Positions 1 through 64,000 of a DNA stretch of 64,000 bases are shown one piece after another. The stretch spans positions 1,003 through 65,002 of the forward strand of contig CAZFHY010000012.1 in NCBI GenBank assembly GCA_964519305.1, read 5' to 3'. Both the position numbers and the translations under genes were made by a program. Every line of letters begins with the position of its first letter. Positions within the stretch are counted from its first letter, which is position 1. The DNA comes from Candidatus Undinarchaeota archaeon (lineage in GTDB: Archaea; SpSt-1190; JASMDC01). The notes beneath the pieces are model-generated. The model ran no database searches and was not told the origin of the DNA. It was given only the letters and a program-made list of their open reading frames with translations.

Positions 1-1764
1 TTCGATGCTCTCTGTCTTGTCGCCATCCATCAGATAGAGCTTCTCGGCGGCCTTCACCACCGTGGGAACGTAGTCCTTTGCCCGCGGGGTCAGGAGGATA
101 GCGGACTTCTCCAGATGGGCCGAGGCCCGCTTTGGATCTCCCTTGAGGAACTTGGCGCACTTCTGGTGCAGTTCAACGGACGTGTTGACGTTGATGCTCT
201 CGTACTCGGCAGCGCATGACTCCATGTGCTGGATGGCGCTCTGTTCGTCTCCTAGAAGGTGGTACCCTTCGGAGATAGTCTCAAGGAGGAACGGAGGGAA
301 GGTCCCGATCTCCAGCACCTTGTTCATTCGGGAGGGAAGGATGACCTCCTTATAGTATCCAAGCTCACCGGAGCGCTCCTTCCGCAACCGGAGGCAGGCG
401 CTCATCACTTGTTCCAGGTCCTGGATGCGGTCCACGGCCTCACGATTGGTAACATCGATCTGCATGCTCCGCAGAGCGTCCGATGCACCGATACGAACGT
501 CGGGGTCCGAGTACTCCAAGAGCTCGATAAGAGGTTCGACCGCTGCCTTGTCACCGATCTTACCAAGTGCCACGACCGCTTTGTGTCGGAGGTCCAGGTT
601 CGATTGCTTGAGTAGTTCTACGAGGGAGGGCACGGCCTGTTTGTCACCGATAAGCCCGAGAGCAGTGATAGTCTGCGAACGGACGCCCTCGTTCTCGTCC
701 TCGAGTGTCTTGATGAGTGGATCTGTGGCCTTGCTGTGGCCAATCTTGCCGAGCGCTTCGATTACGTTGATGCGGACCGCACCTACGGGATCCTTTAGCT
801 TCTTGATCAAGGAATCTATTGCTCGCTCGTCGCCGAGCTTCCCCAGTGCAATAGCTGCCTCTTCCCGGACCTCGCCTTCCAGGTCGAACAGGGTCTCCAT
901 CAGGGGTTCCACTGCCCGTTCATCACCGAAGTTTCCGAGCGCCTTGGCAGTGCGTGCACGCACCTCGTTATCCGCAGCGTTCAATGTCCGGATGAGCGGT
1001 TCGATAGCCCGACGGTCTCGCATATCCTCCAAGTACCCCACCGCGGTCTGTCGGACGTCCGCATCCGGATCGTCGAGGAGTTCGATGAGGGGATCAATCA
1101 CTTCAGGCACTCCCATCTTGCCCAGCGCCTCGGCCGCCTTGGCCCGCACGACAGGATCCAGGTCGTCCACAAGGAGGACTAAGGCCCCGACCGCGCGGCG
1201 GTCGCCCAAGGTCCCGATCGACTCCACGACTACGGCGCGGACTTCGGGATCCATGTCCTTGAGCAACTCAACAAGGGCAGAGAGCGAGCGGCGGTCGCCG
1301 ATCCTTCCCAAGGCCTCCGCGGACTTCGTCCGGACCTCGACGTTCTCGTCCTTGAGCAGTTCCACGAGCGGTGCCACAGCCTCGGTCCCTATGTGCGTGA
1401 GCGCCCACTTGGCGCGTCTGGAAAGGTCCTCGTCGGCATCGCAGAGGGCGTGGACGAGCGGTGATACGGCCGGTGCGCCGATCTTCGCGAGCGCCCAGGC
1501 GGAGAAGTCGCGCACCTCAGGAGATGTGTCCCGTAGAAGACGGACCAGTTGGTGTACCGCCTCGTCCATCTTGAGCACGCCCAACGCCCACGAGGAGTAC
1601 TTGCGAACGGAAGCGGAGGGATCTTTGAGAGCGCCGATGAATAGGTCCTTTAATGAAAGGTCCTCGAGGTTACCGAGGGCGATGATCGCGTGAGCACGGA
1701 CGTCCCGGTCAGGATCCCGCGCCAGCTGGAGGAGCCTCTGTTTGTGAGTATTCCCTTCTTTCAC
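1..1764 (-). CDS. HEAT-repeat (PBS-lyase-like) protein, partial; its 3' end lies beyond the window start
   Basis: Minus-strand translation gives roughly 30-aa periodic repeats of the form L..LL.D.d..VR..A..ALG.IG (e.g. LVELLKDENVEVRTKSAEALGRIGD; LQLARDPDRDVRAHAIIALGNL). It is not in the ORF track because it runs off the window edge. The 5' end is ambiguous (GTG at 1764, ATG at 1569, or further upstream) and overlaps the 5' region of the divergent ATPase gene. Confidence 0.6.
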   Translation of the reverse strand, partial: MKEGNTHKQRLLQLARDPDRDVRAHAIIALGNLEDLSLKDLFIGALKDPSASVRKYSSWALGVLKMDEAVHQLVRLLRDTSPEVRDFSAWALAKIGAPAVSPLVHALCDADEDLSRRAKWALTHIGTEAVAPLVELLKDENVEVRTKSAEALGRIGDRRSLSALVELLKDMDPEVRAVVVESIGTLGDRRAVGALVLLVDDLDPVVRAKAAEALGKMGVPEVIDPLIELLDDPDADVRQTAVGYLEDMRDRRAIEPLIRTLNAADNEVRARTAKALGNFGDERAVEPLMETLFDLEGEVREEAAIALGKLGDERAIDSLIKKLKDPVGAVRINVIEALGKIGHSKATDPLIKTLEDENEGVRSQTITALGLIGDKQAVPSLVELLKQSNLDLRHKAVVALGKIGDKAAVEPLIELLEYSDPDVRIGASDALRSMQIDVTNREAVDRIQDLEQVMSACLRLRKERSGELGYYKEVILPSRMNKVLEIGTFPPFLLETISEGYHLLGDEQSAIQHMESCAAEYESINVNTSVELHQKCAKFLKGDPKRASAHLEKSAILLTPRAKDYVPTVVKAAEKLYLMDGDKTESIE

Positions 1765-2979
1765 GATCCCAAGGATATCCCCGTTCCGGACCTGCTCCTT
1801 GAAGGGATCCTCCTTTCGGACGACAACATCGAGGAGATCGTGGTCAACTGCTCCACAGAGCCCTTGTGGATCTACCATCGCAGGTTCGGCTGGCTCAAGA
1901 CCAACATCATCATCCCCACGGAACCCCAGATCCATAACTATGCGTCCATCATCGCAAGACGGGTCGGTCGACAGATCACCACGCTCGAACCGCTCCTGGA
2001 CGCGCACCTGGTCACCGGCGACCGCGCCAACGCCACTCTGTTCCCCATATCCAGCAAGGGCAACTCGATGACCATCCGACGGTTCGCCCGGAAGCCCTGG
2101 ACCATCTCCAACTTCCTCAAGACCAGAACACTCAACTCCGAGGCGGCAGCTCTCATCTGGCTCGTGATGCAGTACGAGATGAACATGATCGTCTCGGGAG
2201 GTACGGGTTCGGGAAAGACATCGTTCCTCACGGTCTGTATGCCGTTCATCCAGCCCAACCAGCGTATTGTCTCGATCGAGGACACGCGCGAGCTCCAGCT
2301 CCCCCGTTTCCTCCACTGGGTACCAATGACCACTCGTCAGCCCAATCCCGAAGGGAAGGGTGAGATCACAATGCTCGATCTCATGATCAACAGCTTGCGT
2401 ATGCGTCCTGACCGTATCATCCTGGGTGAAACGCGTCGCCAGAAAGAGGCAGAGGTTCTCTTTGAGGCCATGCTGACGGGTCACTCTGTGTACTCCACGG
2501 TCCACGCTGATACGGCCTCCCAGACCATCAAACGTCTGGCCAATCCCCCTATCAACGTCCCCGAGTCGATGCTCGAGGCCGTCCACCTGAATGTGGTGAT
2601 GTTCCGGGACCGCCGAAAGAGCATCCGACGCTGCTTCCAGATAGCAGAGTTCCTCCCCACGAGCGAGACGGAGGGGACCGGTATGAAAGCGAACCTCCTC
2701 TACCGCTGGCGCCCGAACACGGACACAATCACTGCCCACTCCAAGTCGGTCTCGCTCTTCGACAAGCTCTCGATGCACACAGGACTTACCGAGCTGGAGA
2801 TCACCGAGCAACTCGTCACGAAGAAGAAGGTCCTTGACTGGACCCTGAAGAACAACATCTTCGAACTGGATGAGATCGGACAGATCATGGCCCTGTACTA
2901 CTCGGACCCGGACGGTGTGTTGGAGGTCGTGGAGAAGAACCAGAGCTCGCGCAAGCTCCTCGGTGTGGAGGTCAATTAG
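1690..2979 (+). CDS. Tad/type-IV-pilus family secretion ATPase (TadA/CpaF/FlaI-like, T2SSE domain)
   Basis: Walker A GGTGSGKTSFL; IILGETR Walker-B/Asp box region; a conserved N-proximal block IEEIVVN...ARRVGRQI...TIRRF typical of GspE/VirB11-family ATPases. GTG start at 1690 (the start is uncertain; an alternative GTG lies at 1744). Confidence 0.85.
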   Translation: MSTDVPVRIPRQLEEPLFVSIPFFHDPKDIPVPDLLLEGILLSDDNIEEIVVNCSTEPLWIYHRRFGWLKTNIIIPTEPQIHNYASIIARRVGRQITTLEPLLDAHLVTGDRANATLFPISSKGNSMTIRRFARKPWTISNFLKTRTLNSEAAALIWLVMQYEMNMIVSGGTGSGKTSFLTVCMPFIQPNQRIVSIEDTRELQLPRFLHWVPMTTRQPNPEGKGEITMLDLMINSLRMRPDRIILGETRRQKEAEVLFEAMLTGHSVYSTVHADTASQTIKRLANPPINVPESMLEAVHLNVVMFRDRRKSIRRCFQIAEFLPTSETEGTGMKANLLYRWRPNTDTITAHSKSVSLFDKLSMHTGLTELEITEQLVTKKKVLDWTLKNNIFELDEIGQIMALYYSDPDGVLEVVEKNQSSRKLLGVEVN

Positions 2980-3915
2980 GTGGTCACGAGTGAGAAACCA
3001 ATCGTGACCACCGAACCCGTCTTCGAGATGGAGATCACGCGCCTGCCCATCTGGCCGGTGCCCATCGACAAGGCGGCAGCGCAGTCCCACACGTTCCTCG
3101 GGTTCGCCCAGATGATCAGGCCGGGATTCCCCGAGCTGGACCTCACCCTGCGTCAGGCCAAGGTCGGTATCGACGCCGAGGTTTTCCTCTCCATCGCCTG
3201 CTACTACTCGTTCCGCATGACCATTATGTTGCTCATAGCGTTCGAGTTCTTCGCGTTCCAGACGGGCTCGGAGCAGGGTATCGTCTGGGCACCCATCATC
3301 GCAATCCTCCTCGGCTGCTTCCACGTGATGTACCAGGCCATGTATCCCAAGCTCCTGGTAATCAAGAAGGTCAAGGCCCTCGAGCGCAACCTCCTCTTCG
3401 CCCTGCGCGCCATGCTCATCCAGGTGAACTCGGGCATCTCCCTCTACCACTCCCTGGCCCTCATCGCTAGCGGCGAGTACGGGCTGGTGTCCGAGGAGTT
3501 CAACAAGGCCATCACCCGCATCAATGCCGGTATCCCCGAAGAGGAGGTGCTCATGGAGCTTGCCATGGAGAACCCATCCATGTTCTTCCGGCGTGCCATC
3601 TGGCAGATCGCCAACGCCGTCACCGCGGGCTCGGACGTGAGCCACACCCTTCGCGAGATCATCAAGACGCTTTCAAAGGAACAGGGCGTGCAGCTTCGTG
3701 CCTACGGCTCACAACTCAATCCAATGGCGCTCATGTACATGATGATCGCCGTCATCCTTCCTTCTCTCGGCGTCACGTTCATGATCGTGCTCTCGGGCCT
3801 CCCGTCGGTGAACGTGTCCGAGATCATGTTCTGGCTCCTCTATGCGGGTGTGGCGCTGTTCCAGTTCATGTTCATGGGGATGATCAAACAGAAGAGGCCC
3901 AGCCTGCTGGGGTGA
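2980..3915 (+). CDS. T2SSF-domain membrane protein (TadB/FlaJ-like platform protein)
   Basis: GTG start immediately after the ATPase stop. T2SSF-like helical cytoplasmic domain (LERNLLFALRAMLIQVNSGISLYHSLALIA...TLREIIKTL) flanked by TM segments. Confidence 0.75.
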   Translation: MVTSEKPIVTTEPVFEMEITRLPIWPVPIDKAAAQSHTFLGFAQMIRPGFPELDLTLRQAKVGIDAEVFLSIACYYSFRMTIMLLIAFEFFAFQTGSEQGIVWAPIIAILLGCFHVMYQAMYPKLLVIKKVKALERNLLFALRAMLIQVNSGISLYHSLALIASGEYGLVSEEFNKAITRINAGIPEEEVLMELAMENPSMFFRRAIWQIANAVTAGSDVSHTLREIIKTLSKEQGVQLRAYGSQLNPMALMYMMIAVILPSLGVTFMIVLSGLPSVNVSEIMFWLLYAGVALFQFMFMGMIKQKRPSLLG

Positions 3916-3916
3916 T

Positions 3917-4927
3917 ATGATGGCGTTCCGTAAAGAGTACCTGTACATCACCCTCGCCCAGCTGGTGCCCCGCGTCGTGCAGGATAGTATCGAAGAGCTC
4001 ATGCTCTTCTGTGAGATCGAAATGGACTCCAGGGTGTTCCTCGGGCTCATGCTTATCGGTGGAACACTATTCTCCCTGGCAGCAGGTATCTATGCTGTGT
4101 TCGCCTTTAAAGTAGGCATCATCTTCGGGTTCATCCCGATCGTCGCTATCGCGTTCATTCTCACGGAGAGCGGTATCTACATCGCCCTCACGCTCTCAGC
4201 AGACGCCAGTGGCCTCTATGCGGAAGAGGTCCTCCCCGACGCACTGCAGCTCATGGCCTCCAACCTCCGCGCCGGGCTCACGCCCGACCGGGCCTTGTTG
4301 GTCTCAGCCCGACCTGAGTTCGGTTCGCTCGAGCGGGCCATCCGGCGCACATCGAAGGAGGTGATCGCTGGAAAGAACCTCCCCGACGCGCTCCTCGAGC
4401 TCCCCAAGAACATCAAGTCGAAGGTCCTCATGCGCACCATCCAGCTCATTTCCCAAGGTATACGCTCGGGTGGTAAGATAGCCGACCTCCTTGAACAGAC
4501 CGCCGACGACATGCGCACCCAGAAGATCATCCAGAAGGAGGTTCGTGCGACGGTGCTCATGTATGAGATCTTCATCACACTGGCCGTAGGCTTCGGCGGC
4601 CCGCTGCTCTTCGGCGTGTCGTCCTATCTTACCACTGTGCTCACCGCGCAAACGTCGGCAGGGGGGCAAGTGCCCGACGAGGTCACCTCGAGCATGCCGA
4701 TCGCCCCCATGGGCAAGATCACCATCGACGAGAACTTCGTGGTCATGTACGCAGTTGCCTGTCTCACGCTATCCTCGGTGTTCGGCTCGCTCATCATAGG
4801 GTTGCTCAAAGAGGATAACGAGCTGGCAGGTGTTAAGTTCATCCCACCAATGCTTGTCACAGCGCTATCCCTCTTCTTCGGGGTCAGGCACTTCATATTC
4901 ACGTACTTCGGCGATATGCTGATGTGA
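3917..4927 (+). CDS. T2SSF-domain membrane protein (TadC/FlaJ-like platform protein)
   Basis: Second T2SSF domain (LQLMASNLRAGLTPDRALLVSARPEFGSLERAIRR...IADLLEQTADDMR) with N- and C-terminal TM segments. Tightly coupled to the preceding gene. Confidence 0.75.
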   Translation: MMAFRKEYLYITLAQLVPRVVQDSIEELMLFCEIEMDSRVFLGLMLIGGTLFSLAAGIYAVFAFKVGIIFGFIPIVAIAFILTESGIYIALTLSADASGLYAEEVLPDALQLMASNLRAGLTPDRALLVSARPEFGSLERAIRRTSKEVIAGKNLPDALLELPKNIKSKVLMRTIQLISQGIRSGGKIADLLEQTADDMRTQKIIQKEVRATVLMYEIFITLAVGFGGPLLFGVSSYLTTVLTAQTSAGGQVPDEVTSSMPIAPMGKITIDENFVVMYAVACLTLSSVFGSLIIGLLKEDNELAGVKFIPPMLVTALSLFFGVRHFIFTYFGDMLM

Positions 4928-6308
4928 CGCTGGCAGGCTGTGGTCCCTCCCCGGCGTATGCAGCGATGGCGCATATGGCAACAGTGAGGCTCAGATAGTT
5001 CATGTGGAGCGAGCGCATGAATATTGACGCCACCAGCAGGGTGGCAGCGAATCCTGTGCACATGGCTCGGAATGTGCCCTTCCTGGCCTGACGCCTAAGT
5101 AAAGTAATTGCGACTGGAAGAGTGACAGCGATGTGGAACAGCCACATGGGAAAACCGCCCCTCGAGGACGCGAGCCCTAGATGGAGCAGGATGGTGCCGA
5201 TGCCGTAGGAGTAGTAGCCCCGCAGTGGGTACTCCTCGGCCGAGCCCCCCATTGTGTAGAGCACGGTGTCGTCGATGAACGACCACGGGTCCAAGAGGAA
5301 GAAGGGTGCATTGATAATGAGTACGGTAACAGCAAGGTAGACCATCGCCCTGCTACTCAAGACCTTCCTCACCCTGTTCTTGTCAAGCTCGCCCGGGCCG
5401 TAACCGGAGGCGGCGAGGGCGAAGAAGGGAAAGTAGATCCAGGCCAGCTGCTTGCTCGACAACGCGAGCCCCGCGGCGATACCGGCCGGAGCGTACCTCC
5501 GCTCGCGGAGGAGCACCAAGCTCATCACTAGCCATGAGAGCACGAACACGTCGTTGTATCCCGATAACATCCAGGGGAGCATGAGCGGGTTGAGGAGGAC
5601 GAGGGCCTCCAATGATCGCTTATTCGGTCCGTCCTGCGCGAGCCGTGGAAGGTAGAGCGCGAGGAGACAGTACGAGATAAGGAGGACTATGCGATTGTCG
5701 AAGAATCCCACGGCGGCCTCCATGAGGATGGCGAAGGGCACGGCGAAGACGACGTGGAAAGGCATGTAGGCATAGTGTGCCAGCGCTGGATTGCGTGCGT
5801 AGCCTAGTTTGTGGAAGACCCCATCGTACCTGCCTGAGTCGACCACGGTGCCCCCGTAGTCCTCAGTGTAGGGATTTCGGCCCTGGAGCACCAGTGTCAC
5901 CACGTACTCCTCCTGGAGCAGTCCGTCGAACTGGTTCTTGTCGTCGCCCGAGCGGTGACGGGCGTACACGTGGAAGAGCAACGGGATAACGACCACCAAC
6001 AGGACGATAGTCCCGAAGCACGTCCTCCTAATGATCCGTTGCCAGCGGACGGACCACGCGCTCCCAAGGACGTCCACCATGAGGTAGATCACAGCGAGCC
6101 CGAGCGAAATGGACCCGATGAGCCACTTGAGAGGTTGCCCGAAGAAAATCCCTGCCACCGGCGCTCCGACCAATCCCAGGAGATTGTTCATGGTAGGGAC
6201 GTTAGCGGCCATAAGGAGCGTGAGGACCAATAGAAGGATGCTATCAGGTCCTATAAGCCCATCCCCGTCATCCGCAGGAGCACCACCGTCCGTTTTACGT
6301 TCTTCCAC
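4899..6308 (-). CDS. polytopic integral membrane protein (more than 10 TM), possibly a GT-C-like glycosyltransferase or a DUF2029-like protein
   Basis: 469-aa ORF that is hydrophobic throughout, with loops containing acidic and aromatic residues. No catalytic motif was recognised with confidence. Confidence 0.45.
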   Translation of the reverse strand: MEERKTDGGAPADDGDGLIGPDSILLLVLTLLMAANVPTMNNLLGLVGAPVAGIFFGQPLKWLIGSISLGLAVIYLMVDVLGSAWSVRWQRIIRRTCFGTIVLLVVVIPLLFHVYARHRSGDDKNQFDGLLQEEYVVTLVLQGRNPYTEDYGGTVVDSGRYDGVFHKLGYARNPALAHYAYMPFHVVFAVPFAILMEAAVGFFDNRIVLLISYCLLALYLPRLAQDGPNKRSLEALVLLNPLMLPWMLSGYNDVFVLSWLVMSLVLLRERRYAPAGIAAGLALSSKQLAWIYFPFFALAASGYGPGELDKNRVRKVLSSRAMVYLAVTVLIINAPFFLLDPWSFIDDTVLYTMGGSAEEYPLRGYYSYGIGTILLHLGLASSRGGFPMWLFHIAVTLPVAITLLRRQARKGTFRAMCTGFAATLLVASIFMRSLHMNYLSLTVAICAIAAYAGEGPQPASVTSAYRRST

Positions 6309-6483
6309 AGTGGCCGACCTGTGCGGATGAGCATGTTAGACGTTAAATGCTTGATGGCCCCGACGCTGCCGGTGCGTGTGCAACGGAAACGTTTAAAACG
6401 TGCAGCGGGCAGGTCAGGGAGGCCGAGAACCGTGGTGCATCGGCGCCATCCGTACCGGCAAGAACTGACATAATGGTGATAGC

Positions 6484-6702
6484 ATGGAAGACGAGGTCAA
6501 GAAGATCATCGAGACAGAGATCGCCCCCGCCCTCAAGATGGACGGCGGCAACATCGAGCTCATCGGCGTCGAGGACGGCGTCGTCAAGGTCAAGCTACAG
6601 GGCGCCTGCGCGGGTTGCCCCATGAGCCAGATGACCCTGATCAACTTCGTAGAGAAGACCCTCAAGCAGAAGGTCCCCGGGGTCAAGCGCGTCGAGGGCT
6701 GA
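6484..6702 (+). CDS. NifU-like (Nfu C-terminal domain) Fe-S cluster scaffold protein
   Basis: 72 aa, with the diagnostic CAGCPMSQMTL motif and overall Nfu fold signature (GG.IEL..VEDGVVKVKLQGAC). Confidence 0.85.
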   Translation: MEDEVKKIIETEIAPALKMDGGNIELIGVEDGVVKVKLQGACAGCPMSQMTLINFVEKTLKQKVPGVKRVEG

Positions 6703-6865
6703 GGGAACCAGGACACGACCACGGCCGATCGTCGTATCGTCATCAGCGGCGGTCTAATGGTGGAATACTGTACCTCCACTGAGATTGATCGATGCGGTGG
6801 CGCATATCGTGATCCACATATTACACGGTAGACACGGAACAACATTGAAGAAAGGTGGAACGAAA

Positions 6866-7747
6866 ATGATCCTGAACACGGACCGACTGCTGGCCCTGCT
6901 CGCATGCCTCCTGCTCCTCGCCGGTTGCACTGGTGGTGAAACACCCGCGGAGGACCCACGCCTGAAGGCCAATCCCGTCGGGGCGGACGGCCTCATAGTC
7001 AGGACCACTGAAGTGCCGGTCGGCAGCACACATCACTTCCTGTTCAGAGGGAACACGGCCGCCGTGCTCATCAACGTGAACGGTGTGTTCCGGGCGTACA
7101 TCAACAACTGTGACCACGAGGGAGGGTTCGTAGCACTGGAGAAGGAAAGCCTGGTCTGCCAGTGGCACGACAGCAGGTTCGATCCTGACACGGGAGCGCT
7201 CCAGCAGGGACCGGCCACAGGACCTTTGAGCACCATCCCCGTCACCGTAAAGGACGGTGGTGTGTACCTCACCGAGGCGTTGAAGGCAGAGGCCACGGTC
7301 ATCGCTACAGAGATCCCGCCCACACCCACCGGGGCGCCTGTCGCACCCACTGAGCCACCGATCGTGCCCACAGACCAACCGGCGACACCAACCAATGTTC
7401 CGGAGCCAACGCCGGCCCCCACGGCGGAACCCACTCCGGACGCGGTCACGGCAGCAAGCCCACAGATCATCGTCAGGACCACCGATCTCCCGCCGGGCGC
7501 TACAATCGAGTTCGATTACAACGGTCGCGATGCGATCATCGTCAACTTCAACGGGATCTATCGAGCGTACATCAACAAATGCAATCACTCCGATGGGCCT
7601 AACGAGCTTAGGGATACCGCTATCGTGTGCAAGTGGCATGGCTCCCAGTTCGATCCCGATACGGGCGCCCTTGTGCGGGGACCTGCGACGGCTCCCCTCG
7701 AGCAGATCAAGCTCACCATCATAGGTGACAAGATCTACGCTGCATAG
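6866..7747 (+). CDS. secreted lipoprotein with two tandem Rieske [2Fe-2S] domains separated by a Pro/Thr-rich linker
   Basis: Internal ATG gives MILNTDRLLALLACLLLLAGCTGG (signal peptide plus lipobox-like Cys). Two CxH...CxxH boxes: CDHEGG...CQWHDSRFDPDTGAL and CNHSDG...CKWHGSQFDPDTGAL. The linker PTPTGAPVAPTEPPIVPTDQPATPT is typical of archaeal surface tethers. Confidence 0.7.
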   Translation: MILNTDRLLALLACLLLLAGCTGGETPAEDPRLKANPVGADGLIVRTTEVPVGSTHHFLFRGNTAAVLINVNGVFRAYINNCDHEGGFVALEKESLVCQWHDSRFDPDTGALQQGPATGPLSTIPVTVKDGGVYLTEALKAEATVIATEIPPTPTGAPVAPTEPPIVPTDQPATPTNVPEPTPAPTAEPTPDAVTAASPQIIVRTTDLPPGATIEFDYNGRDAIIVNFNGIYRAYINKCNHSDGPNELRDTAIVCKWHGSQFDPDTGALVRGPATAPLEQIKLTIIGDKIYAA

Positions 7748-7756
7748 GATCGTGGA

Positions 7757-9502
7757 GTGCCCATCATGGCTGATCCTTTCGGAGCGTTTCCGTCGTTCGT
7801 GTTAGGACTGGGCTCTGCCTTCATGTACGGGCTCTCCCATTCCCTTGGTGCCTGCATCTATTCCTGTCTACCTGTGTACATGCCCATCATCGTGGGGTAC
7901 GGCGATGATCCGAAAAAGGGATTCAGGCTCTCTCTGGGATTCGCTGCCGGGAGGTTCACGGGCTACTTCCTCCTCGGCATCGCAGCCGCTTTCCTCGGTG
8001 CGGCCTTCATCGACTTCTTTTCCACGACATTCCCCCATATCGGGACCGCTGTTCTCGCATTATTCGGACTTGTCACGCTCTTCTACGGTACCATCATGCT
8101 ATCCAGGATCGACCTACCTACTCTCTCAGGGCACTACTGCAAGACCTTTCGTGACAGCACACAGGGATATGACAACCCCTACATCGCAGCCTACCTCCTC
8201 GGCCTCACGTCCACGGTCACGCCCTGCGTACCCATATTCACGTTCCTCCTCCTCCCCTTTGCGCTCGGACGTGTTTGGGAGACCGTACCGGTGACCATCG
8301 CCTTCGGTCTCGGTGCCAACATCCCGTTCGTGTTCATCGGAGTGGCCCTGGCATTTGGAGTGCAGAACGTCAAGCAACGGTTCGACACCTGGCGCCCACG
8401 ACTCGAGCTGTTCAGCGGACTAACACTCATCGTGTTCGGTGCGATCTACATCCTTTGGGCCCTAGGTCCGACCATTCTCGGGTGGCAGGTGACGTCCTTC
8501 ACGATCCCGGACATCCGTGATATTGCAGCTCTGGCGATGTACATCCCACCGACCGTGGTCGAGGGACAATCGCTCTCCCCCTGCCTGCGCGTCGGTTCTG
8601 TGCTGATCCCCGGGAGCGAACCGTACGTGGGGCGGCCGTTCAATGTGGACGTCATCATGACCAACATCTGTGATAGGTCGGTAGAGGCCAGTCTGGTCCC
8701 GGCACTGCCTCCCGGCGTCCACACGGATACACCCATCCCGCTCGTGGCCAACGTGGAGCCCGGTCGGAGCGCGTTGCTCCGGCTCCCCCTTTGGACCGAC
8801 ATAGGGTGGGGCTCCATCATCGATATCGGTGTGGTCCTGGCCGCTGGCGACAGCGCAGGCAGACTACTTCGGCTCGAGCTTCCTGTCGAACTGCGCAATC
8901 CGTTCCTTGAAGTGTCATTCTTCGCTATCACGACCATACTCGTGCTCGCGATGCTGGTCTGGCGCTCACGCAAGGATGGTGAGAACAGCATGCTCCCGCT
9001 CGTCCTGACCGCCGTGGGCATGATCATCGTCGGTATGGCCATTCTCTCCCTGGTAAAAGGTCCGGTCCTCGGGAACAGTGGGTTCTACAATCTTGAGCTC
9101 CTCATGGTCGGGACCATCATCGTGTTCTGGTCCGTGGATATTACCAACCTCTTCAGTGAGCACCCGGACCTGTTCCTCCTCGCCTCGCTGTTCTTCGTTC
9201 GCTTCTACCTGTTCGAACCCGCCTATGGTTTCGGGACCGGGATGAGCTTGTTGACGATCACGACCCGTACCTATGTAACGGACCTTGCCGTAGCTCTCGT
9301 GTCAGTCATCCTTCCGCCAGTGTTCCACGTGAACGCTCATGCACTGCCTTACGGCGTTGCCCCGCTCATTGGTGGGACCGCTTATCTCGCCTGGTGGCTC
9401 ATTCTGTTCAAGGCCATCAGCAGGACCACCAGAACGAGCGCCACGAACGCAGAGGAGCTCATTAGCGCTCCCGGGGCCACGGGTGACGCGGGCGCGGTCT
9501 GA
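7757..9502 (+). CDS. CcdA/DsbD-like thiol-disulfide transporter domain fused to an extracytoplasmic domain and additional TM segments
   Basis: The N-terminal roughly 230 aa show six TM segments with Cys in TM1 (GACIYSCLP) and TM4 (TPCVPIF), matching the DsbD/CcdA SPC.P pattern. This is followed by a roughly 140-aa non-TM domain and 5 or more further TM helices. Confidence 0.5.
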   Translation: MPIMADPFGAFPSFVLGLGSAFMYGLSHSLGACIYSCLPVYMPIIVGYGDDPKKGFRLSLGFAAGRFTGYFLLGIAAAFLGAAFIDFFSTTFPHIGTAVLALFGLVTLFYGTIMLSRIDLPTLSGHYCKTFRDSTQGYDNPYIAAYLLGLTSTVTPCVPIFTFLLLPFALGRVWETVPVTIAFGLGANIPFVFIGVALAFGVQNVKQRFDTWRPRLELFSGLTLIVFGAIYILWALGPTILGWQVTSFTIPDIRDIAALAMYIPPTVVEGQSLSPCLRVGSVLIPGSEPYVGRPFNVDVIMTNICDRSVEASLVPALPPGVHTDTPIPLVANVEPGRSALLRLPLWTDIGWGSIIDIGVVLAAGDSAGRLLRLELPVELRNPFLEVSFFAITTILVLAMLVWRSRKDGENSMLPLVLTAVGMIIVGMAILSLVKGPVLGNSGFYNLELLMVGTIIVFWSVDITNLFSEHPDLFLLASLFFVRFYLFEPAYGFGTGMSLLTITTRTYVTDLAVALVSVILPPVFHVNAHALPYGVAPLIGGTAYLAWWLILFKAISRTTRTSATNAEELISAPGATGDAGAV

Positions 9503-10794
9503 TCGGCACGGACGGCAGCTGCAGGGACCGGACCTTCACCGGACCTGGTGCGCCATGCCACGATCGTTCCATCTTCGAGCCCGGTAAGTAGCTCGACCAT
9601 ACCGTCGCCGTCGAGGTCTGTGAGTACGAGGCTCGTGGAGAGCGTGTGATCGAGACGATCAGGACCGCCGTCCTTACCGATCAGCGACAGACCTCCGAGA
9701 ACGGGTACGAGGACCTCGTCGTCCTGGTCCCCGACAACGTCCGCGCTGACAGGGCCGCCCAGGACCGCAGCACCCAGAGGGACGGACCGTACGACGGCCC
9801 CCGTGCGGTCCAGCAAAACGAGCGTTGTTGCAGAGACCGCGGCAATACGCTCCCCACCATCGAGAGCGACAGGGCCGTGGTCGATATGGCCATCGGTGGG
9901 CGTACTCCATAGAACCTCACCAGCCCCGTCCAGCGCATGGACCATGCCTGCCTGGTCCCCTACGATTATCTCCTGTAGACTATCACCGTCGAGGTCGAGC
10001 AACAGGGGGGCGCCGGTGATCCACTCGCCGAGGGCCCGGCTCCAGCGGAGTGTACCATCGCCGTCCAGGCAGTAGACGTTGCCGTCCATCGAGCCGAACA
10101 CCAGCTCGCCCGCACCATCACCGTCCACGTCGTCCACGGCAGGGAGGGAGAGGATGTCGTCCCCGGCCTGGAACGCCCATCCGAGGGATCCGTCCACGCC
10201 GGTCCTGACGAGCAGCCCGCCATCGTAAACCGCAAAGAGCTCCGCCCGGCCATCACCGTCCAGGTCCACCTCTGCAGGGATGACTGATCCGGAGGAGAAT
10301 GGGATCAGGTTGGTGACGTTGAGATAGCTCGATCCCATGGCCAGGAGGGTCCTGTTCCCGGTCCCGTCGGTCCTCACGAGGGCAAGTGTCCCGTCCCGCG
10401 TGCCCACGACGATCACCGGTGCGTCCTCTCCTTCGAATACGGCCGCGGTCACCGCGACGGCCCCACTATCCTCCAGGGAAAGGTTCGCCAGGATCGTACC
10501 CGTGGTCCCCGAGAGCACGAGGAGGTGCTCACCGCGCGTCAAGGCCACAACGTCGACGTGCCCATCAGCGTCCAGGTCCGCAAGAGCAGGAAGTGCGTTC
10601 ACCTTCTCGCCCAAGGGGGTGCGCCACATGCTGTCGAGGTCCGGACCGGCGGACACGAGCGTAACGAGGAGGATGACGACCGTCGCGAAGAGGTAGCGCG
10701 TCACGGCACTGCACAGGGCGCTACCGTTTAAATCGGTTGCGCACACGGCGCCAGCAGCGCACATAAAAAGGTTCGGTGCGATGCTATGACGCAT
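9382..10794 (-). CDS. FG-GAP-repeat beta-propeller surface protein (signal peptide, C-terminal TM anchor)
   Basis: Repeated DxDGDG Ca-binding-like motifs (DLDGDGRAELF, DVDGDGAGELVFGS, DLDGDSLQEIIVGD, DLDGDGMVELLTG). N-terminal hydrophobic segment and C-terminal TM (FVALVLVVLLMAL). The start was taken at the internal MRHS; the first 32 codons of the listed ORF are Arg/Ser-rich. Confidence 0.6.
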   Translation of the reverse strand: MRHSIAPNLFMCAAGAVCATDLNGSALCSAVTRYLFATVVILLVTLVSAGPDLDSMWRTPLGEKVNALPALADLDADGHVDVVALTRGEHLLVLSGTTGTILANLSLEDSGAVAVTAAVFEGEDAPVIVVGTRDGTLALVRTDGTGNRTLLAMGSSYLNVTNLIPFSSGSVIPAEVDLDGDGRAELFAVYDGGLLVRTGVDGSLGWAFQAGDDILSLPAVDDVDGDGAGELVFGSMDGNVYCLDGDGTLRWSRALGEWITGAPLLLDLDGDSLQEIIVGDQAGMVHALDGAGEVLWSTPTDGHIDHGPVALDGGERIAAVSATTLVLLDRTGAVVRSVPLGAAVLGGPVSADVVGDQDDEVLVPVLGGLSLIGKDGGPDRLDHTLSTSLVLTDLDGDGMVELLTGLEDGTIVAWRTRSGEGPVPAAAVRADQTAPASPVAPGALMSSSAFVALVLVVLLMALNRMSHQAR

Positions 10795-11803
10795 GGCGCG
10801 AACCACCGTCCTCCCCCCCGGGAAGCTCGATCCCCGGCGTCTGCCCGCCCTAGTGTTCGGCGGACTGACCGAGGGCGAGGACGTCGTCATAGGACCGTCC
10901 CTGGGGGAGGACGCGGCAGCTATGCGCCTTGGCGAGGGTTATCTCGTGGCCGCATCCGATCCGATAACAGGGGCAGAAGGGCCTATCGGTCGGCTGCTGG
11001 TCCATGTCAATGCCAACGATGTTGCCACAATGGGCGCTCGACCGCAATGGTTCCTCCCCGTCGTGCTCCTTCCCGAGGGTGCCTCGGAGGACGACCTGGC
11101 ATCCATCATGGACCAGATGTCGCAAGCTGCAAAGGAGGTGGGCGCCGTGATCGTCGGCGGTCATACAGAGGTCACCCCGGGTCTGGACAGACCACTGGTG
11201 AGCGGGTGCATGCTCGGCACGACCGACAGCCTGGTATCGTCCGCAGGTATACGGGCGGGTGACGCACTCGTGCTCACAAAGGGGGCTGCCATAGAGGGCA
11301 GCTGCATCCTGGCCACCGACCGGGCCGCCGAGGTCGAGACGGCCGTGGGTCGTGAGCTGGCAGAGGAGGCGCGGAGGTACACTGACCTGATCTCCATCGT
11401 CCCGGAGGCGCAGGTCGCCGCGAAGGAAAAGTGCACCGCCATGCACGACGTCACGGAGGGTGGTGTGCTAGGTGCGCTCCACGAGCTGTGCTCGGCCGGC
11501 GGTGTCGGGTTCAGGATCGAAGTATCCCGCATCCTGGTCTCGGACGCGACCCGTGCGATCTGCGACCACTACAGCATCGATCCTCTAAAGACCATCTCGT
11601 CGGGTTCGCTCCTCGTGTCCGCATCCCCCGAGCGTGCCGAGACCATCGTTTCCGGCATCAGGGCCCTGGGCGTATGGGCCGACATCATCGGGTATGCCGT
11701 CGACCTAGACGAGGGGACGACCATGATAGATGAGAAAGGGACGGCCCATGAGGCACCATTCCCACCACAGGACCATCTCTGGACGGTCCTCGACGGAGGC
11801 TGA
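10793..11803 (+). CDS. PurM/AIR-synthase-related protein (HypE/ThiL-like fold)
   Basis: N-domain GEDAAAMRL..GYLVAASDPITG and DVATMGARP, and C-domain GGHTEV, are characteristic of the PurM superfamily. A TATA-like cacataaaaagg lies about 28 nt upstream. Confidence 0.7.
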   Translation: MARTTVLPPGKLDPRRLPALVFGGLTEGEDVVIGPSLGEDAAAMRLGEGYLVAASDPITGAEGPIGRLLVHVNANDVATMGARPQWFLPVVLLPEGASEDDLASIMDQMSQAAKEVGAVIVGGHTEVTPGLDRPLVSGCMLGTTDSLVSSAGIRAGDALVLTKGAAIEGSCILATDRAAEVETAVGRELAEEARRYTDLISIVPEAQVAAKEKCTAMHDVTEGGVLGALHELCSAGGVGFRIEVSRILVSDATRAICDHYSIDPLKTISSGSLLVSASPERAETIVSGIRALGVWADIIGYAVDLDEGTTMIDEKGTAHEAPFPPQDHLWTVLDGG

Positions 11804-11806
11804 ACA

Positions 11807-12382
11807 TTGCCGTATGCACGTTCCATTGGAGTATTGGTCGCTGTTCTGTGGTTGACCGCTTTACTGGCGTTGTCACAGGATGCGGAGATAGTGATCGCCA
11901 ACGCTCCAGATATCCCTGAGTGCGATGCCGAGGCCATCGATGCAGCACGGCAGTTCTGCTACTTCGATGCAGCAATGGAGCTGTGGCGGACCGACAGTAA
12001 AGGTGCCCTGGCGATCTGCAACGAGAGGATCACTGACGTGACCGGGCGCGACCTCTGCCGCCTCGACGTTGCATCCCATCTCCTGGGAAAGGACCTCGAC
12101 ATGGTCGTCAGCATGTGCACGACCGACTATCTTGGCCGGGAGGACGACTGCTTCAACTGGGTATGGAACAACGCTACGACCGTGCAGGCAGTGCAGCTCT
12201 ACGCACGATGGAAACCGCTGCGTACCGCGCTGGGTGTCATCATCTGCCTGTTCCTGGTCTTCAAGATCTCCCGACAGCTCAGCCCATCGCCCGATCCCTA
12301 CGCGGAGCAGATGAGACTGCAAGCGCAGCAGAGCGGGTACTACGCACAGAGCTGGCAGATGACCGGCCGACGGTACTACTGA
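11807..12382 (+). CDS. hypothetical secreted/membrane protein (N-terminal signal/TM, Cys-rich, C-terminal TM)
   Basis: ORF with a hydrophobic N-terminus (IGVLVAVLWLTALLALS) and a second TM near the C-terminus. Confidence 0.4.
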   Translation: MPYARSIGVLVAVLWLTALLALSQDAEIVIANAPDIPECDAEAIDAARQFCYFDAAMELWRTDSKGALAICNERITDVTGRDLCRLDVASHLLGKDLDMVVSMCTTDYLGREDDCFNWVWNNATTVQAVQLYARWKPLRTALGVIICLFLVFKISRQLSPSPDPYAEQMRLQAQQSGYYAQSWQMTGRRYY

Positions 12383-12533
12383 GCTTCGTCCGAGCACTCG
12401 TCTTCCGTGTCGTTGGCGATCCGCTCCTCGGCCACCGCGATGGACGACCACTTGAGCATGTCGACGACGGTCTTACGTATGAGACCGCTCTTCTCGCGTT
12501 CCTCAGGAGCTGTCCCGTCGAGCTCGGCCATGT

Positions 12534-13727
12534 TCATACCTCGTACCGCAGGATGGCGGCGATGCCCCCCAGTTCGTACAGCTGTACGCCCTCGGTCGTG
12601 TCCACGGAGATAACCTCCAGCGTCCCTCCGGTCGCCTCGGCCATGTCCGTGAGGTCCTCGACAAGGGTGACCTCCTCGACCTTCGACAAGCGTGAGGCGT
12701 CGCACTTAGGGCATCTCTGGCTCGCGAGCTTGTCATCGAAGGACGCGGGCTCTTTCACCGTCCCTTTGTACGAGAACTTGCATAGACCGCACTCGATAGT
12801 AACGCGGTTCCACCGCACTTTCTCGGAGTACAGCACAATCTCGACCGCTTTCGCCTCCAGCGCACGTCGTACCTCGGCCTCGCCGTAGGTCACCGGCTTC
12901 CCTGTGCCCAGTCGCTCGAGGAACCGGTTCATCAGATGCTTCTCGTGGGTCACCTCTGCCTCGGCGAGCACGTCCTCACTACGCTCTACAAGCTCCTTGA
13001 TACCGAAGTCGCCAGTGTAGGAGGTGTCCTTGACCGCGAGCACCTTCTCCCTTATCTCCTGACGAAGGAACTCACCGTCCATCCACCCTTCCTTTGTCGG
13101 ACCGGGCCCGCCGACGATGATCCCCTTGATATCCTGGATGTTGGCGAAGATCTCGTTGGCCGCCGCCCCTACGCGCTTGTAGAAGTCGTTGGCGAGGTTC
13201 TCGCGGACGCGCTCGAACCGGGCCGCGGACTGACCGCCGGCCCTGAACTTACCCGGCACCATGGACTTCACGTCGCGGACGATATCGATCCGCTTGCCCT
13301 TGAGGAACGCGATGGTCGCCCCACCACGGTCGAGGACCAGGAGGCCGTATGTGTCCATGAACTGGAGCATCTCGAAGAGTGGTCCCAGGATGAACCGCTG
13401 GCTGCACCGATAGAGCTTGTTGTTGATGGGGAATGGTGGGACCACGGGGAATATCTGGATGTCCTGCTGCCCCTCTCGTTCGGACACGTTCCCGCAGAAC
13501 ACGGCCATCCCGTGCTCGGGCGCCCTTGGATGGAGCCTGAGATGCTGGACTATGCGCTCAAGGGCGGAAACCACGTTCTTGCGTGTGCTCTTCGACTTGA
13601 TGTTCGTCGCAGTACCCTGCTCCTGCTTAAGTTCGTTGGAGATCTTGGCGATCTCGTAACCGGGCGGGATGTATACAGAGACGAGCTCGGTGCCCCTGCC
13701 GTGCATGCCCTTGAGCTGGTTGAGCAC
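12534..13727 (-). CDS. prf1: peptide chain release factor aRF1
   Basis: RGTELVSVYIPP N-terminal signature, NIKS-region, GGQ motif (FRAGGQSAARFERVRE), and C-terminal domain with a CxxC...CxxC zinc ribbon typical of the aRF1/eRF1 family. Confidence 0.9.
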   Translation of the reverse strand: MLNQLKGMHGRGTELVSVYIPPGYEIAKISNELKQEQGTATNIKSKSTRKNVVSALERIVQHLRLHPRAPEHGMAVFCGNVSEREGQQDIQIFPVVPPFPINNKLYRCSQRFILGPLFEMLQFMDTYGLLVLDRGGATIAFLKGKRIDIVRDVKSMVPGKFRAGGQSAARFERVRENLANDFYKRVGAAANEIFANIQDIKGIIVGGPGPTKEGWMDGEFLRQEIREKVLAVKDTSYTGDFGIKELVERSEDVLAEAEVTHEKHLMNRFLERLGTGKPVTYGEAEVRRALEAKAVEIVLYSEKVRWNRVTIECGLCKFSYKGTVKEPASFDDKLASQRCPKCDASRLSKVEEVTLVEDLTDMAEATGGTLEVISVDTTEGVQLYELGGIAAILRYEV

Positions 13728-13876
13728 GGCACGGAACCGCAGAAGCTCCTTCTGGTCGACCTTGATCGCAGAACCCTCCGGGGCAGCCCTTTCCAGTCAA
13801 CCTTATAAATCGTTGGCTCGGGTCGGGCCCGCGCGCATAAGTAAGGCTTATGTATTTTTACGCAGGAGCCCTGACC

Positions 13877-14080
13877 ATGTCCAAGCTCAAAGGCGTGTTC
13901 GACGCTCTCTTCGCCATGGCGGTCACCGTAACGGTCCTGGACTGCATGGACAGGATCGCGGCGCTCACCGACAGCATCGAGGCACGGGAGAAGCAGATGA
14001 AGATGCTCTCCATCCACGACGAGATCCTCCAGAAGCGGACCGCCGACATGGCCACCCGCTTAGAGAAGCTCGAGAAGTAG
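13877..14080 (+). CDS. small coiled-coil hypothetical protein
   Basis: ORF MSKLKGVFDALFAMAV...RLEKLEK; the start was chosen at the internal ATG. There is a cataag-taagg-cttatg palindrome immediately upstream. Confidence 0.3.
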   Translation: MSKLKGVFDALFAMAVTVTVLDCMDRIAALTDSIEAREKQMKMLSIHDEILQKRTADMATRLEKLEK

Positions 14081-14152
14081 TCCAACGGGCACCACTCCAT
14101 CGCCCCCGGCCTGCCCGACCGACATAAAAAGCTTAGCTACGTCTAAGGTCAC

Positions 14153-14479
14153 ATGGCACCGCCGCTCACTCCTGAGACGATTCTCCCGCTCGTGCTCCTT
14201 ATCGCCGGGCTCGGCGTCACCCTTGCGGCCAAGACGCTGGAAGGTCTCGCCGGGACCCTCTCCACCGTGATGACGGTCATAGGTATCGCCCTCGCCGGTG
14301 CCGCCGCCGCGAAGGTCGTCCCGCCCGTAGCGCTCGTGGGCGGCGTGATCATCATCGTCGTGGGCCTTGGTATCAAGTTCTTCGTGAAGGCCAACCTATG
14401 GGCCGTCCGTATCGCAGGTATGGGCCTCATGGGGGCCGGTATCGCCCTCCTGGCACGCTCAGGGCTCCCCCTCCCTTAG
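14153..14479 (+). CDS. small hydrophobic membrane protein (3 TM)
   Basis: 108 aa, Gly/Ala/Val-rich helices. It is the first gene of an apparent three-gene membrane-protein operon. Confidence 0.4.
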   Translation: MAPPLTPETILPLVLLIAGLGVTLAAKTLEGLAGTLSTVMTVIGIALAGAAAAKVVPPVALVGGVIIIVVGLGIKFFVKANLWAVRIAGMGLMGAGIALLARSGLPLP

Positions 14480-14489
14480 GGTTGCGACC

Positions 14490-16436
14490 GTGTACGCGAT
14501 CCTCCTTGGACTGGCTGGGGCTTGCGCCTTTGGTGCCACTGCCACCGGCTCGGGCGTGCTGTGGACCTGGTCCGCGCTCTCCTTCCTCCTGGCTACATCA
14601 GTACTGGCGGCACTCCGCATCACGGGCGAGGACGACCCGGTTTCGCTCCTGGTCCACGCGTTCGCGCTTTTACTGGCCGTGGTCCCGGTGTTCCTGGCGT
14701 CCCCGGTGTTCCTGGTGATCATCGCTCTCCTCCTGACGCCCACCCTCGCCAGCGACCGGCCCCGTAGCAGGGACCGACAGGCGTACCGCTCGCTTGTCGT
14801 CCTCCTCGTGGTAGCGCTGATGATCGGTGCCCACTCGCTGAGGAGCTTCACCCCCATCGCCACCGGCGACGACCACTCGCTGTGCCGCGTACCCGGCCAG
14901 CGCAACAGACCATGCAACGATGCCGATGCGGGCATGCTCCGGGTGAGCTCCTGGATGACCTTCTATCACCCCGACATCCTCTACTACCTGGGGATCGTCT
15001 CCCAGATGGCCGCATCGGGCGAGCGCACCTACACCCATCCCCAGTTCGGCGGCAGGACCATCCCATACCCACCGGGCTACTTCGCCTTCTACGCGGCCTT
15101 CACCCGGTTCGACATCCCCGTCCAGGACGTGGCCCGGGCATTGCCGCCGGTGTTCACCTTCATGGTGCTCGCCTCGCTCCTCCACTGCTTTTCCTTCTTC
15201 ACGGGTCGCCGTTACCAGGCGCTCCTGGCCACCTTGCTGTCCCTGGGCACCTTCGTTACACACACTGCATGGAACAACCTGTACAGCTACTACCCTTACC
15301 TCCACTGGTTCAAGGGGACGCCCCTCGGTGTCGAGGCCATGTTCATGACCCCGCAGCAGGCAGGGCTGTTCCTCATACCTCTGTGCGTCGTGCTCTTCCA
15401 GCGGACGTTCCGCGACCGGACGCTGACGTCGGCCGTTCTGCTGGGTCTCTATACGGGCACGCTCCTAAACTACCACGTGCTCTCGGCGCTCCTCATGACC
15501 GTCGCCCTTCTGCCATCGGCCGTCCACAAGGCCTATCGTGGCCGTCCCGTGGCCGGGCTGGTGGTAGCGATCGTTGTGGCGTCCCTGGTCGCGTACACAT
15601 ACCTTGCCCAGGTCGGGCCCTCGTCGTCGAAGTTCATCGAGCGCCGACGGTGGTACTCCAAGGAGCCGCGCGAGTACCTCCAGCAGTTCGGCATCGCCGG
15701 GGTGTTGGCCCTGTTCGGCACGTACGGATGGTGGCGCCGACGTCACGAACTGGAGGAGCAGGCCCACCTGCTGACGGACGGCACCATGGTCCTCCCGCCC
15801 CCGTCGGGAGGCACCTTCCTCCTCTGGGCCGTGGGCTCGCTCGTGTTCATCAACGCGTTCACCCTCACCCAAACCCACGACATCGACCGTGTGATGACGC
15901 TCTTGTGCATCCCTGTCGGTTTCTTCGCATCCTTCCCCCTCCACGCCTGGGCCTCACGGCACGAGCGGACGGCGCGAGTGGTCGTCCCCCTGCTGCTGGT
16001 CCTCAACTCGCTGGTGCTCGTCAAGATCGCCCACGTGCTGTCAGTGATGCACGTCGCCCATCCGCCCGTGGACGAGATGTGCGGGCTGCTCACCGACAGG
16101 CTGGAACAGGGTGCCACCGTGCTCGTCGCGAACCATGAGCATGCCCGTGGGTACGAGCTGGTGACCGCCCTGTGCGGGTTCCCGGCATGGGTGGGGAACG
16201 AGCATCTGGCGCTCACGTGGAGGCTAGTCTGGAGCGAGCGCATGAAGCTCTACGAACGCGTGCTCGACGATCCCCTGGAGCACTGCGACCACGCACACGC
16301 CGAGGGCATCGCCGCCTTCGTGCTACCGCCGAGACTGTGGCCCGGGGAGGATATGGACGTGTGGCACACGACCGAATATTACGTCGTGGGCGACTGTATC
16401 GAGGCCCGGGAGCACGCGGGGCCGCCAGTAATTTAA
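14490..16436 (+). CDS. large polytopic membrane protein (648 aa), possibly a GT-C-type glycosyltransferase
   Basis: More than 12 predicted TM helices with an acidic EDD in the first loop. It has no WWDYG motif, so it is not AglB/STT3. The ORF is continuous in a GC-rich background. Confidence 0.5.
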   Translation: MYAILLGLAGACAFGATATGSGVLWTWSALSFLLATSVLAALRITGEDDPVSLLVHAFALLLAVVPVFLASPVFLVIIALLLTPTLASDRPRSRDRQAYRSLVVLLVVALMIGAHSLRSFTPIATGDDHSLCRVPGQRNRPCNDADAGMLRVSSWMTFYHPDILYYLGIVSQMAASGERTYTHPQFGGRTIPYPPGYFAFYAAFTRFDIPVQDVARALPPVFTFMVLASLLHCFSFFTGRRYQALLATLLSLGTFVTHTAWNNLYSYYPYLHWFKGTPLGVEAMFMTPQQAGLFLIPLCVVLFQRTFRDRTLTSAVLLGLYTGTLLNYHVLSALLMTVALLPSAVHKAYRGRPVAGLVVAIVVASLVAYTYLAQVGPSSSKFIERRRWYSKEPREYLQQFGIAGVLALFGTYGWWRRRHELEEQAHLLTDGTMVLPPPSGGTFLLWAVGSLVFINAFTLTQTHDIDRVMTLLCIPVGFFASFPLHAWASRHERTARVVVPLLLVLNSLVLVKIAHVLSVMHVAHPPVDEMCGLLTDRLEQGATVLVANHEHARGYELVTALCGFPAWVGNEHLALTWRLVWSERMKLYERVLDDPLEHCDHAHAEGIAAFVLPPRLWPGEDMDVWHTTEYYVVGDCIEAREHAGPPVI

Positions 16437-16439
16437 TCC

Positions 16440-17573
16440 TTGGTGTACTACGGACATCCCATGGATGACGGTTCATCGACCACGACCCTCACCTCCACGT
16501 CCTTCGGCCAGCGGCTCGTAGGATTGTTCTTCGCAGGGTTCGCATCCATTTTCTTCATCGTAGGTATCGGTGCCGCGCTGTTCGCCGAGAACGGACCGCC
16601 CATATTCTTCCTCATACCCTTCCTCGCTATACCCGGATTGTTCTTGCTCATCGGGCTCTACCTCCTGCTATCGACCGAGGAGGTCATCGTCGACCGTGGT
16701 CGGAGAGAGATACATATTGTATCCCGGGTCCCGCTCTACACCCTTAGCGACGATTGTGTACGGTTCGGCCTCATCCAGGGCATCACCATCCAGCGGGAGA
16801 TCCGCATCCACCACTCGAACAAGGGTGGTAGCAGCAGGTACGAGGTATGGGTGCTCTACCTCCAGCTCGCCTCGGGTGAGAAGAAGAAGCTGTCCGAGTC
16901 GTCCAGCGAGGTCGAGATCAGGGGCCGGTCCGAGGCACTCGCCAAGGCCACCTACCGGCCGATCATCGACAACTGCACGAGCCCCCCCACGATACGCCAG
17001 TACGATGAACTTGACATCCCCGCGTCCGAGAGCCTAAGACGGGAGGATTTCGAGCGCGTGTACCAGCTCCCACAGGGCCACCCTGTGGCCGAGACGCATC
17101 TCGCCGAGGCAGTAGTGTTCACGTGGTCCATGCGCAATCCTGTCATCGGTACGTTCCTGCTCATCTTCGCGATCATCTGGCTCGGTGGCCTTATCTCCGG
17201 TCCGGGTGCCGGGATCGCGATCGCGCTGAATGCGGGAACTGTGTTCGCTGCGTTCTTTGCCGTGTTCATGCTCCCATTCCTTGCCGCTGGACTGTTCTTG
17301 CTGGGGGCGGGCCTGCTCATGTTCGCAGGCGAGCAGGTGCTCGAGGTGTCGGCCCGCGCGGTCAGCCTCACCACTCGTCTCTATGTCCCCATCCGCACGA
17401 GGACCGTTTCTACCAACGCCATCGAGGAGGTACGGAAGGTCAAGCGCATGGGCGGGCCGGCCGTCGAACTGGTTTCCGACGAGGAGGTGCTCACCCTCCA
17501 GGGGATGGGGAGCATCAAGGACGTGACCGTTATGGAGGACAGGCTCAAGACGGCGCTGGTGTACCGACGATAG
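16440..17573 (+). CDS. membrane protein, hypothetical (two TM-rich regions flanking a soluble domain)
   Basis: 377-aa ORF directly following the previous gene. Confidence 0.45.
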   Translation: MVYYGHPMDDGSSTTTLTSTSFGQRLVGLFFAGFASIFFIVGIGAALFAENGPPIFFLIPFLAIPGLFLLIGLYLLLSTEEVIVDRGRREIHIVSRVPLYTLSDDCVRFGLIQGITIQREIRIHHSNKGGSSRYEVWVLYLQLASGEKKKLSESSSEVEIRGRSEALAKATYRPIIDNCTSPPTIRQYDELDIPASESLRREDFERVYQLPQGHPVAETHLAEAVVFTWSMRNPVIGTFLLIFAIIWLGGLISGPGAGIAIALNAGTVFAAFFAVFMLPFLAAGLFLLGAGLLMFAGEQVLEVSARAVSLTTRLYVPIRTRTVSTNAIEEVRKVKRMGGPAVELVSDEEVLTLQGMGSIKDVTVMEDRLKTALVYRR

Positions 17574-17599
17574 GGCGCTCTTGCATAGCAACTTAAAGG

Positions 17600-17839
17600 T
17601 TGTATCCGTTACATTCTCCGATGGAGAAGCTCGAGCTCATCGCGTTCCTCAACGAGGCATTCATGGTCGAGGAGGTGGAGGTGGGCGTCAAGATAGGCGC
17701 TCTAATCGAATCGGTCCTCTGCGCGCCTATAGATAATGGCTCCAAGAAGGAGATGGTGATCAGGCTCAAAACCCTTATGAGCGAGAGCCAGTACCACTCA
17801 CGCGCGATCTCACAGCTCATCAAGCACGAGGTGGGCTGA
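17600..17839 (+). CDS. small alpha-helical protein, partner A of paralogous cassette 1
   Basis: 79 aa. It is a paralogue of 19308..19532 (shared pattern L.FLNEA.-VEE-E..VK...LIE.V...PI.....KEM..RL.TL..E...HS...S). Its stop overlaps the start of the next gene (ATGA). Confidence 0.5.
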   Translation: MYPLHSPMEKLELIAFLNEAFMVEEVEVGVKIGALIESVLCAPIDNGSKKEMVIRLKTLMSESQYHSRAISQLIKHEVG

Positions 17840-18579
17840 TGGGAGATGCAACAGACGCGCTGGTCGCCCGGTTCAAGGAGATCCGCGAACTGGAACAGAC
17901 GGCGTATGACTTCTACACGTCCCACATCGACCAGATGGACGATCCTAAGATGCGCGCTGTGGTCGAGGCCATCGCTGAAGAGGAGGCCCGGCACGTTAAG
18001 ATCGCCAACGAGCTCATCGCTCTGGCTATCGCCGCGTCAGAGACGGGTGTATCCTCCTACGATGAGGGGGGCTCGGAGGATATCGGCGATGCCCTCAGGG
18101 GGGCGAAGAGCCCGTTCGCTCTCATAGCCCATGGCGAACTGAGTTCTTACTACCGGGCGACATCGAGCATCATCGAGTCGTCCATGAGGATGGGGCGGAA
18201 GGTGCTCTACCTCTCGCTCAACAAGTCCGCGGACCGCATCGAGACAGCATTACGGGACGTAGGGACGCTCATCGGCGACGTTACGTTCATGGATACATCG
18301 ACTACCAAGGACGGACGTCCCCTGGATACTAAAGACCTCGTCGGTCTCTCCATCGAGGTCGTCAAGGCCCTTGAGGACCACAACGTTGTCATTGTCGACG
18401 CGCTGTCCACTCTCTCGATCTATCACCCACTGAACGACATCCGTCGGTTCGCCCACAACCTCATCACTGTGATCAAGGACCGTGAGGCTGATATTGCGTT
18501 CCTCGACCTCGAGCCCGAGGGGAAGCTAAGTCAGGATGCGACGCTCGCCTCGCTCATGGACGTCGTAGTGAATGTGTAG
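17839..18579 (+). CDS. two-domain protein: N-terminal helical domain with E..H motif + C-terminal degenerate RecA/KaiC-like domain lacking Walker A (partner B of cassette 1)
   Basis: N-terminus ELEQTAYDFYTSHIDQMDDPKMRAVVEAIAEEEARH. The C-terminus shows beta-strand/helix alternation reminiscent of KaiC/RadA-like domains (KVLYLSLNK...VVIVDALSTLSIYH...DIAFLDLEP) but has no GxxxxGK[ST]. It is a paralogue of 19532..20281. Confidence 0.55.
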   Translation: MGDATDALVARFKEIRELEQTAYDFYTSHIDQMDDPKMRAVVEAIAEEEARHVKIANELIALAIAASETGVSSYDEGGSEDIGDALRGAKSPFALIAHGELSSYYRATSSIIESSMRMGRKVLYLSLNKSADRIETALRDVGTLIGDVTFMDTSTTKDGRPLDTKDLVGLSIEVVKALEDHNVVIVDALSTLSIYHPLNDIRRFAHNLITVIKDREADIAFLDLEPEGKLSQDATLASLMDVVVNV

Positions 18580-18583
18580 GAGC

Positions 18584-19219
18584 TCAGCCTGAGAGCCGCC
18601 CTTTCGCCCATTCACCGAACGACCGTCCGAACGCCTCGGCATCATCCCGTCGCGCCTCGACCTCGTCGTCCTTCACCCACAGCTCGCGGTCGAACGTGGT
18701 CATTCGAACGTCCGTTAGCCCGCGTGTGATGATGACGTCCTCTCCCTTCAGCTCCCAGCCATAGGTACCGAAACCGCCAGCGGGTCGACCTGCCAGGGCG
18801 GTAATCTGCATATTCCCGAGTAGTCCCTTGATAGCCTCGGAGATGTTCTCGAACTGGCTGGGCGAGCCCAGGAGCACAGCATCGGCCAAGAGCACCTCGG
18901 GCATCGTCTCGCCGGAGGCCTCCAGCACCGCTACCGAGCACTCCGTCTGGCGGACGCCATCGGCGATGGCCCTTGCCAGCGCGGCCGTACGCCCGCTAAC
19001 GCTGTCGTACAGGACCAGCACACGTGGCGGCCCCTTGCGCGAATGCTCCAGGGTGACGGCGTACTCCAGGCACGCCCGGATACATGCTTCGCATTCGGTG
19101 CAGTCCACGGGCCGCATGACGACGCCCTTGCCATCGATGAAGTCGAACACACGGGTAGGGCACACTGACACACAGGTACCCGCTCCCGTGCATCTCCTGT
19201 AGTCGATCCGCGGGGGCAT
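18584..19219 (-). CDS. 2x[4Fe-4S] ferredoxin domain fused to a flavodoxin-like (NADPH-dependent FMN reductase/WrbA-like) domain
   Basis: N-terminus CTGAGTCVSVCP and CTECEACIRAC. This is followed by RVLVLYDSVSGRTAALARAIADGV...LLGSPSQFENIS, a flavodoxin-type FMN-binding pattern. Confidence 0.75.
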   Translation of the reverse strand: MPPRIDYRRCTGAGTCVSVCPTRVFDFIDGKGVVMRPVDCTECEACIRACLEYAVTLEHSRKGPPRVLVLYDSVSGRTAALARAIADGVRQTECSVAVLEASGETMPEVLLADAVLLGSPSQFENISEAIKGLLGNMQITALAGRPAGGFGTYGWELKGEDVIITRGLTDVRMTTFDRELWVKDDEVEARRDDAEAFGRSFGEWAKGRLSG

Positions 19220-19307
19220 TGGCGTGTCGATGGACGGGAACTGATAAAAGTGTGACCTGCGGGGCCGGAAAGTCGTTTATTTATCTCTTGTCCCTTTAAC
19301 ATCCTCT

Positions 19308-19532
19308 ATGGCTACGGGCGATAAAGAACTCGCTATGTTCCTCAACGAGGCCCTCCTCGTGGAGGACCTGGAGGCGGCCGTCAAGGTCAGCAGCCTCATC
19401 GAGCGAGTCACGCTATCGCCCATAGAGGACGAGTTGAAGATGGAGATGCTCACCCGGCTCAACACCCTCCTGCGCGAGACTCATGCCCACTCTTTGGTAT
19501 TCTCCAAGGCCCTGAAGGAGGTGCTGAGCTGA
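19308..19532 (+). CDS. small alpha-helical protein, partner A of paralogous cassette 2
   Basis: 74 aa, paralogue of 17600..17839. Its stop overlaps the next start. Confidence 0.5.
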   Translation: MATGDKELAMFLNEALLVEDLEAAVKVSSLIERVTLSPIEDELKMEMLTRLNTLLRETHAHSLVFSKALKEVLS

Positions 19533-20281
19533 TGGCGGACGACCTTCGTGACCACCTTATCAAAGAGTTCACCGCGCTCAAGGACCTCGAGCGCCAGGCC
19601 CACGACTACTACACCGACCACCTCGACCTGATCAAGGACAAGAAGCTCAGAGAGGTCGTGTCCAATATCGCCGATGTAGAGCTGCAGCACGAGTCCATCG
19701 CCGGCGAGCTCATCAAGCTGGCCGAGTCGCTCCCCTCGGGCGAGGCCAAGGTGGAGATCGAGGGCGCGGGCGAGGCCATGTCCGCCCTTGAGGAGGCCAC
19801 CGAGGACCTTGACAGCCCGATGACGCTCCTCGTCCACACGAGCCTCGAGGACTATCCCCGGACCTGTCAGGCCCTCATCACTTATTTCAAGAAGCAGGGC
19901 AGGCCCATCCGCTACGTGTCGGTGAACAAACCTGCGTCCAAACTCAAGCGCATCCTCAAGAAGCGCGGGGCCAAGGTCGACGACGTATCGTTCATAGACC
20001 CGGCCACATCTGGTGGAATCATGCTGGACCCCAAGAACCTCACCACGCTGTCCGTGCTCTTCACACGCAACTCCGAGAAGGACATGGTGGTCATCGTCGA
20101 CTCGCTCTCGGTGCTGTCGGTGTACCACTCCAAGGACATCCTCCAGCGGTTCGTCCACTCCACGACCATGGGCTCGAAAAGGAAGGGCGTCGACCTAGTG
20201 TACATAACCATGGACGCGGAATCGGACATCGGTAGCGATCCGAGCTTCGAGGCGTTCTTCGACGAGGTCGCGAAGGTCTAA
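19532..20281 (+). CDS. two-domain protein, partner B of cassette 2 (helical E..H domain + degenerate KaiC/RecA-like domain)
   Basis: Paralogue of 17839..18579, with the same architecture: LERQAHDYYTDHLDLIKDKKLREVVSNIADVELQHE; ...IRYVSVNKP...VVIVDSLSVLSVYH...DLVYITMDAES. Confidence 0.55.
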   Translation: MADDLRDHLIKEFTALKDLERQAHDYYTDHLDLIKDKKLREVVSNIADVELQHESIAGELIKLAESLPSGEAKVEIEGAGEAMSALEEATEDLDSPMTLLVHTSLEDYPRTCQALITYFKKQGRPIRYVSVNKPASKLKRILKKRGAKVDDVSFIDPATSGGIMLDPKNLTTLSVLFTRNSEKDMVVIVDSLSVLSVYHSKDILQRFVHSTTMGSKRKGVDLVYITMDAESDIGSDPSFEAFFDEVAKV

Positions 20282-21630
20282 CCGCCGAGCGCCTTCAGGT
20301 TCCCGCTGGCCGCCTCGTTCTTGGGATCGATGGCGATAGCCTTCTGGAAGCACTCACGGGCTTGACCGGTGTCACCTGACACCTGGTAGGCGGCCCCGAG
20401 ATTGTTCCAGATCATGGATGCGTTCGGATCGGCCTCCAACGCCTTCTTGTAGCACTCGATCTCCTTGGCATGGTCGCCCGCATCGCCCCAGGCCGCGCCG
20501 AGGTTGTTCCAGGCGGCAGCGTACCCGGGATCGAGATCTATTGCCTTGCGATAGCACTCCATGGCCTTGGGGGCGACACCCGAGAGGGCGTACACCGAGC
20601 CGAGGTTGTTCCAGGCCGGCGGGAAGTTGTGAGCGATCTCGATGGTCCGCTCGAAGCACTTCTGCGCCTTCGCGAGGTCCATGCGGTCCTTGTACAGCAC
20701 CCCGAGGTTGTTCCAGGCCAGGGCGTCCCGGGGGTCCATGGCCAAGGCCCTCTGGAAGCAGTGCTCCGCCTTGGCGGCGATTCCCGCCCGCTCGTAGGCG
20801 GTCCCGAGCACGGTCCAAGCCTGTGGAAGGCCGGCATTGACGGTCAGTGCCTGAGAGGCGCACTCGATAGCGGCCATATGGTTGCCCTCGAGGTTGAGGA
20901 GCACGTCGGCCAGCATCACCGCAGCTTCGGCGAGCCGGGGATCCCGCTCCAGCGCCCGCGTGTAGAGAGACCGTGCACCGGGCAGGTCGCCCGCGAGGTA
21001 CCGCACGTTCCCCAGCCTGAGCAGGGCAGGTGGTTTGAGGTTGAGCGTGTCGAGCATCTTCTCTGCCGCCTTGATCGTCCGCCGGTCCTCGGGAGAGAAC
21101 TCCACCCGGTCCACGGTCGATACCAGGACAGGTACACGCAGCCGCATGATCGAACTCTCCATGGAGCGCGACTGCGACTCCTCCACGGCCAGCCCGTCGA
21201 GCTTCACGCTGGTCCCGCTGATGAGCAGCTGTGCCTCGTCGTCAGATACGTCGCTCAGAGCCCGTATAGCCTCCTTGTATAGGACGCCCACCTTCATCCG
21301 CAGGTCCTCCTCCAGCCGGGAGCTGAGGTACTCGTGACGGTTCCGCAGATGGTTGGTGAGCCCCACTCGCGACTGCGGGGACAACAGGAGGTCCTTCTTT
21401 GCCCGTGATATTGCGGCGCCGGCGACAGCCTCCGCCGCGTGCGGGTCCAGGCCTGCGGACACCATCTCGTTGATGAGCGCGGTCCGGTGTCCTTGGGCAA
21501 GGTCGGTGAGGAGCATCTTCTCGCAAAGGTTGGTGATGACACGGACCGTGATGGCCGGTGGTTTGTACTCCAGTACCGACAGGGTACCCGCGCACAGAGC
21601 AAGGTTGATCGTGAATACTCCGAGGTCCAT
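20278..21630 (-). CDS. TPR-repeat protein with an N-terminal TM segment
   Basis: C-terminal array of at least 8 TPRs (AWNNLGAAYQVSGDTGQARECFQKAIAIDP, etc.). The first 143 codons of the listed ORF are antisense to the aminopeptidase gene, so the start was set at the internal ATG (21630) preceding the TM segment LGVFTINLALCAGTLSVL. Confidence 0.65.
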   Translation of the reverse strand: MDLGVFTINLALCAGTLSVLEYKPPAITVRVITNLCEKMLLTDLAQGHRTALINEMVSAGLDPHAAEAVAGAAISRAKKDLLLSPQSRVGLTNHLRNRHEYLSSRLEEDLRMKVGVLYKEAIRALSDVSDDEAQLLISGTSVKLDGLAVEESQSRSMESSIMRLRVPVLVSTVDRVEFSPEDRRTIKAAEKMLDTLNLKPPALLRLGNVRYLAGDLPGARSLYTRALERDPRLAEAAVMLADVLLNLEGNHMAAIECASQALTVNAGLPQAWTVLGTAYERAGIAAKAEHCFQRALAMDPRDALAWNNLGVLYKDRMDLAKAQKCFERTIEIAHNFPPAWNNLGSVYALSGVAPKAMECYRKAIDLDPGYAAAWNNLGAAWGDAGDHAKEIECYKKALEADPNASMIWNNLGAAYQVSGDTGQARECFQKAIAIDPKNEAASGNLKALGG

Positions 21631-21688
21631 GAGGCTTACGGGAACGCGCCCATCAAACCTTATAAAGCCTCCACGGTCCTCGACAGGC
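21631..21688. promoter_or_regulatory. short divergent intergenic promoter region between the TPR gene and the M29 aminopeptidase
   Basis: 58-bp gap containing ccttataaagcc (TATA-like) about 25 nt upstream of the aminopeptidase ATG. Confidence 0.4.
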
Positions 21689-22753
21689 ATGGGGACTGAT
21701 GAGGACGGGAGCGACATCCTCGACGCCGTACGTGCCCTGCTGGACGTGAACCTGGGCGTTCGCGATGGGGAATCCGTGCTCGTTGTCACCGACGAGCTCG
21801 TCCCGGGAGAGGACGCTGGCCGGCCGGCAGAGCTCGTCAGGGACATCGCCACACGCAGGGAACTGGCGCAGGAAGTGGCGCGGTGCGTCAAGGTCGTGCT
21901 CGGACCCCATCGGGTATCGTTCCTCGCATACCCGGCCCCGCGGTCCCACGGTGCCGAGCCGCCCGCGGAAGCGGTCCGTGCCATGGCAGCAGCTGATGTG
22001 GTCATCGCCATCACGACATTCTCCATCACACACACGCGCGGACGCGAGAAGGCGTGCACTGCAGGCTCCCGGGTGGCATCGATGCCACGGTTCGAGCGCG
22101 GTATTTTCGAGCCCGGAGGTGCGATGTCCGCCGACTACCGTGAGGTACGTGAGCGTAGCGAGCGTCTTGTCAAGGCCCTGGAAGGCGCGAAGGAGGTGCG
22201 CATCACAGCACCGGACGGCACCGATCTGGTCATGGGTGTCGAGGGCAGGGAGTTCCTCCTGGACACGGGCACCATCACGTCCCCGGGCGACATGGGCAAC
22301 CTCCCCGGCGGCGAGGTGTTCTGCGCACCCGTGGAGGGCACTACCAGCGGCCGGCTCGTCATCCCGATCGGTTGGCACGAGGGACTGGAAGGACCGCTCA
22401 CGCTGGTCATCGCTGACGGTCTCGTCCAAGAGGTCGACGGGAGCGGCAGAGCAGTGGACGAGATCCGTGCGCTCCTGGGCGTCGGCTCCGTCTGCCTCGA
22501 TCCCGCACAGGCCGCCTCCCGACGCAACATCGCCGAGCTGGGCATAGGTACCAATCCGAACGCCCACCGCCCCGACAACGTGCTCGAGTCCGAAAAGATA
22601 CTGGGCACGGTGCATGTTGCCTTCGGCGACAACTCGCACTTCGGCGGTTCCGTTGAGTCGGACGTACACCAGGACCTTGTGGTCCCCGGACCTTCCATCG
22701 AAGTGGACGGTCGCATCATCATGGAGCAGGGCAGGCTCCTTCTCGAGGAGTGA
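21689..22753 (+). CDS. M29-family aminopeptidase (AmpS/PepS-like thermophilic metalloaminopeptidase)
   Basis: Typical M29 blocks: GESVLVVTDE, ITAPDGTDL, GNLPGGEVFCAP, ELGIGTNP, GTVHVAFGDN. Start at the internal ATG, with a TATA-like ccttataaagcc about 25 nt upstream. Confidence 0.8.
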   Translation: MGTDEDGSDILDAVRALLDVNLGVRDGESVLVVTDELVPGEDAGRPAELVRDIATRRELAQEVARCVKVVLGPHRVSFLAYPAPRSHGAEPPAEAVRAMAAADVVIAITTFSITHTRGREKACTAGSRVASMPRFERGIFEPGGAMSADYREVRERSERLVKALEGAKEVRITAPDGTDLVMGVEGREFLLDTGTITSPGDMGNLPGGEVFCAPVEGTTSGRLVIPIGWHEGLEGPLTLVIADGLVQEVDGSGRAVDEIRALLGVGSVCLDPAQAASRRNIAELGIGTNPNAHRPDNVLESEKILGTVHVAFGDNSHFGGSVESDVHQDLVVPGPSIEVDGRIIMEQGRLLLEE

Positions 22754-22777
22754 GCACAGCTGGTATCCGACACCGAC

Positions 22778-23743
22778 ATGTGCACACCCCGCAACATGCT
22801 CGTGGACCGGGCAGGTCGTGCGTTCGCGGTGGTCGGGCAGTTCCACCTCGAGGACGCATCTGTCGCTTCACTGCGGTACGTCCCTCGTGGCGATCGCCTC
22901 GTGAAGGCGGGCCCTGTCGACATCGCCAGGCTCCACGAACACGAGCCCGGGTACCGTCTGCAGGCGGGTGACACAGTCCATACCATCGTCCCGCACGACC
23001 GCGTGACACGGACGTTCGACCAGTTCGCCGGTGTCGTTGACCTGGACGAGGAGGAGCGGTCTGTCATCGATACGCTAGCAAGGAAGGCAGGGGTGCGCGT
23101 GGGCGTCACCGGCTCCTCCCTCCTGGGGACAGCGCGGCCAGGTTCGGACCTCGACCTCACCACGCCGATACGTGACCATCCCCGACTGCTAGCGGCCGCC
23201 AGGTCCCTTGCAGAGGAAGGGGACGTGCTCGGGCCTCTTACCGATACAGACTGGCAGGCCGTGTACGACAAACGCGGTATCGATGCAACCCACTACACGT
23301 TCGAGCTCTTCCTCGCCCATGAGCGACGGAAGGGCGATCGATGGATGGCCGGACGCCGACGTACCGACCTCCTGCCGACACCTCGCCCCCGGACGGTCGG
23401 TCCCGATGACCTGGCCGTGTACCGGCTTGGCCCTGCCAGGGTCTCTGGTAGGGTGGCCGACGGTTCGGTACCCTACGGCCATCCCGCTATCTACCTGCTT
23501 GAGGACGGTCTGGCGGAACTCAGTGACGGACGCGAGTCCACGGTGGAGGCCATCGTCTGCTTCACGCACACCTACGCCGCCCAAGCATTCCCGGGGGAGC
23601 ACGTAAGCGCTGCTGGGATCCTGGAGCGGTACGGTACGACGGTCGCTGGTTTCGACGGGCCCGTGCTTATCGTGGGTACCGCACGTGATGCGAAAGGTGA
23701 GTGGCTCGTCTCCCGGGAGCTCGCGGGTCGCGTTGTTCAATAA
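22778..23743 (+). CDS. Pol-beta-superfamily nucleotidyltransferase-domain protein, function unknown
   Basis: Minimal NTase motif VGVTGSSLLGTARPGSDLDL (GS-x10-DxD) about 110 aa from the N-terminus. The rest shows no clear similarity. Confidence 0.45.
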   Translation: MCTPRNMLVDRAGRAFAVVGQFHLEDASVASLRYVPRGDRLVKAGPVDIARLHEHEPGYRLQAGDTVHTIVPHDRVTRTFDQFAGVVDLDEEERSVIDTLARKAGVRVGVTGSSLLGTARPGSDLDLTTPIRDHPRLLAAARSLAEEGDVLGPLTDTDWQAVYDKRGIDATHYTFELFLAHERRKGDRWMAGRRRTDLLPTPRPRTVGPDDLAVYRLGPARVSGRVADGSVPYGHPAIYLLEDGLAELSDGRESTVEAIVCFTHTYAAQAFPGEHVSAAGILERYGTTVAGFDGPVLIVGTARDAKGEWLVSRELAGRVVQ

Positions 23744-23862
23744 ACGAACAACGCACATGTAGTAACTGACCCCCTTCCCTCCCTTCTTCTCTTTTTACGG
23801 TCAGCAGGCTCCCCTCTGCGCTCCGTGCACCTTTATAAGCGATGACAAACCTACTTTCGGAT

Positions 23863-24144
23863 ATGAATACGGACCCGGCCCTCCTCCTCAATCTCGGGCT
23901 CGGCGTGCTCGCTCTCATCATGAGCGCCAAGCTAGCCTTCCAGCTCAAACCCGACATCATCGGTACGGCCTGGAAGAGCTCGGTCATGGTGGCCGTGCTC
24001 TATGTCATCCTAAAGGGCGGCCAGGTCGTGGGTGATGCACCCACCGAGATAGTGGAGGTACTCATGGCACTGACTGTGTGCGCGTCACTGATATTCCATA
24101 ACAAGGTACTTGCGGGGGTGGGGTCCGATGGCGGGTCTGTCTGA
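23863..24144 (+). CDS. small membrane protein (2-3 TM)
   Basis: The start was set at the internal ATG because a ctttataagc TATA box sits about 24 nt upstream; the ATG at 23842 is only 3 nt from this TATA, too close to be the start. Hydrophobic helices LLLNLGLGVLALIMSAKLAF. Confidence 0.4.
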   Translation: MNTDPALLLNLGLGVLALIMSAKLAFQLKPDIIGTAWKSSVMVAVLYVILKGGQVVGDAPTEIVEVLMALTVCASLIFHNKVLAGVGSDGGSV

Positions 24145-24418
24145 ACCCTCCTACGCGCTCATGGTCCTCGCGGGCCTTGGTGCCGCCTCCATGCTCCTCA
24201 CCCACAAGGACGAGGAGATGGACAAGTCCCAGCGCTACTACTTCATCGCGCTCATCGCCCTGGCCGTCGCCTCGGGACTGCGCCTAGCCGGACCGTCCGT
24301 GCTCCCCTTCGTGGAGCCGTTCGAGGCGGTGTTCGCGCTGTTCCTGGGCGTGTCCATCTACGTACAGAAGACCAGCACAGCCGAGCCCGACGCGCCGGTG
24401 AGCAAGGAGGACGAGTAG
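24110..24418 (+). CDS. small membrane protein (2-3 TM)
   Basis: 102-aa ORF overlapping the previous gene by 35 nt; hydrophobic segments. Confidence 0.4.
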   Translation: MRGWGPMAGLSEPSYALMVLAGLGAASMLLTHKDEEMDKSQRYYFIALIALAVASGLRLAGPSVLPFVEPFEAVFALFLGVSIYVQKTSTAEPDAPVSKEDE

Positions 24419-24547
24419 AATGATCCCACATCCTGATACGCATCCGCCGGTCCATCCCGCGGACGAGGAACTCATCGAGACCTTCATCGATTACAGCGCC
24501 ACCTATGGTCCCCGGATCGGTGCAGGCGAACCGTCAGGAGGCGAGCG

Positions 24548-27500
24548 GTGGGACCGCTCCAAGGAGCATGCCATCGCCGACCTGTGGAGCGACGAGGGCG
24601 TCAACGACTTCCGGCCGACCATCATCTGACCGGACCGCAAGGACCTAACGTTCTACCCCGCCAGCAGCTGCCAGCACCTCTCGGTGGGCTCGAGCAGCTT
24701 GGCCGTACCGTGCTCGACCTCGACCACATAGCCCAGCCTGATGAGCTCGCGGATACGCTTGCGGGCGGTGGGCTTGCTAACGCACAGGTCGATCCCGACG
24801 AGGAGTACGACCTCACCGATGAGGATAAATGGATCCTCGAGCGGCTCGACGACATCGTCGACATCTGCCGGGCGAGGTTCCACGACTTCGATCTCAGTGG
24901 GCCCGCGTCCACCATCCACACGTTTGTGTGGAACGACCTGGTCGATACCTACTTGGAGAGCGAGCTGGGCCGCGCGTCCAACGAGTCGAAGACCTTCTCC
25001 GAAAGTGAGGCTCGGGGTGCCCGGTACACGTTCCACAAGGTCCTGAAGACCATTCTCAAGCTCCTCGCTCCAATGACACCGTACATAACCGACTACATCT
25101 GGCGGGAGTTGTACAGTGAAAAGAGCATCCACATCCAGCCCCTGCCCTGGAGGACCGAGGTCCCCGAGTGGGAACTGCCGGAGGTCACGCCCATTTACGA
25201 TGTGGTCACTCCGGTCGTGCCCAAGAGGGTGGAACCGCCCAAACCGGTCATCAAGCAAGCTCCACCACCCGTGGTCACCGCCGCGCCCGGCGGACGATAC
25301 TGGGTGTTCAAGCTCCCCGTAGTATGGGGCAAGGAGCTCACCCTCGAGGACTACCTCAAGGCGATCCGCAAAGGCAAGTGGTTCGGACAGACCAAGCGAG
25401 ACGTCCAGGGCGACCGCTGCCCCAAGGTGGGCGACGTGGTCATCATTCGACAGAACGTCGAACAAGCTGGCTCCGAGAAGGACGGACATATGCACGTCCT
25501 CGGCACCGGTCTCGTCGACCGAGTCATCGAGGAGCGGCCCGGCGACTGGGACACCAATGACGACAAGGACGCTGTACGCTGGTTCAGCGTCGAGGACTTC
25601 AGGGAGATACCCGATGGTAGAGCGATCTCACAGGTAGACCTGCCAATGGTCCCCCGTATACTCGAACCCATCACGGCAGAGACTTGGGCCGGTATCAGAA
25701 CTCAGATCATTGCAGGACCGGCACCGGAGCGCTACTGGGTCTTCAAACTACCCGTCGTGTGGGGCAAGGAGCTCACCCTCGAGGACTACCTCAAGGCGAT
25801 CCGCAACGGCAGGTGGTTCGGACAGACAGCTCGCGACGTCCAGGGTGACCGCACGCCCCGTGTGGGCGAGGGCATCATCATCCGAGAGAACGTACAGCAG
25901 GCCGGGTCAGAGAAGGACGGACACATGCACGTCATCGGTACCGGTGTCGTCGGTCGTGTGATAGAGAAGCGTCCGAAAGACTGGAACACCAACGACGACA
26001 AGGACGCTGTACGCTGGTTCAGCGTGAACGAGTTCAAGGAGATCGAGGGTGGACGCAGTGTCTCACAGGTGGACCTGCCAATGGTCCCCCGTATCCTGGA
26101 GCCTCTGACGTTCGACGCGTTCGCTGGTATCAAGGCTCAGGTCGCAGCAGCACCACCCCCGGAGAAGTACTGGGTGTTCAAGCTACCCATAGTGTGGGGC
26201 AAGGAGTTCACGCTCGAGGACGATCTAAAGGCCCTGCGCAAGGGCAAGTGGTTCGGACAGACAGCGCGAGATATCCAGGGCGACCGCGTACCGCGCAAAG
26301 GTGAAGGCATCATCATCCGGGAGAACGTACAGCAGGCCGGGTCAGAGAAGGACGGACACATGCACGTCATCGGCACCGGCATAGTCGGACGTATCACCGA
26401 GGAGCGGCCCGACAACTGGGACACGAACGACGACAAGGATGCTGTACGCTGGTTCAGCGTGGACAAGTTCAAGGAGATCGAGGGCGGACGCAGTGTCTCA
26501 CAGGTGGACCTGCCAATGGTCCCCCGGATCCTGGAGCCTCTCACGTTCGACGCGTTCGCAGGCATCAAGGCACAAGTAGCCGCTGCACCGCCACCGGAGA
26601 AGTACTGGGTGTTCAAGCTCCCGATCGTGTGGGGCAAGGAGTTCACGCTCGAGGACGATCTAAAGGCCCTGCGCAAGGGCAAGTGGTTCGGACAGACAGC
26701 GCGGGACATACAGGGCGACCGTAATCCCTGTGTGGGCGAAGGCATCATCATCCGCGAGAACGTACAGCAGGCCGGGTCAGAGAAGGACGGCCACATGCAC
26801 GTCATCGGCACCGGCATAGTCGGACGTATCACTGATAAGCGGCCCGACAACTGGGACACGAACGACGACAAGGACGCTGTACGCTGGTTCAGCGTGAAGG
26901 AGTTCAAGGAGATCGAAGGTGGCAGGAGCGTGTCACAGGTCGACTTCCCCATGGTCCCCCGGATCCTGGAGCCGCTCACATTCGACGCTTTCGAAGGCAT
27001 CAAGGCGCAGGTCGCTGCAAAACCGCCGCCGGAGAAGTACTGGGTGTTCAAGCTCCCGATCGTGTGGGGTAAGGAGTTCACCCTCGAGGACAACCTCAAG
27101 GCCCTGCGCAAGGGCAAGTGGTTCGGACAGACAGCTCGCGACCTGCAGGGCGACCGCAATCCCTGTGTGGGCGAAGGCATCATCATCCGGGAGAACGTAC
27201 AGCAGGCCGGATCCGAGAAGGATGGCCATATGCACGTCATCGGGACCGGTATCGTCGGCCGTATCACCGAGGAGCGGCCCGACAACTGGGACACGAACGA
27301 CGACAAGGACGCTGTGCGCTGGTTCAGCGTGAAGGAGTTCAAGGAGATCGAAGGTGGCAGGAGCGTGTCACAGGTCGACTTCCCCATGGTGCCCCGGATC
27401 CTGGAGCCTCTCACGTTCGACGCGTTCGCAGGTATCAAGGCACAAGTAGCCGCAGCACCACCACCCCCGCCACCACTGGACTTCGAGCGGTACTGGCTGT

Positions 27501-27901
27501 TCCGACTGCCATCCGTGTGGGGTAAGGAGGTGCACCTAGACCAGTTCATCGATACTCTAGAGGATGGTGGATGGTTCGGTATGACCGCACGTGACCTCCA
27601 GGGAGGAAGGGTGCCTAAGAAGGGTGACGCGGTCGTCATCAGGACTAACTGTGATCTCTATGGTGAGGTCCCTGACGGCCACATGCACATCATCGGTACC
27701 GGTGTCATCCGCAATACATCCGACAAACCGCCCGACGACTGGGACGGTGATTATGGATTCACCGAACCCGTGCACTGGTTCAGCGTGAGCAAGTTCGACA
27801 AGATCCCTAAGGGTAGAATGGTCACGCAGGTCGACGTTCCCCGCATCCCGAGATTGCTAGAGCCTATCTCGGAGAAGGACTACAAGAAGCTCCTGTCGTG
27901 A
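24548..27901 (+). CDS. multidomain protein: class-Ia aminoacyl-tRNA-synthetase anticodon-binding-like domain + six tandem EVE/PUA-like modules
   Basis: Residues ~95-190 (DKWILERLDDIVDICRARFHDFDLSGPASTIHTFVWNDLVDTYLE...ILKLLAPMTPYITDYIWRELY) match the Anticodon_1 domain of Val/Ile/Leu-tRNA synthetases. This is followed by 6 repeats of about 147 aa, each reading YWVFKLP..WGKE...W.G.T.RD.QGDR...GD..IIR.N..Q....DGHMHV.GTG.V.R......DW.......AVRWFSV..F.EI......SQVD.P..PRILEP......W. That pattern parallels EVE-domain landmarks (YWLMK...W...GD..FFYHS...GIVG..EV...WY.VDV.F). GTG start; the N-terminal roughly 70 aa are Arg/Pro-rich and may not be translated. Confidence 0.7.
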   Translation: MGPLQGACHRRPVERRGRQRLPADHHLTGPQGPNVLPRQQLPAPLGGLEQLGRTVLDLDHIAQPDELADTLAGGGLANAQVDPDEEYDLTDEDKWILERLDDIVDICRARFHDFDLSGPASTIHTFVWNDLVDTYLESELGRASNESKTFSESEARGARYTFHKVLKTILKLLAPMTPYITDYIWRELYSEKSIHIQPLPWRTEVPEWELPEVTPIYDVVTPVVPKRVEPPKPVIKQAPPPVVTAAPGGRYWVFKLPVVWGKELTLEDYLKAIRKGKWFGQTKRDVQGDRCPKVGDVVIIRQNVEQAGSEKDGHMHVLGTGLVDRVIEERPGDWDTNDDKDAVRWFSVEDFREIPDGRAISQVDLPMVPRILEPITAETWAGIRTQIIAGPAPERYWVFKLPVVWGKELTLEDYLKAIRNGRWFGQTARDVQGDRTPRVGEGIIIRENVQQAGSEKDGHMHVIGTGVVGRVIEKRPKDWNTNDDKDAVRWFSVNEFKEIEGGRSVSQVDLPMVPRILEPLTFDAFAGIKAQVAAAPPPEKYWVFKLPIVWGKEFTLEDDLKALRKGKWFGQTARDIQGDRVPRKGEGIIIRENVQQAGSEKDGHMHVIGTGIVGRITEERPDNWDTNDDKDAVRWFSVDKFKEIEGGRSVSQVDLPMVPRILEPLTFDAFAGIKAQVAAAPPPEKYWVFKLPIVWGKEFTLEDDLKALRKGKWFGQTARDIQGDRNPCVGEGIIIRENVQQAGSEKDGHMHVIGTGIVGRITDKRPDNWDTNDDKDAVRWFSVKEFKEIEGGRSVSQVDFPMVPRILEPLTFDAFEGIKAQVAAKPPPEKYWVFKLPIVWGKEFTLEDNLKALRKGKWFGQTARDLQGDRNPCVGEGIIIRENVQQAGSEKDGHMHVIGTGIVGRITEERPDNWDTNDDKDAVRWFSVKEFKEIEGGRSVSQVDFPMVPRILEPLTFDAFAGIKAQVAAAPPPPPPLDFERYWLFRLPSVWGKEVHLDQFIDTLEDGGWFGMTARDLQGGRVPKKGDAVVIRTNCDLYGEVPDGHMHIIGTGVIRNTSDKPPDDWDGDYGFTEPVHWFSVSKFDKIPKGRMVTQVDVPRIPRLLEPISEKDYKKLLS
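25290..27480. repeat. intragenic tandem DNA repeats (period about 441 bp, 5 near-complete copies plus a divergent 6th extending to 27900)
   Basis: Nucleotide-level repeats visible directly (e.g. gtacgctggttcagcgtg...caggtggacctgccaatggtcccccg recur about every 441 nt). Copies 3-5 are nearly identical, while copies 1 and 6 are diverged. Confidence 0.85.
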
Positions 27902-27907
27902 ACCGGC

Positions 27908-28498
27908 TCACTGCCCGCCGTACCACTGCATCCGATAGTCCGATGACTCTGAGTAGGAAGCATATTCCTCGGCGGCCGCTGCCGGGACCTGCTCGTTCCC
28001 CGAGACACGTACGACGACCACGGCCATACCGGCCAGGATGATGAACACGAGCAGGGCGAACAGCATCGCCCAGGACACGGGGCCCTGCGCATCCCCGCCC
28101 TCGCCTGCTTTCGTGCAGGTCCCCACGGACATCAGGAGCTGGCGGCGGGAGTAGACCGAGGGTTTGCCCTCGAGGGACGCCGTGGCGTTGATGATCCGGT
28201 GGCCCAATGTTGCGTTGTCCGCGATACGTGCGCTCACCGTCCGGGTGAGGTTCACCCCGGCACCGACTGAGAACGTGGTCACTGCGGGCTCCAGCTCGGC
28301 CCCCGAGGACGACAGGTCTATGTTGACGACCAGGAGCTGGTCGGTGAGGCTGATGATGGTGAGGTTCACTGATACGTCCTCGCCCGGACACCCGGAGACC
28401 GACATCGTATGTACCTCCAGTTCGTGCACGGGCCTGGGGAGGGCAGCCATGGTCAGATGTGCGAGCAGTACCACGAGAAGCACGATCGAGCGATTCAC
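27908..28498 (-). CDS. secreted/anchored glycoprotein-like protein (signal peptide, several N-x-S/T sequons, C-terminal TM)
   Basis: A GTG start at 28498 gives MNRSIVLLVVLLAHLTMAAL. The C-terminus is LFALLVFIILAGMAVVVV plus an acidic tail. The start codon overlaps the stop of the upstream HAD gene. Confidence 0.5.
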   Translation of the reverse strand: MNRSIVLLVVLLAHLTMAALPRPVHELEVHTMSVSGCPGEDVSVNLTIISLTDQLLVVNIDLSSSGAELEPAVTTFSVGAGVNLTRTVSARIADNATLGHRIINATASLEGKPSVYSRRQLLMSVGTCTKAGEGGDAQGPVSWAMLFALLVFIILAGMAVVVVRVSGNEQVPAAAAEEYASYSESSDYRMQWYGGQ

Positions 28499-29211
28499 TC
28501 CTGACCCTCCAGGTCGGCCAGAGGAGGCACCTCGGCCAGCGAGCTGACGACATGGTCCAGCCACGGCAGCTCTCGTGAACGATCAGGCGTGTATTCCCGA
28601 ACCACAAGGCACGTGCGACAGCCGGTCTCATGCGCCGGTACCAGATCTAGACTCACCACGTCGCCCACGACCAGTACGTCGCCATGCTCTCGCACGAGCT
28701 CTTCCAACTTGCGCCGGTAGGCCGGAGGATCTCCCTTCAGCGGACGCGCTACATCGTCGCCGGCAACCAGGAACCCAACATGGGGCGTTAGCCCCGACTC
28801 CATTAGCTCGAGGGTCGCCTTCTCGTGGATCGTGTTGGTGCACACTCCTATGGTATGGCCTGCGGCCCGGAGCGCTTCGAGGCAAGGGAGCGCGTCAGGG
28901 AACGGCGGGCTCGCACACGAGCTGCGGATGCGGCTGTAGGCGCCCACCGCGTCGATGGCAGGGGCAACCCGCTGCAGGGCCTGGTTGAGAAGGATGAGCG
29001 GGTCCTCGTCGGGATGGACCTTGGTCCTGAAGAACGCGACCTTCCCGTCCTGTCGCCGGAGCTCGTCCTCGGTCCCTGCGAGCCGCTCCTCGGCCTCGTC
29101 AGTGGATGTTCCGTTCTTATCAGCGACCATACGGACGATGGACTCGCGTAGAACGGCCGCCAGCAGTGAGAGGTCGAGGAGGGTGCCGTCCAGGTCGAAC
29201 AGCACCAGCAT
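28495..29211 (-). CDS. HAD-superfamily hydrolase
   Basis: Motif I MLVLFDLDGTLLD, motif II-like GVCTNT, and a C-terminal DD-containing motif. Confidence 0.8.
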   Translation of the reverse strand: MLVLFDLDGTLLDLSLLAAVLRESIVRMVADKNGTSTDEAEERLAGTEDELRRQDGKVAFFRTKVHPDEDPLILLNQALQRVAPAIDAVGAYSRIRSSCASPPFPDALPCLEALRAAGHTIGVCTNTIHEKATLELMESGLTPHVGFLVAGDDVARPLKGDPPAYRRKLEELVREHGDVLVVGDVVSLDLVPAHETGCRTCLVVREYTPDRSRELPWLDHVVSSLAEVPPLADLEGQE

Positions 29212-29228
29212 CCTCGCTCTCCCTCCTC

Positions 29229-30314
29229 TCAGCGCGTGATCTCCTGGGTCTTCACAAGCTCGTATAGCTTGCGCGCCGACGGGTCCTTCTCGAAGTGCTC
29301 ACGGATGGGCGTGATGAACTCGATGAGGACGTCCGCCACACCGTTCTTCAGGTCAAGCGGGTGAAGGGCACCCGCCTCGAACATGCTCTCCAGCTCGGGA
29401 TATGACGGGACCTCCATATCACCGCCGAACTTCGCCGGCCGCTTGATGATGAAGTTGTCCTTGAGCCGGAACACGATGTGCTTGGCGTAGTCCATGATGG
29501 GGTTCTCAGGATCGCCTGCCGGGCAGTAGGCCTTCTTCAGCTTGGCCCGGATGGCCTCGTCGCTGTCATGGACGTAGATGCACGAGTCCGGATTGGACTT
29601 GGACATCTTCGAGGATATCTCGACGTCGAGCGCAGTGTCGTCATCGAGCCCGGAGGCGTTGACCGGGCCATCGAGCCCCATGAGCATGTGGTGGTGGACG
29701 CACACGGGCTTCCAGTGCCCGAGCTTGGGTCCCAGCTCACGGGCCAGCATGTTGATCTTGCGCTGTCCCATGCCCAACTGGCAGATGTCCACGCCCATCT
29801 CAAAGATGTCGGCGCACTGCATGGCAGGATAGAAGTACTGCGACGTCTCCTGCAGTTCTCCTTCCTTCCGTCCCATGATGGTCAGGCACCGCGCCATCCG
29901 CTTGAGCGTCGTCTGTCGCGCGATGGCGATGACCTTTTTCCAGTAATCTGGGTCGGCGACGACGTCCGAGGCCCATATGACCTCTACCTTGTCCATGTCG
30001 ACACCGGCCGCCTTCCACACCTCGAGGAAGTACTTGCCCACGGACCTGATGGCCTCGAGATCGCCCCCCATCTTGTTGTTGATCCAGCCGTGCCAGTCCG
30101 CGATGAAGAGCTTGAAGTCGACACCGGCGTTCAGCATGTCCTTGAGCAGGATCGGCCGGAACACTCCCACGGGGAGGTGGGCGATACCTGACGGCTCGAA
30201 CCCGTCGTAGGCAACGGGACGGTCCTTGGTCTGGAGCAGTTCTCGGAGTTCGGCGAGGTTTATGACCTCCTCGCCGACCCCGTAGATCAGATCGACACGC
30301 TTTTCCAGGTCCAC
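29229..30314 (-). CDS. tyrS: tyrosyl-tRNA synthetase (archaeal type)
   Basis: Class I aaRS with KMSKS (KMSKSNPDS) and the archaeal TyrRS signature KKAYCPAG. Overall collinearity with archaeal TyrRS of about 310-360 aa. Confidence 0.85.
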   Translation of the reverse strand: MDLEKRVDLIYGVGEEVINLAELRELLQTKDRPVAYDGFEPSGIAHLPVGVFRPILLKDMLNAGVDFKLFIADWHGWINNKMGGDLEAIRSVGKYFLEVWKAAGVDMDKVEVIWASDVVADPDYWKKVIAIARQTTLKRMARCLTIMGRKEGELQETSQYFYPAMQCADIFEMGVDICQLGMGQRKINMLARELGPKLGHWKPVCVHHHMLMGLDGPVNASGLDDDTALDVEISSKMSKSNPDSCIYVHDSDEAIRAKLKKAYCPAGDPENPIMDYAKHIVFRLKDNFIIKRPAKFGGDMEVPSYPELESMFEAGALHPLDLKNGVADVLIEFITPIREHFEKDPSARKLYELVKTQEITR

Positions 30315-30315
30315 G

Positions 30316-31587
30316 CTAGAACCCGCCGAGCTCGGTCGGAGTGAGGAGTACCGTCTTCTTGGGCACGGTCCGGAGACCCACGACCTTCATGCCGACGAGG
30401 TAGGATATGTCCTTCTCCTCGGCCATGTCCACCAGCTTCTTAGTAACGACGCCGTCGAACACGACCGCGAACACGTCCTCGACATCATTGAGGCTCTGGC
30501 GGAGCTCGATGATGGGGATGCGCTTGACCGCGTTCAGCTCCTTGTCCAGCAGGAGCGCACCGCGGGTCCCGAACAATCCCTCCATCATGGTCTTGAACTT
30601 CTTGATGCTCTTTGGATCAGCCCGGTCGAGCATTTCCTTAGCAAGGTCCACTGCCTCGCCACCAGTAGGCTCTTCTTCCCGCTCCTCTTTCTCCTTCTTC
30701 TCTGGGAGCTTGGGCTTGGGCTTCTTGTGACCCTTTGAGTTGGCATCATCGTTCTCGATCGATGCGTCGTACTGCTCGCCCGGTGTGCGGGAGCGGAGGC
30801 ACTTGTGGACCTCCTTCTTGGTGAGCTCTTCCACCTCCTTGCCCGCGGGGGCCATGGTGATGAAGTCTATCTCGGCACCGGAGTGCAAGAGCTCCTTGAT
30901 GATGAGCTCGCCCCCGTGGTCACCGTCCACGAACACCGTGGCGGTCTTCTCCTTGGTAAGACCGATGACGCTGGGCGGGATGTTGGTCCCCTCCACGGCC
31001 AGAGCGTTCTTTATACCCTGGCGAAGGAGGTTGATGACGTCCGCCCTACCCTCGACGATGATGATCTCGTCAGAGGTGAGGAGGTTGGGTCCGGAGGGGA
31101 GCCTCTCGGGCCCATAGTCCACGAGCTCCTCCACCCTGACCGCCTGCTTGACCTCATCGGAGATCTCCTGGGAGTCGGGGAGGATGTCGCTCATCATCTG
31201 GGCCAGCAGCTCCTTGGCGCGGTCCACGATGTACTTGCGCTTGGCCATACGAACGTCCTCGATCCTGCCAACGGCGATCTTGGAAGTGCACGGGCCGATA
31301 CGGTCTACTGTCTCGAGAGCCGCAGCGATGATGGCGGTCTCGGACTTGTCGAGCGAAGAAGGGACCATTATGGAACCGATGGACTTTCCTGATCGGCTCT
31401 TGAGGGTTACCTCTATCCGGCCGATCCGGCCGCTACGCTGGAGCTCACGAAGCTCTAGGTCCGGGCCTAGGAGTCCTTCGGTCTGGCCGAAGACGGCACC
31501 CACTGCATCGGGCTTCTCCACGATGCCATTGACCTCAATCTCTGCGTTGATAATGTACTTTGCTGCAATCGGGCTGATTTTTCCCAT
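30316..31587 (-). CDS. dnaG: archaeal DnaG-like primase (exosome-associated TOPRIM protein)
   Basis: N-terminus AAKYIINAEIEVNGIVEKPDAVGAVFGQTEGLLG (conserved DnaG N-terminus). TOPRIM motifs IIVEGRADVINL and VFVDGDHGGELI. Start set at the internal ATG (31587); the upstream extension is not conserved. Confidence 0.85.
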   Translation of the reverse strand: MGKISPIAAKYIINAEIEVNGIVEKPDAVGAVFGQTEGLLGPDLELRELQRSGRIGRIEVTLKSRSGKSIGSIMVPSSLDKSETAIIAAALETVDRIGPCTSKIAVGRIEDVRMAKRKYIVDRAKELLAQMMSDILPDSQEISDEVKQAVRVEELVDYGPERLPSGPNLLTSDEIIIVEGRADVINLLRQGIKNALAVEGTNIPPSVIGLTKEKTATVFVDGDHGGELIIKELLHSGAEIDFITMAPAGKEVEELTKKEVHKCLRSRTPGEQYDASIENDDANSKGHKKPKPKLPEKKEKEEREEEPTGGEAVDLAKEMLDRADPKSIKKFKTMMEGLFGTRGALLLDKELNAVKRIPIIELRQSLNDVEDVFAVVFDGVVTKKLVDMAEEKDISYLVGMKVVGLRTVPKKTVLLTPTELGGF

Positions 31588-31634
31588 GTGTATCACCCCT
31601 GTGGCAGGGTGCCCATTGGGTAGAAGGGCCGTGC

Positions 31635-32030
31635 TCACTGGTTACGTAGACGCGCAAGACGCCGTGGAAGTCCCTCGACGTGCGAGGCGCGGGTAAGCCC
31701 CCTGAGCCGGTTACGGATGCCTGTTTCGACAATGACGCCGTGTGAGATCAGCAACCTTTCCAGCTCCTGAGCGAGGGAATCCCCCTGATTATCGAAGTCG
31801 GTGAGCATGATGGCCTCTTCTGCCTGGATGGACAGAGTCTCCGCCAACATAGGTAGGCTCGTGGCAGCCGAGCCAATCTTATAAACCTTTCCAAGGACCC
31901 CCAAAGAGCGCAATGCGGCCTCGTCCTTCGGTCCTTCGACGATTACAGGGACCCCTTCTTCAGAGAGATTTCGTAGCTGTTCGAGCACCTCATCTATCCG
32001 CTCGAGCACCGGTCGCCGACGGGCCATCAC
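31635..32030 (-). CDS. small TOPRIM-domain protein (RNase M5-like)
   Basis: VIVEGPKDEAALRSLG ... ILTDFDNQGD matches TOPRIM E...DxD signatures. Confidence 0.6.
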   Translation of the reverse strand: MMARRRPVLERIDEVLEQLRNLSEEGVPVIVEGPKDEAALRSLGVLGKVYKIGSAATSLPMLAETLSIQAEEAIMLTDFDNQGDSLAQELERLLISHGVIVETGIRNRLRGLTRASHVEGLPRRLARLRNQ

Positions 32031-32320
32031 CCCTCACCCAAGACGGTGAGCACCCGGTCCCTGGACACTCCGGGGAGGAACAACCGCTTCCGGCGGGAGG
32101 TCGCGCCTGCCACGAGCGAGGCCTTCACGTCAAAGAGCTCTGAGAGATATGAAACAAGTACGGCGTTCGCCTTTCCCTTCACCGCTCGTGCGGCCACCCG
32201 GACACGCAGGCTGCCCGTCCACTCGTCCCACGCGGTCGAGGCCGCGTCCGCTCCGGGAACGGCATGCACGGCGATGAGACATCCGTCCTCCCTCTCCTCT
32301 ATATCGGGAGCGGCGACCAT
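32027..32320 (-). CDS. DUF167 (YggU/UPF0235) family protein
   Basis: GCLIAVHAVPGA...LRVRVAARAVKGKANAVLVSYLSELFDVKASLVAGATSRRK matches the DUF167 consensus. Start set at the internal ATG to avoid overlapping the divergent GluRS start. Confidence 0.6.
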   Translation of the reverse strand: MVAAPDIEEREDGCLIAVHAVPGADAASTAWDEWTGSLRVRVAARAVKGKANAVLVSYLSELFDVKASLVAGATSRRKRLFLPGVSRDRVLTVLGEG

Positions 32321-32372
32321 AAGTCCGAGGATGTGAGCAAGAGTTAAAAATGGTGCCCGGCTCCCCGCGGCC

Positions 32373-34109
32373 ATGGACGATGACCAGCTGCGACGGCTCA
32401 TCCTTACCCATGCACTTGATAATGCTCAGCGCCACGATGGCGCGGCCCAGATCGGTGCGGTCATGGGATCGCTCATGGGGGGGTCCCCGGAGCTACGGCC
32501 CCGTGCCAAGGAGGTAAAAGCGCTCACGCTCGAGATCATCGCTGAGGTCAACGCCATGGACGAGGCCACACGGGAGGCCAAGCACGCCGAGCTAGTTCCC
32601 GAACCCATGGGCAAGAAAGAGAGCAAGCGGACGGGTCTCCCCCCGCTCGCTGGCGCCGAGGACGGGAAAGTTGTCACGCGGTTCCCACCCGAGCCGAACG
32701 GCTTCCCCCACATCGGTCACGCCTACTCGGCCCTCATCAACTACCTATACGCCAAGATGTACGATGGCAGGCTCGTGCTCCGGTTCGAGGACACCAATCC
32801 CCGAAAAGAGGAGGTGCGGTACTACGACGCCATCAAGGAAGGCCTCACCTGGCTGGGTATCGAGTGGGACGAGGAGCTTCGGGTGTCGGACGAGATACCT
32901 CTTATCATAGAGCAGGCCGACAGGCTCCTGCGGGGCGGTCATCTATACATATGCGACTGCCCGGCAGAGACCATCAGCGCCAACCGCCGTGCTGGACGCC
33001 CCTGCAGCCACCGTGACCGGTCCATCGAGGAGAACGTGGCACTGTGGGAGAGCATGAACGCCCGAATGGTCGGCGAAGGTGAGATCGGTGTCCGCCTGAA
33101 GGCGGACATGGAGGCCGAGAACATGGTGATGCGTGACCCTATGATGCTCCGCGTCATCGACCATCCGCATCCTCTGCACGGCGACAAGTACTATGTCTAC
33201 CCGACGTACGACTTCGCCGTGGCCATCCAGGACTCTCGCCGCGGTATAACCCACGTGCTCCGGTCCAACGAGTTCCAGCCGCGCATCGAGCTGCAGGAGT
33301 ATATCCGCGGCCTCCTGGGCCTCCCCAATCCCAGGATCATGCAGTACTCACGTTTCTCACTGGAGGGCACTCCGACCTCCAAGCGCCTCATCAAGGCCCT
33401 CCTCGACGAGGGTGTAGTTGAGGGGTGGGACGACCCGCGGCTCTCCACTCTCGCCGGTCTCCGCAGACGTGGTATCGTCCCCAAGACCCTGGAGGACCTA
33501 TCCGTCGAGATAGGACCTTCCACCGCAGAGCCCGTGATCAGCTGGAAGCTGCTGGCGGGCATCAACCGCAAGAACATCGATCGCCTCGCGTACCGGGCCT
33601 TCGTCGTCGTGGACGCCATCGAGCTCAACGTCGAGGAGGCTCCCGAGCGGACGGCGCGGTTGAAGCGACATCCGGGCAATCCCGAGATGGGTGAGCGGAC
33701 GTTCGAGACAGGCGCTCTGTTCTGCATAACACGGGAGGACGCGGACAACCTCCAGGAGGGGGACGTGGTCCGCCTCAAGGACCTTTACAACGTCCGCATC
33801 GAGGGTCGTGACGAGCACACCGGACGCATCCTCGCCGTGTACGACGGCGATGAGGTCGTCCGAGGCATGACCAAGCTCCACTGGGTCCCCAAACGGACCG
33901 CTGTCAAGGTCCACGTGTACTTCCCGGGGATGCTGGAGGACGGTAACGGTGAGCGGATCGCTGATTCCATGCCCGTCAAGCGTGCTCTTGGCGAGCCCCC
34001 GCTAAAGGTCGCCCATCCCGGCGACCTCGTCCAGATGGAGCGTATGGGCTTTGGCAGGATAGACCGGATAACCGACGGCGTGGTCCACATCATCTACGCG
34101 CATGACTGA
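32373..34109 (+). CDS. gltX: glutamyl-tRNA synthetase (archaeal/eukaryotic type)
   Basis: Class I HIGH motif (PNGFPHIGHAYSALINY). Blocks typical of the GluRS/GlnRS family (RFEDTNP, GWDDPRLSTL). The length of about 578 aa fits archaeal GluRS. Confidence 0.9.
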   Translation: MDDDQLRRLILTHALDNAQRHDGAAQIGAVMGSLMGGSPELRPRAKEVKALTLEIIAEVNAMDEATREAKHAELVPEPMGKKESKRTGLPPLAGAEDGKVVTRFPPEPNGFPHIGHAYSALINYLYAKMYDGRLVLRFEDTNPRKEEVRYYDAIKEGLTWLGIEWDEELRVSDEIPLIIEQADRLLRGGHLYICDCPAETISANRRAGRPCSHRDRSIEENVALWESMNARMVGEGEIGVRLKADMEAENMVMRDPMMLRVIDHPHPLHGDKYYVYPTYDFAVAIQDSRRGITHVLRSNEFQPRIELQEYIRGLLGLPNPRIMQYSRFSLEGTPTSKRLIKALLDEGVVEGWDDPRLSTLAGLRRRGIVPKTLEDLSVEIGPSTAEPVISWKLLAGINRKNIDRLAYRAFVVVDAIELNVEEAPERTARLKRHPGNPEMGERTFETGALFCITREDADNLQEGDVVRLKDLYNVRIEGRDEHTGRILAVYDGDEVVRGMTKLHWVPKRTAVKVHVYFPGMLEDGNGERIADSMPVKRALGEPPLKVAHPGDLVQMERMGFGRIDRITDGVVHIIYAHD

Positions 34110-34150
34110 GCACAGTAGCGGACTGCGCCCACGTCATTCGTTCCGGGCGT

Positions 34151-34894
34151 CTACTGCTCTTCCTGCTCGGGTTCCTTCTGCACACCGATCATCGGGAAGT
34201 GGTGGCCGTGGGCGGCCTTCTCATAGGCTTGTGCCACGTAGAGGAAGTTCTCATCGTCCATCTCCTCGGCGAGCTCGCGGGCGCGGAGGTTGAGCGTCTG
34301 GTAGGCAAGGGACTTCTCGGCCATCTTGTCCATGATCCGCTCCCTGACGTCCTTGGGCGGGACGATCTTCCGGAAGAAGCTGAGCTGGCCGATCTCCCGA
34401 TGGATCTCAGCATCGATACTAGGTATGTCGAGATCGTTGTACAGGTCATGTAGCTCGGACAGACCCTCGGACTTCTCGGCATGGCCTTTGACGATGTTCT
34501 TCTCAAGGCGCTGTCCCTCCTTCATGAGACCGTAGGACTTGAACGCGTCGACAGCGTTCATGGCGGAGACGACCAGACCGTAGGGATAGAGGAAATAGCC
34601 CCAGATAGCTGCTCCAAAAGCATCGCTCTTGATCTTCGCAACAGCGGAATCCTGTGTGTTCTTGGACAACGTGCGGAGTTCGTTCACATCGTAGGTGGAT
34701 CCTGATTCGGTGTAGAGAGTATAAGAGGCGCCATCCTGTTCGAGGGCATCGTTGAGGTTGTGAAGGACATCCTTGTACGTGGGCCCTTTGCTGAACACAC
34801 CGGGGGGCTCCATCCGCGGTTCGGCCACCACATAGGTGTTCAGACCGGGGACATCGTAGATCTCGATATTCTCAGTTTCGATGATGTCTTCCAT
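34151..34894 (-). CDS. hypothetical protein
   Basis: ORF with a protein-like composition. The start was chosen at the internal ATG (MEDIIETEN). No recognisable domain. Confidence 0.4.
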   Translation of the reverse strand: MEDIIETENIEIYDVPGLNTYVVAEPRMEPPGVFSKGPTYKDVLHNLNDALEQDGASYTLYTESGSTYDVNELRTLSKNTQDSAVAKIKSDAFGAAIWGYFLYPYGLVVSAMNAVDAFKSYGLMKEGQRLEKNIVKGHAEKSEGLSELHDLYNDLDIPSIDAEIHREIGQLSFFRKIVPPKDVRERIMDKMAEKSLAYQTLNLRARELAEEMDDENFLYVAQAYEKAAHGHHFPMIGVQKEPEQEEQ

Positions 34895-35177
34895 GATAAT
34901 CACTCTCTTATGGAGCGCGGGAGCCCGAAGACCGTCTTTTATAGTTTTCCTTTCGACGTGCGCCCCCATCGCTGACCAGGGAGGTTGTTTGGATAGTCTA
35001 ATCTACAAGCTCCTGTTTTGGCCCACAGGATCCAGAAGTCTGATCTACACTAACGTATGAGTCAACCACTGCATCCGACCTGGAAGTACAGATGTGAGTA
35101 TATTGTAGTGAGCCACTGGCGCCAACAAATACCTCGCACGATCGTCGAACGACGAGAACGAAGCAATATCGGGGCTT

Positions 35178-35285
35178 CTAGATGCGGCGCGCCTTGCGCT
35201 GCATCTTACGGCGCCGCTTCTTGCGCCACTTCCAGCGGCTCTTCTTGCCGACCCGCTTCTTCCATGGGTGACTTGTTTTCGACAA
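35178..35285 (-). CDS. rpl41e: ribosomal protein eL41 (L41e), 35 aa, probable TTG start
   Basis: Minus-strand frame encodes (M)SKTSHPWKKRVGKKSRWKWRKKRRRKMQRKARRI, which is extremely Lys/Arg-rich. The core RWKWRKKRRRK resembles the eL41 signature (eukaryotic [25 protein letters not shown]). It is too short to appear in the ORF track. The overlapping listed ORFs (35045..35380 - and 35057..35320 +) are in other frames. Confidence 0.5.
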   Translation of the reverse strand: MSKTSHPWKKRVGKKSRWKWRKKRRRKMQRKARRI

Positions 35286-35399
35286 GTTATATCACTCGTA
35301 AGCGACTGTGGAGTGGATAGCTCTTTTAAGGGTTTCGGCTCGGGCGGGCCCCGAGGGAAGATACATAAAGATTTGCCCACTCGAAAGTCAAGCCTTCAT

Positions 35400-35474
35400 G
35401 GGCTCGTGGTGTAGTTTGGATAGCATGGGGGCTTGCGGAGCCTCAGATCGCGGGTTCAAATCCTGCCGGGCCCA
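35400..35474 (+). tRNA. tRNA-Arg (anticodon GCG)
   Basis: Manual cloverleaf fold: acceptor stem GGGCUCG/CGGGCCC (one G-U), D-stem GUGU/GCAU with a D-loop containing GG, anticodon stem GGGGC/GCCUC with loop UUGCGGA (U33, anticodon GCG, G37), 5-nt variable loop, T-stem GCGGG/CCUGC with loop UUCAAAU, and discriminator A. No encoded CCA. Confidence 0.75.
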
Positions 35475-35476
35475 TC

Positions 35477-35499
35477 CGGGGGGGACCTTCCCCCCCGGT
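35477..35499 (+). other. perfect GC-rich hairpin immediately 3' of the tRNA (CCGGGGGGG-ACCTT-CCCCCCCGG)
   Basis: 9-bp inverted repeat with a 5-nt loop, read directly from the sequence. A possible processing or termination element. Confidence 0.5.
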
Positions 35500-35844
35500 T
35501 AACACCCACTTAACAGTCGTAGGACTCGTCGCCATTTTCACGCGCTCAGGTTAGTTTTTACCAGCTCATACAGGTAAGAATCGCTGTACGGGATACATGC
35601 CCTATAGTCCAGCACACTATATATAGCATCGAAGTATGCGGTCCGAACGAGGCCTTTTGGGGGATATAGATGTACTGAACTCCCACTCCGGAGATAAATC
35701 GAAAGCCAAGAATCTTAATAAGGCTTAATAACGCTTAATTAGGTGAATTAAGCCATATTCGTGCGATTTAGGCGCACAGGCGACGGAAAAGCTTATAAAC
35801 AGGTATTCGATGGTTCGCTATTAGTAAGAAAGCAGGTGACAATC

Positions 35845-36036
35845 ATGCTCATCATCGATCCGGAAATGTACGATGCCTACCAGGCCACTCATGGCGTAGT
35901 AGGCGCCGAGCCCAATACCATCTTGGACATGGGCTTTGGTAACTACAATCCCTTCGATAGATCCGAGAACGACTACGTCGTTAAGGGTTACTGGGAGCCT
36001 GTCTACCAGCCCGAAGAGGACCTTGACAAATATTAG
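35845..36036 (+). CDS. small acidic protein, paralogue A (63 aa)
   Basis: MLIIDPEMYDAYQATHGVVGAEPNTILDMGFGNYNPFD... A GGTGA Shine-Dalgarno-like sequence sits 7 nt upstream and a TATA about 50 nt upstream. Paralogous to 36354..36548. Confidence 0.45.
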   Translation: MLIIDPEMYDAYQATHGVVGAEPNTILDMGFGNYNPFDRSENDYVVKGYWEPVYQPEEDLDKY

Positions 36037-36100
36037 ATATCATTCTTTTTTCCGTACCCCGTCCCCCATCGATCCCGCCTCCCCGGCGGGATCGATACCC
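36037..36100 (+). terminator. oligo-T tract plus 12-bp-stem hairpin (atcgatcccgcc-tcccc-ggcgggatcgat)
   Basis: ttcttttttcc directly after the stop codon, followed by a perfect inverted repeat. Confidence 0.45.
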
Positions 36101-36353
36101 CCCTTTTCCCAATCGCCTCCCTGTGTGAGCTGTTCCCCACGTCACAGGTGTTAAAGTAGCGTTAAGATGGACCGTTCCGACAATATGTCGTATCACACAA
36201 GTATGCGGTCCGAACGAACTTCTAATAACCCTTAATATTACTTAATTTGGCGAATTAAGCCATATTCGTGCGATTTAGCCTCATAGGCAAAGGAAAACCT
36301 TATAAACCGGCCAAGAATGGTGTGAGAACCGTCCGAAAAAAAAGGTGAACGCG

Positions 36354-36548
36354 ATGCTAATCATCGATCCTGAGATGTTCGAGGCGTACCAGCGCACCCA
36401 TGGTGAGCTGGGCACTGAGCCCCGACCGGAGTTGGATCCGGGTTTTGGGGACCTCGATATATTCAGGAACGATCTGTCCGAGCATCCGATGTACGGGGAA
36501 CAGGACCATAAGGACGACCCGTACAAACAGGAGGACACGTATCACTGA
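36354..36548 (+). CDS. small acidic protein, paralogue B (64 aa)
   Basis: MLIIDPEMFEAYQRTHGELGTEPRPELDPGFGDLD... A GGTGA sits 6 nt upstream. Same upstream and downstream signals as paralogue A. Confidence 0.45.
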   Translation: MLIIDPEMFEAYQRTHGELGTEPRPELDPGFGDLDIFRNDLSEHPMYGEQDHKDDPYKQEDTYH

Positions 36549-36612
36549 TCATACTTTTTTATCCGTACCCCGTCCCCCCAACGGCCCCGTCCTCGTGGCG
36601 GGGCCGTTCCCC
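36549..36612 (+). terminator. oligo-T tract plus hairpin (aacggccccg...cggggccgtt)
   Basis: acttttttatcc after the stop, followed by a 10-bp inverted repeat. Confidence 0.4.
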
Positions 36613-37086
36613 CCTTTTTCCTTGCTTATCCCGCCCGGATATATCTATCTTCACGGGAAGGCCCTTCGCTTGAACGCCGTTCCATCCGTATTAAGTATTA
36701 ACAAACCCCGATCACCAACAGTACACGTAGGTCAACTGAAAAAAGCCTACGGATTTCGTAATCCCTGCAGCCCCACCTACGAGACGCCATGAGGTGTGCG
36801 GTTAAAAGACAGACGGAAAGACAATCCTTTTAAGGCGACCATGACTCGTGGCCACCGCCCGCATGGGCAAGCAAAAAAAGATGCATAGAATGGAACAAAG
36901 GAGGAATGCGAAATGCTTTCACTGGTTCCCGGCCCGATGAACATCCAGCGGCCCATCGATACAATGACCCTACAACACTACACGAGCGACGAGTACGACC
37001 ACCCAGAGGTCAAAGCACCTCTAAACCGTTTTCTTGATGATGACCTGACCACGTTCTAGACGATCCACGGATATGTCAGAACAGGC

Positions 37087-38484
37087 TCATTCCTGTTTCT
37101 GCGGGGGCCCGTCACCGACACGCGCCCACACATCACCCAAGTGGTTGACAAGGACTATGTCGTCCTTGGCCTTCTTCTCCAGCCCCTCCAGCAGATCCAG
37201 CGTGCGCTCGATCTCGGAACGGGCTGCAATAGGTCCGGCCGCAGGATCGTAGATGTCCTGCCAGACAAGACGGATGAACACCGCCCGCCCCGGAGTGCGG
37301 AGGTCATAGAGATGGAGATACTCCCGGGTCAGAGTACTGCGCAGCCCACAACACCAGAGGAACTCCACTTCCACAGTGCCATCGAGCACGGCCGAGAGCT
37401 CGCCCTTGCTCTGGGGTACGATTATCTCCCCCTCTACATCCTTACGGGGTACTACGAAGAACCATTGATCCATGCGAACGGGATCGTCCGGTACCGGGAA
37501 CGCTGTCAGCGCGCGTTCGCCCAGGTGTGTCCTGATGAGATCGAGCACGTTCGGAGCCGCCAGGTCGTGGCGGCGCCGGAACTCGGCGGCTTCCTTCAGG
37601 CTCTCCAAGAGGTTCTTGACGCGCTGGTCCTCCTCGTCGAGCCCCAAGGCCATCTGTGCGCACTCTACGGCACGGTCCAGCTTCCCGAGCTCGTCGCTGC
37701 ATACCGCCAGGTTCAACCATGCCTCGCGGAACGACGGGTCCAGGGCCACGGCCCGCTCGAAATCCTGGACCGCACCCTTGAGCTCTCGACGCTCCATATG
37801 GAGGGCACCGAGATGGAAGTGTGCATCGCTGCTGTTCGGATCGGCCTCAATGGCCTTGTGATAGGCGGCCCTCGCGCCGTCGACATCCCCCGAACGTAAC
37901 AGGCAGAGGCCCAGGTCGAGCCATCCCTCGATGAGGGTGGACCGCATCCCTACAGCACGTTCGAAGGCCTCACGTGCCTCCTGCCATTTCCCGAGAGAGG
38001 CGAGGCCGACACCGAGGTTGAGCCAGAACTCGGCCCGTGCGTCGTCGATGGACAAGGCCATACGGGAGCACATCACTGCCTCCTGATGCTTGTTCTCCTC
38101 CACGAGCCAGATGGCGAGGTTGTTCCAGGCCACGCAGTCCTGGGGGTTCTTCTCGATGGCCTTGCGGCAGGCCATCTCGGCGCGTGTGTACTTCCCCTCA
38201 CCTGCGAAGTAGAGGGCGAGGTAGTCGTAGGCCTCGTTCTCCGGATTGGACTCGAGAAGGCGCTTGAAGCACCGCCGCGCACCCTTCTCGTCCCCGAGCT
38301 CCCCCAGGGCGAAGCCTAGGTAGATGAGCACTTCCGGTGCGTCTGGTTCGATACGGAGAGCGGTCCGCAGCAATCGGGCGGCCTCCTCGTACTCCCCATT
38401 GCGGTAGTGCTCCTTCCCATCGAGGAGGAACACGCTCTTGGCGCCCACGCCACGCTTCGGATGGCCAATTATATAAAGGCCCAC
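37087..38484 (-). CDS. TPR-repeat protein
   Basis: At least 8 TPR units in the N-terminal two-thirds (e.g. [59 protein letters not shown]); non-TPR C-terminal domain. Confidence 0.7.
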
Positions 38485-38499
38485 GGCAGAGGTCCCGGC

Positions 38500-39189
38500 A
38501 TGAAGAAGGCGGTCATCCTCCTCTCCGGCGGTATGGATTCATGCGTTACGGCGGCCATCGCCCGTGACCAGGGCTACGAGCTGTGCTTCCTCCATCTCAC
38601 CTACGGTCAGCTCACCAGCGAGCGTGAGCGTCGGGCGTTCGATGCCATCGCCGACCACTGGAGTGTCCGCGAGCGTCTCGTCGTCTCCACAGATCACCTC
38701 TCCCGGATCGGGGGTTCCTCGCTCACCGATCCATCCCTGAAAGTGACCGACGCGGATCTGGAGGCGGACGATATCCCCGACTCCTACGTCCCCTTCCGCA
38801 ACGCGAACATCCTTGCCATGGCGGTGAGCTGGGCAGAGGTCCTGGGTGCCGAGGCGGTGTTCATCGGTGCCGTCGACGAGGATTCGTCCGGCTACCCTGA
38901 CTGCCGTCCTGCGTTCTACGATGCGTTCAACCGTGTCATCGAGCTGGGCACGCGCCCTGAGACGAACATCTCCATCAGGACGCCCATCATAAAGATGTCA
39001 AAGCCACAGATCATCCGCGAGGGGCTGCGTCTCGATGCACCGCTCCACCTCACGTGGTCGTGCTACCGCGCGGAGGACAAGGCCTGCGGTACGTGCGACT
39101 CGTGCGCCCTGCGTCTCCGTGCCTTCGAGGAGCTCGGGGAGAATGATCCCATCCCCTACCATGAGCGGCCGAGCTATCTCAAGAAGTGA
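38500..39189 (+). CDS. queC: 7-cyano-7-deazaguanine synthase QueC
   Basis: PP-loop SGGMDS at the N-terminus and a C-terminal zinc-binding CxxC...CxxC motif ([10 protein letters not shown]). Start at the internal ATG (38500), with an attatataaagg TATA box about 25 nt upstream. Confidence 0.85.
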
Positions 39190-39934
39190 TACGCTGCTCC
39201 TGAACTCCCATCTCGCGCACACCGTGCTCGAGCAGCGGGAGGAGATTGCGCAGGTCCTCGATGTTGTACTTCACGAGCGTGTCGAGCGCATGAGGATCTC
39301 CGTTCTTGTGCGCGTACCAGAGCCTAACTGCATCCCGGCCGGACAGACCGTCGGTCTCATCGCTCCGCTGGACACCGAGCTCGTGCTCGATGGATTTCAG
39401 ACCTCCGCTGAGCCCCAGACGTCGCAGGAAGAAGCAAAGGTCGATGTGGAACGGGGGGAACCTCGCGTCAGGGTAGCGGTCGCGAAGGAACGGGACATCG
39501 AACCCGGAGCCGTAGAACGTCACGAGGATGGTCTTTGAACCGACCACATCGACGAAGTCGTCAAGGTCCTGGCCCGCGACGAATACATGGGGCTCTCCCT
39601 TTCCGTCCCAGGTACCGACGACCGACACCTCCGCTGACCGCGAGAGACCGGTGGTCTCAATATCGAGGAACAGTGCCTCGTCAGCTAGCTCGGGCCAGGC
39701 TCGCCAGTGATCGCTCATAGGGAGCTCGCGACCCAGCCACGCCCAGTCACGTGCATCGTACCGCCGCACGGCCTCGTCAGTCCATTCGAGAAGGTGTTGC
39801 CACGTGGTCGTGCCTATAGGAGGTCGGCCCTCCCAGGAGAGGATATCGCCCCATGTACGGACACCGGCATCGAGGAGCTTGCACCGTGATCCACGACCCA
39901 GACCTTGTACGTGCTTGATGGCGGTGTCGAGCAT
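39179..39934 (-). CDS. RNase H-like (YprB/RNase_H_2 family) 3'-5' exonuclease with N-terminal HhH
   Basis: DEDD-type motif [10 protein letters not shown], and [15 protein letters not shown] and YNIEDL blocks typical of YprB-like exonucleases. Confidence 0.6.
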
Positions 39935-39995
39935 ATCGCCACGGATGGGGGGCCTATGAATATAAAGTCCTCGGCGGTGGCGGGCCGGTACCCGA

Positions 39996-40442
39996 TCACT
40001 TGTGGTCGTGGCCGCAACCGCAGCCCTTGCCGTGTTTGTGCTCGTGCTGCATCTTGGCGAACTGCTTGCGCTCCTCTATGAGGTGGGTGATGAGATGCTC
40101 GACCGTCCACTCGACGTTCGATTCGGTGAGTATACAGAAAATTGGCCGCTGCAGGCTCTCGCTCACCGGGAACCGGACGATCGCCTCGTGCATCTGGTCG
40201 CGGTCGAAGCCCAGGAACATGCAGAGCTGGTCGTCCCTCACTTCGAATGCACCTCCAGGACCATCGTCGATCACGGCGAACACGGAGTCCCCTGTACGCC
40301 CATCTGCGCCGATTACGTCCACAGGCCCTCCGATCGCCTTGCTGAGGGCATCCTTGATGACCTCCGCCTGGTCCTTGTCATAGCCGTAGATCATGATTGC
40401 CGGCCGTGTGCCAGCTGGCGCGGGTTCTTCCATGGCCTCCAA
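39996..40442 (-). CDS. hypothetical protein with a C-terminal His/Cys-rich metal-binding tail
   Basis: C-terminus HEHKHGKGCGCGHDHK. No other recognised domain. Confidence 0.45.
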   Translation of the reverse strand: MEAMEEPAPAGTRPAIMIYGYDKDQAEVIKDALSKAIGGPVDVIGADGRTGDSVFAVIDDGPGGAFEVRDDQLCMFLGFDRDQMHEAIVRFPVSESLQRPIFCILTESNVEWTVEHLITHLIEERKQFAKMQHEHKHGKGCGCGHDHK

Positions 40443-40471
40443 CCACTCAGCAGGGCTTTAATGTGTTTGCC

Positions 40472-41272
40472 TCAGGGCGCATCGGCACCGATGACCGTCA
40501 TTCTCGGATCATCGATCCCTGCGAGCGCCCCCCGGGTCCTATGGGACGTGTGGGTGACGACCATGGTCTTCCCGGTGAACCTGGAAAGAAGCTCCCTGAT
40601 ATCCGCCGGGCAGAGATGGCCGAACCTCTCCAGTGCGGGTCCACGGGAGGGCATGGCGCACTCGGTGACCAGCACCTCGCTCTCCAGCGCATGCTCGGGG
40701 ATCCCAGCCAAGGTCGTGTCCCCCGTGACGGTTAACAGCGGTATCTGGCCCGTACACTCTACATCCTCACCGGCGCGGGCCTTTTCGGCGATCTCGTCCT
40801 GGGATAATCCCTTGAGCGACGGCAGGAGGTGCGAGGTCCGACCCCACACGGTCCACCCACGGGACGGGATGGCATGCTGTGTGGTGAAGGGACGCGCCAC
40901 AAGGTCGCTCCGGACCGCGACATCGTCGCTCGGGCGCACGTCCAGTGCCGCGAACAGCGCCGGGATGTGGTCGAACGCCGCCAGCTGGCCGAAGAGCTCA
41001 GGGAGACGCTCGGCGTCCTCTGGTGAGGTCCACACGGGGACCGTCCGCTCAGTCTTCTTGGCGTAGAGGGCGAGCTTTGCACACCCGTGCAGGACATGAT
41101 CGAGATGTGAGTGTGTGAGGAGTACGTTGCGGACGCCCGCCATGTCAGGGAGCATGAAGTCACCCAGGTCCACCAGCAGCCCCCACTCCCGGACGAACAC
41201 GCACTGTGAATAGAGGCTGTCCGACACGACAAGGGTGAGCTCACCTTGCGAGGTGGCCACCTGAAGCTTCAT
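40472..41272 (-). CDS. metallo-beta-lactamase-fold hydrolase (RNase Z-like)
   Basis: HxHxDH motif (THSHLDH), plus downstream His/Asp residues spaced as in MBL-fold enzymes. Confidence 0.6.
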   Translation of the reverse strand: MKLQVATSQGELTLVVSDSLYSQCVFVREWGLLVDLGDFMLPDMAGVRNVLLTHSHLDHVLHGCAKLALYAKKTERTVPVWTSPEDAERLPELFGQLAAFDHIPALFAALDVRPSDDVAVRSDLVARPFTTQHAIPSRGWTVWGRTSHLLPSLKGLSQDEIAEKARAGEDVECTGQIPLLTVTGDTTLAGIPEHALESEVLVTECAMPSRGPALERFGHLCPADIRELLSRFTGKTMVVTHTSHRTRGALAGIDDPRMTVIGADAP

Positions 41273-41474
41273 GGAGGATGGAGGGGCCGGTAAACCCTAA
41301 ATAGGCATGTTCCGTGACATGCAATCGCACGACAGAGGGGCACAAGGCGCATGTGTATATCCTCAGTCCTGAATGCGAGTACACGGGCGATTTCACTGTT
41401 CGCGAGGGACAGAAGCCTTTTTATACTTAAAGCTGCTCCGGGAGCCGCTTCAAGCAGAACAGAAGGGACGGGAC

Positions 41475-42293
41475 ATGTACGAGTTAGAAGTTGCGGCCTA
41501 CGAAGACCGCCTTGAGGAATTCGCGACCAACTACGAGAAGGACTTTGGTGTAACTTTCGGCGAACGGCCTAATGTAACCGTCGCTAACGCCAAGGACTAC
41601 CGCGCTTATCTCGAGGACCTGGGCCGGGAGAGCGGTATGGATCTCGGGAGCCCCGAAGAGCTCGATAGCATGGCACAGAGCATGTACTACCAGGCCATGG
41701 GCATGTACGACGACATCAACCACCAGGTGCTCATCTCAGACTACGTGATGGGCAACGGTGACGATGTGGACCAGGGCATGTTGGACTACGTACTTGCACA
41801 TGAGCTCGTGCACGCCTACCAGCACAACCACGGTACCACCATGAGCACCGTGGAGCTTTCCAAGGAGATCGACAAGAGGTTCGGAAGCGGGGGCGACCTG
41901 CAGAGCCAGCTCCTGTCAGCGACCTGGAGCTTCCCCGTCATGGCCATCGCCGAGGGTCAGGCCGAGTACATGTCGATCAACATGCTCAAGGAGCATGCCG
42001 CGGACAACGAGCGCAACGCTGCCGCCTGGGAGGCCGCTTCAGGTAAGTACCAGGAAGGCTACGTTGGCGCAAAGGACTACTACCGCGAGAACATCGAGGC
42101 GCTCGTCGAGGTGGAAGAGCGCGCCAAGCGCGGTGAGGTCGGGTTCATGGACATGTTCATCCTGGGCCAGATCAAGATGGCCCAGTACGTGCTGGGCATC
42201 GGCTACATCGAGGATGTCGTCGAGCGCGACGGTACGACCATGGACGAGCTCCTGGACAACGGTCCGGAGACGCTCTCCGACTTCTTGAAGTAG
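41475..42293 (+). CDS. putative zinc metalloprotease-like protein (HExxH)
   Basis: HELVHAYQHNHG motif. Start at the internal ATG (41475). No further family assignment possible. Confidence 0.45.
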   Translation: MYELEVAAYEDRLEEFATNYEKDFGVTFGERPNVTVANAKDYRAYLEDLGRESGMDLGSPEELDSMAQSMYYQAMGMYDDINHQVLISDYVMGNGDDVDQGMLDYVLAHELVHAYQHNHGTTMSTVELSKEIDKRFGSGGDLQSQLLSATWSFPVMAIAEGQAEYMSINMLKEHAADNERNAAAWEAASGKYQEGYVGAKDYYRENIEALVEVEERAKRGEVGFMDMFILGQIKMAQYVLGIGYIEDVVERDGTTMDELLDNGPETLSDFLK

Positions 42294-42354
42294 GAACTCG
42301 TTTCGATCGGATAGTCCCCCCGGAAAGGTCCGGGGGGACGTCCTGACTTTTTCT

Positions 42355-43662
42355 CTATCCTCTGACGCATCTGACGAAGTTGTAGATGCGGATGGCGTCG
42401 CCCTGGGGGCCTCGACCGGTCGGGTAGTCGCCGGGATCGCCCGTCTTGGGATCGCTCCGCTGCGCACCTGCGCCGTGCACGTCCATCAGCGTCGCTGTCG
42501 GTGAGAAAGGGGGCATCCGCATAAAACCCAGCGCCTCACCAAAGGCCACGTAGACCGCCGCTTCGGCCCTGCCGCCCTCGAGGTGCGTCGTCCCGGTCCA
42601 GAAGTAGGGATAGTTGGCGTTCCCCCCTTCGTCCGTGATCGATGTCGTCGCGAACACAGGATCGATCGCAGGTGAGCTCGTGGTGTCCGGCGATCTGGAA
42701 TAATCGACGATCCCCTGGAGCTCCTTGGCGTTCGGGAGACGCCAGTCATCGTGCCCGGCATGGGACAAGCCCTCGCACCAGGCCAGCGCCTGTTCCCAGT
42801 TCAGACCCCCGTTCCCGTCCTTCCCGGCCTTATGGCCGCCACTGTCCTGCTGGAGCCACATCAGACCTGTGCTGTTGTCGGTGACCGTCCCGTCACCGTT
42901 GTCGGTGAAGGCGTTCTCACCGTAAGGGGTTCCACGCACGTAGCGCACGAACATCAACTTCCCCGTCCGGGACCGCGGGTCCATTTTCGGGTACCCCTTG
43001 ATACGCCCGTCCACGAAGTTCACGCCGAACACCGTCGGGTCGTTGTTCATCGTCGTCGATACGTACTCTGTCGAGCTGAGGAACTGGGCATCGATGAGCC
43101 GCTCACCCGCGCTCGTGTCACCGAACCTTAACTCGAACACCGTGGTGTCAAGGTACGGTATGCTCTCGGCCTCCGTCCTACCGGACCCGCCCCGAAAGTC
43201 GATCAGGGTGTACAGTTCCTTGATCGTCGGAACGCGCCAGTCATCATGACCACCGAGCCGGAGCGTGTCCACACCCCGGACCGCCTCATCGAACGTCACC
43301 TTGTCACCAGGGTCCTTCTGCCACATCAGGCCCGTGTTCAGGTCGGTCACGGTGCCGTCGCCGTTGTCGACATAGGAGAACGAATCGCCCTCGTACTGCG
43401 CGTCCTGTCCATAGAACGCCTCACCAGGTCGCGGGCAGGGTATCTCCTTCGAGGTGTCGTAGCACAGGTCCTGGCCCGTGTCAACTATATCGGCCGTCCT
43501 GACCATCTCCTGGTAGCCGGAGGAACGCTCCGCCTCGCTCAGGGCCGGAGGTGCCGTCGGTTCCGGAGGTCCTCGGGCGAACAACGCAATTGCGACGAGG
43601 ACCACAATACCTGCTATAATGAGCGCGCCTCGCCGCCAGCTGTTTTCTTCGGTTCCTTCCAT
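42355..43662 (-). CDS. membrane-anchored secreted protein with two DUF1566 (Lcl C-terminal-like) domains
   Basis: N-terminal TM (ALIIAGIVVLVAIALF). Two copies of DNGDGTVTD..TGLMW...DDWR(V/L)P...EL. Confidence 0.6.
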   Translation of the reverse strand: MEGTEENSWRRGALIIAGIVVLVAIALFARGPPEPTAPPALSEAERSSGYQEMVRTADIVDTGQDLCYDTSKEIPCPRPGEAFYGQDAQYEGDSFSYVDNGDGTVTDLNTGLMWQKDPGDKVTFDEAVRGVDTLRLGGHDDWRVPTIKELYTLIDFRGGSGRTEAESIPYLDTTVFELRFGDTSAGERLIDAQFLSSTEYVSTTMNNDPTVFGVNFVDGRIKGYPKMDPRSRTGKLMFVRYVRGTPYGENAFTDNGDGTVTDNSTGLMWLQQDSGGHKAGKDGNGGLNWEQALAWCEGLSHAGHDDWRLPNAKELQGIVDYSRSPDTTSSPAIDPVFATTSITDEGGNANYPYFWTGTTHLEGGRAEAAVYVAFGEALGFMRMPPFSPTATLMDVHGAGAQRSDPKTGDPGDYPTGRGPQGDAIRIYNFVRCVRG

Positions 43663-43829
43663 GGGGCATCACCTATTACGAATGGGCGCTGAAATGGATT
43701 AATAGTGTTCTGTGAACACACCGGTAAGCGGTTTCACCCTGCTGAAAGCACGTGTAATCGGTAGGATCACGCCCGGCCATGCTCCCACGTTCGATAAAGC
43801 ATTAAAAACTGAGCGGCGTCCGGTACACC

Positions 43830-44396
43830 ATGGGGAAAGAGGACACTTTCAAGGAGGAGGCGGCTGCCGCCTTCCGCGAACTTCTTGGCGCCAGCGTCAT
43901 GGTCGATATGAACAAGCTCGAGTTCATCCGGTTCTTCGGCCCTGGTGCGCCCATCCGGGGATTCGAGGTTAGTGTGTGGAGCACGCGGGCAGAGAGCGCT
44001 CTCCCGGTCCTGACCCGGCCGGTCCTCACCCTGAACATCCGGGCGGTCTGCAACCGCGGGAAGCGGTTGAACATGCTCCTTACCCACGAAGGCTATCTGT
44101 CCGCGCTACAGCGGGACATCCAGTCAGGTGAGAAGGCTTTCGACAAGCGGTACAACATCACCGCCGATAACGAGCAGTTCGCACAGTCCATCGTAGCGGA
44201 CCCGGAGGTGCGCCGTCTGGTCGTCGCGACGGACGACGTATCCCGGTTCGAGCGCCTCGAGATCATCTGCAAGGACGATTCCCGTTCCAGCGGTTCCACA
44301 CTGGTCGAGGTGGAGTTCAGGCCCGAGCCGCTCAAGAGCGAGAACCTGCGGTCTGCGATCGAGCTCATCAACTACGTATCAAAGTTCCTGGTCTAG
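43830..44396 (+). CDS. hypothetical protein
   Basis: 188-aa ORF, with no recognised motifs. Confidence 0.35.
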   Translation: MGKEDTFKEEAAAAFRELLGASVMVDMNKLEFIRFFGPGAPIRGFEVSVWSTRAESALPVLTRPVLTLNIRAVCNRGKRLNMLLTHEGYLSALQRDIQSGEKAFDKRYNITADNEQFAQSIVADPEVRRLVVATDDVSRFERLEIICKDDSRSSGSTLVEVEFRPEPLKSENLRSAIELINYVSKFLV

Positions 44397-44411
44397 CCGC
44401 AGGAAGCGCGC

Positions 44412-45392
44412 TCACGTCAGCCAGGTGCAGTTGAGGAGCCGGCCTGTATCCTCGATGTGCCAGTCCCACACCCAGATCTCGCCGTTCGTGTGATCGAACG
44501 CCATCCGTGCAACTGGAAGGTCCTGATCGAGGAGCAGACTGAGCTCGTGGTCGTACACCACAACCCGGCCGTTCTCGCGACGTGAGGTCAACCCCCGGAC
44601 ACCACCCTCATCGGTCTGCAGCGTAACACCTCCCGTGCTCGGGTCAAGGATGAAGGACGCCCAGTGTCCCGGTGCCGTGATGTTGACGTGGTCGCCTGCA
44701 GGACCACGACTGATCTCGGCGTCAAGTGCCCATGACACTCCAAGGCTATCGTTCAGGTATCGTCGGAGCGCTGCCACACCGGGCCCCGGTACGCTTTCCC
44801 ACTCAAAGACGGGTATGGACCCGAACCGGGCGAGGAGCCCGCCCTCACCCTCCTCGAGGATCACTGTCGTTCCGGGCTCGGGGTAGTCCGTGGGGTATGT
44901 ACCGGGAACTAGCACTGCGCCGTTGAGGCATGTACCGTTCCTCAGGCCCATGACATGAGGAGGGCTCATCGTGGAAAGTACAGCAAGGGCGACCTCGACC
45001 TCCTCCAGGTCTGTGGCCTCGAGCGCACCCTCTTCCGGCCGCCGCTCCAGAAGGGGCACTGCCGTGTCGTCCTGGAGGAGCTCGTACACCGCATGGACTC
45101 GGCCGCTATCATCGATTATGAATCGACGGTCCAGCGTCTCGATGGTACGCACCTCGATATCACCTTGCTTGCCCTCGCCCGTGCACCAGAGGGACACTAC
45201 GTCCTCATCCTTGATGAGAGTGAAATTATCGCCCGCCCGCATGTTCGCGAGGTCCACGAACAGAGCACCCAGAGCGATCGAATCAGGTGCAGAGGGATGG
45301 CGTGGGACAACTTCAGGCACGTCCCCTCGCAGAGATAGCGTTAGGAACATGATGGCCAGTACGACCACCAATGCCGCATCGCTACGCTCCAT
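44412..45392 (-). CDS. secreted hypothetical protein (N-terminal signal peptide)
   Basis: MERSDAALVVVLAIMFLTLS signal-like N-terminus; 326 aa. Confidence 0.45.
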   Translation of the reverse strand: MERSDAALVVVLAIMFLTLSLRGDVPEVVPRHPSAPDSIALGALFVDLANMRAGDNFTLIKDEDVVSLWCTGEGKQGDIEVRTIETLDRRFIIDDSGRVHAVYELLQDDTAVPLLERRPEEGALEATDLEEVEVALAVLSTMSPPHVMGLRNGTCLNGAVLVPGTYPTDYPEPGTTVILEEGEGGLLARFGSIPVFEWESVPGPGVAALRRYLNDSLGVSWALDAEISRGPAGDHVNITAPGHWASFILDPSTGGVTLQTDEGGVRGLTSRRENGRVVVYDHELSLLLDQDLPVARMAFDHTNGEIWVWDWHIEDTGRLLNCTWLT

Positions 45393-45480
45393 GCACTATT
45401 GCGGGACGGTACACGATAAAAAGGTTTGTGAGACGCGCCTCGGGCATAACAATAAAAGCCTTCGCCGCCTGTCGCTGATC

Positions 45481-47040
45481 ATGGAAGGACGTCTTTTCAG
45501 GAAGCTCGCTGTCATCCTCCTCGCTCTCGCTCTCCTTCCATTCCAAGGTTGCGCTGATTCGACGGACATCTACGTTATCGCGCCTTGGGAGATCATCATC
45601 GGATGGACGCTCGATGTGCCCCCGCACGCCGTGCTCACCATCACCCTCCCGGACACGGCAACCGTGAAGGGCATCAAGGACGCAGGAGGGGATGTGAAGT
45701 ACGAGCAGGACGGAGCGAGCTTCAAGATCACCATCGGCGAGCACCCGCAGATCCTCATCCTCTACGCCATGGGGTACGATGAGAAGCCCTATATCTCATA
45801 CGGAGGGGCCTTCCCCACCGACAACGTCACTGTATGGGTCCCTGAGGACATCTCCATCGTCACCATCAACTCCGAGGAGCAGCCGGTGACGAAGTCGGGA
45901 TGGACCGGGTACGTTGCCCCCTCGGACGTGAGCTTCACCGCTATGCTCAAGGAGGCCCGTTACACGCTCTCCCAGACCGTGACCGTCAAGGGTGATAATA
46001 CAAACGACCTCTCGCTCCATGTCCTCGTGGCACAGGAGACGCGGAACCAGGAAGTACTCTCCACGGAACCGGAGGGCATCACGACGGACATCGATGGCCT
46101 CGAGTACGCGAAGATCGAGATGAAGGAGGTAACTGGTACGAAGGTCCACACGATCACGCAGGATGTCCTCGTGCGCACGTCGGACGACCTGGTGGACCAC
46201 CCCCGGGACAACGGTACCAAACCCGACAGCACGTTCTGGTCAGTGACGCCTGCCATGGACCTCCGCCTCAAGGAGATCTCCGATCCCAAGAAGGTGTTCG
46301 ACTGGGTGGCCGGTAACATCGAGTACATCAAGATGCAGGACCGGATGGGATCCGACTGGGCCTACACGAACCGCAAGGGCGACTGCAACGAGTTCACTGA
46401 CCTCTATCTCGCGTTCACGCGCGCCCAGGGCGTTCCCGGCCTGTCCATGTCCGGTATCACCGGCGACACGGGCCACGCCTGGGCAGCAAGCTACCTTAAC
46501 GGCAAGTGGCGTGGCATCGATGCCACATGGGACATCTTCGGCTACTCGCCCGCATCTCACGTCATTCTATCGTACAGTACTGAGAGCGCTGTATCCAATA
46601 TCAAGTTGTCGTTCTACGGCGACCGCCCCGAGATCGTTCACGACTACACGCTCATGTACAGCAAGGGGACACCCCTCACCACGGGCATCGATACCCTACC
46701 GCTCGCCGATCTGGAGCGGGGGGAACCGGCCGCCAGCGGTGCCGAGCGCGTTGTCCCCATCGACACGCCCATCGAGGTGACGGACACTCCCTCCCTTAAA
46801 GAGGAGGTCCCCTCTCCCGCCGTGGACGAACCGCACCAGGCCCAGCGCATCGAGCCGGGCAAGGCCGTCGGTAAGTCCTTCGCGAAGCAGAACGTCGAAG
46901 CGGCGTACGACTTCGGTAAGGACGCGGGCGTCACACTCAAGTCGGAGGGGCTATCCCTGTCCACGACCGAGGCCGCCGTTGCGGGCGGTGCAGTCGGGGG
47001 CTTCATACTGATCATGCTTATCGTAGTCTTCAAGAGGTGA
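45481..47040 (+). CDS. transglutaminase-like cysteine protease-fold lipoprotein with a C-terminal TM anchor
   Basis: ATG start at 45481 gives MEGRLFRKLAVILLALALLPFQGCADS (signal plus lipobox-like Cys). Core GDCNEFTDLYLAFTRAQGVP...GHAWAASYLNGKWRGIDATWD (Cys-His-Asp transglutaminase-like triad). C-terminal TM. The upstream 170 codons of the listed ORF are antisense to 44412..45392. Confidence 0.65.
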   Translation: MEGRLFRKLAVILLALALLPFQGCADSTDIYVIAPWEIIIGWTLDVPPHAVLTITLPDTATVKGIKDAGGDVKYEQDGASFKITIGEHPQILILYAMGYDEKPYISYGGAFPTDNVTVWVPEDISIVTINSEEQPVTKSGWTGYVAPSDVSFTAMLKEARYTLSQTVTVKGDNTNDLSLHVLVAQETRNQEVLSTEPEGITTDIDGLEYAKIEMKEVTGTKVHTITQDVLVRTSDDLVDHPRDNGTKPDSTFWSVTPAMDLRLKEISDPKKVFDWVAGNIEYIKMQDRMGSDWAYTNRKGDCNEFTDLYLAFTRAQGVPGLSMSGITGDTGHAWAASYLNGKWRGIDATWDIFGYSPASHVILSYSTESAVSNIKLSFYGDRPEIVHDYTLMYSKGTPLTTGIDTLPLADLERGEPAASGAERVVPIDTPIEVTDTPSLKEEVPSPAVDEPHQAQRIEPGKAVGKSFAKQNVEAAYDFGKDAGVTLKSEGLSLSTTEAAVAGGAVGGFILIMLIVVFKR

Positions 47041-47288
47041 AGGTGAATATGGTATTAGCAGCTGAAATGAACCAGCAGATCGTCAATGCAGGGTTCGCGG
47101 TGTTCTGGGGGCTCATTGGTATCCTTCTCTACGCGATGGGATGTCTTGTGGCCATCAAACTGTGGGACAAAGCCACCCATGGCATAGACGAGATCAAGGA
47201 GCTGAAGGACAACAATACGTCCGTGGCCATGATCTTCTCCGCCCTTATCCTGGGCATGGCCTACGTCCTCGTCAACATCATGAAGTGA
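47037..47288 (+). CDS. small membrane protein (2 TM)
   Basis: 83-aa ORF coupled to the upstream gene. Confidence 0.4.
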   Translation: MKVNMVLAAEMNQQIVNAGFAVFWGLIGILLYAMGCLVAIKLWDKATHGIDEIKELKDNNTSVAMIFSALILGMAYVLVNIMK

Positions 47289-47379
47289 GGATGAGGCATT
47301 TCCCCGGCGGGCGGGTCGTTAGATTGAACTCGGCCCCGTCCTGTCGGACCCGGGTAGAGAGCGGTAGAAGGTCGGTCGC

Positions 47380-48096
47380 GTGTATAGCATGAGGGATGAA
47401 CGGATGTTGCGGCTCAGGCTCCTCCTCACTGTCATGGTCGCAGCCATGGCGCTCGGAGCATCAGAATCCGTCCTACTTCTTGATGTGTCCCCCGACCAGC
47501 TCTCCCTGGATCCCGGCCAGGCCGCAGAGCTCCATGTCAACATCACAAACTCAGGCGACGAGCATGCGCGGAGCCTCAAGCTCTATGCGTCCGGAACGCT
47601 CGCGCGCAGACTGCCCGATATCGCTCCAAAGAGCTCGCACGAGTTCACCTACAACTACACCGGACAGGCACCCGGGACCGTCGTCCTCGGGCTCTCCCTG
47701 CGCAGGGCCAGACGGGAGCTGGTACGCAGGGACGTGATCATCGATGTCGTTGGCGAGGTGCTGCCCCCGCCCGAGCGCCCCACCGAGCTCCCGACTGTGA
47801 CGCCCAACGTAACGTCATCACCGGACACGACGGTCGAGATCAGGCCCCCACCTAGATCCGCACCCCGAGCGGGTCTGAAGGACATGATCACACCCGGGCC
47901 CGTCATTGCCCTGGTCCTGGTAGCTACGCTCGTTCTCGTGCTAATGCCCCACCGTTCGCGTGGTGTTGCCATGCAGCCCCGGCCCGAACAGGCCATGGGG
48001 TACCAGACCGCCTACGGTTACCAACAGACATACCCCCCCCAACAACAAGTGCCGCAACAGCAGACCTATCAGGGGACCTGGCCGCCCGAGCAGTGA
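47380..48096 (+). CDS. secreted, C-terminally anchored Pro- and Gln-rich surface protein
   Basis: Signal peptide (LRLLLTVMVAAMALGA), Pro-rich linker, TM (PVIALVLVATLVLVLM) and Q/Y-rich tail. Confidence 0.45.
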   Translation: MYSMRDERMLRLRLLLTVMVAAMALGASESVLLLDVSPDQLSLDPGQAAELHVNITNSGDEHARSLKLYASGTLARRLPDIAPKSSHEFTYNYTGQAPGTVVLGLSLRRARRELVRRDVIIDVVGEVLPPPERPTELPTVTPNVTSSPDTTVEIRPPPRSAPRAGLKDMITPGPVIALVLVATLVLVLMPHRSRGVAMQPRPEQAMGYQTAYGYQQTYPPQQQVPQQQTYQGTWPPEQ

Positions 48097-49206
48097 TCAT
48101 CCGAACGTCATGAGGGTGACATCCGGTTCCTCGGTGGACGACATTCGCCATAGCCAGGACACCGGTGACACGCGGTCCGGGCCCCCGCTCGCCATCCCCA
48201 TCAGAGTCACGACACCGGGCTCGAGCGTCTGGACCGATGCTGGTGTGAATAGCACTGACGACGCTGGCAGGTCCGAGGTCCGTGCGATCGGACCTAGGTC
48301 CCACGCGCGCATGGTCCCGTCCTCACCACCGGTGAAAAGGCGTGCTCCGTCGGTCGCGAGCGCCCAGATAGCGGAGCCCGCTCGTACCGTTGCGAGTTCC
48401 TCGAATGTGGTGCCGTCGAGAATTCGGACCTGACCGTTCTTCAGGCCCACGTAGACGTAACGCGGACCTACAAGGATGGAGTAGACCGCGGTCCCCATGT
48501 CGATGAAGGCCTGTCGTTCGAAAGTAGTCTTGTCGAACACGCGCAGCCACCCGTCCTGGGCTCCTGTCAGGATCAGGTTCCCGTCGACGACGACCGTCCA
48601 GATGAAGGAAGGGGTCGGGATCCGGGTCACCAGGGTAAGGTCGTCCTGCTCCCAGATGGTCACTCCCCCGGGGGCATCGTCGCATCCACAGGGATTCCCA
48701 CCGCCACCTGCATAGATGTAACGACCATCGGCCACGGCCCAGTGGAAGAACGCTTCTCCGAACAGGCGCCCGCGCTCCGCGAGCGTCACCGCGTCGAACA
48801 CGACAACAGGTCCCCCCTCGGTGGCACCGACCACCACCTGCGCGTCTGCGAACACGGAGTGCACGGGAGCGCCCAAGGATAGCCGGGAGCGTTCGACCAG
48901 ATCACGCCGGTCCACGACCGCGATCGTGCCGTCATCGTTCCCGATGAATATGTCGCCACCCGATTCGGCAATGGCGGACGACCAGCCGTCGGTGATCGGG
49001 AGGGAGCTCAGCTGGGCATGGTCGCTCGTATCGAACACGCGTAGACGGCCGTTCCCACCGACCGTGTACACCTCGCCGTCGCCCTGGAGGATGCCGAACA
49101 CCTCGCTCGTGTGGACGATCTCGCCCGCAGGCCTCACCTCAAAGGCAATGCTGGGGACCATCAGCAGAAGATATACTATGATGAAAAGCCTATGAAACGA
49201 GCCCAT
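48097..49206 (-). CDS. secreted beta-propeller (PQQ/WD40-like) repeat protein
   Basis: Signal peptide and repeated roughly 40-aa units with G..G...V.D motifs typical of PQQ-like propellers. Confidence 0.5.
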   Translation of the reverse strand: MGSFHRLFIIVYLLLMVPSIAFEVRPAGEIVHTSEVFGILQGDGEVYTVGGNGRLRVFDTSDHAQLSSLPITDGWSSAIAESGGDIFIGNDDGTIAVVDRRDLVERSRLSLGAPVHSVFADAQVVVGATEGGPVVVFDAVTLAERGRLFGEAFFHWAVADGRYIYAGGGGNPCGCDDAPGGVTIWEQDDLTLVTRIPTPSFIWTVVVDGNLILTGAQDGWLRVFDKTTFERQAFIDMGTAVYSILVGPRYVYVGLKNGQVRILDGTTFEELATVRAGSAIWALATDGARLFTGGEDGTMRAWDLGPIARTSDLPASSVLFTPASVQTLEPGVVTLMGMASGGPDRVSPVSWLWRMSSTEEPDVTLMTFG

Positions 49207-49303
49207 TCAACGCCCTCCGACCGGTCGACCCTGTCCAATATATTCTAAGTCGTTACAGGGCAATAAACCTTTCGGCAGGGGTGCCCGGAGGGCAGATGGG
49301 TCC

Positions 49304-49525
49304 CTATGATATGGAGTTCAGGAAGTAGCCGGAACGGCGTCCTCGGAGCACCTTACCGACGTCCCCACGGACGAGAAGTCGCTGGAGAGCGCGACCGACG
49401 TCCCTGTGTCCCATCCCGGTGGCACGGGCGAGGGCTGTCAGCCCGACAATGCGCGTATCACCGTCAGCCTGCATCCCGGCCATCTTATGGATCACTTCAT
49501 TCTCTATCTCTCTCGCTCGGTACAT
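49304..49525 (-). CDS. small winged-helix DNA-binding protein
   Basis: 73 aa; IVGLTALARATGMGHRDVGRALQRLLVRGDV resembles a wHTH recognition helix. Confidence 0.4.
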   Translation of the reverse strand: MYRAREIENEVIHKMAGMQADGDTRIVGLTALARATGMGHRDVGRALQRLLVRGDVGKVLRGRRSGYFLNSIS

Positions 49526-49642
49526 ATTACCTCACCAAGCCCATTCGACTCTACAAGATTGGTTTTAAAGATTCCCTTTAGACGTCCGCAGAGAGGATCG
49601 TGGGGGATACCAATTTAACTCCTAGCAGGCACACCGTGAACG

Positions 49643-50200
49643 ATGGATAGTGATAGGAGTGGCGTCGTGTTCGTCGCAGCTATCCTCGCAGCTTTCCTCG
49701 CACTCCTCTTTATCACCAATTATCTCGCATCATCCCCCATCGCGGGTGAGGCCGCACGTGACTGTATGTCCGAACCGTCCGGGACACGAAGAGACCAGTG
49801 CTATATCGAGGTGGCTTCGGAACTGGCGCGTACGGACCCTGAGGGTGCAAAACAGCTCTGTCTCGATCAGATAGGTGATCCTGGACGGGTTGAACCCTGT
49901 CTCGCCCAGGCCGCAGTATCCCGGAGCGAAGGGAGCGCAGGAGTGGAGGCGGGGATCACCCTGTGCGTGGGCGACCGCAGGGAAGGCTGCCTGCTGGACC
50001 TCGCACGCCGTTCCTCACTGAGCGATCCCCAAGGATCGATGTTCGTGTGCCGCGCCATTCAGAACACGGGGCTCCGTGACTCCTGTATCCTCCATATCGT
50101 GAGCACACGCAAGCTCCCACTAGGGCTCGCCGAGGTAGCTTGCAGGAACGTGAACGGCACGATATCCAAGGAGCGATGCCAGCGAATAGCGAGTGATTAG
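49643..50200 (+). CDS. secreted Cys-rich protein (about 10 Cys)
   Basis: N-terminal TM/signal (VVFVAAILAAFLALLFI) and regularly spaced Cys residues. Confidence 0.4.
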   Translation: MDSDRSGVVFVAAILAAFLALLFITNYLASSPIAGEAARDCMSEPSGTRRDQCYIEVASELARTDPEGAKQLCLDQIGDPGRVEPCLAQAAVSRSEGSAGVEAGITLCVGDRREGCLLDLARRSSLSDPQGSMFVCRAIQNTGLRDSCILHIVSTRKLPLGLAEVACRNVNGTISKERCQRIASD

Positions 50201-50655
50201 TCGCGGTCCCGCCAGGACCGACGTGCTTTATTCCTACGTTCTACGAGCATCCGGTGGTGGAAACGTCGCTTGACGTTGAAGTAGTATCCCTCAAGGAGCT
50301 GGAGCAGGTCCCATAGTTCAGAGCCCTGGAGCACCTCGACATCCACTGAGTAGTGACCGTCATCGTCCTTGAGGAGCGGCATCACCCTCCGTAGGATTAG
50401 GCGAAGTCGCTGATTGTCAAGCTCCACGCTCCGGTACAGGTCGTTGAGGGTCGACCGCGGGTGGAGGTAGATGAAGAGCATGAGGCGGACCTCGTCCACG
50501 AAGAGGCGCTGGATCCATACACTAGCATCCAGGACCTCATTGATATGGACATCCTCATCCTCATCGACGGTCACGTCGAAGGGTCTTGTGTGCTGGAGCT
50601 TCAGCTCGAGGGAGATTAGCTCCTCCTCGATGGCCTCCCAGCCCCCGTCCTTCAT
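50197..50655 (-). CDS. hypothetical protein
   Basis: Start set at the internal ATG (MKDGGWEAIEE) to avoid overlap with the divergent flippase gene. Confidence 0.35.
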   Translation of the reverse strand: MKDGGWEAIEEELISLELKLQHTRPFDVTVDEDEDVHINEVLDASVWIQRLFVDEVRLMLFIYLHPRSTLNDLYRSVELDNQRLRLILRRVMPLLKDDDGHYSVDVEVLQGSELWDLLQLLEGYYFNVKRRFHHRMLVERRNKARRSWRDRD

Positions 50656-50708
50656 TGAACGCGGAAAGGTGCTGAACACATTTAAAGCTACGGACGGACG
50701 CGTCCGCG

Positions 50709-52229
50709 ATGGGCAAGGTGCTCGACCGTCTTTCCGGGCTCGCCCTCCGATACTGGGCTTTCCTTGTCGCAAGCTTCGTGTTCTCCTTCATTTTCAAGGT
50801 CACGGTAGCGGGATGGCTAGGGCCGGCGCACAACGGTGCGTTCGTCATCGGGCTCGGGCTGTGCTCGTTCATCGCTTTCGTGTCCCAGTTGGGCTACCCC
50901 TTCGCCCTGACCCGGTTCATCGCGGAGCACAAGGAGCAGGAGGACCGCGAAGCAGTGTCCGAGACGCTCTCGGGATGTCTTGTCCTGGTCATCGTAACCG
51001 GCGGTATCGCCGGAGTAGGCCTATTCCTCGCTTCCGACCATGTGGCGACCACTGTGTACAAGGACCCTGAGCTCGCGACCACTATCGCACTGTTCGCCCT
51101 CGTCATCCCTCTCTTCGCCCTGTTCGACGCTACGTTCTACGCCCTGCGCGGTTTCCAGCGACAGGACCAGGAAGGGATGATTCGGGCCTTGAGCACGCTC
51201 GTCCAGCTCGTGATCGCTGTGGCCCTCCTCTCAATGGGCTTGGGCCTGCGCGGTGTCATCGCCGCTGTCATCGCCAGTTTCGTCGTCAGCGCGGTGGCAG
51301 GCCTCTTCCTCGTATCAAGGAACGCGGGCGGGGTCCGCCCCGTGATGCCGTCGTCCGATTCGTTCAAACGGCTCAGCACGTTCGCCATCCCGCTGGGGAT
51401 CTCCAACATGTTCGCCACGGTCTCTGAACTTGTGGACACCGCCATCATCACTCGCGTCGCCGGCAAGGCGGTCGTCGGCGCCTACCAGGCATGCTTCCCC
51501 TTCACGATCAGCCTGGCGAACCTATCCTTCTTCATCGCACCTCTCATCATGCCGCTGGCCGCAGGTCTTTCGTCCGGTGGTGACGAACGTCGGCTCAAGC
51601 GGCTGTTCGGGGCACTGGTCCGTTACCCGTGGTTCGCATTCCTCCCGGTCGCTCTGCTTGTAGCGGGGATCGCGGATCCCCTGGTCACTCACCTGTACGC
51701 TCAGCGATACGGGCCCTACCTCCCCGAGATGGGCCGCCTGACAGCGGTCCTCGCCTTCGCCGTGCTCTTCCAGATGCTCACTCTCCTCTTCTTCCAGATG
51801 GCCGGTGGCCTCGGGAGGTCCCAAGAGGTGCTCCGTATCAACCTTGCCTACCTCTCGATTCTCGCCGGACTGGACCTCGTGCTGGTCCCCGAACTGAGCG
51901 CCACCGGCGCCGCCATCGCACGGCTCGTGGCCGCAGGAAGCGCGGTCGCTCTCTACATCCGACTTCTGGGGAATGAGGTCGGACGACCTTCGTTCGCGGG
52001 GATCCCAACAAGCTGCCTTCTTGCACTTGTCGCGTTCGCTGCCATGCGGTCGGTACCGGTTACATCACCTGTCCCCGCCATCGCGGCACGCGCTGCTGTG
52101 GGGCTCGTCATCTACATACCAGCATTCCTGTACCTTTGCGTTACGGAGGATGACCGGACCGTTGTCAAGGAGTTCATCGGCTCCTTACCGGGGAAGGATG
52201 TTGCCGCTGACGAGGATGTCGATGCGTGA
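50709..52229 (+). CDS. MOP-superfamily (Wzx/PST or MATE-like) polysaccharide/oligosaccharide flippase
   Basis: Roughly 12-14 TM helices and a length of about 500 aa. The sequence style matches polysaccharide biosynthesis/export family proteins. Confidence 0.65.
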   Translation: MGKVLDRLSGLALRYWAFLVASFVFSFIFKVTVAGWLGPAHNGAFVIGLGLCSFIAFVSQLGYPFALTRFIAEHKEQEDREAVSETLSGCLVLVIVTGGIAGVGLFLASDHVATTVYKDPELATTIALFALVIPLFALFDATFYALRGFQRQDQEGMIRALSTLVQLVIAVALLSMGLGLRGVIAAVIASFVVSAVAGLFLVSRNAGGVRPVMPSSDSFKRLSTFAIPLGISNMFATVSELVDTAIITRVAGKAVVGAYQACFPFTISLANLSFFIAPLIMPLAAGLSSGGDERRLKRLFGALVRYPWFAFLPVALLVAGIADPLVTHLYAQRYGPYLPEMGRLTAVLAFAVLFQMLTLLFFQMAGGLGRSQEVLRINLAYLSILAGLDLVLVPELSATGAAIARLVAAGSAVALYIRLLGNEVGRPSFAGIPTSCLLALVAFAAMRSVPVTSPVPAIAARAAVGLVIYIPAFLYLCVTEDDRTVVKEFIGSLPGKDVAADEDVDA

Positions 52230-52330
52230 CCCGTCACCCCTTCCTAGTGACACCCAATCCAAAAGATATATATACCCCCTGTCCTGCCGATTTTGTTCAT
52301 TCAAGGACTAATGGTACACAGGTGACAACC

Positions 52331-52927
52331 ATGATTGAGCTCCCAAACGAGGGCGATGCCCCCAGTTATGACATAGGTGGAATGAAGGAAGAGATCGATG
52401 CCTACATGGGCGTGCTGGACAAGTACAACCAGCAGATCCTCCAGGGACGTCCACCTTGGGACAAGTTCGAGGAGATGGACTGGCACACTGGTGCCAAGGA
52501 CTATCTAAAGGAGCTCCATGGTAACGACGCGTCCACCGTGTACAATGCCTTGAAGAACACCGGCGACGTCACCACCTTCATGAGCTTCGGGCTGAAACAG
52601 TCGTATGGCGGCGAGGCGGTCGACGCCTTGATGGACGAGTACGCCAATCAGACCCGCGACGCTTTCGACAAGCTCAGTGGTAAGGTGCGCGAGGCCGGGA
52701 TGGAGAGCTTCGCCGAGACCTTCACGGGCATCGGCGACGGGCTGGCAAAGGTCTACGAGCATCAGCCCTCCGGCTACCTCTTTGCCGAGGGATTGCTGCA
52801 TATCAGTGATCAGGCGAGCAACATCGCCAAGAGCATCGAGCAGTCCGCCGACAAGTTCACCGGCGAGCTCGAGAAGCTCACGAACCTGATCGACAAGCTG
52901 AACGAGCGGTACGGGGAGCTGGAGTAA
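52331..52927 (+). CDS. hypothetical helical protein
   Basis: Start at the internal ATG, preceded by a GGTGA Shine-Dalgarno-like sequence. Helical/coiled-coil composition. Confidence 0.4.
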   Translation: MIELPNEGDAPSYDIGGMKEEIDAYMGVLDKYNQQILQGRPPWDKFEEMDWHTGAKDYLKELHGNDASTVYNALKNTGDVTTFMSFGLKQSYGGEAVDALMDEYANQTRDAFDKLSGKVREAGMESFAETFTGIGDGLAKVYEHQPSGYLFAEGLLHISDQASNIAKSIEQSADKFTGELEKLTNLIDKLNERYGELE

Positions 52928-53034
52928 CCCTCCAGCCCCCTGCCTTTTCTTTTCCCATTTTCCACCCTGCATAGCGTGAGCTAGGACCGGCAGGGCACGA
53001 AGCCCATTTATTCCTTTACCCACTCAAAAGCGCC

Positions 53035-54246
53035 ATGGATATCGCCAGGGCCACACATCTTCTCGAGGACGACATCACAGGGTTCTGTCAGCGACTGGTG
53101 AGGACACCCTCCCTCTCAGGTGACGAAGGAGCGGTGGCCGAGCTCCTCCTGAACCGTCTCGACAGTTCATTCGATGAGGTGTTCATCGACCCTATGGGAT
53201 CGGTAATAGGCCGGATCGAGGGTGGCGACGGTCCTTCCATCCTCTTCAATGGTCACATGGACACAGTCCCCCCCGGGGACAGGGAGGCCTGGTCGTGCGA
53301 ACCGTTCTGCGGAACGGTCGTTGACGGACAGGTCTTCGGCCGCGGCGCTGTCGATATGAAGGGCGCGCTGGCGGCCATGGCCTTCATGGGCGATATCCTG
53401 GCAAAGGCCGGTATCGAGCCACCAGGTGAGCGAATTGTTTGCTTCGTCGTGCACGAGGAGACGTGCGAAGGCCTTGCCATGCGCCACCTCCTCGAGGAGG
53501 GACGTGTCCACGAGCCCGCCCTCGTGGTCCTCGGTGAGGCCACGGGTCTCGACCTGGCCATCGGTCATCGGGGCCGTGCTGAGGTCACGCTCACGACCCC
53601 GGGCGTTTCGGCCCACGCTAGCATGCCCCACCTGGGCGAGAACGCCCTCATGTCTATGACGCGGGTGCTGGACCGGTTGGACTCCGTCGAGCTGCCCGCG
53701 CACGACCTCCTTGGCGGTGGTACCCAGTGCGCCGTGGGCATAAGCTGCTCTCCTGGCGACGGACCAGTGGTCCCGGAGCGATGCAACGCCCTGATCGACC
53801 GGCGGACCGTGATCGGTGAGACCGCAGAGGGTGTCGTGGACCAGTACCGCGAGCTTATAGAGTCCATCGGCATTGATGGTGCCACGGCCACGCTCAGGCG
53901 CCACAAGCTCAGATGTCACACGGGGCTCCAGGTGGAGGGCGAGGCGTTCTACCCGGCCTGGCTGCTCCCCGATGGCTCGCCCCTGGGCCAGGGATGCCTC
54001 AGGACACTGGAGGCCGTCGGTCTCTCACCGTCACCCACCGTGTGGAACTTCAGCACCGACGGGGCGTACACGGCCGGTGTCCGCAACATCCCCACCGTTG
54101 GTTTCGGACCTGGTAACGAGTCGCTTGCCCATCGCCCTGACGAGCATGTCCCTGTCAGCGAGATCATCCGGGCCGCTACCGGGTACGCGGCAATCGCGGC
54201 CTCTGGCATGCGTCGTGTAGGTGGGTACGAGGTGGACGACGAATAG
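53035..54246 (+). CDS. M20-family metallopeptidase/deacylase (ArgE/DapE/YgeY-like)
   Basis: GHMDTVPPGD metal-binding motif, GRGAVDMKG, and HEETCEGL blocks. Confidence 0.8.
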   Translation: MDIARATHLLEDDITGFCQRLVRTPSLSGDEGAVAELLLNRLDSSFDEVFIDPMGSVIGRIEGGDGPSILFNGHMDTVPPGDREAWSCEPFCGTVVDGQVFGRGAVDMKGALAAMAFMGDILAKAGIEPPGERIVCFVVHEETCEGLAMRHLLEEGRVHEPALVVLGEATGLDLAIGHRGRAEVTLTTPGVSAHASMPHLGENALMSMTRVLDRLDSVELPAHDLLGGGTQCAVGISCSPGDGPVVPERCNALIDRRTVIGETAEGVVDQYRELIESIGIDGATATLRRHKLRCHTGLQVEGEAFYPAWLLPDGSPLGQGCLRTLEAVGLSPSPTVWNFSTDGAYTAGVRNIPTVGFGPGNESLAHRPDEHVPVSEIIRAATGYAAIAASGMRRVGGYEVDDE

Positions 54247-54294
54247 TACCTCGGGGTCACTGACACATACTCTACCTGACCGCCCACCACTCGT

Positions 54295-55698
54295 TCAGAA
54301 CAGGAAGTACAGGTACACGAAATAGAGGCCGGCCAGGATGAAAGCGGCCTTGCGACCCACGCGACCTGTGCGCCACATGATGGCGACTGCGACAGCTGAG
54401 CAGAACAGCATGTATAGTCCGTTGCTGCGCACCAGGCCCGAGTTCACGATGATGTTCCCGCCCATGAAGGCACCGAAGCCGATTGAGAAGAGCGGATCCG
54501 TGATGTTGCTGCCCACGAGGTTGCCCAGGCTCATCTCCTCCTCACCTTTGTAGGCGGCCATGGCCGAGATGATCAGCTCTGGAAGCGAGGTACCGAACCC
54601 GACCATCGTCATACCGATGATGAAGGCGGGTACACCGAACATGATGGCAAGGTTCACGGACGTGCGGACGAGCATGTTGCTCCCCACCACAACGAAGATG
54701 AATCCCGCGATCAGGAGCACTATGGCCTTCTCCCGGGTAATCTTGGAATCCTGGATCACATCGGGTGGAGCGGAGTGCTTGTAGAGGTAGATCACGTAAC
54801 AGATATAGAGCAGGGCAAGGCCCAGCCCCTCGAACCGCGTGACACACCCGGTGTCGAAGGTCGCTGAGGCGGCGTTCGAGGTACATGTGGTATTTACAGT
54901 GGACAGCTGCTGGGTGTCCGGATCAAGATAGGTCACCTCGGCCGAACCTGTCTTGGCTTCGAGCTCAGTATCATATCGGACCATCACGTTCTTGCATGTA
55001 AGAGTAATATCGCCATCGTTCCCGAACTCCTTCTTGCACGTGCAGGAGTCGGTATCCACATCGGACTCGATGAGCGATATGGTCTCAGGGATGCACAGGG
55101 AGACATTGTTGAATGGAATGTCCTGTCCGGGAGGATCGTCACCCTCGCAAATGACTGTGAGCTCATTGTCGTGCATGTCGAGCCCCATGACCAGCTGTGA
55201 CTTTCCGGATGCCTCGGTGTATCCAAGGTGGGATGTGAACTCACCACTACGGTCCATGCAGCGGAAGGTACCGGGACCCGGTTCGCACTGGAGCGTATGG
55301 GCACAGGTGCCCGTGAGCATCGCTAGGATGCCAAGGGTCGCTGCCGCGAGCATGATGATACCGTCCTGGCGTACCTCGGACCGTTCCATGAAGATCGGGC
55401 GGATGAAGGCGCAGATACCCAGGATGAGGGTTATCTGGACAAGGTCCGAACCGATTATGTTTCCCCCGGACACTCCACCGTAGCCCTTGAACGCGGCGGT
55501 CGTCGAAACGGCGATCTCCGGGATCGACGTCCCCACCGAGATGAGGGTGAGGCCGATGAAGGCGGACGACACTCCGAGATAGAGCGCCATGGCCGACGCC
55601 GAGTCGACCACCCACTCACTGCCGAAATATACGAGGATGATAGCTACAACGAACTCTATGAATAGAAGGATGACAGGCAGCGTAAGCGGCAGTGCCAC
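54295..55698 (-). CDS. CaCA-family cation/Ca2+ exchanger with a large Cys-rich extracytoplasmic insertion
   Basis: Two alpha-repeat signatures (GTSIPEIAVSTTAAFKG; GFGTSLPELIISAMAAYKG) separated by a roughly 170-aa non-membrane domain containing 8 or more Cys residues. Confidence 0.75.
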   Translation of the reverse strand: MALPLTLPVILLFIEFVVAIILVYFGSEWVVDSASAMALYLGVSSAFIGLTLISVGTSIPEIAVSTTAAFKGYGGVSGGNIIGSDLVQITLILGICAFIRPIFMERSEVRQDGIIMLAAATLGILAMLTGTCAHTLQCEPGPGTFRCMDRSGEFTSHLGYTEASGKSQLVMGLDMHDNELTVICEGDDPPGQDIPFNNVSLCIPETISLIESDVDTDSCTCKKEFGNDGDITLTCKNVMVRYDTELEAKTGSAEVTYLDPDTQQLSTVNTTCTSNAASATFDTGCVTRFEGLGLALLYICYVIYLYKHSAPPDVIQDSKITREKAIVLLIAGFIFVVVGSNMLVRTSVNLAIMFGVPAFIIGMTMVGFGTSLPELIISAMAAYKGEEEMSLGNLVGSNITDPLFSIGFGAFMGGNIIVNSGLVRSNGLYMLFCSAVAVAIMWRTGRVGRKAAFILAGLYFVYLYFLF

Positions 55699-55752
55699 GA
55701 TGACACTAACTACTAAGGCTTTATTAAACTTCCCAGATGCGAGCCGCTCCCC

Positions 55753-56892
55753 TCATCTGAGCTTGGAGAGGATGGGTGTGAGCACTGCAGGGATGCTCAC
55801 AAAAGTCCCTATGGTGCTCCCGATGTTCGCCGCAGCTCCTACTAGGAGCACGCGAAATGCGCTATTGGCCATGAGATCGTCCATATCCTCTATCTTCGTC
55901 AACGCCTCTAGGTCCTCGACCGTCAATCGACGCCACCATGCCTCGGCCAGTCCGGCGAACCATCCTGCGGCCAAGAACGGTGAGAGGCTAGTGATAGGGG
56001 CGGCCAGGAACGCTGTTATTATCGCGGGGATGCTCCCGCTTACGAGCAGGGTGCACAGCGCAGAGAGCACTCCGTTGATGAGCACCCACCGACCGAGCTC
56101 GGCACCGATGGCCACTCCCTTGAGCATGGCCAGTAGGAAGACGGCAAGGAACATGAAAGGGAGAGCGTACAAGAACATACGACCCCAGTGCCGGCGTTCT
56201 ACTATCTCGACCTCCGGTATCTCTTCATCGGTACGCAGATGGGTGGCTATTCCGTTCGCGTGAGCAGCACCCACCACAGCGACGACTGAACTCTCCTTAG
56301 CTGCGGCCTGGATGCGACGTGCCATGTAGGCGTCCCGTTCCGCCAGCAGCACCCGGTGGGCGCCAGGGGACATGTCACGAAGCTGGTCGACAAGTTCTAA
56401 GATGGCATCGCCGTCCTTGTATGTATCAAGGAGCTCGCCCACCTCCGTCTGGAGGACCTCGTCGTCAGGGGATACCAGTTCTTTGAGTATCCCGTACTTC
56501 TCTCCAAGGCTCATCTCGTCCAACGCACGACGAAGTGTCGTGGTGATGTCCCTGTCCACGAGCACGACCTCGGCGTCCACCTCTTTCGCCGCTTCGATCG
56601 CGGCCAGCATCTCCTCTCCGGGGCGGCTGCCGACACGTTGCCCGACCATTCGCTGGAATGCGAGCATCAACGCGTTGGCCAGGGCGATGTAAAGCCGGTC
56701 GGAGCGAAGGAGGTCGGCAATAGGCTCCTTCCGCCAGTCCTTTCCCTCAACGATTGCCTTGTAGCGCTTCTCGTCAAGTTCCACGGCGACGGCACCGGGA
56801 CGTTCCTTTGAGATAACGGAACGGACCTCATCGATGGAGTCGGCAGAGACGTGCGCCGTCCCAACAATGATGATGTTACTAATCCTCTCCAC
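55753..56892 (-). CDS. TraB/PrgY-family protein
   Basis: N-terminus IIVGTAHVSADSIDEVRSVI...GAVAVELDEKR, and a C-terminal hydrophobic region. Confidence 0.7.
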   Translation of the reverse strand: MERISNIIIVGTAHVSADSIDEVRSVISKERPGAVAVELDEKRYKAIVEGKDWRKEPIADLLRSDRLYIALANALMLAFQRMVGQRVGSRPGEEMLAAIEAAKEVDAEVVLVDRDITTTLRRALDEMSLGEKYGILKELVSPDDEVLQTEVGELLDTYKDGDAILELVDQLRDMSPGAHRVLLAERDAYMARRIQAAAKESSVVAVVGAAHANGIATHLRTDEEIPEVEIVERRHWGRMFLYALPFMFLAVFLLAMLKGVAIGAELGRWVLINGVLSALCTLLVSGSIPAIITAFLAAPITSLSPFLAAGWFAGLAEAWWRRLTVEDLEALTKIEDMDDLMANSAFRVLLVGAAANIGSTIGTFVSIPAVLTPILSKLR

Positions 56893-56919
56893 TTGGATTG
56901 CCTCTGGAGGCCAGCGGCC

Positions 56920-57189
56920 TCAGCTCTTCTTGAGGATGAACTCGATCTCCGAACGAAGACAGGAACTGGTGGACGCGAGCCGTCCGAACTCGTCCAGGAG
57001 GGTGGAGAGGCGGATCACCATGGTGTCGTCGATCTCCCCGCCATGCTCGTCGATGATCGCGCCGAGCTTCTCGAACCAGTGAAGAGAGAGCTTCTCGTTG
57101 CCCTCCAGCTTATCGAGGACCTCTTGGAGCCGCTTCTCACCTCCGAGAACGTCCTTGAGCCAGGTCGCCGTTTCCTCCATGGGTCTCAC
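56920..57189 (-). CDS. small hypothetical protein
   Basis: 89-aa ORF, co-oriented with the upstream Memo-like gene. Confidence 0.35.
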   Translation of the reverse strand: MRPMEETATWLKDVLGGEKRLQEVLDKLEGNEKLSLHWFEKLGAIIDEHGGEIDDTMVIRLSTLLDEFGRLASTSSCLRSEIEFILKKS

Positions 57190-57279
57190 TCTCCGAGCGT
57201 GTTGTATTGATACCCGTTGATATTTATAAGGCTCGTATCGAAGGGGCCTCCTGCGAAAGTCACGGAACAGGCGTGGGCG

Positions 57280-58119
57280 TTACTCTACGACACACGATGC
57301 GTAGCCGTTGACCTGAGTGTCGTCGTTGAGGATCTCACCTGACGTGTAGTACTTTAGCACGCGTGCCTGCTTGGCGCCCATCTCTTTACAGGCGACCATC
57401 ATCGCGCTCACGGGCGCGAATCCGCACATGGACACCTTCTTCCGCTCAATGGTCTTCATCAGGCGCTCCTCGTCGAGCTTCTCGATGTTCTGGAGCACCA
57501 GATCGTCCAGCTCCGATGCCACGCGAGCGGGGACGAAGTGCGAGAAGTCCGATGAAGCGATGATGAGCACCTTCTTCTTCAGCTCCTCTGCAGCGTCGAC
57601 TATCGAGAAGGCGACGTCGTCGCAGGCGTCCATATCGTGGATCATCATGAGGATGGGCACGATGGGCACGTCGGGGAGCACGTACTGAAGGAACGGTAGC
57701 TGTGTTTCGATGGATGGCTCGTACTGGTGCGCCATCTCGTCCAGGTCGAGCATCTCACCGTGCTTCACGATGGCCTTGGCGAACGCCTCGTCCACCTTCA
57801 CTTCCCCTAACGGCGTTTTCCATGCACCGCTCGGGTAGACGGCAAGTCCAGCCCCGGTGCCCGTATGATTAGGGCCGATGATGATGACAACGTCCGGCTT
57901 CGCGGACTCGCCTATCAACTTGTAGGCGTGGGCTGCGCAGGCACCTGAGAACATGAACGCCCCGTGGGGAACGATAATACCGTGGACACGCTTGTCCGAG
58001 CGCTCTCCAGGGAGCGCTCCGGGCCCCAGCTCATGGGTGAAGCTGTGCTTGATCTGGAGCTTGAGCTTATCTGTGTCGGCAAAGTAATGCTGTCCCGCCA
58101 CTGCCGGGAGCCTAAGCAT
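57280..58119 (-). CDS. MEMO1-family protein (AmmeMemoRadiSam system protein B-like)
   Basis: AGQHYFADT and GIIVPHGAFMFSG His/Asp-containing blocks of the Memo family. Confidence 0.75.
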   Translation of the reverse strand: MLRLPAVAGQHYFADTDKLKLQIKHSFTHELGPGALPGERSDKRVHGIIVPHGAFMFSGACAAHAYKLIGESAKPDVVIIIGPNHTGTGAGLAVYPSGAWKTPLGEVKVDEAFAKAIVKHGEMLDLDEMAHQYEPSIETQLPFLQYVLPDVPIVPILMMIHDMDACDDVAFSIVDAAEELKKKVLIIASSDFSHFVPARVASELDDLVLQNIEKLDEERLMKTIERKKVSMCGFAPVSAMMVACKEMGAKQARVLKYYTSGEILNDDTQVNGYASCVVE

Positions 58120-58122
58120 ATC

Positions 58123-58734
58123 TTACCCTCCGAACTCTTCTACGGGTACTTCGTACTCGACATCCGGGGGAAGGGTTCCACGCTCGATGAGCATCTCCTT
58201 TGCGATGATCCAGTAGACCAGCCCGAGCGACTTCCGCCCCTTGTTGTTGGAGGGGATGATGAGGTCTATGTTCTCCTTTATGTGGTTGGTATCGCAGAGA
58301 GAGACGATGGGGACACCGACCTCCATAGCCTCAGTGATACACTGCTTGTCAGCGATCGGATCGTTGACGAACACGACCCTAGGCTCAATGTACTTCTCGT
58401 AGGCGGGATTGGTAAGGGTCCCGGGCATGAACCGTCCGATACAGGGGGTACAACCCGTGGCCTCAGCGAACTTGCGGACCGGTTTCTTGGCGATCTCACG
58501 GGCGGCCACGACAAGAACCTCGCTCGGATCGTACCGGGATAGGAACCGGGAGACGACCCGCAGGCGCTCGTCGATCTTCTGGATGTTCATCACGGCCAGA
58601 CCGTCAGGACGGAGCTTGTAAATGAACTCGCTCATATCCTTCATCTTCTGGCGGGTGCCGATGTGTACGCCACTGACAAGGTACTTCTCCAACGGCACAA
58701 GTTTCCTTTGCCTACTCATCGCCAAGCCCACCAC
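58123..58734 (-). CDS. rps2: 30S ribosomal protein uS2
   Basis: High similarity to archaeal S2 throughout (e.g. LVSGVHIGTR, PDGLAVMNIQKIDERL, DPIADKQCITEA, IPSNNKGRKSLGLVYW). Confidence 0.9.
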   Translation of the reverse strand: MVGLAMSRQRKLVPLEKYLVSGVHIGTRQKMKDMSEFIYKLRPDGLAVMNIQKIDERLRVVSRFLSRYDPSEVLVVAAREIAKKPVRKFAEATGCTPCIGRFMPGTLTNPAYEKYIEPRVVFVNDPIADKQCITEAMEVGVPIVSLCDTNHIKENIDLIIPSNNKGRKSLGLVYWIIAKEMLIERGTLPPDVEYEVPVEEFGG

Positions 58735-59508
58735 CTAGGTTTTTTTAAACCTTGCTACGGCGGTGAGGACACCATCACTGAGCGTCGGAACAGTCCTCTT
58801 CGCGAGCGCTATGGCCTGTGATACCTTATCGGGCGAGAGCGGGCCCCGGCCACCGGCCGAGACCTGCGCAATAGCGCCGTCCGGCAGGAAGGTAACGCGG
58901 ACCTTGGCGTCGGTCACTGCTTCTTCCTCCCGGGTGAGGTCGGCCACGAGCTTCCCGTCCACCAGGCCAAGTGTGCAGGTGACGGGCAATCCGTCCACCA
59001 TCAGTGGGCCGACCCGCTCGTCCCGGACCACCCTCCCGCTGTCAAAGCGCGGCATCCGCGCTGAGGCAAGAGCCGCAACCGATGCCAACACACAGGCGTC
59101 GACCAGAGAACCGTCATCGTTGATGCAGCGTACGTCGAGCTGCACGTGCCACACCGTCCGTCCGGGCTCGATGCACAGACGCATGAGATCAATGGCCTCA
59201 GCATCGCGAAGCGCACGCTCCACGGCCCGGGCAAGAGGAGCATTATCCTTGCCAGCATGGACAAGTAGCACCCCCTCCACAGGATGGTCCGCCACGGGTG
59301 GAGCGGCCTCGAGCCGGACACCGGCAATGACATGGGTCCTCCCTAAGAAGACCTGAGCGGAGCCCTCGGCCACCGGTGCCACGTCGCACATGACCTTCAC
59401 AGGACGGACATCGCCCATGCCCCTGCCATCGAACCGCTGACCGTTCGCCAGAAGGCGTCGTACAGTCCGACGGACCATAGTGCAATCCACCAATCGGGCA
59501 GGCATCAT
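58735..59508 (-). CDS. rrp42: exosome complex component Rrp42 (RNase PH-like, non-catalytic)
   Basis: RNase PH fold blocks (DGRGMGDVRPVKV...GSAQV), a length of about 257 aa, and a position directly downstream of rrp41. Confidence 0.8.
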   Translation of the reverse strand: MMPARLVDCTMVRRTVRRLLANGQRFDGRGMGDVRPVKVMCDVAPVAEGSAQVFLGRTHVIAGVRLEAAPPVADHPVEGVLLVHAGKDNAPLARAVERALRDAEAIDLMRLCIEPGRTVWHVQLDVRCINDDGSLVDACVLASVAALASARMPRFDSGRVVRDERVGPLMVDGLPVTCTLGLVDGKLVADLTREEEAVTDAKVRVTFLPDGAIAQVSAGGRGPLSPDKVSQAIALAKRTVPTLSDGVLTAVARFKKT

Positions 59509-60227
59509 TTGTCCTCACCTCTGGGCTCGTACCGACGGAGGAACGAGTCGGTCATTAGGTCACGGACAGAACCCATACCGCGTGCTGCGAGGCCTAGAGC
59601 GCTCTCGAGCTCGACCGGCGAGTGCCTGCCGTTGGCGAAGAGAAGGACCAGGTCCCCTCCATGACATGTGAAGCATGCGGTTATCGTGGATGACGCCCAT
59701 GTAGCCTCGATCTCCGACGGGTCCAGGGCGATGAACCGCTTCCCTTGTGCATCATGGATTATGACCACGTCAAGGGCGGCCACCAGATCGCGCATGGGCA
59801 CGCCTGCGTCCGCCAGTGCAAGAGAGGCTGCGGTGAGTGCTGTTGCGAGAACGCTGGCACCAGAGGCCACGAGCTGGATGTGTACATCGACGACACAGCC
59901 GGGGAGGTCTTCGAAGAGCACCAGTGTGCTCAAGGCATCCTCCATCCGTTCGGTGAGATCGTCATGTTGTACAGGACCGATGAACGATGGCATATCGATC
60001 GTGCACCTGACGGTCTTGAGATCATCTTCATTCTCTTGAGGCTCATGCGGTCCGTTGACCGTGACGAGCACCTTCGTACCGCATCGCTCGACCTTGGCGG
60101 ATCCGTCGACCCGGGGTATTATCCCGGTCTCGGCCACAGCAGAGCTCATCGCATCGAGGGCTCGGCCATCGAGCCGTCTACCGTCGACGTAAAGGCTCTC
60201 AGCTCGCCTACGCATCACGGCGTGCAC
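59505..60227 (-). CDS. rrp41: exosome complex exonuclease Rrp41 (RNase PH-like, catalytic)
   Basis: DGRRLDGRALDAMSSA..., RVDGSAKVERCGTKVLVTVNGPHEP; about 240 aa. Confidence 0.85.
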   Translation of the reverse strand: MHAVMRRRAESLYVDGRRLDGRALDAMSSAVAETGIIPRVDGSAKVERCGTKVLVTVNGPHEPQENEDDLKTVRCTIDMPSFIGPVQHDDLTERMEDALSTLVLFEDLPGCVVDVHIQLVASGASVLATALTAASLALADAGVPMRDLVAALDVVIIHDAQGKRFIALDPSEIEATWASSTITACFTCHGGDLVLLFANGRHSPVELESALGLAARGMGSVRDLMTDSFLRRYEPRGEDK

Positions 60228-60891
60228 CCTCCAGGAAACCCCGAACTGAGTCTGTCAATCCGCGGGTGTGAACATTCGCCTCGACGAGCCCTACGGCCCG
60301 TGCGGCCAGTAGCTGAGCACCGGGTGCCCCCTGAATCAGGACACGTCCGTTGAGACCGACGATGATGGTGCAGCCGGTCAGCTCACGGATCATGCCCACC
60401 ATGCTCCCACTTCGCCCGATGAGGCGGGCGACCTTGGGTGCCGGTATGTCGATGAGGATCCCCTCGGAGATAGGGCCGTGGTCCGTTCCACCTATATCGA
60501 GCATCGCATGCTTTTCCTCGTCCATACCGCCCACGGCCGCGAGCACTGCGTCACCCTTCCGCCAGCCACGCTCCGGTCTCCGGGTATCGCCCTCCTTCAG
60601 CTCCAGGTCCGCGGACCATGGGGCCTTGATATCGACCTCTATCCATGTTCCGCGCACGGCCGTGACGATACCGATGATAAGATCGCCCTTGGACGGTTGG
60701 TAGAGGCCTCCCAGAGGGATGACACCCACATCGCCACCGCGCACCGAGGCCAGACCTACGACCGTGGATAAGAGCGAATCTCCATCGAGCCGGGTGCCGG
60801 GAGAGACTCGTCCCTCCACACCCGATGACAGAGGTGTGCCGGGAACGACAAGCTGCCGAGGTTTCACAAGGATGCGGGCCATCGAAGTCAC
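60208..60891 (-). CDS. rrp4: exosome RNA-binding protein Rrp4 (S1 + KH domains)
   Basis: VVPGTPL N-terminus, S1-like GDLIIGIVTAVRGTWIEVDI, and KH-like ARLIGRSGSMVGMIRELTGCTIIVG. Confidence 0.8.
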   Translation of the reverse strand: MTSMARILVKPRQLVVPGTPLSSGVEGRVSPGTRLDGDSLLSTVVGLASVRGGDVGVIPLGGLYQPSKGDLIIGIVTAVRGTWIEVDIKAPWSADLELKEGDTRRPERGWRKGDAVLAAVGGMDEEKHAMLDIGGTDHGPISEGILIDIPAPKVARLIGRSGSMVGMIRELTGCTIIVGLNGRVLIQGAPGAQLLAARAVGLVEANVHTRGLTDSVRGFLEGARRDA

Positions 60892-60897
60892 CAGGGA

Positions 60898-61602
60898 TCA
60901 GGGGAAATGCTCCAGCACGCGCGTCTCGGCCTCGCCGTGCGTGATACCGGCGAGCTTACCGAAGAACTCGTCCTGCATCCCCGCTGGGATCTCCACCACG
61001 GCGACCCATGATCCGTCCTTAAGCCACTGGTCCTGCTTCATCTCGCCGAAGGTACGGACCTCTCGCTGAGCGTGACTTGCATAGCTCGGAGGGATCTTCA
61101 GCGCGATGATTCGCTTCTCGAACTTGAGGGGCAGGAGCGGTCTTAGCACCTTGACAACATCGGCCATCTGCTGCTCGGCGTCCTTGAAGATATCGCAGTG
61201 CACCTTTGCCTCTTCCATAGCACGCTCGATGCGAACCACAGGGTGCGGAGTACCTGTCTGTGGATTGATCGCATTACGGGATATGAGAGCTGCTACCTGC
61301 TTGAACTTCTCCTCCGCCATGTGACGCTTCTGCTCGGTGGTGAGCTGGATCTGACCCTTGTCGAGTATCTTCTTTGCGACCTCGAACGTATCGGTGGTCT
61401 CGAACACCTTCAACAGCGATTCCTCGCCGCACCGGTCTCCACTATGAGCGTCCTTGAACACGTCCTGTGCTGCCAGGAGCTTATCGAAATCGACCTTCTT
61501 GCCCTCCTTGTACTCCCGAGCAACATCGGGGTCCACGAGTATCTCGAAGGTCGATCCGAACTTCTGGAGCCGGGCGATTACTGCCCGATCGACATCGACC
61601 AC
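60898..61602 (-). CDS. sdo1: ribosome maturation protein SBDS/Sdo1
   Basis: N-terminal FYSH-domain pattern ARLQKFGSTFEILVDPDVAREYKEG; about 234 aa. Confidence 0.85.
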   Translation of the reverse strand: MVDVDRAVIARLQKFGSTFEILVDPDVAREYKEGKKVDFDKLLAAQDVFKDAHSGDRCGEESLLKVFETTDTFEVAKKILDKGQIQLTTEQKRHMAEEKFKQVAALISRNAINPQTGTPHPVVRIERAMEEAKVHCDIFKDAEQQMADVVKVLRPLLPLKFEKRIIALKIPPSYASHAQREVRTFGEMKQDQWLKDGSWVAVVEIPAGMQDEFFGKLAGITHGEAETRVLEHFP

Positions 61603-61615
61603 GCTGGTCGCCTCC

Positions 61616-62359
61616 TTAGTCCTTGTCCTTTTCGGGCTCGAGCTTCTTGAGGTGCTTGAGGAGCCGGCCCTTCTCCAGTTTGGTGAACTTCCGGTCCTTG
61701 GTGGTGATCACACCGGCCTCGATCTTCTCGGGCTCGATCGGCTCCTTCATGATGCGCTGGAGCGCCTTGAACACCAGACCAATTCCCTTGTCGATGGAGA
61801 TGTCGTCCTTGTAGTTGTCCTTGAGGAACTCAAGGACCTCTTTGCGACCCTCCCCCACAGCAGTAGCCTTCCACTCGGTAGGCGTACCGCTGGGATCGGT
61901 CTCGAAGAGACGGGGTCCGGACTCATCCACACCTGCAATAAGAAGGGATACACCAAAAGGCCTGAGCCCTCCGTACTGTGTGAAAAGCTGCTTGATGTCG
62001 CAGATGCGCTTGACCAAAGAGGCGATCTCGATGGCCTCGTCGAACACGATGTGGTTGCGTTGGGATTCGAGGCGCGCGTCATCCACGAGCTTGCGCCCAT
62101 CGGCCACAAGTCCGGAGGTGGCGACTCCAACATGGTCGTCCACTTCGAAGATCTTCTCGACGAAGCTGTGGACCATGAGCACATTGGAGATGCGCTTGTC
62201 CGCCGCGAGCACGACCCCGTCCTTGCAGACGATGCCGATGGCCGTGGCGCCCCTCCGCACCGCTTCCATGGCGTACTGGACCTGGAAGAGGCGTCCGTCC
62301 GGAGAGAAGACGGTACTCGCACGATCATATCCCATCATTTCAGGAGTCATTAGTTCCAT
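61616..62359 (-). CDS. psmA: proteasome subunit alpha
   Basis: GYDRASTVFSPDGRLFQVQYAMEAV N-terminal signature of 20S alpha subunits. Confidence 0.9.
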   Translation of the reverse strand: MELMTPEMMGYDRASTVFSPDGRLFQVQYAMEAVRRGATAIGIVCKDGVVLAADKRISNVLMVHSFVEKIFEVDDHVGVATSGLVADGRKLVDDARLESQRNHIVFDEAIEIASLVKRICDIKQLFTQYGGLRPFGVSLLIAGVDESGPRLFETDPSGTPTEWKATAVGEGRKEVLEFLKDNYKDDISIDKGIGLVFKALQRIMKEPIEPEKIEAGVITTKDRKFTKLEKGRLLKHLKKLEPEKDKD

Positions 62360-62726
62360 TCATATCACCCGTGAACTTTTGCGTTGCTGTGCTGATCGAA
62401 CCGGAGACGCCCAGAGTATCGATGCGGACCCGTGCATCGCCGATCTTGGTCACGAGGGCCAGAGAGGCCCTGACCTGATCGACCCGTTCATGCACACAGC
62501 GGACGAGCCCATGTCCGGTCACAGGATCGTACCGGTCCTTCATGACCCACATGCCGGCCTGGGCCGCCCCATGGTCGCCGAGAAATGACCGGACGGATGA
62601 CCGGATGGCCCTGTCCACATCGTTGAACCCTGGGGTAGGGTTCCCGGCTGGCCAAACTTGGTACACTATATATCTCTTTCGTTTTCGCAAATGCGCCGGC
62701 AATCGCCGCTTAGTCTTTTCGTTCAT
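62340..62726 (-). CDS. rnp2: RNase P protein component Pop5 (Rpp14)
   Basis: RYIVYQV...VRCVHERVDQVRASLALVTKIGD pattern, and its position between rpp30 and psmA in the conserved superoperon. Confidence 0.7.
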   Translation of the reverse strand: MNEKTKRRLPAHLRKRKRYIVYQVWPAGNPTPGFNDVDRAIRSSVRSFLGDHGAAQAGMWVMKDRYDPVTGHGLVRCVHERVDQVRASLALVTKIGDARVRIDTLGVSGSISTATQKFTGDMNGTNDS

Positions 62727-63439
62727 TCGATCACCCGCACCCCTGGCGCGATGATGCGCTCGTCCTGTCGGTCCAGTGCCCTTTTCACGACCTTACATGG
62801 CACAGTGCTAACAGCATCCAGTGCGTCCTCATTATCCATCCCGAGGCAGGTGGCGAACGCGGCAAGGTCCTGTGGCACACGAAGACCGAGCATATCGACG
62901 GCACCGCTCGAAAGCACTAACTGGGCATCGAACGCGTCTGCATATTCGACGAGCTCTGCTAGCCGTCGGAGGAGACCGATCCTGCCACCTGTGGGTGCGA
63001 TCACGTCAGCGAACGAGAGCTCCAACGCCACACCGTTCCGGGCAGCGGCCTCCGCTACTACCTTGTCAACGCCCGAATCACGCCTGCCACGATAAGGGGC
63101 ACGGAGCACATCCGTCCCGCGCGACTCGACCGCGTACTTGTTTATCGCCAGGTCACCGCCCAGCACCGCGACCATGTCAGCGAGCTTCCTCGCCCGGCCG
63201 AGGAGGCCGTGGAGACTGCCCTTGGAGCCACCGATCACGTCGAGCTCGGCGCCGATGAGCGTCCCTTCACCGAGGTCCTGGTCCTTGAGCGACCTTAGGA
63301 GCGCCAGCCCTTCCTTTCCACGGACCGGTACGTTGAGGCACACGCGGTGAAAGCCTATGCGCTTGGCCTCGGCGACGAGCTGCCTGGCATCCTCGGTAGT
63401 TCCGGGGTACCGGAGGCCGATGTCGTGGAAGCGGCGCAT
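62723..63439 (-). CDS. rnp3: RNase P protein component Rpp30 (TIM-barrel, PHP-like)
   Basis: FHDIGL..., GFHRVCLNV, AVLGGDL.INKYAVESRGTDVL blocks. Start taken at the internal ATG (MRRFHDIGL). Confidence 0.75.
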   Translation of the reverse strand: MRRFHDIGLRYPGTTEDARQLVAEAKRIGFHRVCLNVPVRGKEGLALLRSLKDQDLGEGTLIGAELDVIGGSKGSLHGLLGRARKLADMVAVLGGDLAINKYAVESRGTDVLRAPYRGRRDSGVDKVVAEAAARNGVALELSFADVIAPTGGRIGLLRRLAELVEYADAFDAQLVLSSGAVDMLGLRVPQDLAAFATCLGMDNEDALDAVSTVPCKVVKRALDRQDERIIAPGVRVIE

Positions 63440-63499
63440 CGGGCGGGGTTGGGGAACACTCCTTAAATGCCTTTGCACGGGACGCGGTATTACCACGGT

Positions 63500-63570
63500 T
63501 TATATAGTACCTTGCATCCCAATGCAAAGGTATATATAGTACCTTGTACTACAAGGTACTGTGCATTCAA
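63500..63570. promoter_or_regulatory. divergent promoter/operator region with duplicated TATA-like box and two palindromes
   Basis: Direct repeat tatatagtaccttg (63502 and 63534). Palindromes TTGCAT-ccca-ATGCAA and GTACCTTGTA-c-TACAAGGTAC immediately upstream of padR. Confidence 0.45.
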
Positions 63571-63595
63571 CAAACCTTCATGAGGTGATGATATC

Positions 63596-63916
63596 ATGAA
63601 CATCCAGTTCAAGAAAGGCGTACTGGAGCTCTGCGTGCTCGCCCAGCTGACGCGTAAGGACTGCTACGGCTACGAGCTAGTGGCCGAGATCTCCAAGAAC
63701 ATAGCCATCTCGGAGGGCACTATCTACCCCCTTCTCCGCCGGTTGAAGAACGACGGCTACGTCACCACCTACCTCCAGGAATCCCAGGAGGGACCGCCCC
63801 GTAAGTACTACAAGCTGACATCAGAAGGGAAGACTATGAAGGACGAGCTCACAGACGAGTGGCTGACCTTCGTCGAGCGTGTGAACCACTTCCTGGAGGG
63901 AACCAGGAATGAATAG
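63596..63916 (+). CDS. PadR-family transcriptional regulator
   Basis: [25 protein letters not shown]...[18 protein letters not shown]...PPRKYYKLT is the canonical PadR wHTH signature. Confidence 0.8.
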
Positions 63917-64000
63917 GAAGGAGTACATCAGAACTCTACGGAGGTATTTGCGAGGCGTCCCCAAGGACGAGCTCGAGGACATCCTCGATGACTACCGGGA
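63913..64000 (+). CDS. partial ORF overlapping the padR stop ([30 protein letters not shown]...), truncated at the window end
   Basis: Open frame running to the window edge; it is often a PadR-associated membrane protein gene, but this cannot be assessed. Confidence 0.3.

Follow-up and report, generated by a model that had tools for sequence, protein, structure and literature searches.

A type IV pilus assembly core of the DPANN family, probably truncated by a rearrangement in an Undinarchaeales archaeon

The window, by which we mean the whole 64-kb stretch of DNA analyzed here, derives from an Undinarchaeales archaeon (DPANN); proteins clustering with its GluRS and TyrRS bear the name Candidatus Undinarchaeales. 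Its left end encodes what we consider, with good though not full confidence, to be a DPANN type IV pilus core, consisting of a hexameric secretion ATPase and two half-size platform proteins, F1 and F2, which was truncated by a single rearrangement and is now probably without a pilus of its own. All five open reading frames (ORFs) of the locus, encoding the ATPase, F1, F2, a HEAT-repeat protein, and a GT-C fold glycosyltransferase, are genuine. Their positions are collected in Table 1.

Table 1. Features at the left end of the window (positions in nucleotides)
Feature	Position	Strand	Remarks
HEAT/PBS-lyase-type repeat gene	1..1805	-	HEAT_2, E=1.2e-130
Rearrangement breakpoint	1803..1806	.	sister-colinear DNA to the right, unrelated HEAT-gene DNA to the left
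Added N-terminal stretch of the ATPase ORF, 39 codons	1690..1806	+	start GTG 1690
Full ATPase ORF, 429 aa	1690..2979	+	PF00437 T2SSE, E=2.6e-36
Conserved secretion-ATPase core	1807..2979	+	residues 117-506 of sister proteins
Platform protein F1, 311 aa	2980..3915	+	one PF00482 T2SSF, E=1.9e-15
Platform protein F2, 336 aa	3917..4927	+	one PF00482 T2SSF, E=5.3e-16
GT-C fold glycosyltransferase	4899..6308	-	GT87 + MptA_B-like
AT-rich octamer TTTAATGA	1649..1656	.	candidate TATA-like box, 34 nt upstream of GTG 1690
GAGGG	1675-1679	.	candidate ribosome-binding site

The ATPase ORF matches the T2SSE profile PF00437 at 125.5 bits (Pfam gathering cutoff 24.9), and alignment with its relatives reveals that Walker A (GGTGSGKTS), Asp box (IEDTRE), Walker B (RPDRIILGE), and His box (TGHSVYSTVHA) motifs are all present. 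Its core comprises an N2-like domain, a RecA-like catalytic domain, and an archaeal C-terminal helical domain. An earlier, sequence-only reading of the locus had correctly recognized a T2SSE ATPase of about 430 residues, but this size is not native: the ATPases of close relatives are about 500 residues long, and sister proteins of at least 90% identity, which fall into the same 90% cluster as the window ATPase, have 506. Homology to these relatives starts at residue 40 of the ORF (nt 1806/1807), with tblastn similarity beginning at nt 1810. Residues 1–39 are encoded antisense to the HEAT frame and are homologous to no relative; in an AlphaFold model that is poor as a whole, residues 1–40 have pLDDT values of 25–38. 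Gene callers place the ATPase start differently, giving 429, 411, or 371 residues. The alignments show the 429-residue ORF to consist of 39 fortuitous codons followed by the equivalent of residues 117–506 of the sister ATPases. Since the sister lineages have a 506-residue ATPase and homology breaks off at nt 1806, the "TadA size" is, judging from these comparisons, a truncation artifact caused by lineage-specific 5' loss from a 506-residue archaeal gene.

To the right of nt 1806, the window runs colinear with two sister lineages of 82–85% nucleotide identity. In blastn alignments, this position corresponds to 10348 of contig L090 and to 3196 of contig L094, at codon 116/117 of the 506, and colinearity extends over 9.4–11.2 kb to the ends of the compared sequence. 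In the sister lineages, ATPase, F1, and F2 terminate an operon which upstream contains pilin-like genes and giant FG-GAP pilin-like proteins, one of which, of 835 residues, begins with a pilin-type signal peptide. Directly upstream of the 506-residue ATPase lies a protein of 171–172 residues without a Pfam match that looks like a winged-helix protein. Pilin genes with class III signal peptides are present in the sister loci L090, L094, and L101 as well as in the relatives L087–L089. In the window, everything that in the sisters lies upstream of ATPase codon 117, codons 1–116 and the pilin side alike, is replaced by the HEAT gene. The sequence-only reading had looked for pilins upstream, beyond the HEAT gene, but in the sister genomes they occupy the very place that the HEAT gene has taken in the window. 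Upstream, all contigs of the window's lineage, which are 99.98% identical to each other, break off some 60 nt beyond the HEAT stop codon, and pilins were found only in sister and relative loci. The remark of the sequence-only reading that neither a pilin nor a prepilin peptidase lies downstream agrees with scans of the entire 64 kb for class III signal peptides, by a crude method, and for prepilin-peptidase motifs, both of which returned nothing. In one contig of a sister lineage, L103, a 1-nt insertion constitutes a second, independent N-terminal disruption and leaves a 420-residue ATPase ORF.

A single rearrangement removed all that preceded ATPase codon 117 and joined the remaining part of the operon head-to-head to the HEAT gene. 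Most likely, the DNA between two genes of divergent orientation was deleted, since the missing part could not be traced anywhere in the window's lineage: neither the ATPase N-terminus nor the small upstream protein turned up in a version specific to this lineage in a collection of 5.8 billion proteins or in the JGI metagenomes, in a search that covered metagenome assemblies and in which a relocated copy could sit on an unassembled or unbinned piece. Along with the pilins that belonged to the system, the event would have taken away the promoter of the operon and the N-terminal domain of the ATPase. Part of that domain is a helix shared by FlaI, afGspE, and CpaF, which aligns to residues 118–137 of afGspE, 112–132 of FlaI, and to CpaF. 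With these lost, the module is probably unable to assemble its own pilus.

The truncated ATPase, F1, and F2 contain no stop, no frameshift, and no excess of amino acid changes. Lineage-specific changes number 3 nonsynonymous versus 42 synonymous for the ATPase core (96.7% identical in amino acid sequence to P0127; dN/dS 0.045), 5 versus 26 for F1, and 9 versus 34 for F2, 17 versus 102 for the three genes together, and dN/dS lies between 0.045 and 0.09. By these counts, the remaining genes show purifying selection on the lineage's own branch. Intact genes are unlike an old pseudogene, and therefore a "dead remnant" is tenable only if the event is recent. The module is either freshly orphaned or still useful: either the loss was very recent, or the ATPase, now of VirB11 size, continues to operate with its platform on pilins whose genes lie elsewhere.

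That the truncated module still functions is a possibility to which we give tentative weight. In that case, a minimal VirB11-sized ATPase would be expressed from GTG 1690 or a later start with a promoter on the HEAT side, and the module would use pilins from elsewhere in the genome or act without any pilus, for instance in secretion or the uptake of DNA. The selection just described and the intact catalytic motifs favor this, as does the extent of the retained part, which equals a complete VirB11 (query 39–286 versus 37–287 of the 330 residues of 1g6o). The allele was also seen in many samples. Moreover, archaeal ATPase/TadC modules often lie apart from pilin loci, pilin sets can be shared (PMC4858521), and two type IV pilus loci have been reported for Undinarchaeota (PMC11291902). 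GTG 1690 is preceded by TTTAATGA, the sole AT-rich octamer between 1500 and 1810, and by GAGGG, which we speculatively regard as candidates for a TATA-like box and a ribosome-binding site of the truncated gene. However, the operon promoter was lost together with a translationally coupled upstream gene, the helix conserved from CpaF to FlaI is missing, and the analogous CpaF variant delta1-146 still hexamerizes, yet does not support pilus function (PMC11300603). Neither a pilin nor a prepilin peptidase was found in the 64 kb, and the selection signal may predate a recent truncation.

Comparison with solved structures shows the ATPase to be closest to afGspE (2oap), with 218 bits over query residues 41–413 (218–228 bits, the alignment reaching the C-terminus), against 166 for FlaI and 151 for CpaF. 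Over 256 shared core columns, identity is 40% to CpaF and 39% to both afGspE and FlaI, which suggests that the ATPase is equidistant from all three. It has N2, the catalytic domain, and the archaeal C-terminal helices in common with afGspE and Sulfolobus FlaI (4ii7), but these two are 46% identical to each other and group without the window family; in a four-point test, they paired to the exclusion of the window ATPase family in 200 of 200 bootstraps. An archaellum (FlaI) identity, against which the sequence-only reading had argued, is rejected by this test, by a score of 256 bits against the NCBIfam FlaI equivalog (cutoff 550), and by the absence of fla/arl genes (archaellin, FlaH, FlaJ) among the annotated neighbors.

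The sequence-only reading was also right that two separate membrane proteins each carry a single T2SSF domain. F1 and F2 score 57.4 and 59.2 bits against PF00482 (cutoff 25.2), contain exactly one such domain each, and have four and four to five hydrophobic segments, respectively. They align with each other in hhalign at a probability of 99.3%, which points to F2 being a distant paralogue of F1. With Tad profiles of only 3–4 sequences each, hhalign scores were 148 for F1–F2 and 109 for TadB–TadC, compared to 57 for F1–TadB, 60 for F1–TadC, 94 for F2–TadB, and 89 for F2–TadC. Because F1 and F2 are more alike than either is to TadB or TadC, a fission event shared with Tad is not supported, and the two do not appear to be one-to-one orthologues of TadB and TadC. 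What does hold of the proposed TadB/TadC-like split is the architecture, since one T2SSF domain per gene is characteristic of Tad and Epd-like systems (Denise et al. 2019, PMC6668835). Nor is a split platform unusual here, as had been thought: it is the norm of the DPANN family, and among archaeal loci it has been described for clade 1 and for many members of clade 2 (Makarova 2016, PMC4858521). Together, these data support the assignment of the locus as an assembly core of type IV pilus type whose platform is split.

With bacterial Tad loci, the window shares the order ATPase, platform 1, platform 2, the single T2SSF domain per platform protein, and the SGGTGSGKT and PN-EG-G/LRMRP motifs common to its ATPase and CpaF. 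[quoted passage not shown] No Flp pilin, TadV, secretin RcpA/CpaC, or TadZ/CpaE was found in the window or in the sister loci; a reference Rhizobium Tad locus (L104) carries Flp pilin, TadV, secretin, and TadZ/CpaE. With the Epd pilus (Methanococcus maripaludis and "Epd-like" systems), the locus has in common the ATPase followed by two contiguous single-T2SSF genes, an archaeal host, and a probable role in adhesion. However, clade 1 occurs solely in methanococci, methanobacteria, Methanopyrus, and thermococci and uses ~70-residue pilins together with EppA (Makarova 2016, PMC4858521), whereas the sister-locus pilins have 156–168 residues, and a peptidase motif search covering the 64-kb window showed nothing like EppA, the 9-TM peptidase of Epd.

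It is highly improbable that the locus is an intact Tad/Epd module with a natively TadA-sized ATPase, a functionally associated HEAT protein, and pilins and peptidase beyond the HEAT gene. The two single-T2SSF genes after the ATPase, a core as close to CpaF as to FlaI or afGspE, and the motifs shared with CpaF would fit, but in the sisters pilins immediately precede the 506-residue ATPase and a HEAT gene is absent, homology stops at nt 1806, a HEAT gene lies nearby in 0 of 80 related loci, F1 and F2 do not pair off with TadB and TadC, and the contigs end just past the HEAT gene.

The HEAT gene does adjoin the module, as the sequence-only reading had noted, but it lies on the minus strand, divergent from the ATPase and outside the operon. 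Its frame continues past the window start, where its 3' part falls off; in contig L001 the gene is complete, with 836 residues from ATG 1569 or 901 from GTG 1764. Across contigs L001–L005 it measures 836–901 residues, and gene calls include 836, 901, and 939. An in-frame 31-residue HEAT periodicity runs unbroken up to the junction at 1805, with VR anchors falling 5, 35, 66, and 97 residues from there, a register which hints that the HEAT gene itself may have been cut by the event. No HEAT-like gene was found near the module in the best 80 related loci or in the sister loci, and on gene order its adjacency is best described as a rearrangement scar. The junction is not an assembly artifact, because 200 nt around it are identical in six contigs (L001–L006) which come from different samples, assembled in ENA and Logan; gene calls by JGI and NCBI likewise span it. 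A chimeric junction in a genome whose real operon is intact is hardly credible: the break point shared by all lineage contigs just beyond the HEAT gene hints at a nearby repeat or structural polymorphism, but the only contigs of these studies in which the junction is intact (L099, L100) match the L090 lineage at 94% identity and the window at only ~92%.

The order ATPase–F1–F2 is kept in 66 of the 80 best-matching loci of the genome collection, which are labeled archaea, overwhelmingly DPANN, except for one labeled a bacterial MAG; together with the C-terminal alignment to afGspE, this leaves the label "bacterial-style" unsupported. The ATPases of these 80 loci show 51–64% identity to that of the window. 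The best ATPase homologues are 51–67% identical, ~500 residues long, and nearly all from DPANN, the matching MAGs being labeled Woese-, Aenigmat-, Nano-, Iain-, Alti-, Micr-, and Nanohal-archaeota. Upstream, the relatives' operons encode giant VWA/LamG proteins as well as small, pilin-like ones whose signal peptides carry KGQ/RGQ. The trio is a DPANN-wide conserved type IV pilus module already reported in the literature: CpaF+TadC loci are conserved across cluster 2 DPANN including Undinarchaeota (Hamm et al. 2024, PMC11291902), DPANN type IV pilus loci are also described by Makarova et al. (2019, PMC6393860), and all Undinarchaeota MAGs encode pili (PMC7414124). Protein family and gene order in the window are those of the DPANN CpaF/TadC loci, whose pilin-like and giant adhesin-like neighbors recur in sisters and relatives. 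The window differs in having lost residues 1–116 of the ATPase and the genes for pilins, adhesins, and the small upstream protein, and in the HEAT gene that stands at the break. It thus carries an unexceptional, if damaged, representative of a family already known.

Matches to GT87 (34 bits, cutoff 25) and, in precomputed annotations, to MptA_B identify the gene following F2 as a GT-C type glycosyltransferase, as had been proposed. It is convergent with F2, overlapping its last 29 nt. The proposed association with the module fares less well: the gene adjoins it only within Undinarchaeales, in all three lineages (synteny in L090 and L094), and no homologue of it lies near the module in the best 80 other loci. 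In the relative L088, an unrelated PMT_2 GT-C comes after F2.

Finally, it is conceivable, if rather unlikely, that the truncated ATPase is a working, naturally minimized VirB11-sized motor which selection has kept together with F1 and F2 after the loss of pilins and adhesins. If so, the role of the ATPase–platform core would require neither the N-terminal domain nor the filament genes of the operon, as in DNA uptake or in the use of pilins from a second locus, and the 420-residue ORF of L103 would fit a recurrent, tolerated remodeling of the N-terminal end of the ATPase.

The first 6.3 kb of the window contain five relevant reading frames, which are listed in the table together with the genes found upstream of the ATPase gene in sister lineages. 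A sequence-only reading had described a T2SSE ATPase gene followed by two genes, F1 and F2, for platform proteins with one T2SSF domain each; these exist, and their domain matches lie far beyond chance. The HEAT-repeat gene, noted as a neighbor of the module, is divergent from the ATPase gene, and the two form no co-directional operon. Nor could we substantiate a pilus-associated role for the adjacent glycosyltransferase gene (GT-C), for which no recurrent association was seen outside Undinarchaeales among 80 related loci.

Reading frames in the first 6.3 kb of the window, and genes upstream of the ATPase gene in sister lineages
Feature	Window position	Strand	Description
T2SSE ATPase	1690-2979	+	429 aa, GTG start; PF00437 T2SSE, E=2.6e-36
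F1	2980-3915	+	311 aa; one PF00482 T2SSF domain, E=1.9e-15; 4 hydrophobic segments
F2	3917-4927	+	336 aa; one PF00482 T2SSF domain, E=5.3e-16; 4-5 hydrophobic segments
HEAT/PBS-lyase repeat frame	~1805 down past window start	-	HEAT_2, E=1.2e-130
GT-C type glycosyltransferase	4899-6308	-	GT87 (our domain scan), MptA_B (precomputed annotations); 29-nt overlap with end of F2
Sister upstream: FG-GAP protein		+	>2128 aa
Sister upstream: pilin-like protein		+	168 aa
Sister upstream: 835-aa protein		+	pilin signal peptide FRGQAALEFIMSYGW at start, then FG-GAP repeats
Sister upstream: pilin		+	156-162 aa, GRGQVAFEFLTTYGW
Sister upstream: protein abutting ATPase start		+	171-172 aa; winged-helix look by eye; no Pfam family matched

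In an alignment with its relatives (A1), the window ATPase lacks about 115 conserved N-terminal residues, and there is no counterpart to its own first ~39 residues. An upstream extension of the reading frame is ruled out by in-frame stops at ~1650-1660, and no N-terminal homology was found in any frame. The 90% cluster of the window ATPase includes 506-aa versions (P0122 and P0127), and ATPases of this length are carried by two sister-lineage contigs: L090 (51.6 kb; 82% nucleotide identity to the window) and L094 (12.7 kb; 85%). Both are colinear with the window from exactly nucleotide 1806, the equivalent of codon 116/117 in the 506-aa gene, and remain so across F1, F2, GT-C, and the NifU, Rieske, DsbD, and beta-propeller genes, in L090 further via AIRS to eRF1. 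Upstream of the equivalent of this breakpoint, all sister genes lie on the plus strand; in the window, the minus-strand HEAT gene takes the place of all of them.

The 31-aa periodicity of the HEAT repeats stays in register up to the junction, so the 5' end of this gene was probably cut as well; its candidate present starts are GTG 1764 and ATG 1569. With sister colinearity starting at 1806 and the HEAT frame spanning the left side, codons 1-39 of the 429-aa frame, including its GTG, are antisense HEAT-side DNA that is open by chance. Gene callers place the start of the ATPase differently, giving 429, 411, or 371 aa. Six contigs of the window's lineage (L001-L006), drawn from ENA and Logan assemblies that represent different samples, share one and the same junction. 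A HEAT-like gene was found within 10 kb at none of the 80 related loci, and no orthologue of the HEAT gene was found at the examined loci of the sister lineages or in the 90% cluster. The TadA-like size of the ATPase and its HEAT neighbor, the two features that had drawn attention, are thus by-products of a lineage-specific rearrangement that cut away the front of an ordinary DPANN pilus operon.

The exact window ATPase is present on 17 contigs; samples with this lineage include ERZ23499038, ERZ23499124, SRR8062343, and SRR9166043. For the next relatives, which are about 500 aa long, identity to the window ATPase is no more than 60-67%. They come from MAGs labeled Diapherotrites and Woese-, Micr-, Aenigmat-, Nano-, Iain-, Alti-, and Nanohalarchaeota. 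At 66 of the 80 related genome loci, which stem from a collection that contains neither the window lineage nor its sisters and in which the best match is 64% identical, the ATPase gene is followed by orthologues of F1 and F2 in unchanged order. The split platform, which had been regarded as unusual, is therefore the norm of this family and was already known. In three relatives with long contigs, a larger co-directional operon precedes the ATPase gene, comprising small proteins that bear class III signal peptides (such as MFDKKGQAALEYLMTYGW), a giant VWA/LamG protein, and two further proteins. For the last of these, a C-terminal winged-helix match was shown in one relative, L087 (HVO_A0114/TrmB, sub-threshold). 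The protein abutting the ATPase start in L087 and in the sister lineages (L087:8692-10008, L090:9484-9999, L094:2329-2847), with sizes of 171-438 aa, may be an uncharacterized cytoplasmic partner of the ATPase.

Between the sisters (L090:6378-9446, L094:1-2299, and L101), the pilin is 52% and the pilin-headed 835-aa FG-GAP protein ~40% identical, with ATPases that are ~93% identical and a small upstream protein at 80%. Fast divergence of surface parts (40-52% amino acid identity) next to conserved motor and platform genes (88-95% nucleotide identity) is the pattern expected for host-contact structures in DPANN biology. Across window positions 1806-11243, identity among the three lineages is a mosaic: in the Rieske gene (6600-7484), L094 and L090 are 100% identical and the window is 74-80% identical to both, and at 8385-9284 identity to the window is 92-93% for L094 but 73-80% for L090. 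Such a mosaic suggests recent recombination between Undinarchaeales lineages. In L103, a sister of L090, a 1-nt insertion at about codon 55 (L103:5742-7263; ATGATCAATCACC versus ATGATC-ATCACC) splits an otherwise identical 506-aa ATPase into frames of 74 and 420 aa on two contigs (27.4 and 42.9 kb). It is a second, independent N-terminal disruption in Undinarchaeales, which could be genuine variation or an error of assembly.

Two kinds of event would each create a head-to-head junction of two 5'-truncated genes: one deletion between divergent genes, or an inversion that broke both. A protein search with the N-terminus of the sister ATPase returned nothing but a 74-aa fragment from the L090 lineage, a scan of JGI metagenomes for the lost part only relatives of 38-42% identity, and tblastn of the relatives' upstream proteins against the window nothing. 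The small upstream protein, with 80% conservation between sisters, forms just three clusters in a collection of 5.8 billion proteins, namely an L094-type, an L090-type, and P0168, none of them of the window lineage. P0168 was recovered in the studies that also yielded the window lineage, but its contig, 94% identical to L090 at the DNA level, is intact across the breakpoint. Because no copy of the lost part attributable to the window's lineage was found, we favor deletion over relocation, with the caveat that all contigs of this lineage end ~60 nt past the HEAT stop. The ENA contigs L001, L002, and L004 begin at one point there (CGTATCCCTAGAATTTTACAGG...); contig starts lie ~1003 nt upstream of window position 1, and two Logan contigs, L003 and L005, start ~110 nt inward. 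Just beyond this common end there is probably a repeat or structural polymorphism.

An archaellum can be dismissed: the ATPase scores 256 bits where the FlaI equivalog model demands 550, the annotated neighbors include no fla genes, and afGspE and FlaI pair to the exclusion of the window family. Over 256 shared core columns, identity of the window family is 40% with CpaF and 39% with both afGspE and FlaI; the latter two are 46% identical to each other and paired in 200/200 four-point bootstraps (unrooted, with PDB-derived fragments). The family resembles CpaF in its P-loop (SGGTGSGKT) and PN-EG-G/LRMRP region. Its C-terminal ~130 residues align with afGspE alone. F1 and F2 do not correspond one-to-one to TadB and TadC of reference Tad loci (hhalign scores of 57-94 for cross pairs versus 148 for F1-F2 and 109 for TadB-TadC), and secretin, TadZ, Flp, and TadV are absent from the window and the sister loci. 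Epd-like systems share the two single-domain platform genes (PMC6668835). Clade 1, however, has been restricted in published descriptions to methanococci, methanobacteria, Methanopyrus, and thermococci and has EppA and pilins of ~70 aa (PMC4858521); the pilins at the sister loci measure 156-168 aa. Neither the two-tadC arrangement nor a separate ATPase/tadC module is unusual, since Makarova et al. noted two tadC genes at many clade 2 loci and ATPase/tadC modules that are often apart from pilins (PMC4858521). The module is a damaged member of a known DPANN pilus kind.

The host itself is a DPANN archaeon, as members of the ≥90% identity clusters of the window's GluRS and TyrRS are named Candidatus Undinarchaeales; eRF1 and a DnaG-type primase are also encoded, and the G+C content of the host DNA is ~60%. 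At 34001-36000, it falls to 0.54 (window mean ~0.61), and the only tRNA gene, tRNA-Arg(GCG) at 35399-35477, lies within this dip. A secreted or lipoprotein-like protein (6785-7747, +), in which a Pro/Thr-rich linker connects two Rieske [2Fe-2S] domains, adjoins NifU and a DsbD-like membrane protein. The 1117-aa product of 24548-27901 (+) has an unusual architecture, with a PF08264 class I aminoacyl-tRNA-synthetase anticodon-binding domain at residues 93-201 followed by at least six tandem ~140-aa repeats (RYWVFKLPVVWGKE...DGHMHV.GTG...WFSV) that have no good Pfam match. Two paralogous frames of ~247 aa (17839-18579 and 19532-20281, both +) gave tblastn matches to DUF7504 proteins of relatives, and one of them has weak, sub-threshold DUF7504 and KaiC Pfam matches. 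Genes for KaiC-family ATPases have a known association with T4P in archaea, and in relatives L088 and L089 the pilus module lies a few kb from genes for a DUF7504 protein and a KaiC-like ATPase.

Neither stops nor frameshifts were found in the ATPase core, F1, or F2, and their pairwise dN/dS values against L094 are 0.045, 0.077, and 0.091, respectively. When polarized by the third lineage, nonsynonymous/synonymous changes on the window branch amount to 3/42, 5/26, and 9/34, in total 17/102 versus 16/52 on the L094 branch. The three genes are also the best conserved stretch of the colinear block (88-95% nucleotide identity versus 65-86% in most flanks). These substitution patterns give no sign of decay, and either the truncation is far more recent than the branch or selection still acts on the genes; the event cannot be dated because the contigs of the window lineage are 99.98% identical. 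Two points are mildly interesting: this purifying selection on a beheaded ATPase and its platform genes along their own branch, and the independent 1-nt insertion that disrupts the ATPase N-terminus in the sister lineage of L103.

Alignments of the full-length sister ATPase begin at its residue 98 for afGspE, 97 for FlaI, and 84 for CpaF, so the lost part includes a helix, RTYLVGRLIQDMLGLGKIEI, common to all three. In Caulobacter, pilus-dependent phage infection was lost when CpaF lacked residues 1-146; this variant was purified as a hexamer, but its expression in vivo was undetected and the authors urge caution (PMC11300603). Since the retained core spans the complete extent of VirB11 (query 39-286 versus 37-287 of 330 in 1g6o), folding and hexamer formation of the truncated ATPase are plausible. 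An AlphaFold model of the 429-aa frame, built on a 12-sequence alignment, is poor overall (mean pLDDT 60), with residues 1-40 unstructured. The only candidate expression signals, both speculative, are a TTTAATGA box 34 nt and a GAGGG 11 nt upstream of GTG 1690.

For annotation, the locus is a caution: an archaeal ATPase that looks TadA-sized and bacterial-style is a 5'-truncated ordinary DPANN pilus ATPase with its start codon in antisense DNA of the neighboring gene, and size and adjacency alone are misleading. It offers a natural deletion variant in which an archaeal T4P ATPase lost its N-terminal domain, and the locus its pilins, while the rest appears to be under purifying selection, and, if expressed, the truncated ATPase would bear on the function of that domain.

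Follow-up and report, generated by a model that had tools for sequence, protein, structure and literature searches.

A recurrent archaeal gene pair encoding a predicted surface Rieske protein and a four-cysteine CcdA-like membrane protein

Three co-oriented genes are found in a 64,000-nucleotide stretch of contig CAZFHY010000012.1 (the window), from a Candidatus Undinarchaeota archaeon. All three were confirmed on the + strand where they had been predicted, with domain matches far beyond chance. Their features are listed below; residues of the Rieske protein are counted from the ATG at 6866, and those of the membrane protein from the GTG at 7757.

6484..6702, + strand: Nfu-type protein (NifU C-terminal domain, PF01106), 72 aa, cytoplasmic
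6866..7747, + strand: lipoprotein with two Rieske [2Fe-2S] domains (PF00355), 293 aa
6866-6928, + strand: signal peptide and LAGC lipobox of the Rieske protein
about 6986-7285, + strand: Rieske domain 1, ligand codons C82 7109, H84 7115, C98 7157, H101 7166
about 7286-7450, + strand: Pro/Thr-rich linker between the two Rieske domains
about 7451-7744, + strand: Rieske domain 2, ligand codons C239 7580, H241 7586, C255 7628, H258 7637
7766-9502, + strand: membrane protein, 578 aa
7766..8530, + strand: predicted six-helix CcdA-fold domain, four-Cys (CxxxC) DsbD_2 subgroup (PF13386, PF02683, AF2), Cys codons C33 7853, C37 7865, C128 8138, C157 8225
8564..8899, + strand: predicted extracytoplasmic seven-strand beta-sandwich, Ig-like (AF2), with a conserved Cys pair, C276 (codon 8582) and C305 (codon 8669)
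8900..9502, + strand: C-terminal membrane region, five to six predicted helices and a tail (hydropathy)

The first gene encodes, as originally predicted, a cytoplasmic Fe-S scaffold: PF01106 (NifU) matched the full length of Nfu in a Pfam profile search (E=1.3e-29), a CxxC motif (CAGC, in GACAGCP) is present, and hydropathy analysis gave no hydrophobic segment. Its assignment to one dedicated pathway with the genes downstream was weakened. A gap of 163 nt separates it from the Rieske gene, and it may be transcribed separately. Nfu adjoins the other two genes only in the window clade and in the syntenic L011 lineage (78% identical to the window Nfu), and is missing from seven of the nine lineages in which those two genes are linked. 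Its linkage to them is weak: since only these two syntenic lineages show it, common descent, and not function, may explain the adjacency.

The second gene encodes a lipoprotein in which a Pfam profile search matched PF00355 (Rieske) in two stretches (E=1.3e-24), each with the full CxH...CxxH ligand set (C82/H84/C98/H101 and C239/H241/C255/H258). The signal, MILNTDRLLALLACLLLLAG, ends directly before the C of a canonical LAGC lipobox, and the description of a signal-peptide protein with two complete Rieske domains was borne out. The ORF most likely begins at ATG 6866, a start position common to all the Rieske homologues, rather than at TTG 6785, the upstream codon with which the longest ORF starts; the signal has no twin-arginine motif, and extending the frame upstream adds none. 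The Pro/Thr-rich stretch, first taken for a surface tether, links the two Rieske domains and not the lipid anchor to domain 1. Both domains are predicted to lie outside the membrane because of the lipobox signal and the positive-inside rule, and the signal peptide of a separate beta-sandwich gene in L011 (see below) agrees with this topology. The nearest solved relatives are Rieske ferredoxins and the b6f Rieske protein (E about 3e-05). Rieske ferredoxins and bc1/b6f Rieske subunits share with the window protein the PF00355 fold and a complete ligand set per domain, but the window protein differs from them as a lipobox lipoprotein with tandem domains (two or three in each relative) and no RR/Tat signal; unlike bc1/b6f or oxygenase Rieske proteins, it has no cytochrome b or oxygenase partner. 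The bc-type disulfide pair is absent from it and present in relatives L010, L020, L031, and L032. A Cys inventory of the mature window protein gave the four cluster ligands only.

The third gene most likely starts at ATG 7766 (MADPFG, 578 aa), the start that every homologue shares, 18 nt after the Rieske stop codon. Residues 17-229 matched both PF13386 (DsbD_2; E=1.3e-17, 64.8 bits, cut-off 24.9) and PF02683 (DsbD_TM; E=8.5e-11, 42 bits, cut-off 27.1), and the first 255 residues are predicted to adopt the CcdA fold. The only meaningful PDB match to the AF2 model of this N-terminal half (pLDDT 77) was CcdA, 5VKV (probability 1.00, TM 0.50/0.55). CcdA is a stand-alone six-helix transmembrane thiol-disulfide electron transporter, and the window protein has in common with it (PF02683; TC 5.A.1.2) the superfamily, the six-helix fold, both termini predicted outside, and the TPCxP motif of TM4. 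In an alignment, C33 in TM1 and C157, the PC of TM4, coincide with the two catalytic cysteines of CcdA/DsbD, so the original prediction of two such transmembrane cysteines stood as to their positions. It did not stand as to type, for C33, C37, C128, and C157 are all kept in nine lineages: compared with CcdA, the window protein adds C37, one turn after the TM1 cysteine and forming a CxxxC with it, and C128, in a basic TM3-4 loop predicted to be cytoplasmic, and it has lost the Pro before the TM1 cysteine. The protein is therefore not a canonical CcdA/DsbD but a member of a four-Cys CxxxC subgroup of PF13386; canonical proteins surfaced in an exhaustive search only at E about 1e-7 to 1e-4. The best NCBIfam matches were ArsG (4e-08), an RcnA-type family (1.7e-05), and then DsbD (3e-04); none of them comes near its cut-off (ArsG 32.9 against 200; DsbD 19.5 bits against 330). 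Outside the window clade, every relative encodes this half by itself, as a gene of ~255 aa.

The presence of an extra domain and further helices after the CcdA-like part was also confirmed. The AF2 model of the domain shows seven strands (pLDDT about 60-80); Foldseek returned only generic Ig-like/PapD/MG/TRAP-beta folds and a FixG-related C-terminal domain, and no Pfam family matched it at E<10. In L011 the sandwich stands at the start of an independently encoded protein that has a signal peptide and keeps both cysteines, and on this account the sandwich that follows TM6 in the window protein is predicted to lie outside. The helical region that follows has no Pfam match, and the C-terminal half is carried by only two 50%-identity clusters among 1.84 billion representatives. 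Its only invariant histidines are H322 (sandwich) and H469 (helices), so there is no bis-His heme pattern. Kinship with the NOX/Fre protein that holds the same operon position in DPANN relatives was considered and rejected (hhalign probability 0.1). DsbD and ScsB join a CcdA-like core to periplasmic carriers, among them the Ig-fold DsbD-alpha with its redox-active Cys pair, and the outside sandwich with C276 and C305 is the window analogue. Unlike DsbD-alpha, it is C-terminal rather than N-terminal, has its cysteines 29 residues apart, shows no sequence similarity to that domain, and is followed by five to six helices of no recognizable family; there is no thioredoxin-like gamma domain.

A Rieske gene lies 2 to 42 nt upstream of a four-Cys DsbD_2 gene, on the same strand, in all nine archaeal lineages examined, which are named as Woesearchaeota, Nanoarchaeia, Altiarchaeota, and Undinarchaeales. 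Pairwise identity between their DsbD_2 proteins is 45-69%, and the lineages range in GC content from 25% to 75% with wholly different flanks; what had been called an unusual module for an archaeon is thus no isolated case. No Rieske gene was found next to bacterial relatives of the DsbD_2 protein, so the pairing is specific. That the two proteins form a functional unit is supported at the level of sequence. In L018 and L021-L024 a third operon gene, overlapping the DsbD_2 stop codon by 4 nt, encodes a NOX/Fre-type transmembrane NAD(P)H oxidoreductase (Ferric_reduct, FAD, and NAD(P)H domains). In L031 and L032, Grx/Trx and Pyr_redox_2 genes stand amid genes for rubredoxin, ferritin, flavodiiron protein, desulfoferrodoxin, and rubrerythrin, and in L020 translations read by eye gave ferritin-like, flavodiiron-type, and TrxR-SOR-like ORFs. 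The nearest bacterial CxxxC relatives belong to metal-uptake-like TonB-receptor/Fer4_5/ExbBD/PCuAC operons. No extracytoplasmic thioredoxin-fold acceptor was seen in 14 contexts sampled; near the window protein, in contrast to CcdA, there are neither such acceptors nor cytochrome c maturation genes, and the conserved partner is the Rieske protein. Within the 64 kb of the window there is no gene for thioredoxin, thioredoxin reductase, NOX, or SUF.

In each ligand-complete Rieske partner the signal is a Sec-type lipobox or anchor, and none of these signals has an RR motif. The usual route for cofactor proteins is export in the folded state through Tat (PMC6098224). A Mo-oxidoreductase in L032 likewise has a Sec-type lipobox signal, so RR-free export of cofactor proteins is possible in these archaea.

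We tentatively favor, while holding it to be somewhat short of probable, a cysteine-based transmembrane relay that would make or keep the cluster site of the Sec-exported Rieske protein competent. The CcdA-like protein would be the transmembrane maturation and maintenance factor of the Rieske protein. A cytoplasmic donor of the thioredoxin/glutaredoxin type would hand reducing power to C128 in the loop, from which it would pass through C33, C37, and C157 in the membrane to the outer face. There, the two cluster-ligand cysteines of each Rieske domain would be held or restored as thiols, and assembly of the 2Fe-2S cluster, or its reassembly following oxidative damage, could take place outside the cell. 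The holo-Rieske domains would then serve as surface one-electron carriers, drawing their working electrons from a separate partner: a NOX/Fre-type flavocytochrome in the Woesearchaeota/Nanoarchaeia relatives, and some partner in the window organism. The window clade would have elaborated this scheme by fusing two or three Rieske domains on a Pro/Thr linker, and the CcdA-like protein to the outside Ig-like domain and extra helices; the Cys pair of that domain may be a shuttle analogous to DsbD-alpha. Nfu may supply clusters, the weakest link of the model. We infer the direction of the relay, its chemistry, its target, and its physiological role. With no non-ligand Cys in the mature window protein, a thiol-disulfide relay cannot feed holo-Rieske and could therefore act only on an apo or damaged site. 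Export of reducing power fits the relatives' neighbors (NOX/Fre, Grx/Trx, and Pyr_redox_2 within O2-defense clusters). As precedents, the chloroplast CcdA/HCF164 system is needed for b6f assembly, and HCF164 reportedly interacts with the Rieske protein.

Several observations count against the relay. A thioredoxin-fold acceptor, the usual partner of CcdA, is absent from the contexts sampled, and the window lacks the thioredoxin-system, NOX, and SUF genes named above. No machinery delivering iron and sulfide outside the cell was identified; if RR-free export of cofactor proteins exists, there would be no need for assembly outside. C37 and C128 are not needed by a canonical two-Cys CcdA/DsbD, and their layout recalls thiolate metal-relay transporters; the NCBIfam lead of metal(loid) permeases over DsbD and the metal-uptake-like bacterial operons likewise point away from a relay.

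A serious rival, which we judge unlikely, is that the four-Cys protein is a permease and not an electron carrier, moving a soft metal by thiolate ligand exchange from the cytoplasmic loop cysteine through the CxxxC/PC membrane site to the outside, where it would load the Sec-exported apo-Rieske domains; candidate cargoes are Fe(II), a [2Fe-2S] cluster from Nfu, or Cu(I). PF13386 outscores PF02683, and the ArsG organoarsenical permease and a Ni/Co efflux protein rank ahead of DsbD, but every NCBIfam match falls far under its cut-off and the sole solved structural relative is an electron carrier. PF13386 is the best Pfam match, and its metal(loid) permeases of the ArsG and RcnA types, a group linked to UreH-type nickel permeases, are the best NCBIfam matches; the Cys-rich helices would suit soft ligands, and the bacterial CxxxC relatives lie in TonB/metal-type operons. 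Unlike such permeases, the window protein has no fused metal-binding domain, and its neighbor is a Rieske protein rather than a metal chaperone or regulator. Further pointers to transport are the His/Met-rich tail of the CxxxC relative P0050, a PCuAC-type gene beside TonB/ExbBD in L015, and a cation P-type ATPase and a YHS-domain gene in the L029 neighborhood. Four conserved cysteines could ligate a 2Fe-2S cluster, Nfu immediately precedes the pair in both the window clade and L011, and the absence of an RR signal requires an outside source of the cluster. Against this, Nfu is missing from most of the Rieske-linked lineages, the helices have no conserved His, Asp, or Glu that would favor Fe(II), and we know of no system for Fe-S cluster export across a prokaryotic cytoplasmic membrane. 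The LysE superfamily consists mostly of metal and amino-acid transporters, and roles in mercury and copper resistance are reported within the DsbD family (PMC4608589); both count for transport.

It is improbable, in our estimate, that the pair serves reductive metal uptake, with the outside Rieske protein, fed by a NOX/Fre-type or other donor, as a surface Fe(III)/Cu(II) reductase and the DsbD_2 protein as importer of the reduced ion. This would parallel the bacterial TonB receptor/Fer4_5 reductase/DsbD_2 operons, where CxxxC relatives always adjoin TonB-dependent receptors and Fe-S reductase-like proteins. Ferric-reductase-family proteins adjoin the pair in L018 and L021, and in the window the iron-using Nfu lies next to it. 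Ferritin genes adjoin it in L020, L031, and L032, but the genes around the pair there are typical of O2/ROS detoxification and not of iron uptake. Neither a regulator nor a metal-binding lipoprotein was found nearby, Rieske proteins are to our knowledge not metal reductases, and cluster insertion into a Sec-exported Rieske protein would still need a solution.

The original prediction, taken literally, had the DsbD/CcdA-type protein continuously supply the working electrons of holo-Rieske, with Nfu in the same pathway, which we consider quite improbable. What survives of a pathway delivering reducing equivalents is the linkage of the pair, the outside Rieske protein, and the redox neighbors; the CcdA fold with its DsbD family match, the tight gene coupling, and the genes of a thioredoxin system that L031 and L032 have close to the pair all speak for the literal model. 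The feeding of holo-Rieske is not supported, and the role of Nfu is weakened: CcdA/DsbD proteins carry out two-electron thiol-disulfide exchange but a Rieske cluster is a one-electron center, the mature window protein offers no cysteine for such exchange, and linkage of Nfu is confined to two related lineages. A NOX/Fre-type neighbor in relatives, moreover, means a separate, chemically suitable route for one-electron input. As in MsrQ/NOX/Fre-type electron export, that protein could reduce the outside Rieske protein in L018 and L021-L024; in contrast, the 64-kb window has no such gene, and the unrelated C-terminal half holds its operon position.

That the three genes are mere neighbors by shared ancestry in a narrow clade, acting independently, is highly improbable: the whole region is syntenic in the window clade, housekeeping genes included, which makes local conservation alone uninformative, but for the Rieske/DsbD_2 pair this reading is effectively refuted by its persistence in nine lineages of different GC content and flanks, its short intergenic gaps, and its specificity against bacterial relatives; for Nfu the reading may hold.

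The predicted surface-anchored Rieske protein has no export signal of the kind that cofactor proteins usually carry. Our main new result is the recurrent pairing, in at least nine archaeal lineages, of a Rieske gene with a gene for a four-Cys CcdA-like protein. The core would be a two-gene envelope module of DPANN-type and Altiarchaeota-type archaea: a Sec-exported, membrane-tethered Rieske protein with a dedicated four-Cys CcdA-fold partner.

The original prediction described three co-oriented genes for an Fe-S scaffold (Nfu), a tandem-Rieske lipoprotein, and a DsbD-like membrane protein. All three were recovered as plus-strand ORFs, with matches to PF01106, PF00355, and PF13386/PF02683, respectively. 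An archaeal type IV pilus/archaellum-like assembly set (1690-4927) lies directly upstream:

1690-2979 (+): T2SSE ATPase of the type IV pilus/archaellum-like set
2980-3915 (+) and 3917-4927 (+): two T2SSF membrane proteins of the same set
4899-6308 (-): GT87/MptA-like membrane glycosyltransferase, convergent
6484-6702 (+): Nfu, 72 aa, PF01106 NifU C-terminal domain, E=1.3e-29
6866-7747 (+): Rieske lipoprotein, 293 aa, best read from ATG 6866, PF00355 in two stretches, E=1.3e-24
7766-9502 (+): membrane protein, 578 aa, best read from ATG 7766, 18 nt past the Rieske stop, a start common to all homologues
9382-10890 (-): FG-GAP/PQQ-like beta-propeller, 502 aa, with a hydrophobic C-terminal segment resembling a membrane anchor

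The whole neighborhood, comprising the pilus-like set, the glycosyltransferase, and the propeller, is cell-surface related. The convergent propeller gene runs into the 3' end of the membrane-protein gene, sharing 121 nt with it (9382-9502); the overlap is conserved (about 120 nt in close relatives, and 4823-4940 in L011, a distant related locus), and both frames appear to be real. Antisense ORFs at 6414-6959 (-) and 6821-7639 (-) were treated as by-products of the high G+C content.

Nfu spans profile positions 1 to 67 of 67 of PF01106 (102.5 bits; cutoff, 27), carries a CxxC motif (CAGC), and lacks a hydrophobic segment. The Rieske protein consists of two domains joined by a Pro/Thr-rich linker, each with a complete CxH...CxxH ligand set (CDH..CQWH and CNH..CKWH). 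Its N-terminus contains an n-region, a hydrophobic h-region, and an L-A-G-C lipobox (MILNTDRLLALLACLLLLAGC); the ORF opens with MILNTDRLLALLACLLLLAG followed by C, and LAGC is a canonical lipobox (PMC6098224). Judged by its sequence, the protein has the features of a lipobox lipoprotein and is predicted to be lipidated. Among solved structures, its closest relatives are Rieske ferredoxins and the Rieske subunit of b6f (E of about 3e-05). Two hallmarks of bc1/b6f Rieske proteins, the extra disulfide pair (CxHxGC...CxCH) and the RR motif, are both absent, and no cytochrome b partner gene was found among the window ORFs scanned.

The number of Rieske domains varies: two in the window gene (6866-7747), three in 398-aa relatives (P0006; L005 2049-3245 and L016 2012-3223), while L011 has two separate adjacent Rieske-type lipoprotein genes (1957-3049), the second with degenerate ligands (CPVH...CPH) and a signal containing RR (MPRRDARA). 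In three lineages (L010 30-707, L020 3204-4076, and L031 6134-6958), PF03640 (Lipoprotein_15, "secreted repeat of unknown function") precedes a fused Rieske domain; Pfam confirmed two such repeats in L010. These three lineages have Rieske domains of the CPHKGC...CPCH type, which include the extra disulfide pair; L032 has the same type without PF03640 repeats.

The expectation that the membrane protein would match DsbD/CcdA profiles was borne out: residues 17 to 229 matched PF13386 DsbD_2 (E=1.3e-17; 64.8 bits; cutoff, 24.9) and PF02683 DsbD_TM (E=8.5e-11; 42 bits; cutoff, 27.1). Hydropathy and the positive-inside rule predict an outside N-terminus, six helices, an outside domain of ∼140 residues, and five to six more helices; the position of the domain is independently supported by L011, where a separate gene encodes the C-terminal half, which starts with a signal peptide of its own. 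An AF2 model of the N-terminal half (alignment of 30 sequences) reached a pLDDT of 77 and a pTM of 0.70, and its sole meaningful match in the PDB was the CcdA electron transporter 5VKV (probability 1.00; TM scores of 0.50/0.55; 24% identity; 234 columns), the TM scores being moderate because the reference is an NMR structure. For the full-length protein, for which only five sequences were available, the pLDDT was 40 and the sole usable part was a seven-strand beta-sandwich (residues 270 to 380; pLDDT 60 to 80), for which Foldseek returned generic Ig-like/PapD/MG folds only; a profile search of the PDB with the full-length protein gave nothing at an E value of ≤1. The C-terminal half, comprising the beta-sandwich and the later helices, matched no Pfam family at an E value of ≤10; a search of 1.84 billion representatives found it in just two 50%-identity clusters. 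A diverged ferric-reductase/NOX domain was considered for this half and rejected (hhalign probability, 0.1), as it has only two invariant His residues and no bis-His heme pattern.

The protein thus clears the curated CcdA/DsbD profile threshold (PF02683; TC 5.A.1) and adopts the six-helix CcdA fold in the model, and C33 in TM1 and C157 in TM4 (numbered from GTG 7757) align with the catalytic cysteines of the family, as originally proposed. It differs from the canonical proteins in the motifs around them: TM4 keeps TPCVP, whereas TM1 reads GAC(IYS)C, having lost the preceding Pro and gained a second Cys. The two extra cysteines, C37, one helical turn after C33, and C128, in the basic cytoplasmic loop between TM3 and TM4, are common to the archaeal group and a bacterial group. 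We define a four-Cys "CxxxC" subgroup of PF13386 by C-x3-C-x-P in TM1, a Cys in the basic TM3-4 loop, and PC in TM4; the window protein has all of these, and the four cysteines are conserved in nine archaeal lineages. Among 30 sequences, C125 and C154 in A4 numbering (C128 and C157 here) are invariant, and the CxxxC pair is kept in at least 90%. An exhaustive HMMER search returned only 99 proteins at an E value of ≤1e-3; about 80 of 98 matches carry C-x3-C-x-P in the first helix, and canonical two-Cys CcdA/DsbD proteins appeared only among the weaker ones. In NCBIfam, the equivalog models of the ArsG organoarsenical permease (NF040495; 32.9 bits; cutoff, 200) and of a Ni/Co efflux protein (24.1 bits; cutoff, 195) ranked ahead of DsbD (NF001419; 19.5 bits; cutoff, 330), all three far below their cutoffs. 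Current source labels for four-Cys proteins are "sulfite exporter TauE/SafE" or "cytochrome c biogenesis protein CcdA." The subgroup is large, uncharacterized, distinct from true CcdA/DsbD, and widely misannotated.

Full-length relatives are rare, forming four clusters at 71 to 91% identity with one GTDB species representative (a MAG named Candidatus Undinarchaeales); as the whole region is collinear with the window in this clade, its synteny is uninformative on linkage. Distant relatives, gathered by exhaustive search, metagenome scan, and profile search, encode the CcdA-like half alone (about 255 aa; 45 to 57% identical to the window protein). A comparison of gene neighborhoods, suggested as a check on the original prediction, was informative here: in every distant archaeal locus found, a Rieske-domain gene lies directly upstream of the DsbD_2 gene, on the same strand and 2 to 42 nt away. 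These loci (L010, L011, L018, L019, L020, L021-24, L031, and L032), with the window clade, represent nine lineages, with no two of their DsbD_2 proteins more than 69% identical; their G+C contents range from 25% to 75%, their flanking genes are unrelated, and their source names include Woesearchaeota, Nanoarchaeia, and Altiarchaeota. MAGs with the pair include ETNP3_MAG_31 (GCA_030753015.1) and GCA_043800705.1, and oxygen-minimum-zone samples are among the sources of the contigs. Since the Rieske gene is upstream in nine lineages and in none of the bacterial four-Cys relatives, we conclude that the conserved unit is the Rieske protein plus the four-Cys CcdA-like protein; coincidence is very improbable indeed as an explanation of the pair. 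We found no published description of this module. The novelty lies in the cysteine layout of this CcdA/DsbD-superfamily protein, in its conserved partner, and, in the window clade, in the fusion.

The case for including Nfu in the pathway is weakened: like the C-terminal half, Nfu travels with the pair in just two settings, the window clade and L011. Because synteny between L011 and the window extends further, taking in the convergent propeller gene, common descent rather than selection may account for the Nfu link. By gene arrangement, the window clade resembles L011 after fusion: two adjacent Rieske-type lipoprotein genes would have given the tandem protein (some relatives having a third domain), and the CcdA-like gene would have fused to the beta-sandwich/helix gene.

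Neighboring genes in the relatives point to redox export and oxygen defense. In L018 and L021-24, a Ferric_reduct + FAD_binding_8 + NAD_binding gene, encoding a NOX/Fre-type transmembrane NAD(P)H oxidoreductase, overlaps DsbD_2 by 4 nt. The L031 pair ends a codirectional run of rubredoxin, ferritin, glutaredoxin/thioredoxin, flavodiiron protein, Pyr_redox_2, and desulfoferrodoxin genes; that of L032 is divergent from ferritin/rubrerythrin, Mo-oxidoreductase, rubrerythrin, Grx/Trx, and Pyr_redox_2 genes; and in L020, ferritin-like, flavodiiron-type, and TrxR-SOR-like ORFs, identified by reading translations, precede the pair. Grx/Trx-like and Pyr_redox_2 genes thus adjoin the pair in L031 and L032, and none was found among the window ORFs scanned. 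Downstream of DsbD_2 in L010 (1572-2078, +) is a Cys-rich protein of 168 to 195 aa that matches no Pfam family and begins with a hydrophobic segment; for this lineage it is a candidate alternative extracytoplasmic partner.

The window was scanned with Pfam over the neighbors and, as far as about 40 kb, over the larger ORFs, and with local HMMs (NOX type and the cluster's own domains) over its whole length. Among the ORFs scanned there was no NOX-like, Tat, thioredoxin, or SUF partner and no oxygen-defense gene; apart from the cluster itself, the one obvious redox protein they include is a 211-aa fusion of a 2x[4Fe-4S] ferredoxin and a flavodoxin-like domain (18584-19219, -). An AIR-synthase-family protein (PF00586 + PF02769; 10793-11803, +) adjoins the cluster in all close relatives, its best resemblances being to HypE (1e-31), SelD, and ThiL, all far below family cutoffs. 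A very long ORF at 24548-27901 (+; 1,117 aa) encodes, close to the N-terminus, an anticodon-binding domain of class I tRNA ligases; its match to Phage_tube (PF04985) at residues 587 to 655 is above the Pfam cutoff with no single stretch passing alone. The ORF may be a read-through artifact in G+C-rich DNA or an unusual fusion. Rfam identified one tRNA only (35400-35474), and promoter and terminator counts were no higher than in shuffled controls, the consensus being bacterial and uninformative for an archaeon.

All ligand-complete Rieske partners carry a Sec-type lipobox signal or an N-terminal anchor and none has a twin-arginine motif; the only RR signal belongs to the ligand-degenerate second protein of L011. 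To our knowledge, all well-studied extracytoplasmic Rieske proteins are exported folded with their cluster, by Tat in bacteria, archaea, and plastids and by Bcs1 in mitochondria. Tat is the export route for proteins that bind their cofactor before export (PMC6098224). A literature search found no account of a Tat-independent Rieske protein. In L032, a 215-aa Oxidored_molyb protein (sulfite-oxidase/MsrP-type molybdoenzyme; 5126-5773, -) starting MKKLILLAALLLAGC likewise has a Sec-type lipobox and no twin-arginine motif; as a second cofactor-bearing exported protein without a Tat signal, it suggests that unusual handling of cofactor proteins may be more general in these archaea.

As a tentative first choice, we propose a cysteine-based relay in which the four-Cys CcdA-fold protein serves the exported Rieske protein as a dedicated transmembrane partner, bringing the cluster site to a competent state or maintaining it there. 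The electrons with which the Rieske protein works would be supplied separately, in some relatives by a NOX-type donor. The dedicated reducing pathway originally envisaged survives in part, in the conserved pairing. Its delivery step fares less well: no extracytoplasmic thioredoxin-fold acceptor (ResA/CcmG/HCF164 or a fused gamma domain) was found among the window ORFs scanned or in 14 sampled neighborhoods, and in the mature window Rieske protein the cluster ligands are the only cysteines, so that a thiol-disulfide relay would be limited to an empty or damaged cluster site or to the membrane protein's own beta-sandwich Cys pair. Confidence in the relay is limited by the missing acceptor, by the two extra cysteines, which the CcdA mechanism does not explain, and by the subgroup's other affinities, which point to thiophilic metal transport.

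Those affinities favor a metal or Fe-S transporter that loads apo-Rieske, a reading we consider doubtful but the strongest of the rivals. The LysE superfamily, which includes DsbD, comprises mostly metal and amino-acid transporters, and mercury and copper resistance roles have been reported inside the DsbD family (PMC4608589). Bacterial four-Cys relatives also have metal-related contexts (TonB, PCuAC, and P-type ATPase genes), and they lie in operons with TonB-dependent receptors and Fer4_5 polyferredoxins, some adding HgdB/HgdC-like genes, ExbBD-TonB, or a PCuAC-type gene. A recurrent cassette (L012-L015 and L025-L028) consists of a TonB-dependent receptor, a 260- to 370-aa protein, a Fer4_5 polyferredoxin, and DsbD_2, with HGD-D and BcrAD_BadFG at some loci and ExbB/ExbD/TonB plus a PCuAC-type (PF04314) gene in L015. 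This cassette looks like an uncharacterized reductive uptake system; for the archaeal pair, a reductive metal-uptake system is rather improbable, and no Rieske neighbor was found beside the bacterial relatives. A continuous supply of electrons to the Rieske protein, the literal form of the original prediction, fits the conserved pairing; we rate it as slightly less probable still.

Beyond the relay, a reading that we regard as something of a long shot places the pair at the heart of a pathway that assembles iron-sulfur proteins extracellularly and independently of Tat. The Rieske apoprotein would leave unfolded via Sec, and the four-Cys protein would hand a thiolate-ligated 2Fe-2S cluster, or iron plus reductant, across the membrane to the Rieske site, drawing on a cytoplasmic carrier such as the adjacent Nfu. 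If true, it would be the first system to assemble Fe-S clusters extracytoplasmically, and the CcdA/LysE fold would gain a transport chemistry new to it.

The module raises a concrete question that can be tested, namely how a protein exported via Sec acquires its Rieske cluster. Either cofactor proteins are exported by an unrecognized route, or the cluster is inserted or repaired outside with the partner's help; both would be new biology, and both outcomes are testable with a two-gene construct. DPANN-type and Altiarchaeota-type archaea are usually described as lacking respiratory chains, and the module is a candidate surface redox system for them, tied to NOX-type enzymes and oxygen-defense genes.

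Follow-up and report, generated by a model that had tools for sequence, protein, structure and literature searches.

Coupled gene pairs in an archaeal genome are predicted to join a ferritin-like hairpin to an inactivated KaiC-like domain, a possible metal or redox input to KaiC signalling

Main finding

The window (the whole stretch of archaeal DNA that was analysed, 64 kb) holds exactly two copies of a two-gene cassette, found by tblastn and an HMM scan, in which a small gene, A, overlaps a larger gene, B. Profile comparisons support reading each B protein as the di-iron half-site of an encapsulated ferritin fused to an inactivated KaiC-like (iKaiC) domain, and A is plausibly the partner of the half-site. 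We propose, with a probability of about 0.5, that the A-B pair, made up of the half-ferritin hairpin, the iKaiC domain and the partner A, feeds metal or redox information into KaiC signalling in archaea.

What would be the significance of such an input? Archaeal KaiC-like ATPases have been proposed as signalling hubs, and hardly any of their inputs has been characterised. A di-iron half-site fused to an iKaiC domain, together with an obligatory partner, is a testable input, in which iron, oxygen or redox state would be read as the metal-dependent pairing of hairpins. If the proposal is true, the half-ferritin principle, a metal site that lies across a dimer interface, would reach beyond the storage of iron in encapsulins and into signalling. 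If, more specifically, A and the hairpin of B are a split di-iron sensor, the KaiC network would gain its first described sensory input with a ferritin fold, and the designed Due Ferri dimers of hairpins would have a counterpart in nature.

Two paralogous cassettes

The first-pass annotation had described two paralogous cassettes of a small and a large gene, and the five ORFs, the paralogy and the overlaps are all borne out (Table 1). B1 and B2 align end to end (E 3e-45) at only 34% identity, so the duplication is old; A1 and A2 are 47% identical (E 1e-19), and A1 matches the A-family HMM with an E-value of 2.5e-33. The two genes of each cassette are translationally coupled, the stop codon of A and the start codon of B sharing one base at both junctions. 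In comparisons with orthologues that are ~85% identical, dN/dS is 0.14-0.28 across A1, B1, A2, B2 and the ferredoxin-flavodoxin gene that lies between the pairs (0.15 for A1, 0.28 for A2 and 0.14 for B2). This indicates purifying selection, and hence all five ORFs, including the small ones, are real coding genes. The ORF originally assigned to A1, 17600-17839, does exist, with a start that is most likely the ATG at 17621 (72 aa) rather than the TTG at 17600; the ATG is the start chosen by gene calling on identical contigs, and the alignment of the A family also begins there.

Table 1. Coordinates of the two gene pairs and of neighbouring features, as positions in the window.
Feature	Position	Strand	Description
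A1	17621..17839	+	72 aa; predicted helical hairpin protein; stop overlaps B1 start (TGATG); alternative TTG start at 17600
B1	17839..18579	+	246 aa; residues 1-68, predicted EncFtn-like half-ferritin hairpin; residues ~90-246, predicted inactivated KaiC-like (iKaiC) domain
Ferredoxin-flavodoxin fusion	18584..19219	-	211 aa; convergent with B1, divergent from A2
TATA-like box TTTATTTAT	~19278-19286		AT-rich, ~25 nt upstream of A2 ATG; read from sequence only
A2	19308..19532	+	74 aa; predicted helical hairpin protein, A1 paralogue; stop overlaps B2 start (TGATG)
B2	19532..20281	+	249 aa; B1 paralogue with the same two predicted domains; E20/Y27/E50/H53 in B2 numbering

No promoter or operator motif common to the regions upstream of A1 and A2 was found. 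A defence or phage origin of the pairs was also considered and was rejected, with zero PADLOC and PHROGs matches. The host is a marine DPANN archaeon, and the orthologue of B2 (P0006) is annotated as a protein of a Candidatus Undinarchaeales MAG. DPANN archaea of oxygen-minimum-zone waters have very reduced genomes, and the retention of two diverged copies of the cassette suggests that its function matters.

The N-terminal hairpin of B

The N-terminal hairpin of B is predicted to carry the di-iron half-site of an encapsulated ferritin, with the ligand set E-x6-Y...E-x2-H. In the AF2 model, the two helices of the hairpin span residues 2-32 and 36-68; the B1 model was built from 5 sequences and is of moderate confidence (pLDDT 73). 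Word-index homologue searches gave only close relatives, and it took an exhaustive HMM search to reveal the distant B family (~750 matches), of which 46 members at ~20% identity were compared. The putative ligands are kept almost throughout these proteins: E19 in 46/46 members, Y26 in 45/46, E49 in 41/46 and H52 in 44/46. The family profile matches a multi-hairpin “bacterioferritin” (9viw; E 3e-12), the Due Ferri designed di-iron hairpins (E 2e-7 to 4e-6) and EncC (E 5e-5), and it also matches the di-iron protein TM1526. B itself scores below the curated cut-offs for EncFtn (17.1 bits vs 27 for PF22277, 26 vs 125 for TIGR04535 and 28.8 vs 90 for NF058679), and B2 has weak matches to EncFtn and DUF7504. 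Taken together, the profile matches and the near-invariance of the four positions uphold the earlier suggestion that this domain is a ferritin- or rubrerythrin-like half-site. In EncFtn, two chains together build a di-iron site from Glu32, Tyr39, Glu62 and His65, and the dimer is stabilised by the binding of Fe2+ (PMC5012862).

The C-terminal domain of B

The C-terminal domain of B has the alpha-beta fold of RecA and KaiC, and the sequence supports its assignment as an iKaiC domain. In an alignment with the genuine KaiC ATPases encoded beside B in distant relatives, the P-loop is lost (GGxGSGKT becomes HGEL-SSYY), as is the catalytic Glu pair (LEES becomes LNKS, with N-K in place of E-E). The Walker B Asp (D187) is retained in 46/46 family members, and B lacks the C-terminal ~50 residues of KaiC ATPases. 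The first-pass description of a KaiC/RadA-like domain without a P-loop therefore stands. B scores 19.4 bits against the KaiC Pfam model (PF06745), below its cut-off of 26.6, and has neither Walker A nor the catalytic glutamates.

To which iKaiC domains is B related? DUF835 (PF05763), DUF7504 (PF24336) and MEDS have been described as iKaiC domains of archaeal signalling (Makarova, Galperin & Koonin 2017, as cited in PMC5847659). B1 and B2 have no Pfam match to DUF835, and they score 21.2 and 16.7 bits against DUF7504, for which the cut-off is 27. In the wider B family, DUF835 is matched by 37/46 members and DUF7504 by 24/46 (E<=0.01). B is thus a divergent relative of these domains rather than a formal member.

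Gene neighbourhoods in relatives

An A gene precedes B at every B gene examined (10/10; two in the window and the others in loci L007, L008, L009/L011, L010, L012, L013 and L014). These correspond to 8 independent loci, as the B protein of L009 is also that of L011 and the two are probably one region. The overlap of start and stop codons persists in Woesearchaeota-like relatives at ~22% B identity. Such strict, translationally coupled linkage across very distant lineages suggests that A is a stoichiometric partner of B.

The neighbours of the distant pairs point to KaiC. In all four informative distant loci (L007, L008, L011 and L012), the gene adjoining A-B encodes a genuine KaiC ATPase (PF06745, with E-values of 1e-54 to 1e-59), and in L008 it begins 3 nt after B. 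In a further locus, L015, a standalone relative of the C-terminal domain, without A, lies beside a KaiC ATPase, a HAMP protein and a histidine kinase. This distant sample is small, with five distinct loci, of which four are informative for neighbours; narrower locus scans yielded one genome locus and three metagenome loci. No KaiC-type ATPase gene was found anywhere in the window, so a link between the pair and KaiC in this organism is an extrapolation from what the distant loci show.

A as a candidate partner

A is predicted to be a second hairpin, with helices at residues 3-34 and 39-71 (pLDDT 78.6, in an AF2 model from 2 sequences). The invariant residues in the family alignment are L10, E12, E17, E30, L52, H59 and S64. 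A has a partly degenerate ligand set, in which E17 faces (E/D)55-(T/S)56-x-x-H59. The similarity of A to the hairpin of B is statistically marginal: hhalign places A-E17 onto B-E19 and A-H59 onto B-H52 (P 0.016), and the B HMM matches helix 2 of A with an E-value of 3e-3. A1 has no sequence match in Pfam, NCBIfam or the PDB, the A-family profile likewise finds nothing in the PDB or Pfam, and a Foldseek search with the A model returned only generic helical hairpins (E>0.3). No natural A-B fusion was seen among the homologue matches.

A matches the hairpin of B in size, its conserved E17, (E/D)55 and H59 lie level with each other, and it aligns weakly to that hairpin by two methods. A could therefore plausibly supply the second half of a four-helix bundle with a di-metal site, and the first-pass suggestion that A completes such a bundle gains indirect support. 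The bundle may fall short of a complete di-iron site, as A has neither the Tyr nor the Glu of ExxH. The proposed A-B heterodimer is drawn from gene linkage, topology and weak homology.

How might the pair act as an input? A would pair with the N-terminal hairpin of B to give a heterodimeric, four-helix, ferritin-like bundle with a di-metal site at the interface. Since the EncFtn interface is stabilised by metal, Fe(II) occupancy or oxidation state would control the association of A with B. This association would in turn set the conformation or the oligomeric state of the iKaiC domain, a putative non-catalytic adaptor that may dock onto or co-assemble with a KaiC-family ATPase. Through the pair, the KaiC signalling network of archaea would thereby sense iron, oxygen or redox state. 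A more specific form of this proposal is that A and the hairpin of B are a naturally split di-iron centre whose metal- or O2-dependent assembly switches the iKaiC domain, making the pair a DPANN iron/oxygen sensor that feeds KaiC signalling; we regard this form as tentative, and as possible rather than probable.

Alternative readings of the cassettes

Could B work by itself? B may be a ferroxidase or another iron handler, with hairpins that homodimerise as in EncFtn, an iKaiC domain that serves as a ring scaffold, and A as an accessory (a chaperone, regulator or cap), the function being iron detoxification. B does have the complete EncFtn ligand set at identical spacing, and the EncFtn site is built from two identical chains. 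The degenerate ligands of A, with T/S for the E of ExxH and no Tyr, also favour this reading, as does the lack of a KaiC gene in the window. However, the strict linkage of A to B suggests a stoichiometric partner, and the relatives of the C-terminal domain adjoin KaiC ATPases and, in one case, also HAMP and histidine kinase genes, which points to signalling. Response regulators can have DUF835 as their output domain (PMC5847659), which again points to signalling rather than storage. Moreover, no encapsulin-type gene occurs among the called genes within +/-10 kb or in the distant A-B loci, nor was another mineralisation compartment found nearby. We therefore consider this reading somewhat unlikely.

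It is also conceivable that the hairpins are purely structural and bind no metal, with the E, Y and H residues making protein contacts and A-B adapting or inhibiting a KaiC-family ATPase without sensing anything, much as a small regulatory partner would. Helical hairpins are generic, metal binding by A-B is predicted from the sequence, and A has no canonical motif and no detectable ferritin homology by itself. Such a role is hard to square with the B family: four EncFtn ligand positions at identical spacing are near-invariant among proteins that share so little identity, and the significant profile matches are specifically to di-iron proteins, including designed minimal hairpins. A purely structural role is unlikely.

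Does the gene between the pairs belong with them? The first-pass annotation had placed the cassettes and the ferredoxin-flavodoxin gene in one redox-linked module, in which the flavodoxin fusion would exchange electrons with the di-iron site. The encoded protein matches Fer4_10 (E 2e-8) and the flavodoxin model TIGR01753 (E 2e-12), the latter at 47.8 bits, below its curated cut-off of 123. It had been labelled a 2x[4Fe-4S] ferredoxin with an unusual first-cluster spacing, C-x5-C-x3-CP. In the translation, the first motif reads C-T-G-A-G-T-C-V-S-V-C-P (CxxAxxCxxxCP, three Cys), which is the standard CxxCxxCxxxCP with its second Cys replaced by Ala, and the second motif is CxxCxxCxxxC followed by L. 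The ferredoxin domain thus has seven Cys rather than an odd spacing, and the 2x[4Fe-4S] label, which calls for two complete CxxCxxCxxxCP motifs (eight Cys), does not apply. Seven Cys is the usual pattern in ferredoxins of the 3Fe-4S plus 4Fe-4S kind.

In the window these genes lie close together, with 4 nt between the stop codons of B1 and the convergent fusion gene and 88 nt between that gene and the divergent A2, and L014 retains the arrangement of A1-B1 and the fusion gene at ~85% nucleotide identity. In addition, many di-iron proteins require an electron donor. Against a shared module, none of the five distinct distant A-B loci contains the fusion gene, an outcome that the first-pass annotation had itself named as refuting the link, and the close relative L010 keeps it without A1-B1 and has 3.4 kb of IS (DDE transposase) and Dus DNA between it and A2-B2. 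No promoter element is shared, and the orientation of the gene, opposite to that of the cassettes, means that they are not transcribed together. It is a lineage-specific local neighbour and not a conserved part of the module, and the proposed functional link is quite improbable.

Finally, a mobile defence or toxin-antitoxin-like cassette is barely credible: A1-B1 is variably present (missing in L010), an IS is inserted beside A2-B2 in L010 and small and large overlapping genes resemble toxin-antitoxin systems, but housekeeping genes surround the pairs at every locus, the duplication is old, the sole DNA repeat is the conserved coding core of A, with no repeats flanking the cassettes, and there is no toxin-like fold.

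Comparison with known systems

Both domains of B have known counterparts. For the hairpin, the closest likeness is EncFtn (the EncB/EncC cargo, PF22277). The spacing of E19, Y26, E49 and H52 in B is that of E32, Y39, E62 and H65 in EncFtn; both are two-helix hairpins, and the EncFtn site is complete only when two hairpins pair. Unlike EncFtn, B has no targeting peptide and instead has the KaiC-like domain fused after the hairpin, and its partner is probably the distinct, degenerate hairpin protein A rather than a second identical chain. The Due Ferri proteins DF1 and DF2 are minimal designed hairpins that dimerise into a di-metal four-helix bundle, and the profile of the B hairpin aligns with them over ~48 residues that include the E and the ExxH (E 4e-6). 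They are artificial, however, so the resemblance shows what the motif is capable of and not shared ancestry.

For the C-terminal domain, the likeness is to the iKaiC domains, which also have the RecA/KaiC fold without the catalytic motifs. Like B, they are modular, with varied N-terminal domains, and KaiC ATPases adjoin the relatives of B. B1 and B2 differ in scoring under the gathering thresholds and in having no adjacent KaiC gene here. No published report was found of an iKaiC domain that has a half-ferritin at its N terminus or that depends on a small hairpin partner, in a search that did not extend to the original 2017 iKaiC survey. Other RecA-fold proteins are more remote. The single-domain archaeal KaiC-like ATPases PH0284, FlaH/ArlH and SSO2452 keep Walker A and bind ATP, whereas B has no P-loop. 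The inactive RecA-fold subunits of Elongator (Elp4/5/6) and of the Rad51-paralogue/Shu type are eukaryotic, lack a metal-binding hairpin and have no detectable specific ancestry with B beyond the fold. The A-B pair is thus a new architecture assembled from known kinds of part.

Two paralogous A-B gene pairs

The five ORFs proposed by the first-pass annotation are all present as described, with the start of A1 corrected most probably to the ATG at 17621, giving a protein of 72 aa. The claim that the two gene pairs are paralogous also holds: B1 and B2 share 34% identity over their full length (E 3e-45), and A1 and A2 share 47% (E 1e-19). The 64-kb window has only these two A-B pairs. At both A/B junctions, the genes overlap by one base in the sequence TGATG, an arrangement that fits translational coupling of A and B. 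dN/dS is 0.14-0.28 in all five genes relative to ~85% identical orthologues (from close relatives L014 for A1/B1 and L010 for A2/B2), which indicates that the small ORFs are genuine genes.

Features of the window discussed in the text
Feature	Position	Strand	Description
Membrane protein	14490-16436	+	648 aa, multi-pass; conserved; upstream of A1
Membrane protein up377	16440-17573	+	377 aa, multi-pass; conserved; directly upstream of A1
A1	17600/17621-17839	+	ORF
B1	17839-18579	+	ORF, 246 aa
Ferredoxin-flavodoxin fusion	18584-19219	-	ORF, 211 aa
A2	19308-19532	+	ORF, 74 aa
B2	19532-20281	+	ORF, 249 aa
tRNA-Arg(GCG)	35399-35477		only tRNA gene in window

The nearest genome record is ETNP3_MAG_31, labeled by its submitter as a Candidatus Undinarchaeales MAG (DPANN lineage, kingdom Nanobdellati in the NCBI taxonomy), and identical or near-identical contigs of up to 131 kb recur in marine metagenomes. 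Genes neighboring the cassettes are either housekeeping or unknown; they encode DsbD-like, AIR-synthase-like, eRF1, TPR, and M29/NicX-like proteins, an aminoacyl-tRNA synthetase, and two unknown membrane proteins. The presence of eRF1 confirms that the DNA is archaeal. The 648-aa and 377-aa membrane proteins upstream of A1 match no Pfam family and are kept in both L010 and L014. The cassettes have no defense or phage family matches, and no shared promoter motif linking them was found. Elsewhere in the window, GC content falls to 0.54-0.57 at 34000-38000, around the sole tRNA gene, as compared to ~0.61; this region may represent an island or some integrated element.

B proteins join a half-ferritin to an inactivated KaiC-like domain

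In single-sequence scans, the N-terminal ~60 residues of B gave sub-threshold matches to EncB, EncFtn, Rubrerythrin, and MbfA, and the C-terminal part to DUF7504, KaiC, and FlaH. Word-index searches recovered close relatives only; an exhaustive profile search recovered 748 proteins at E<=1e-3, with the full two-domain architecture (235-254 aa) in ~50 cluster representatives and the C-domain alone in many ~180-aa proteins. Across a 46-member alignment (~20% identity), E19, D187, and F204 are invariant, the ligand positions Y26 (45/46), E49 (41/46), and H52 (44/46) are strongly conserved, and Y104, Y124, N128, K129, F150, P164, and L167 are nearly invariant. The profile of these 46 members makes the N-domain assignment significant, matching PDB 9viw, a multi-hairpin “bacterioferritin” (E 3e-12), the Due Ferri designed di-iron helix-loop-helix proteins (E 2e-7 to 4e-6), EncC (E 5e-5), and also the di-iron-carboxylate protein TM1526, bacterioferritins, symerythrin, and rubrerythrin. 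With the conserved E19/Y26/E49/H52, these matches bear out the suggestion of a ferritin/rubrerythrin-like half-site. Both 9viw_A (306 aa) and the 1273-aa database protein P0052 consist of several tandem ferritin-like hairpins: the N-domain profile matches three stretches of 9viw_A (E 3e-12) and six of P0052. The hairpin seems to have been multiplied repeatedly in this superfamily.

The C-domain had been described as KaiC-like but lacking a P-loop, and alignment with the genuine KaiC ATPases that adjoin distant family members agrees. B has HGEL-SSYY (KTEDYxH in relatives) where KaiC has Walker A GGxGSGKT, and LNKS/YNKI where KaiC has the catalytic LEES; the Asp of Walker B is kept, and the final ~50 residues of KaiC, including the LKLRG segment, are missing. 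Pfam matches across the B family are to DUF835 (37/46), DUF7504 (24/46), and KaiC (18/46). DUF835 is listed as “iKaiC,” an inactivated KaiC-like ATPase domain, by Galperin et al. 2018 (PMC5847659). The B-type C-domain is found alone, in tandem, or C-terminal to regions of coiled-coil, membrane, or other types, and such variable partners are typical of a modular adaptor. Examples of the tandem and fused forms are P0030, P0074, P0078, P0082, P0125, P0126, and P0144; the coiled-coil regions are long and Lys/Glu-rich, and the others include a large membrane/extracellular region and uncharacterized domains.

A accompanies B as a predicted second hairpin

A has no sequence-family match in Pfam, NCBIfam, or PDB. 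Nevertheless, with an A-family HMM, each of the 10 B genes examined proved to have an A gene directly before it (two in the window and those of L007, L008, L009/L011, L010, L012, L013, and L014). These genes represent eight independent loci, since L009 and L011 share one B protein and are probably one region. The start/stop overlap is kept even where B is only ~22-24% identical to B1. No A gene accompanies the standalone C-domain protein of L015. L10, E12, E17, E30, L52, H59, and S64 of A are invariant across pairs, with either E or D at position 55. The AF2 model of A, built from two sequences only, is a hairpin of helices 3-34 and 39-71 (pLDDT 78.6) with the same dimensions as the B hairpin. 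Two residues of an antiparallel hairpin lie at the same level if their numbers add up to about twice that of the loop center; judging from secondary-structure boundaries, E19 of B would face E49, and E17 of A would face position 56, within (E/D)55-(T/S)56-x-x-H59.

KaiC ATPases adjoin A-B in distant relatives

There is no detectable KaiC-type ATPase in the 64-kb window. In all four informative distant loci, A-B is adjoined by a genuine KaiC ATPase of the single-domain type (PF06745, E 1e-54 to 1e-59). This gene is divergent in L007, L011, and L012, and in L008 it starts 3 nt downstream of B; L013 is not counted, being too short for a judgment. The distant loci are low in GC (27-42%) and DPANN-like, and one member bears a Woesearchaeota annotation. 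Downstream of A-B-KaiC on the same strand, L008:2085-6548 encodes a 678-aa MG2/Ig-domain protein and a 798-aa thioredoxin-domain protein, which may belong to the same transcription unit. At L015:391-4650, a standalone DUF7504 protein lies beside a divergent KaiC ATPase; genes for a 4HB_MCP/HAMP protein and a HAMP-HisKA-HATPase kinase come next, in what looks like a compact KaiC/iKaiC/two-component cluster.

The ferredoxin-flavodoxin gene is separable

The first-pass annotation tentatively grouped both cassettes with the intervening ferredoxin-flavodoxin gene as a redox-linked module. This grouping fails the refutation criterion that was set for it, cassettes elsewhere that lack the redox gene: among the A-B loci compared, that gene is confined to the window and its close relatives, and even in close relatives the two are decoupled. 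L014 keeps the order up377-A1-B1-ferredoxin-flavodoxin, whereas in L010 up377 is directly followed by the ferredoxin-flavodoxin gene, with ~37 bp between them (1514-1551) as compared to 17581-18588 in the window. Close relatives are thus polymorphic for the presence of the whole A1-B1 cassette. In L010, a 3.4-kb insertion (2213-5639, near window position 19250) separates the ferredoxin-flavodoxin gene from A2-B2; it carries a 612-aa DDE transposase (PF01609) and a Dus tRNA-dihydrouridine synthase gene. Window sequence 19173-19250 (78 bp, including the first ferredoxin-flavodoxin codons) is found on both sides of the insert, and position 19250 is also where L014 departs from the window.

The reportedly unusual C-x5-C-x3-CP spacing is, on translation, an ordinary CxxCxxCxxxCP motif with the second Cys changed to Ala. 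The ferredoxin domain has seven Cys (CxxAxxCxxxCP and CxxCxxCxxxC-L), suggesting one 3Fe-4S or non-Cys-ligated cluster and one 4Fe-4S cluster; some gene callers shorten the protein to 188 aa, losing the first motif. The flavodoxin part matches TIGR01753 at E 2e-12, below the model's curated cut-off, and its sequence has an S-x-S-G-x-T loop, which we take to be the expected FMN-binding loop.

A split metal site as a possible KaiC input

The best-supported of the readings weighed, to which we give a probability of roughly one half, is that A and the N-terminal hairpin of B form a split ferritin-like metal site joined to an inactivated KaiC domain that serves as a KaiC-ATPase input or adaptor. 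A would pair with the B hairpin as a heterodimer, the shared site would bind metal, and the complex would sense metal, oxygen, or redox state and relay to KaiC-family ATPases; in the genome of the window, this coupling would operate without an adjacent KaiC gene. The main rival, which is unlikely, is that B homodimerizes in the manner of EncFtn and handles iron on its own, A playing an accessory part. The E19-x6-Y26...E49-x2-H52 spacing of B is exactly that of the EncFtn ferroxidase center (Glu32/Tyr39/Glu62/His65), a site that two chains form at their dimer interface and that stabilizes the dimer when occupied by Fe2+ (PMC5012862); this rival must also accommodate an A gene beside every B gene examined. 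For the split A/B site, no report of a half-ferritin-iKaiC fusion or of an obligatory hairpin partner was found in the literature searched, a set outside which the primary iKaiC description falls, and an earlier description is possible. A-B is an uncharacterized but mechanistically suggestive module, and half-ferritins and iKaiC domains are each already known.
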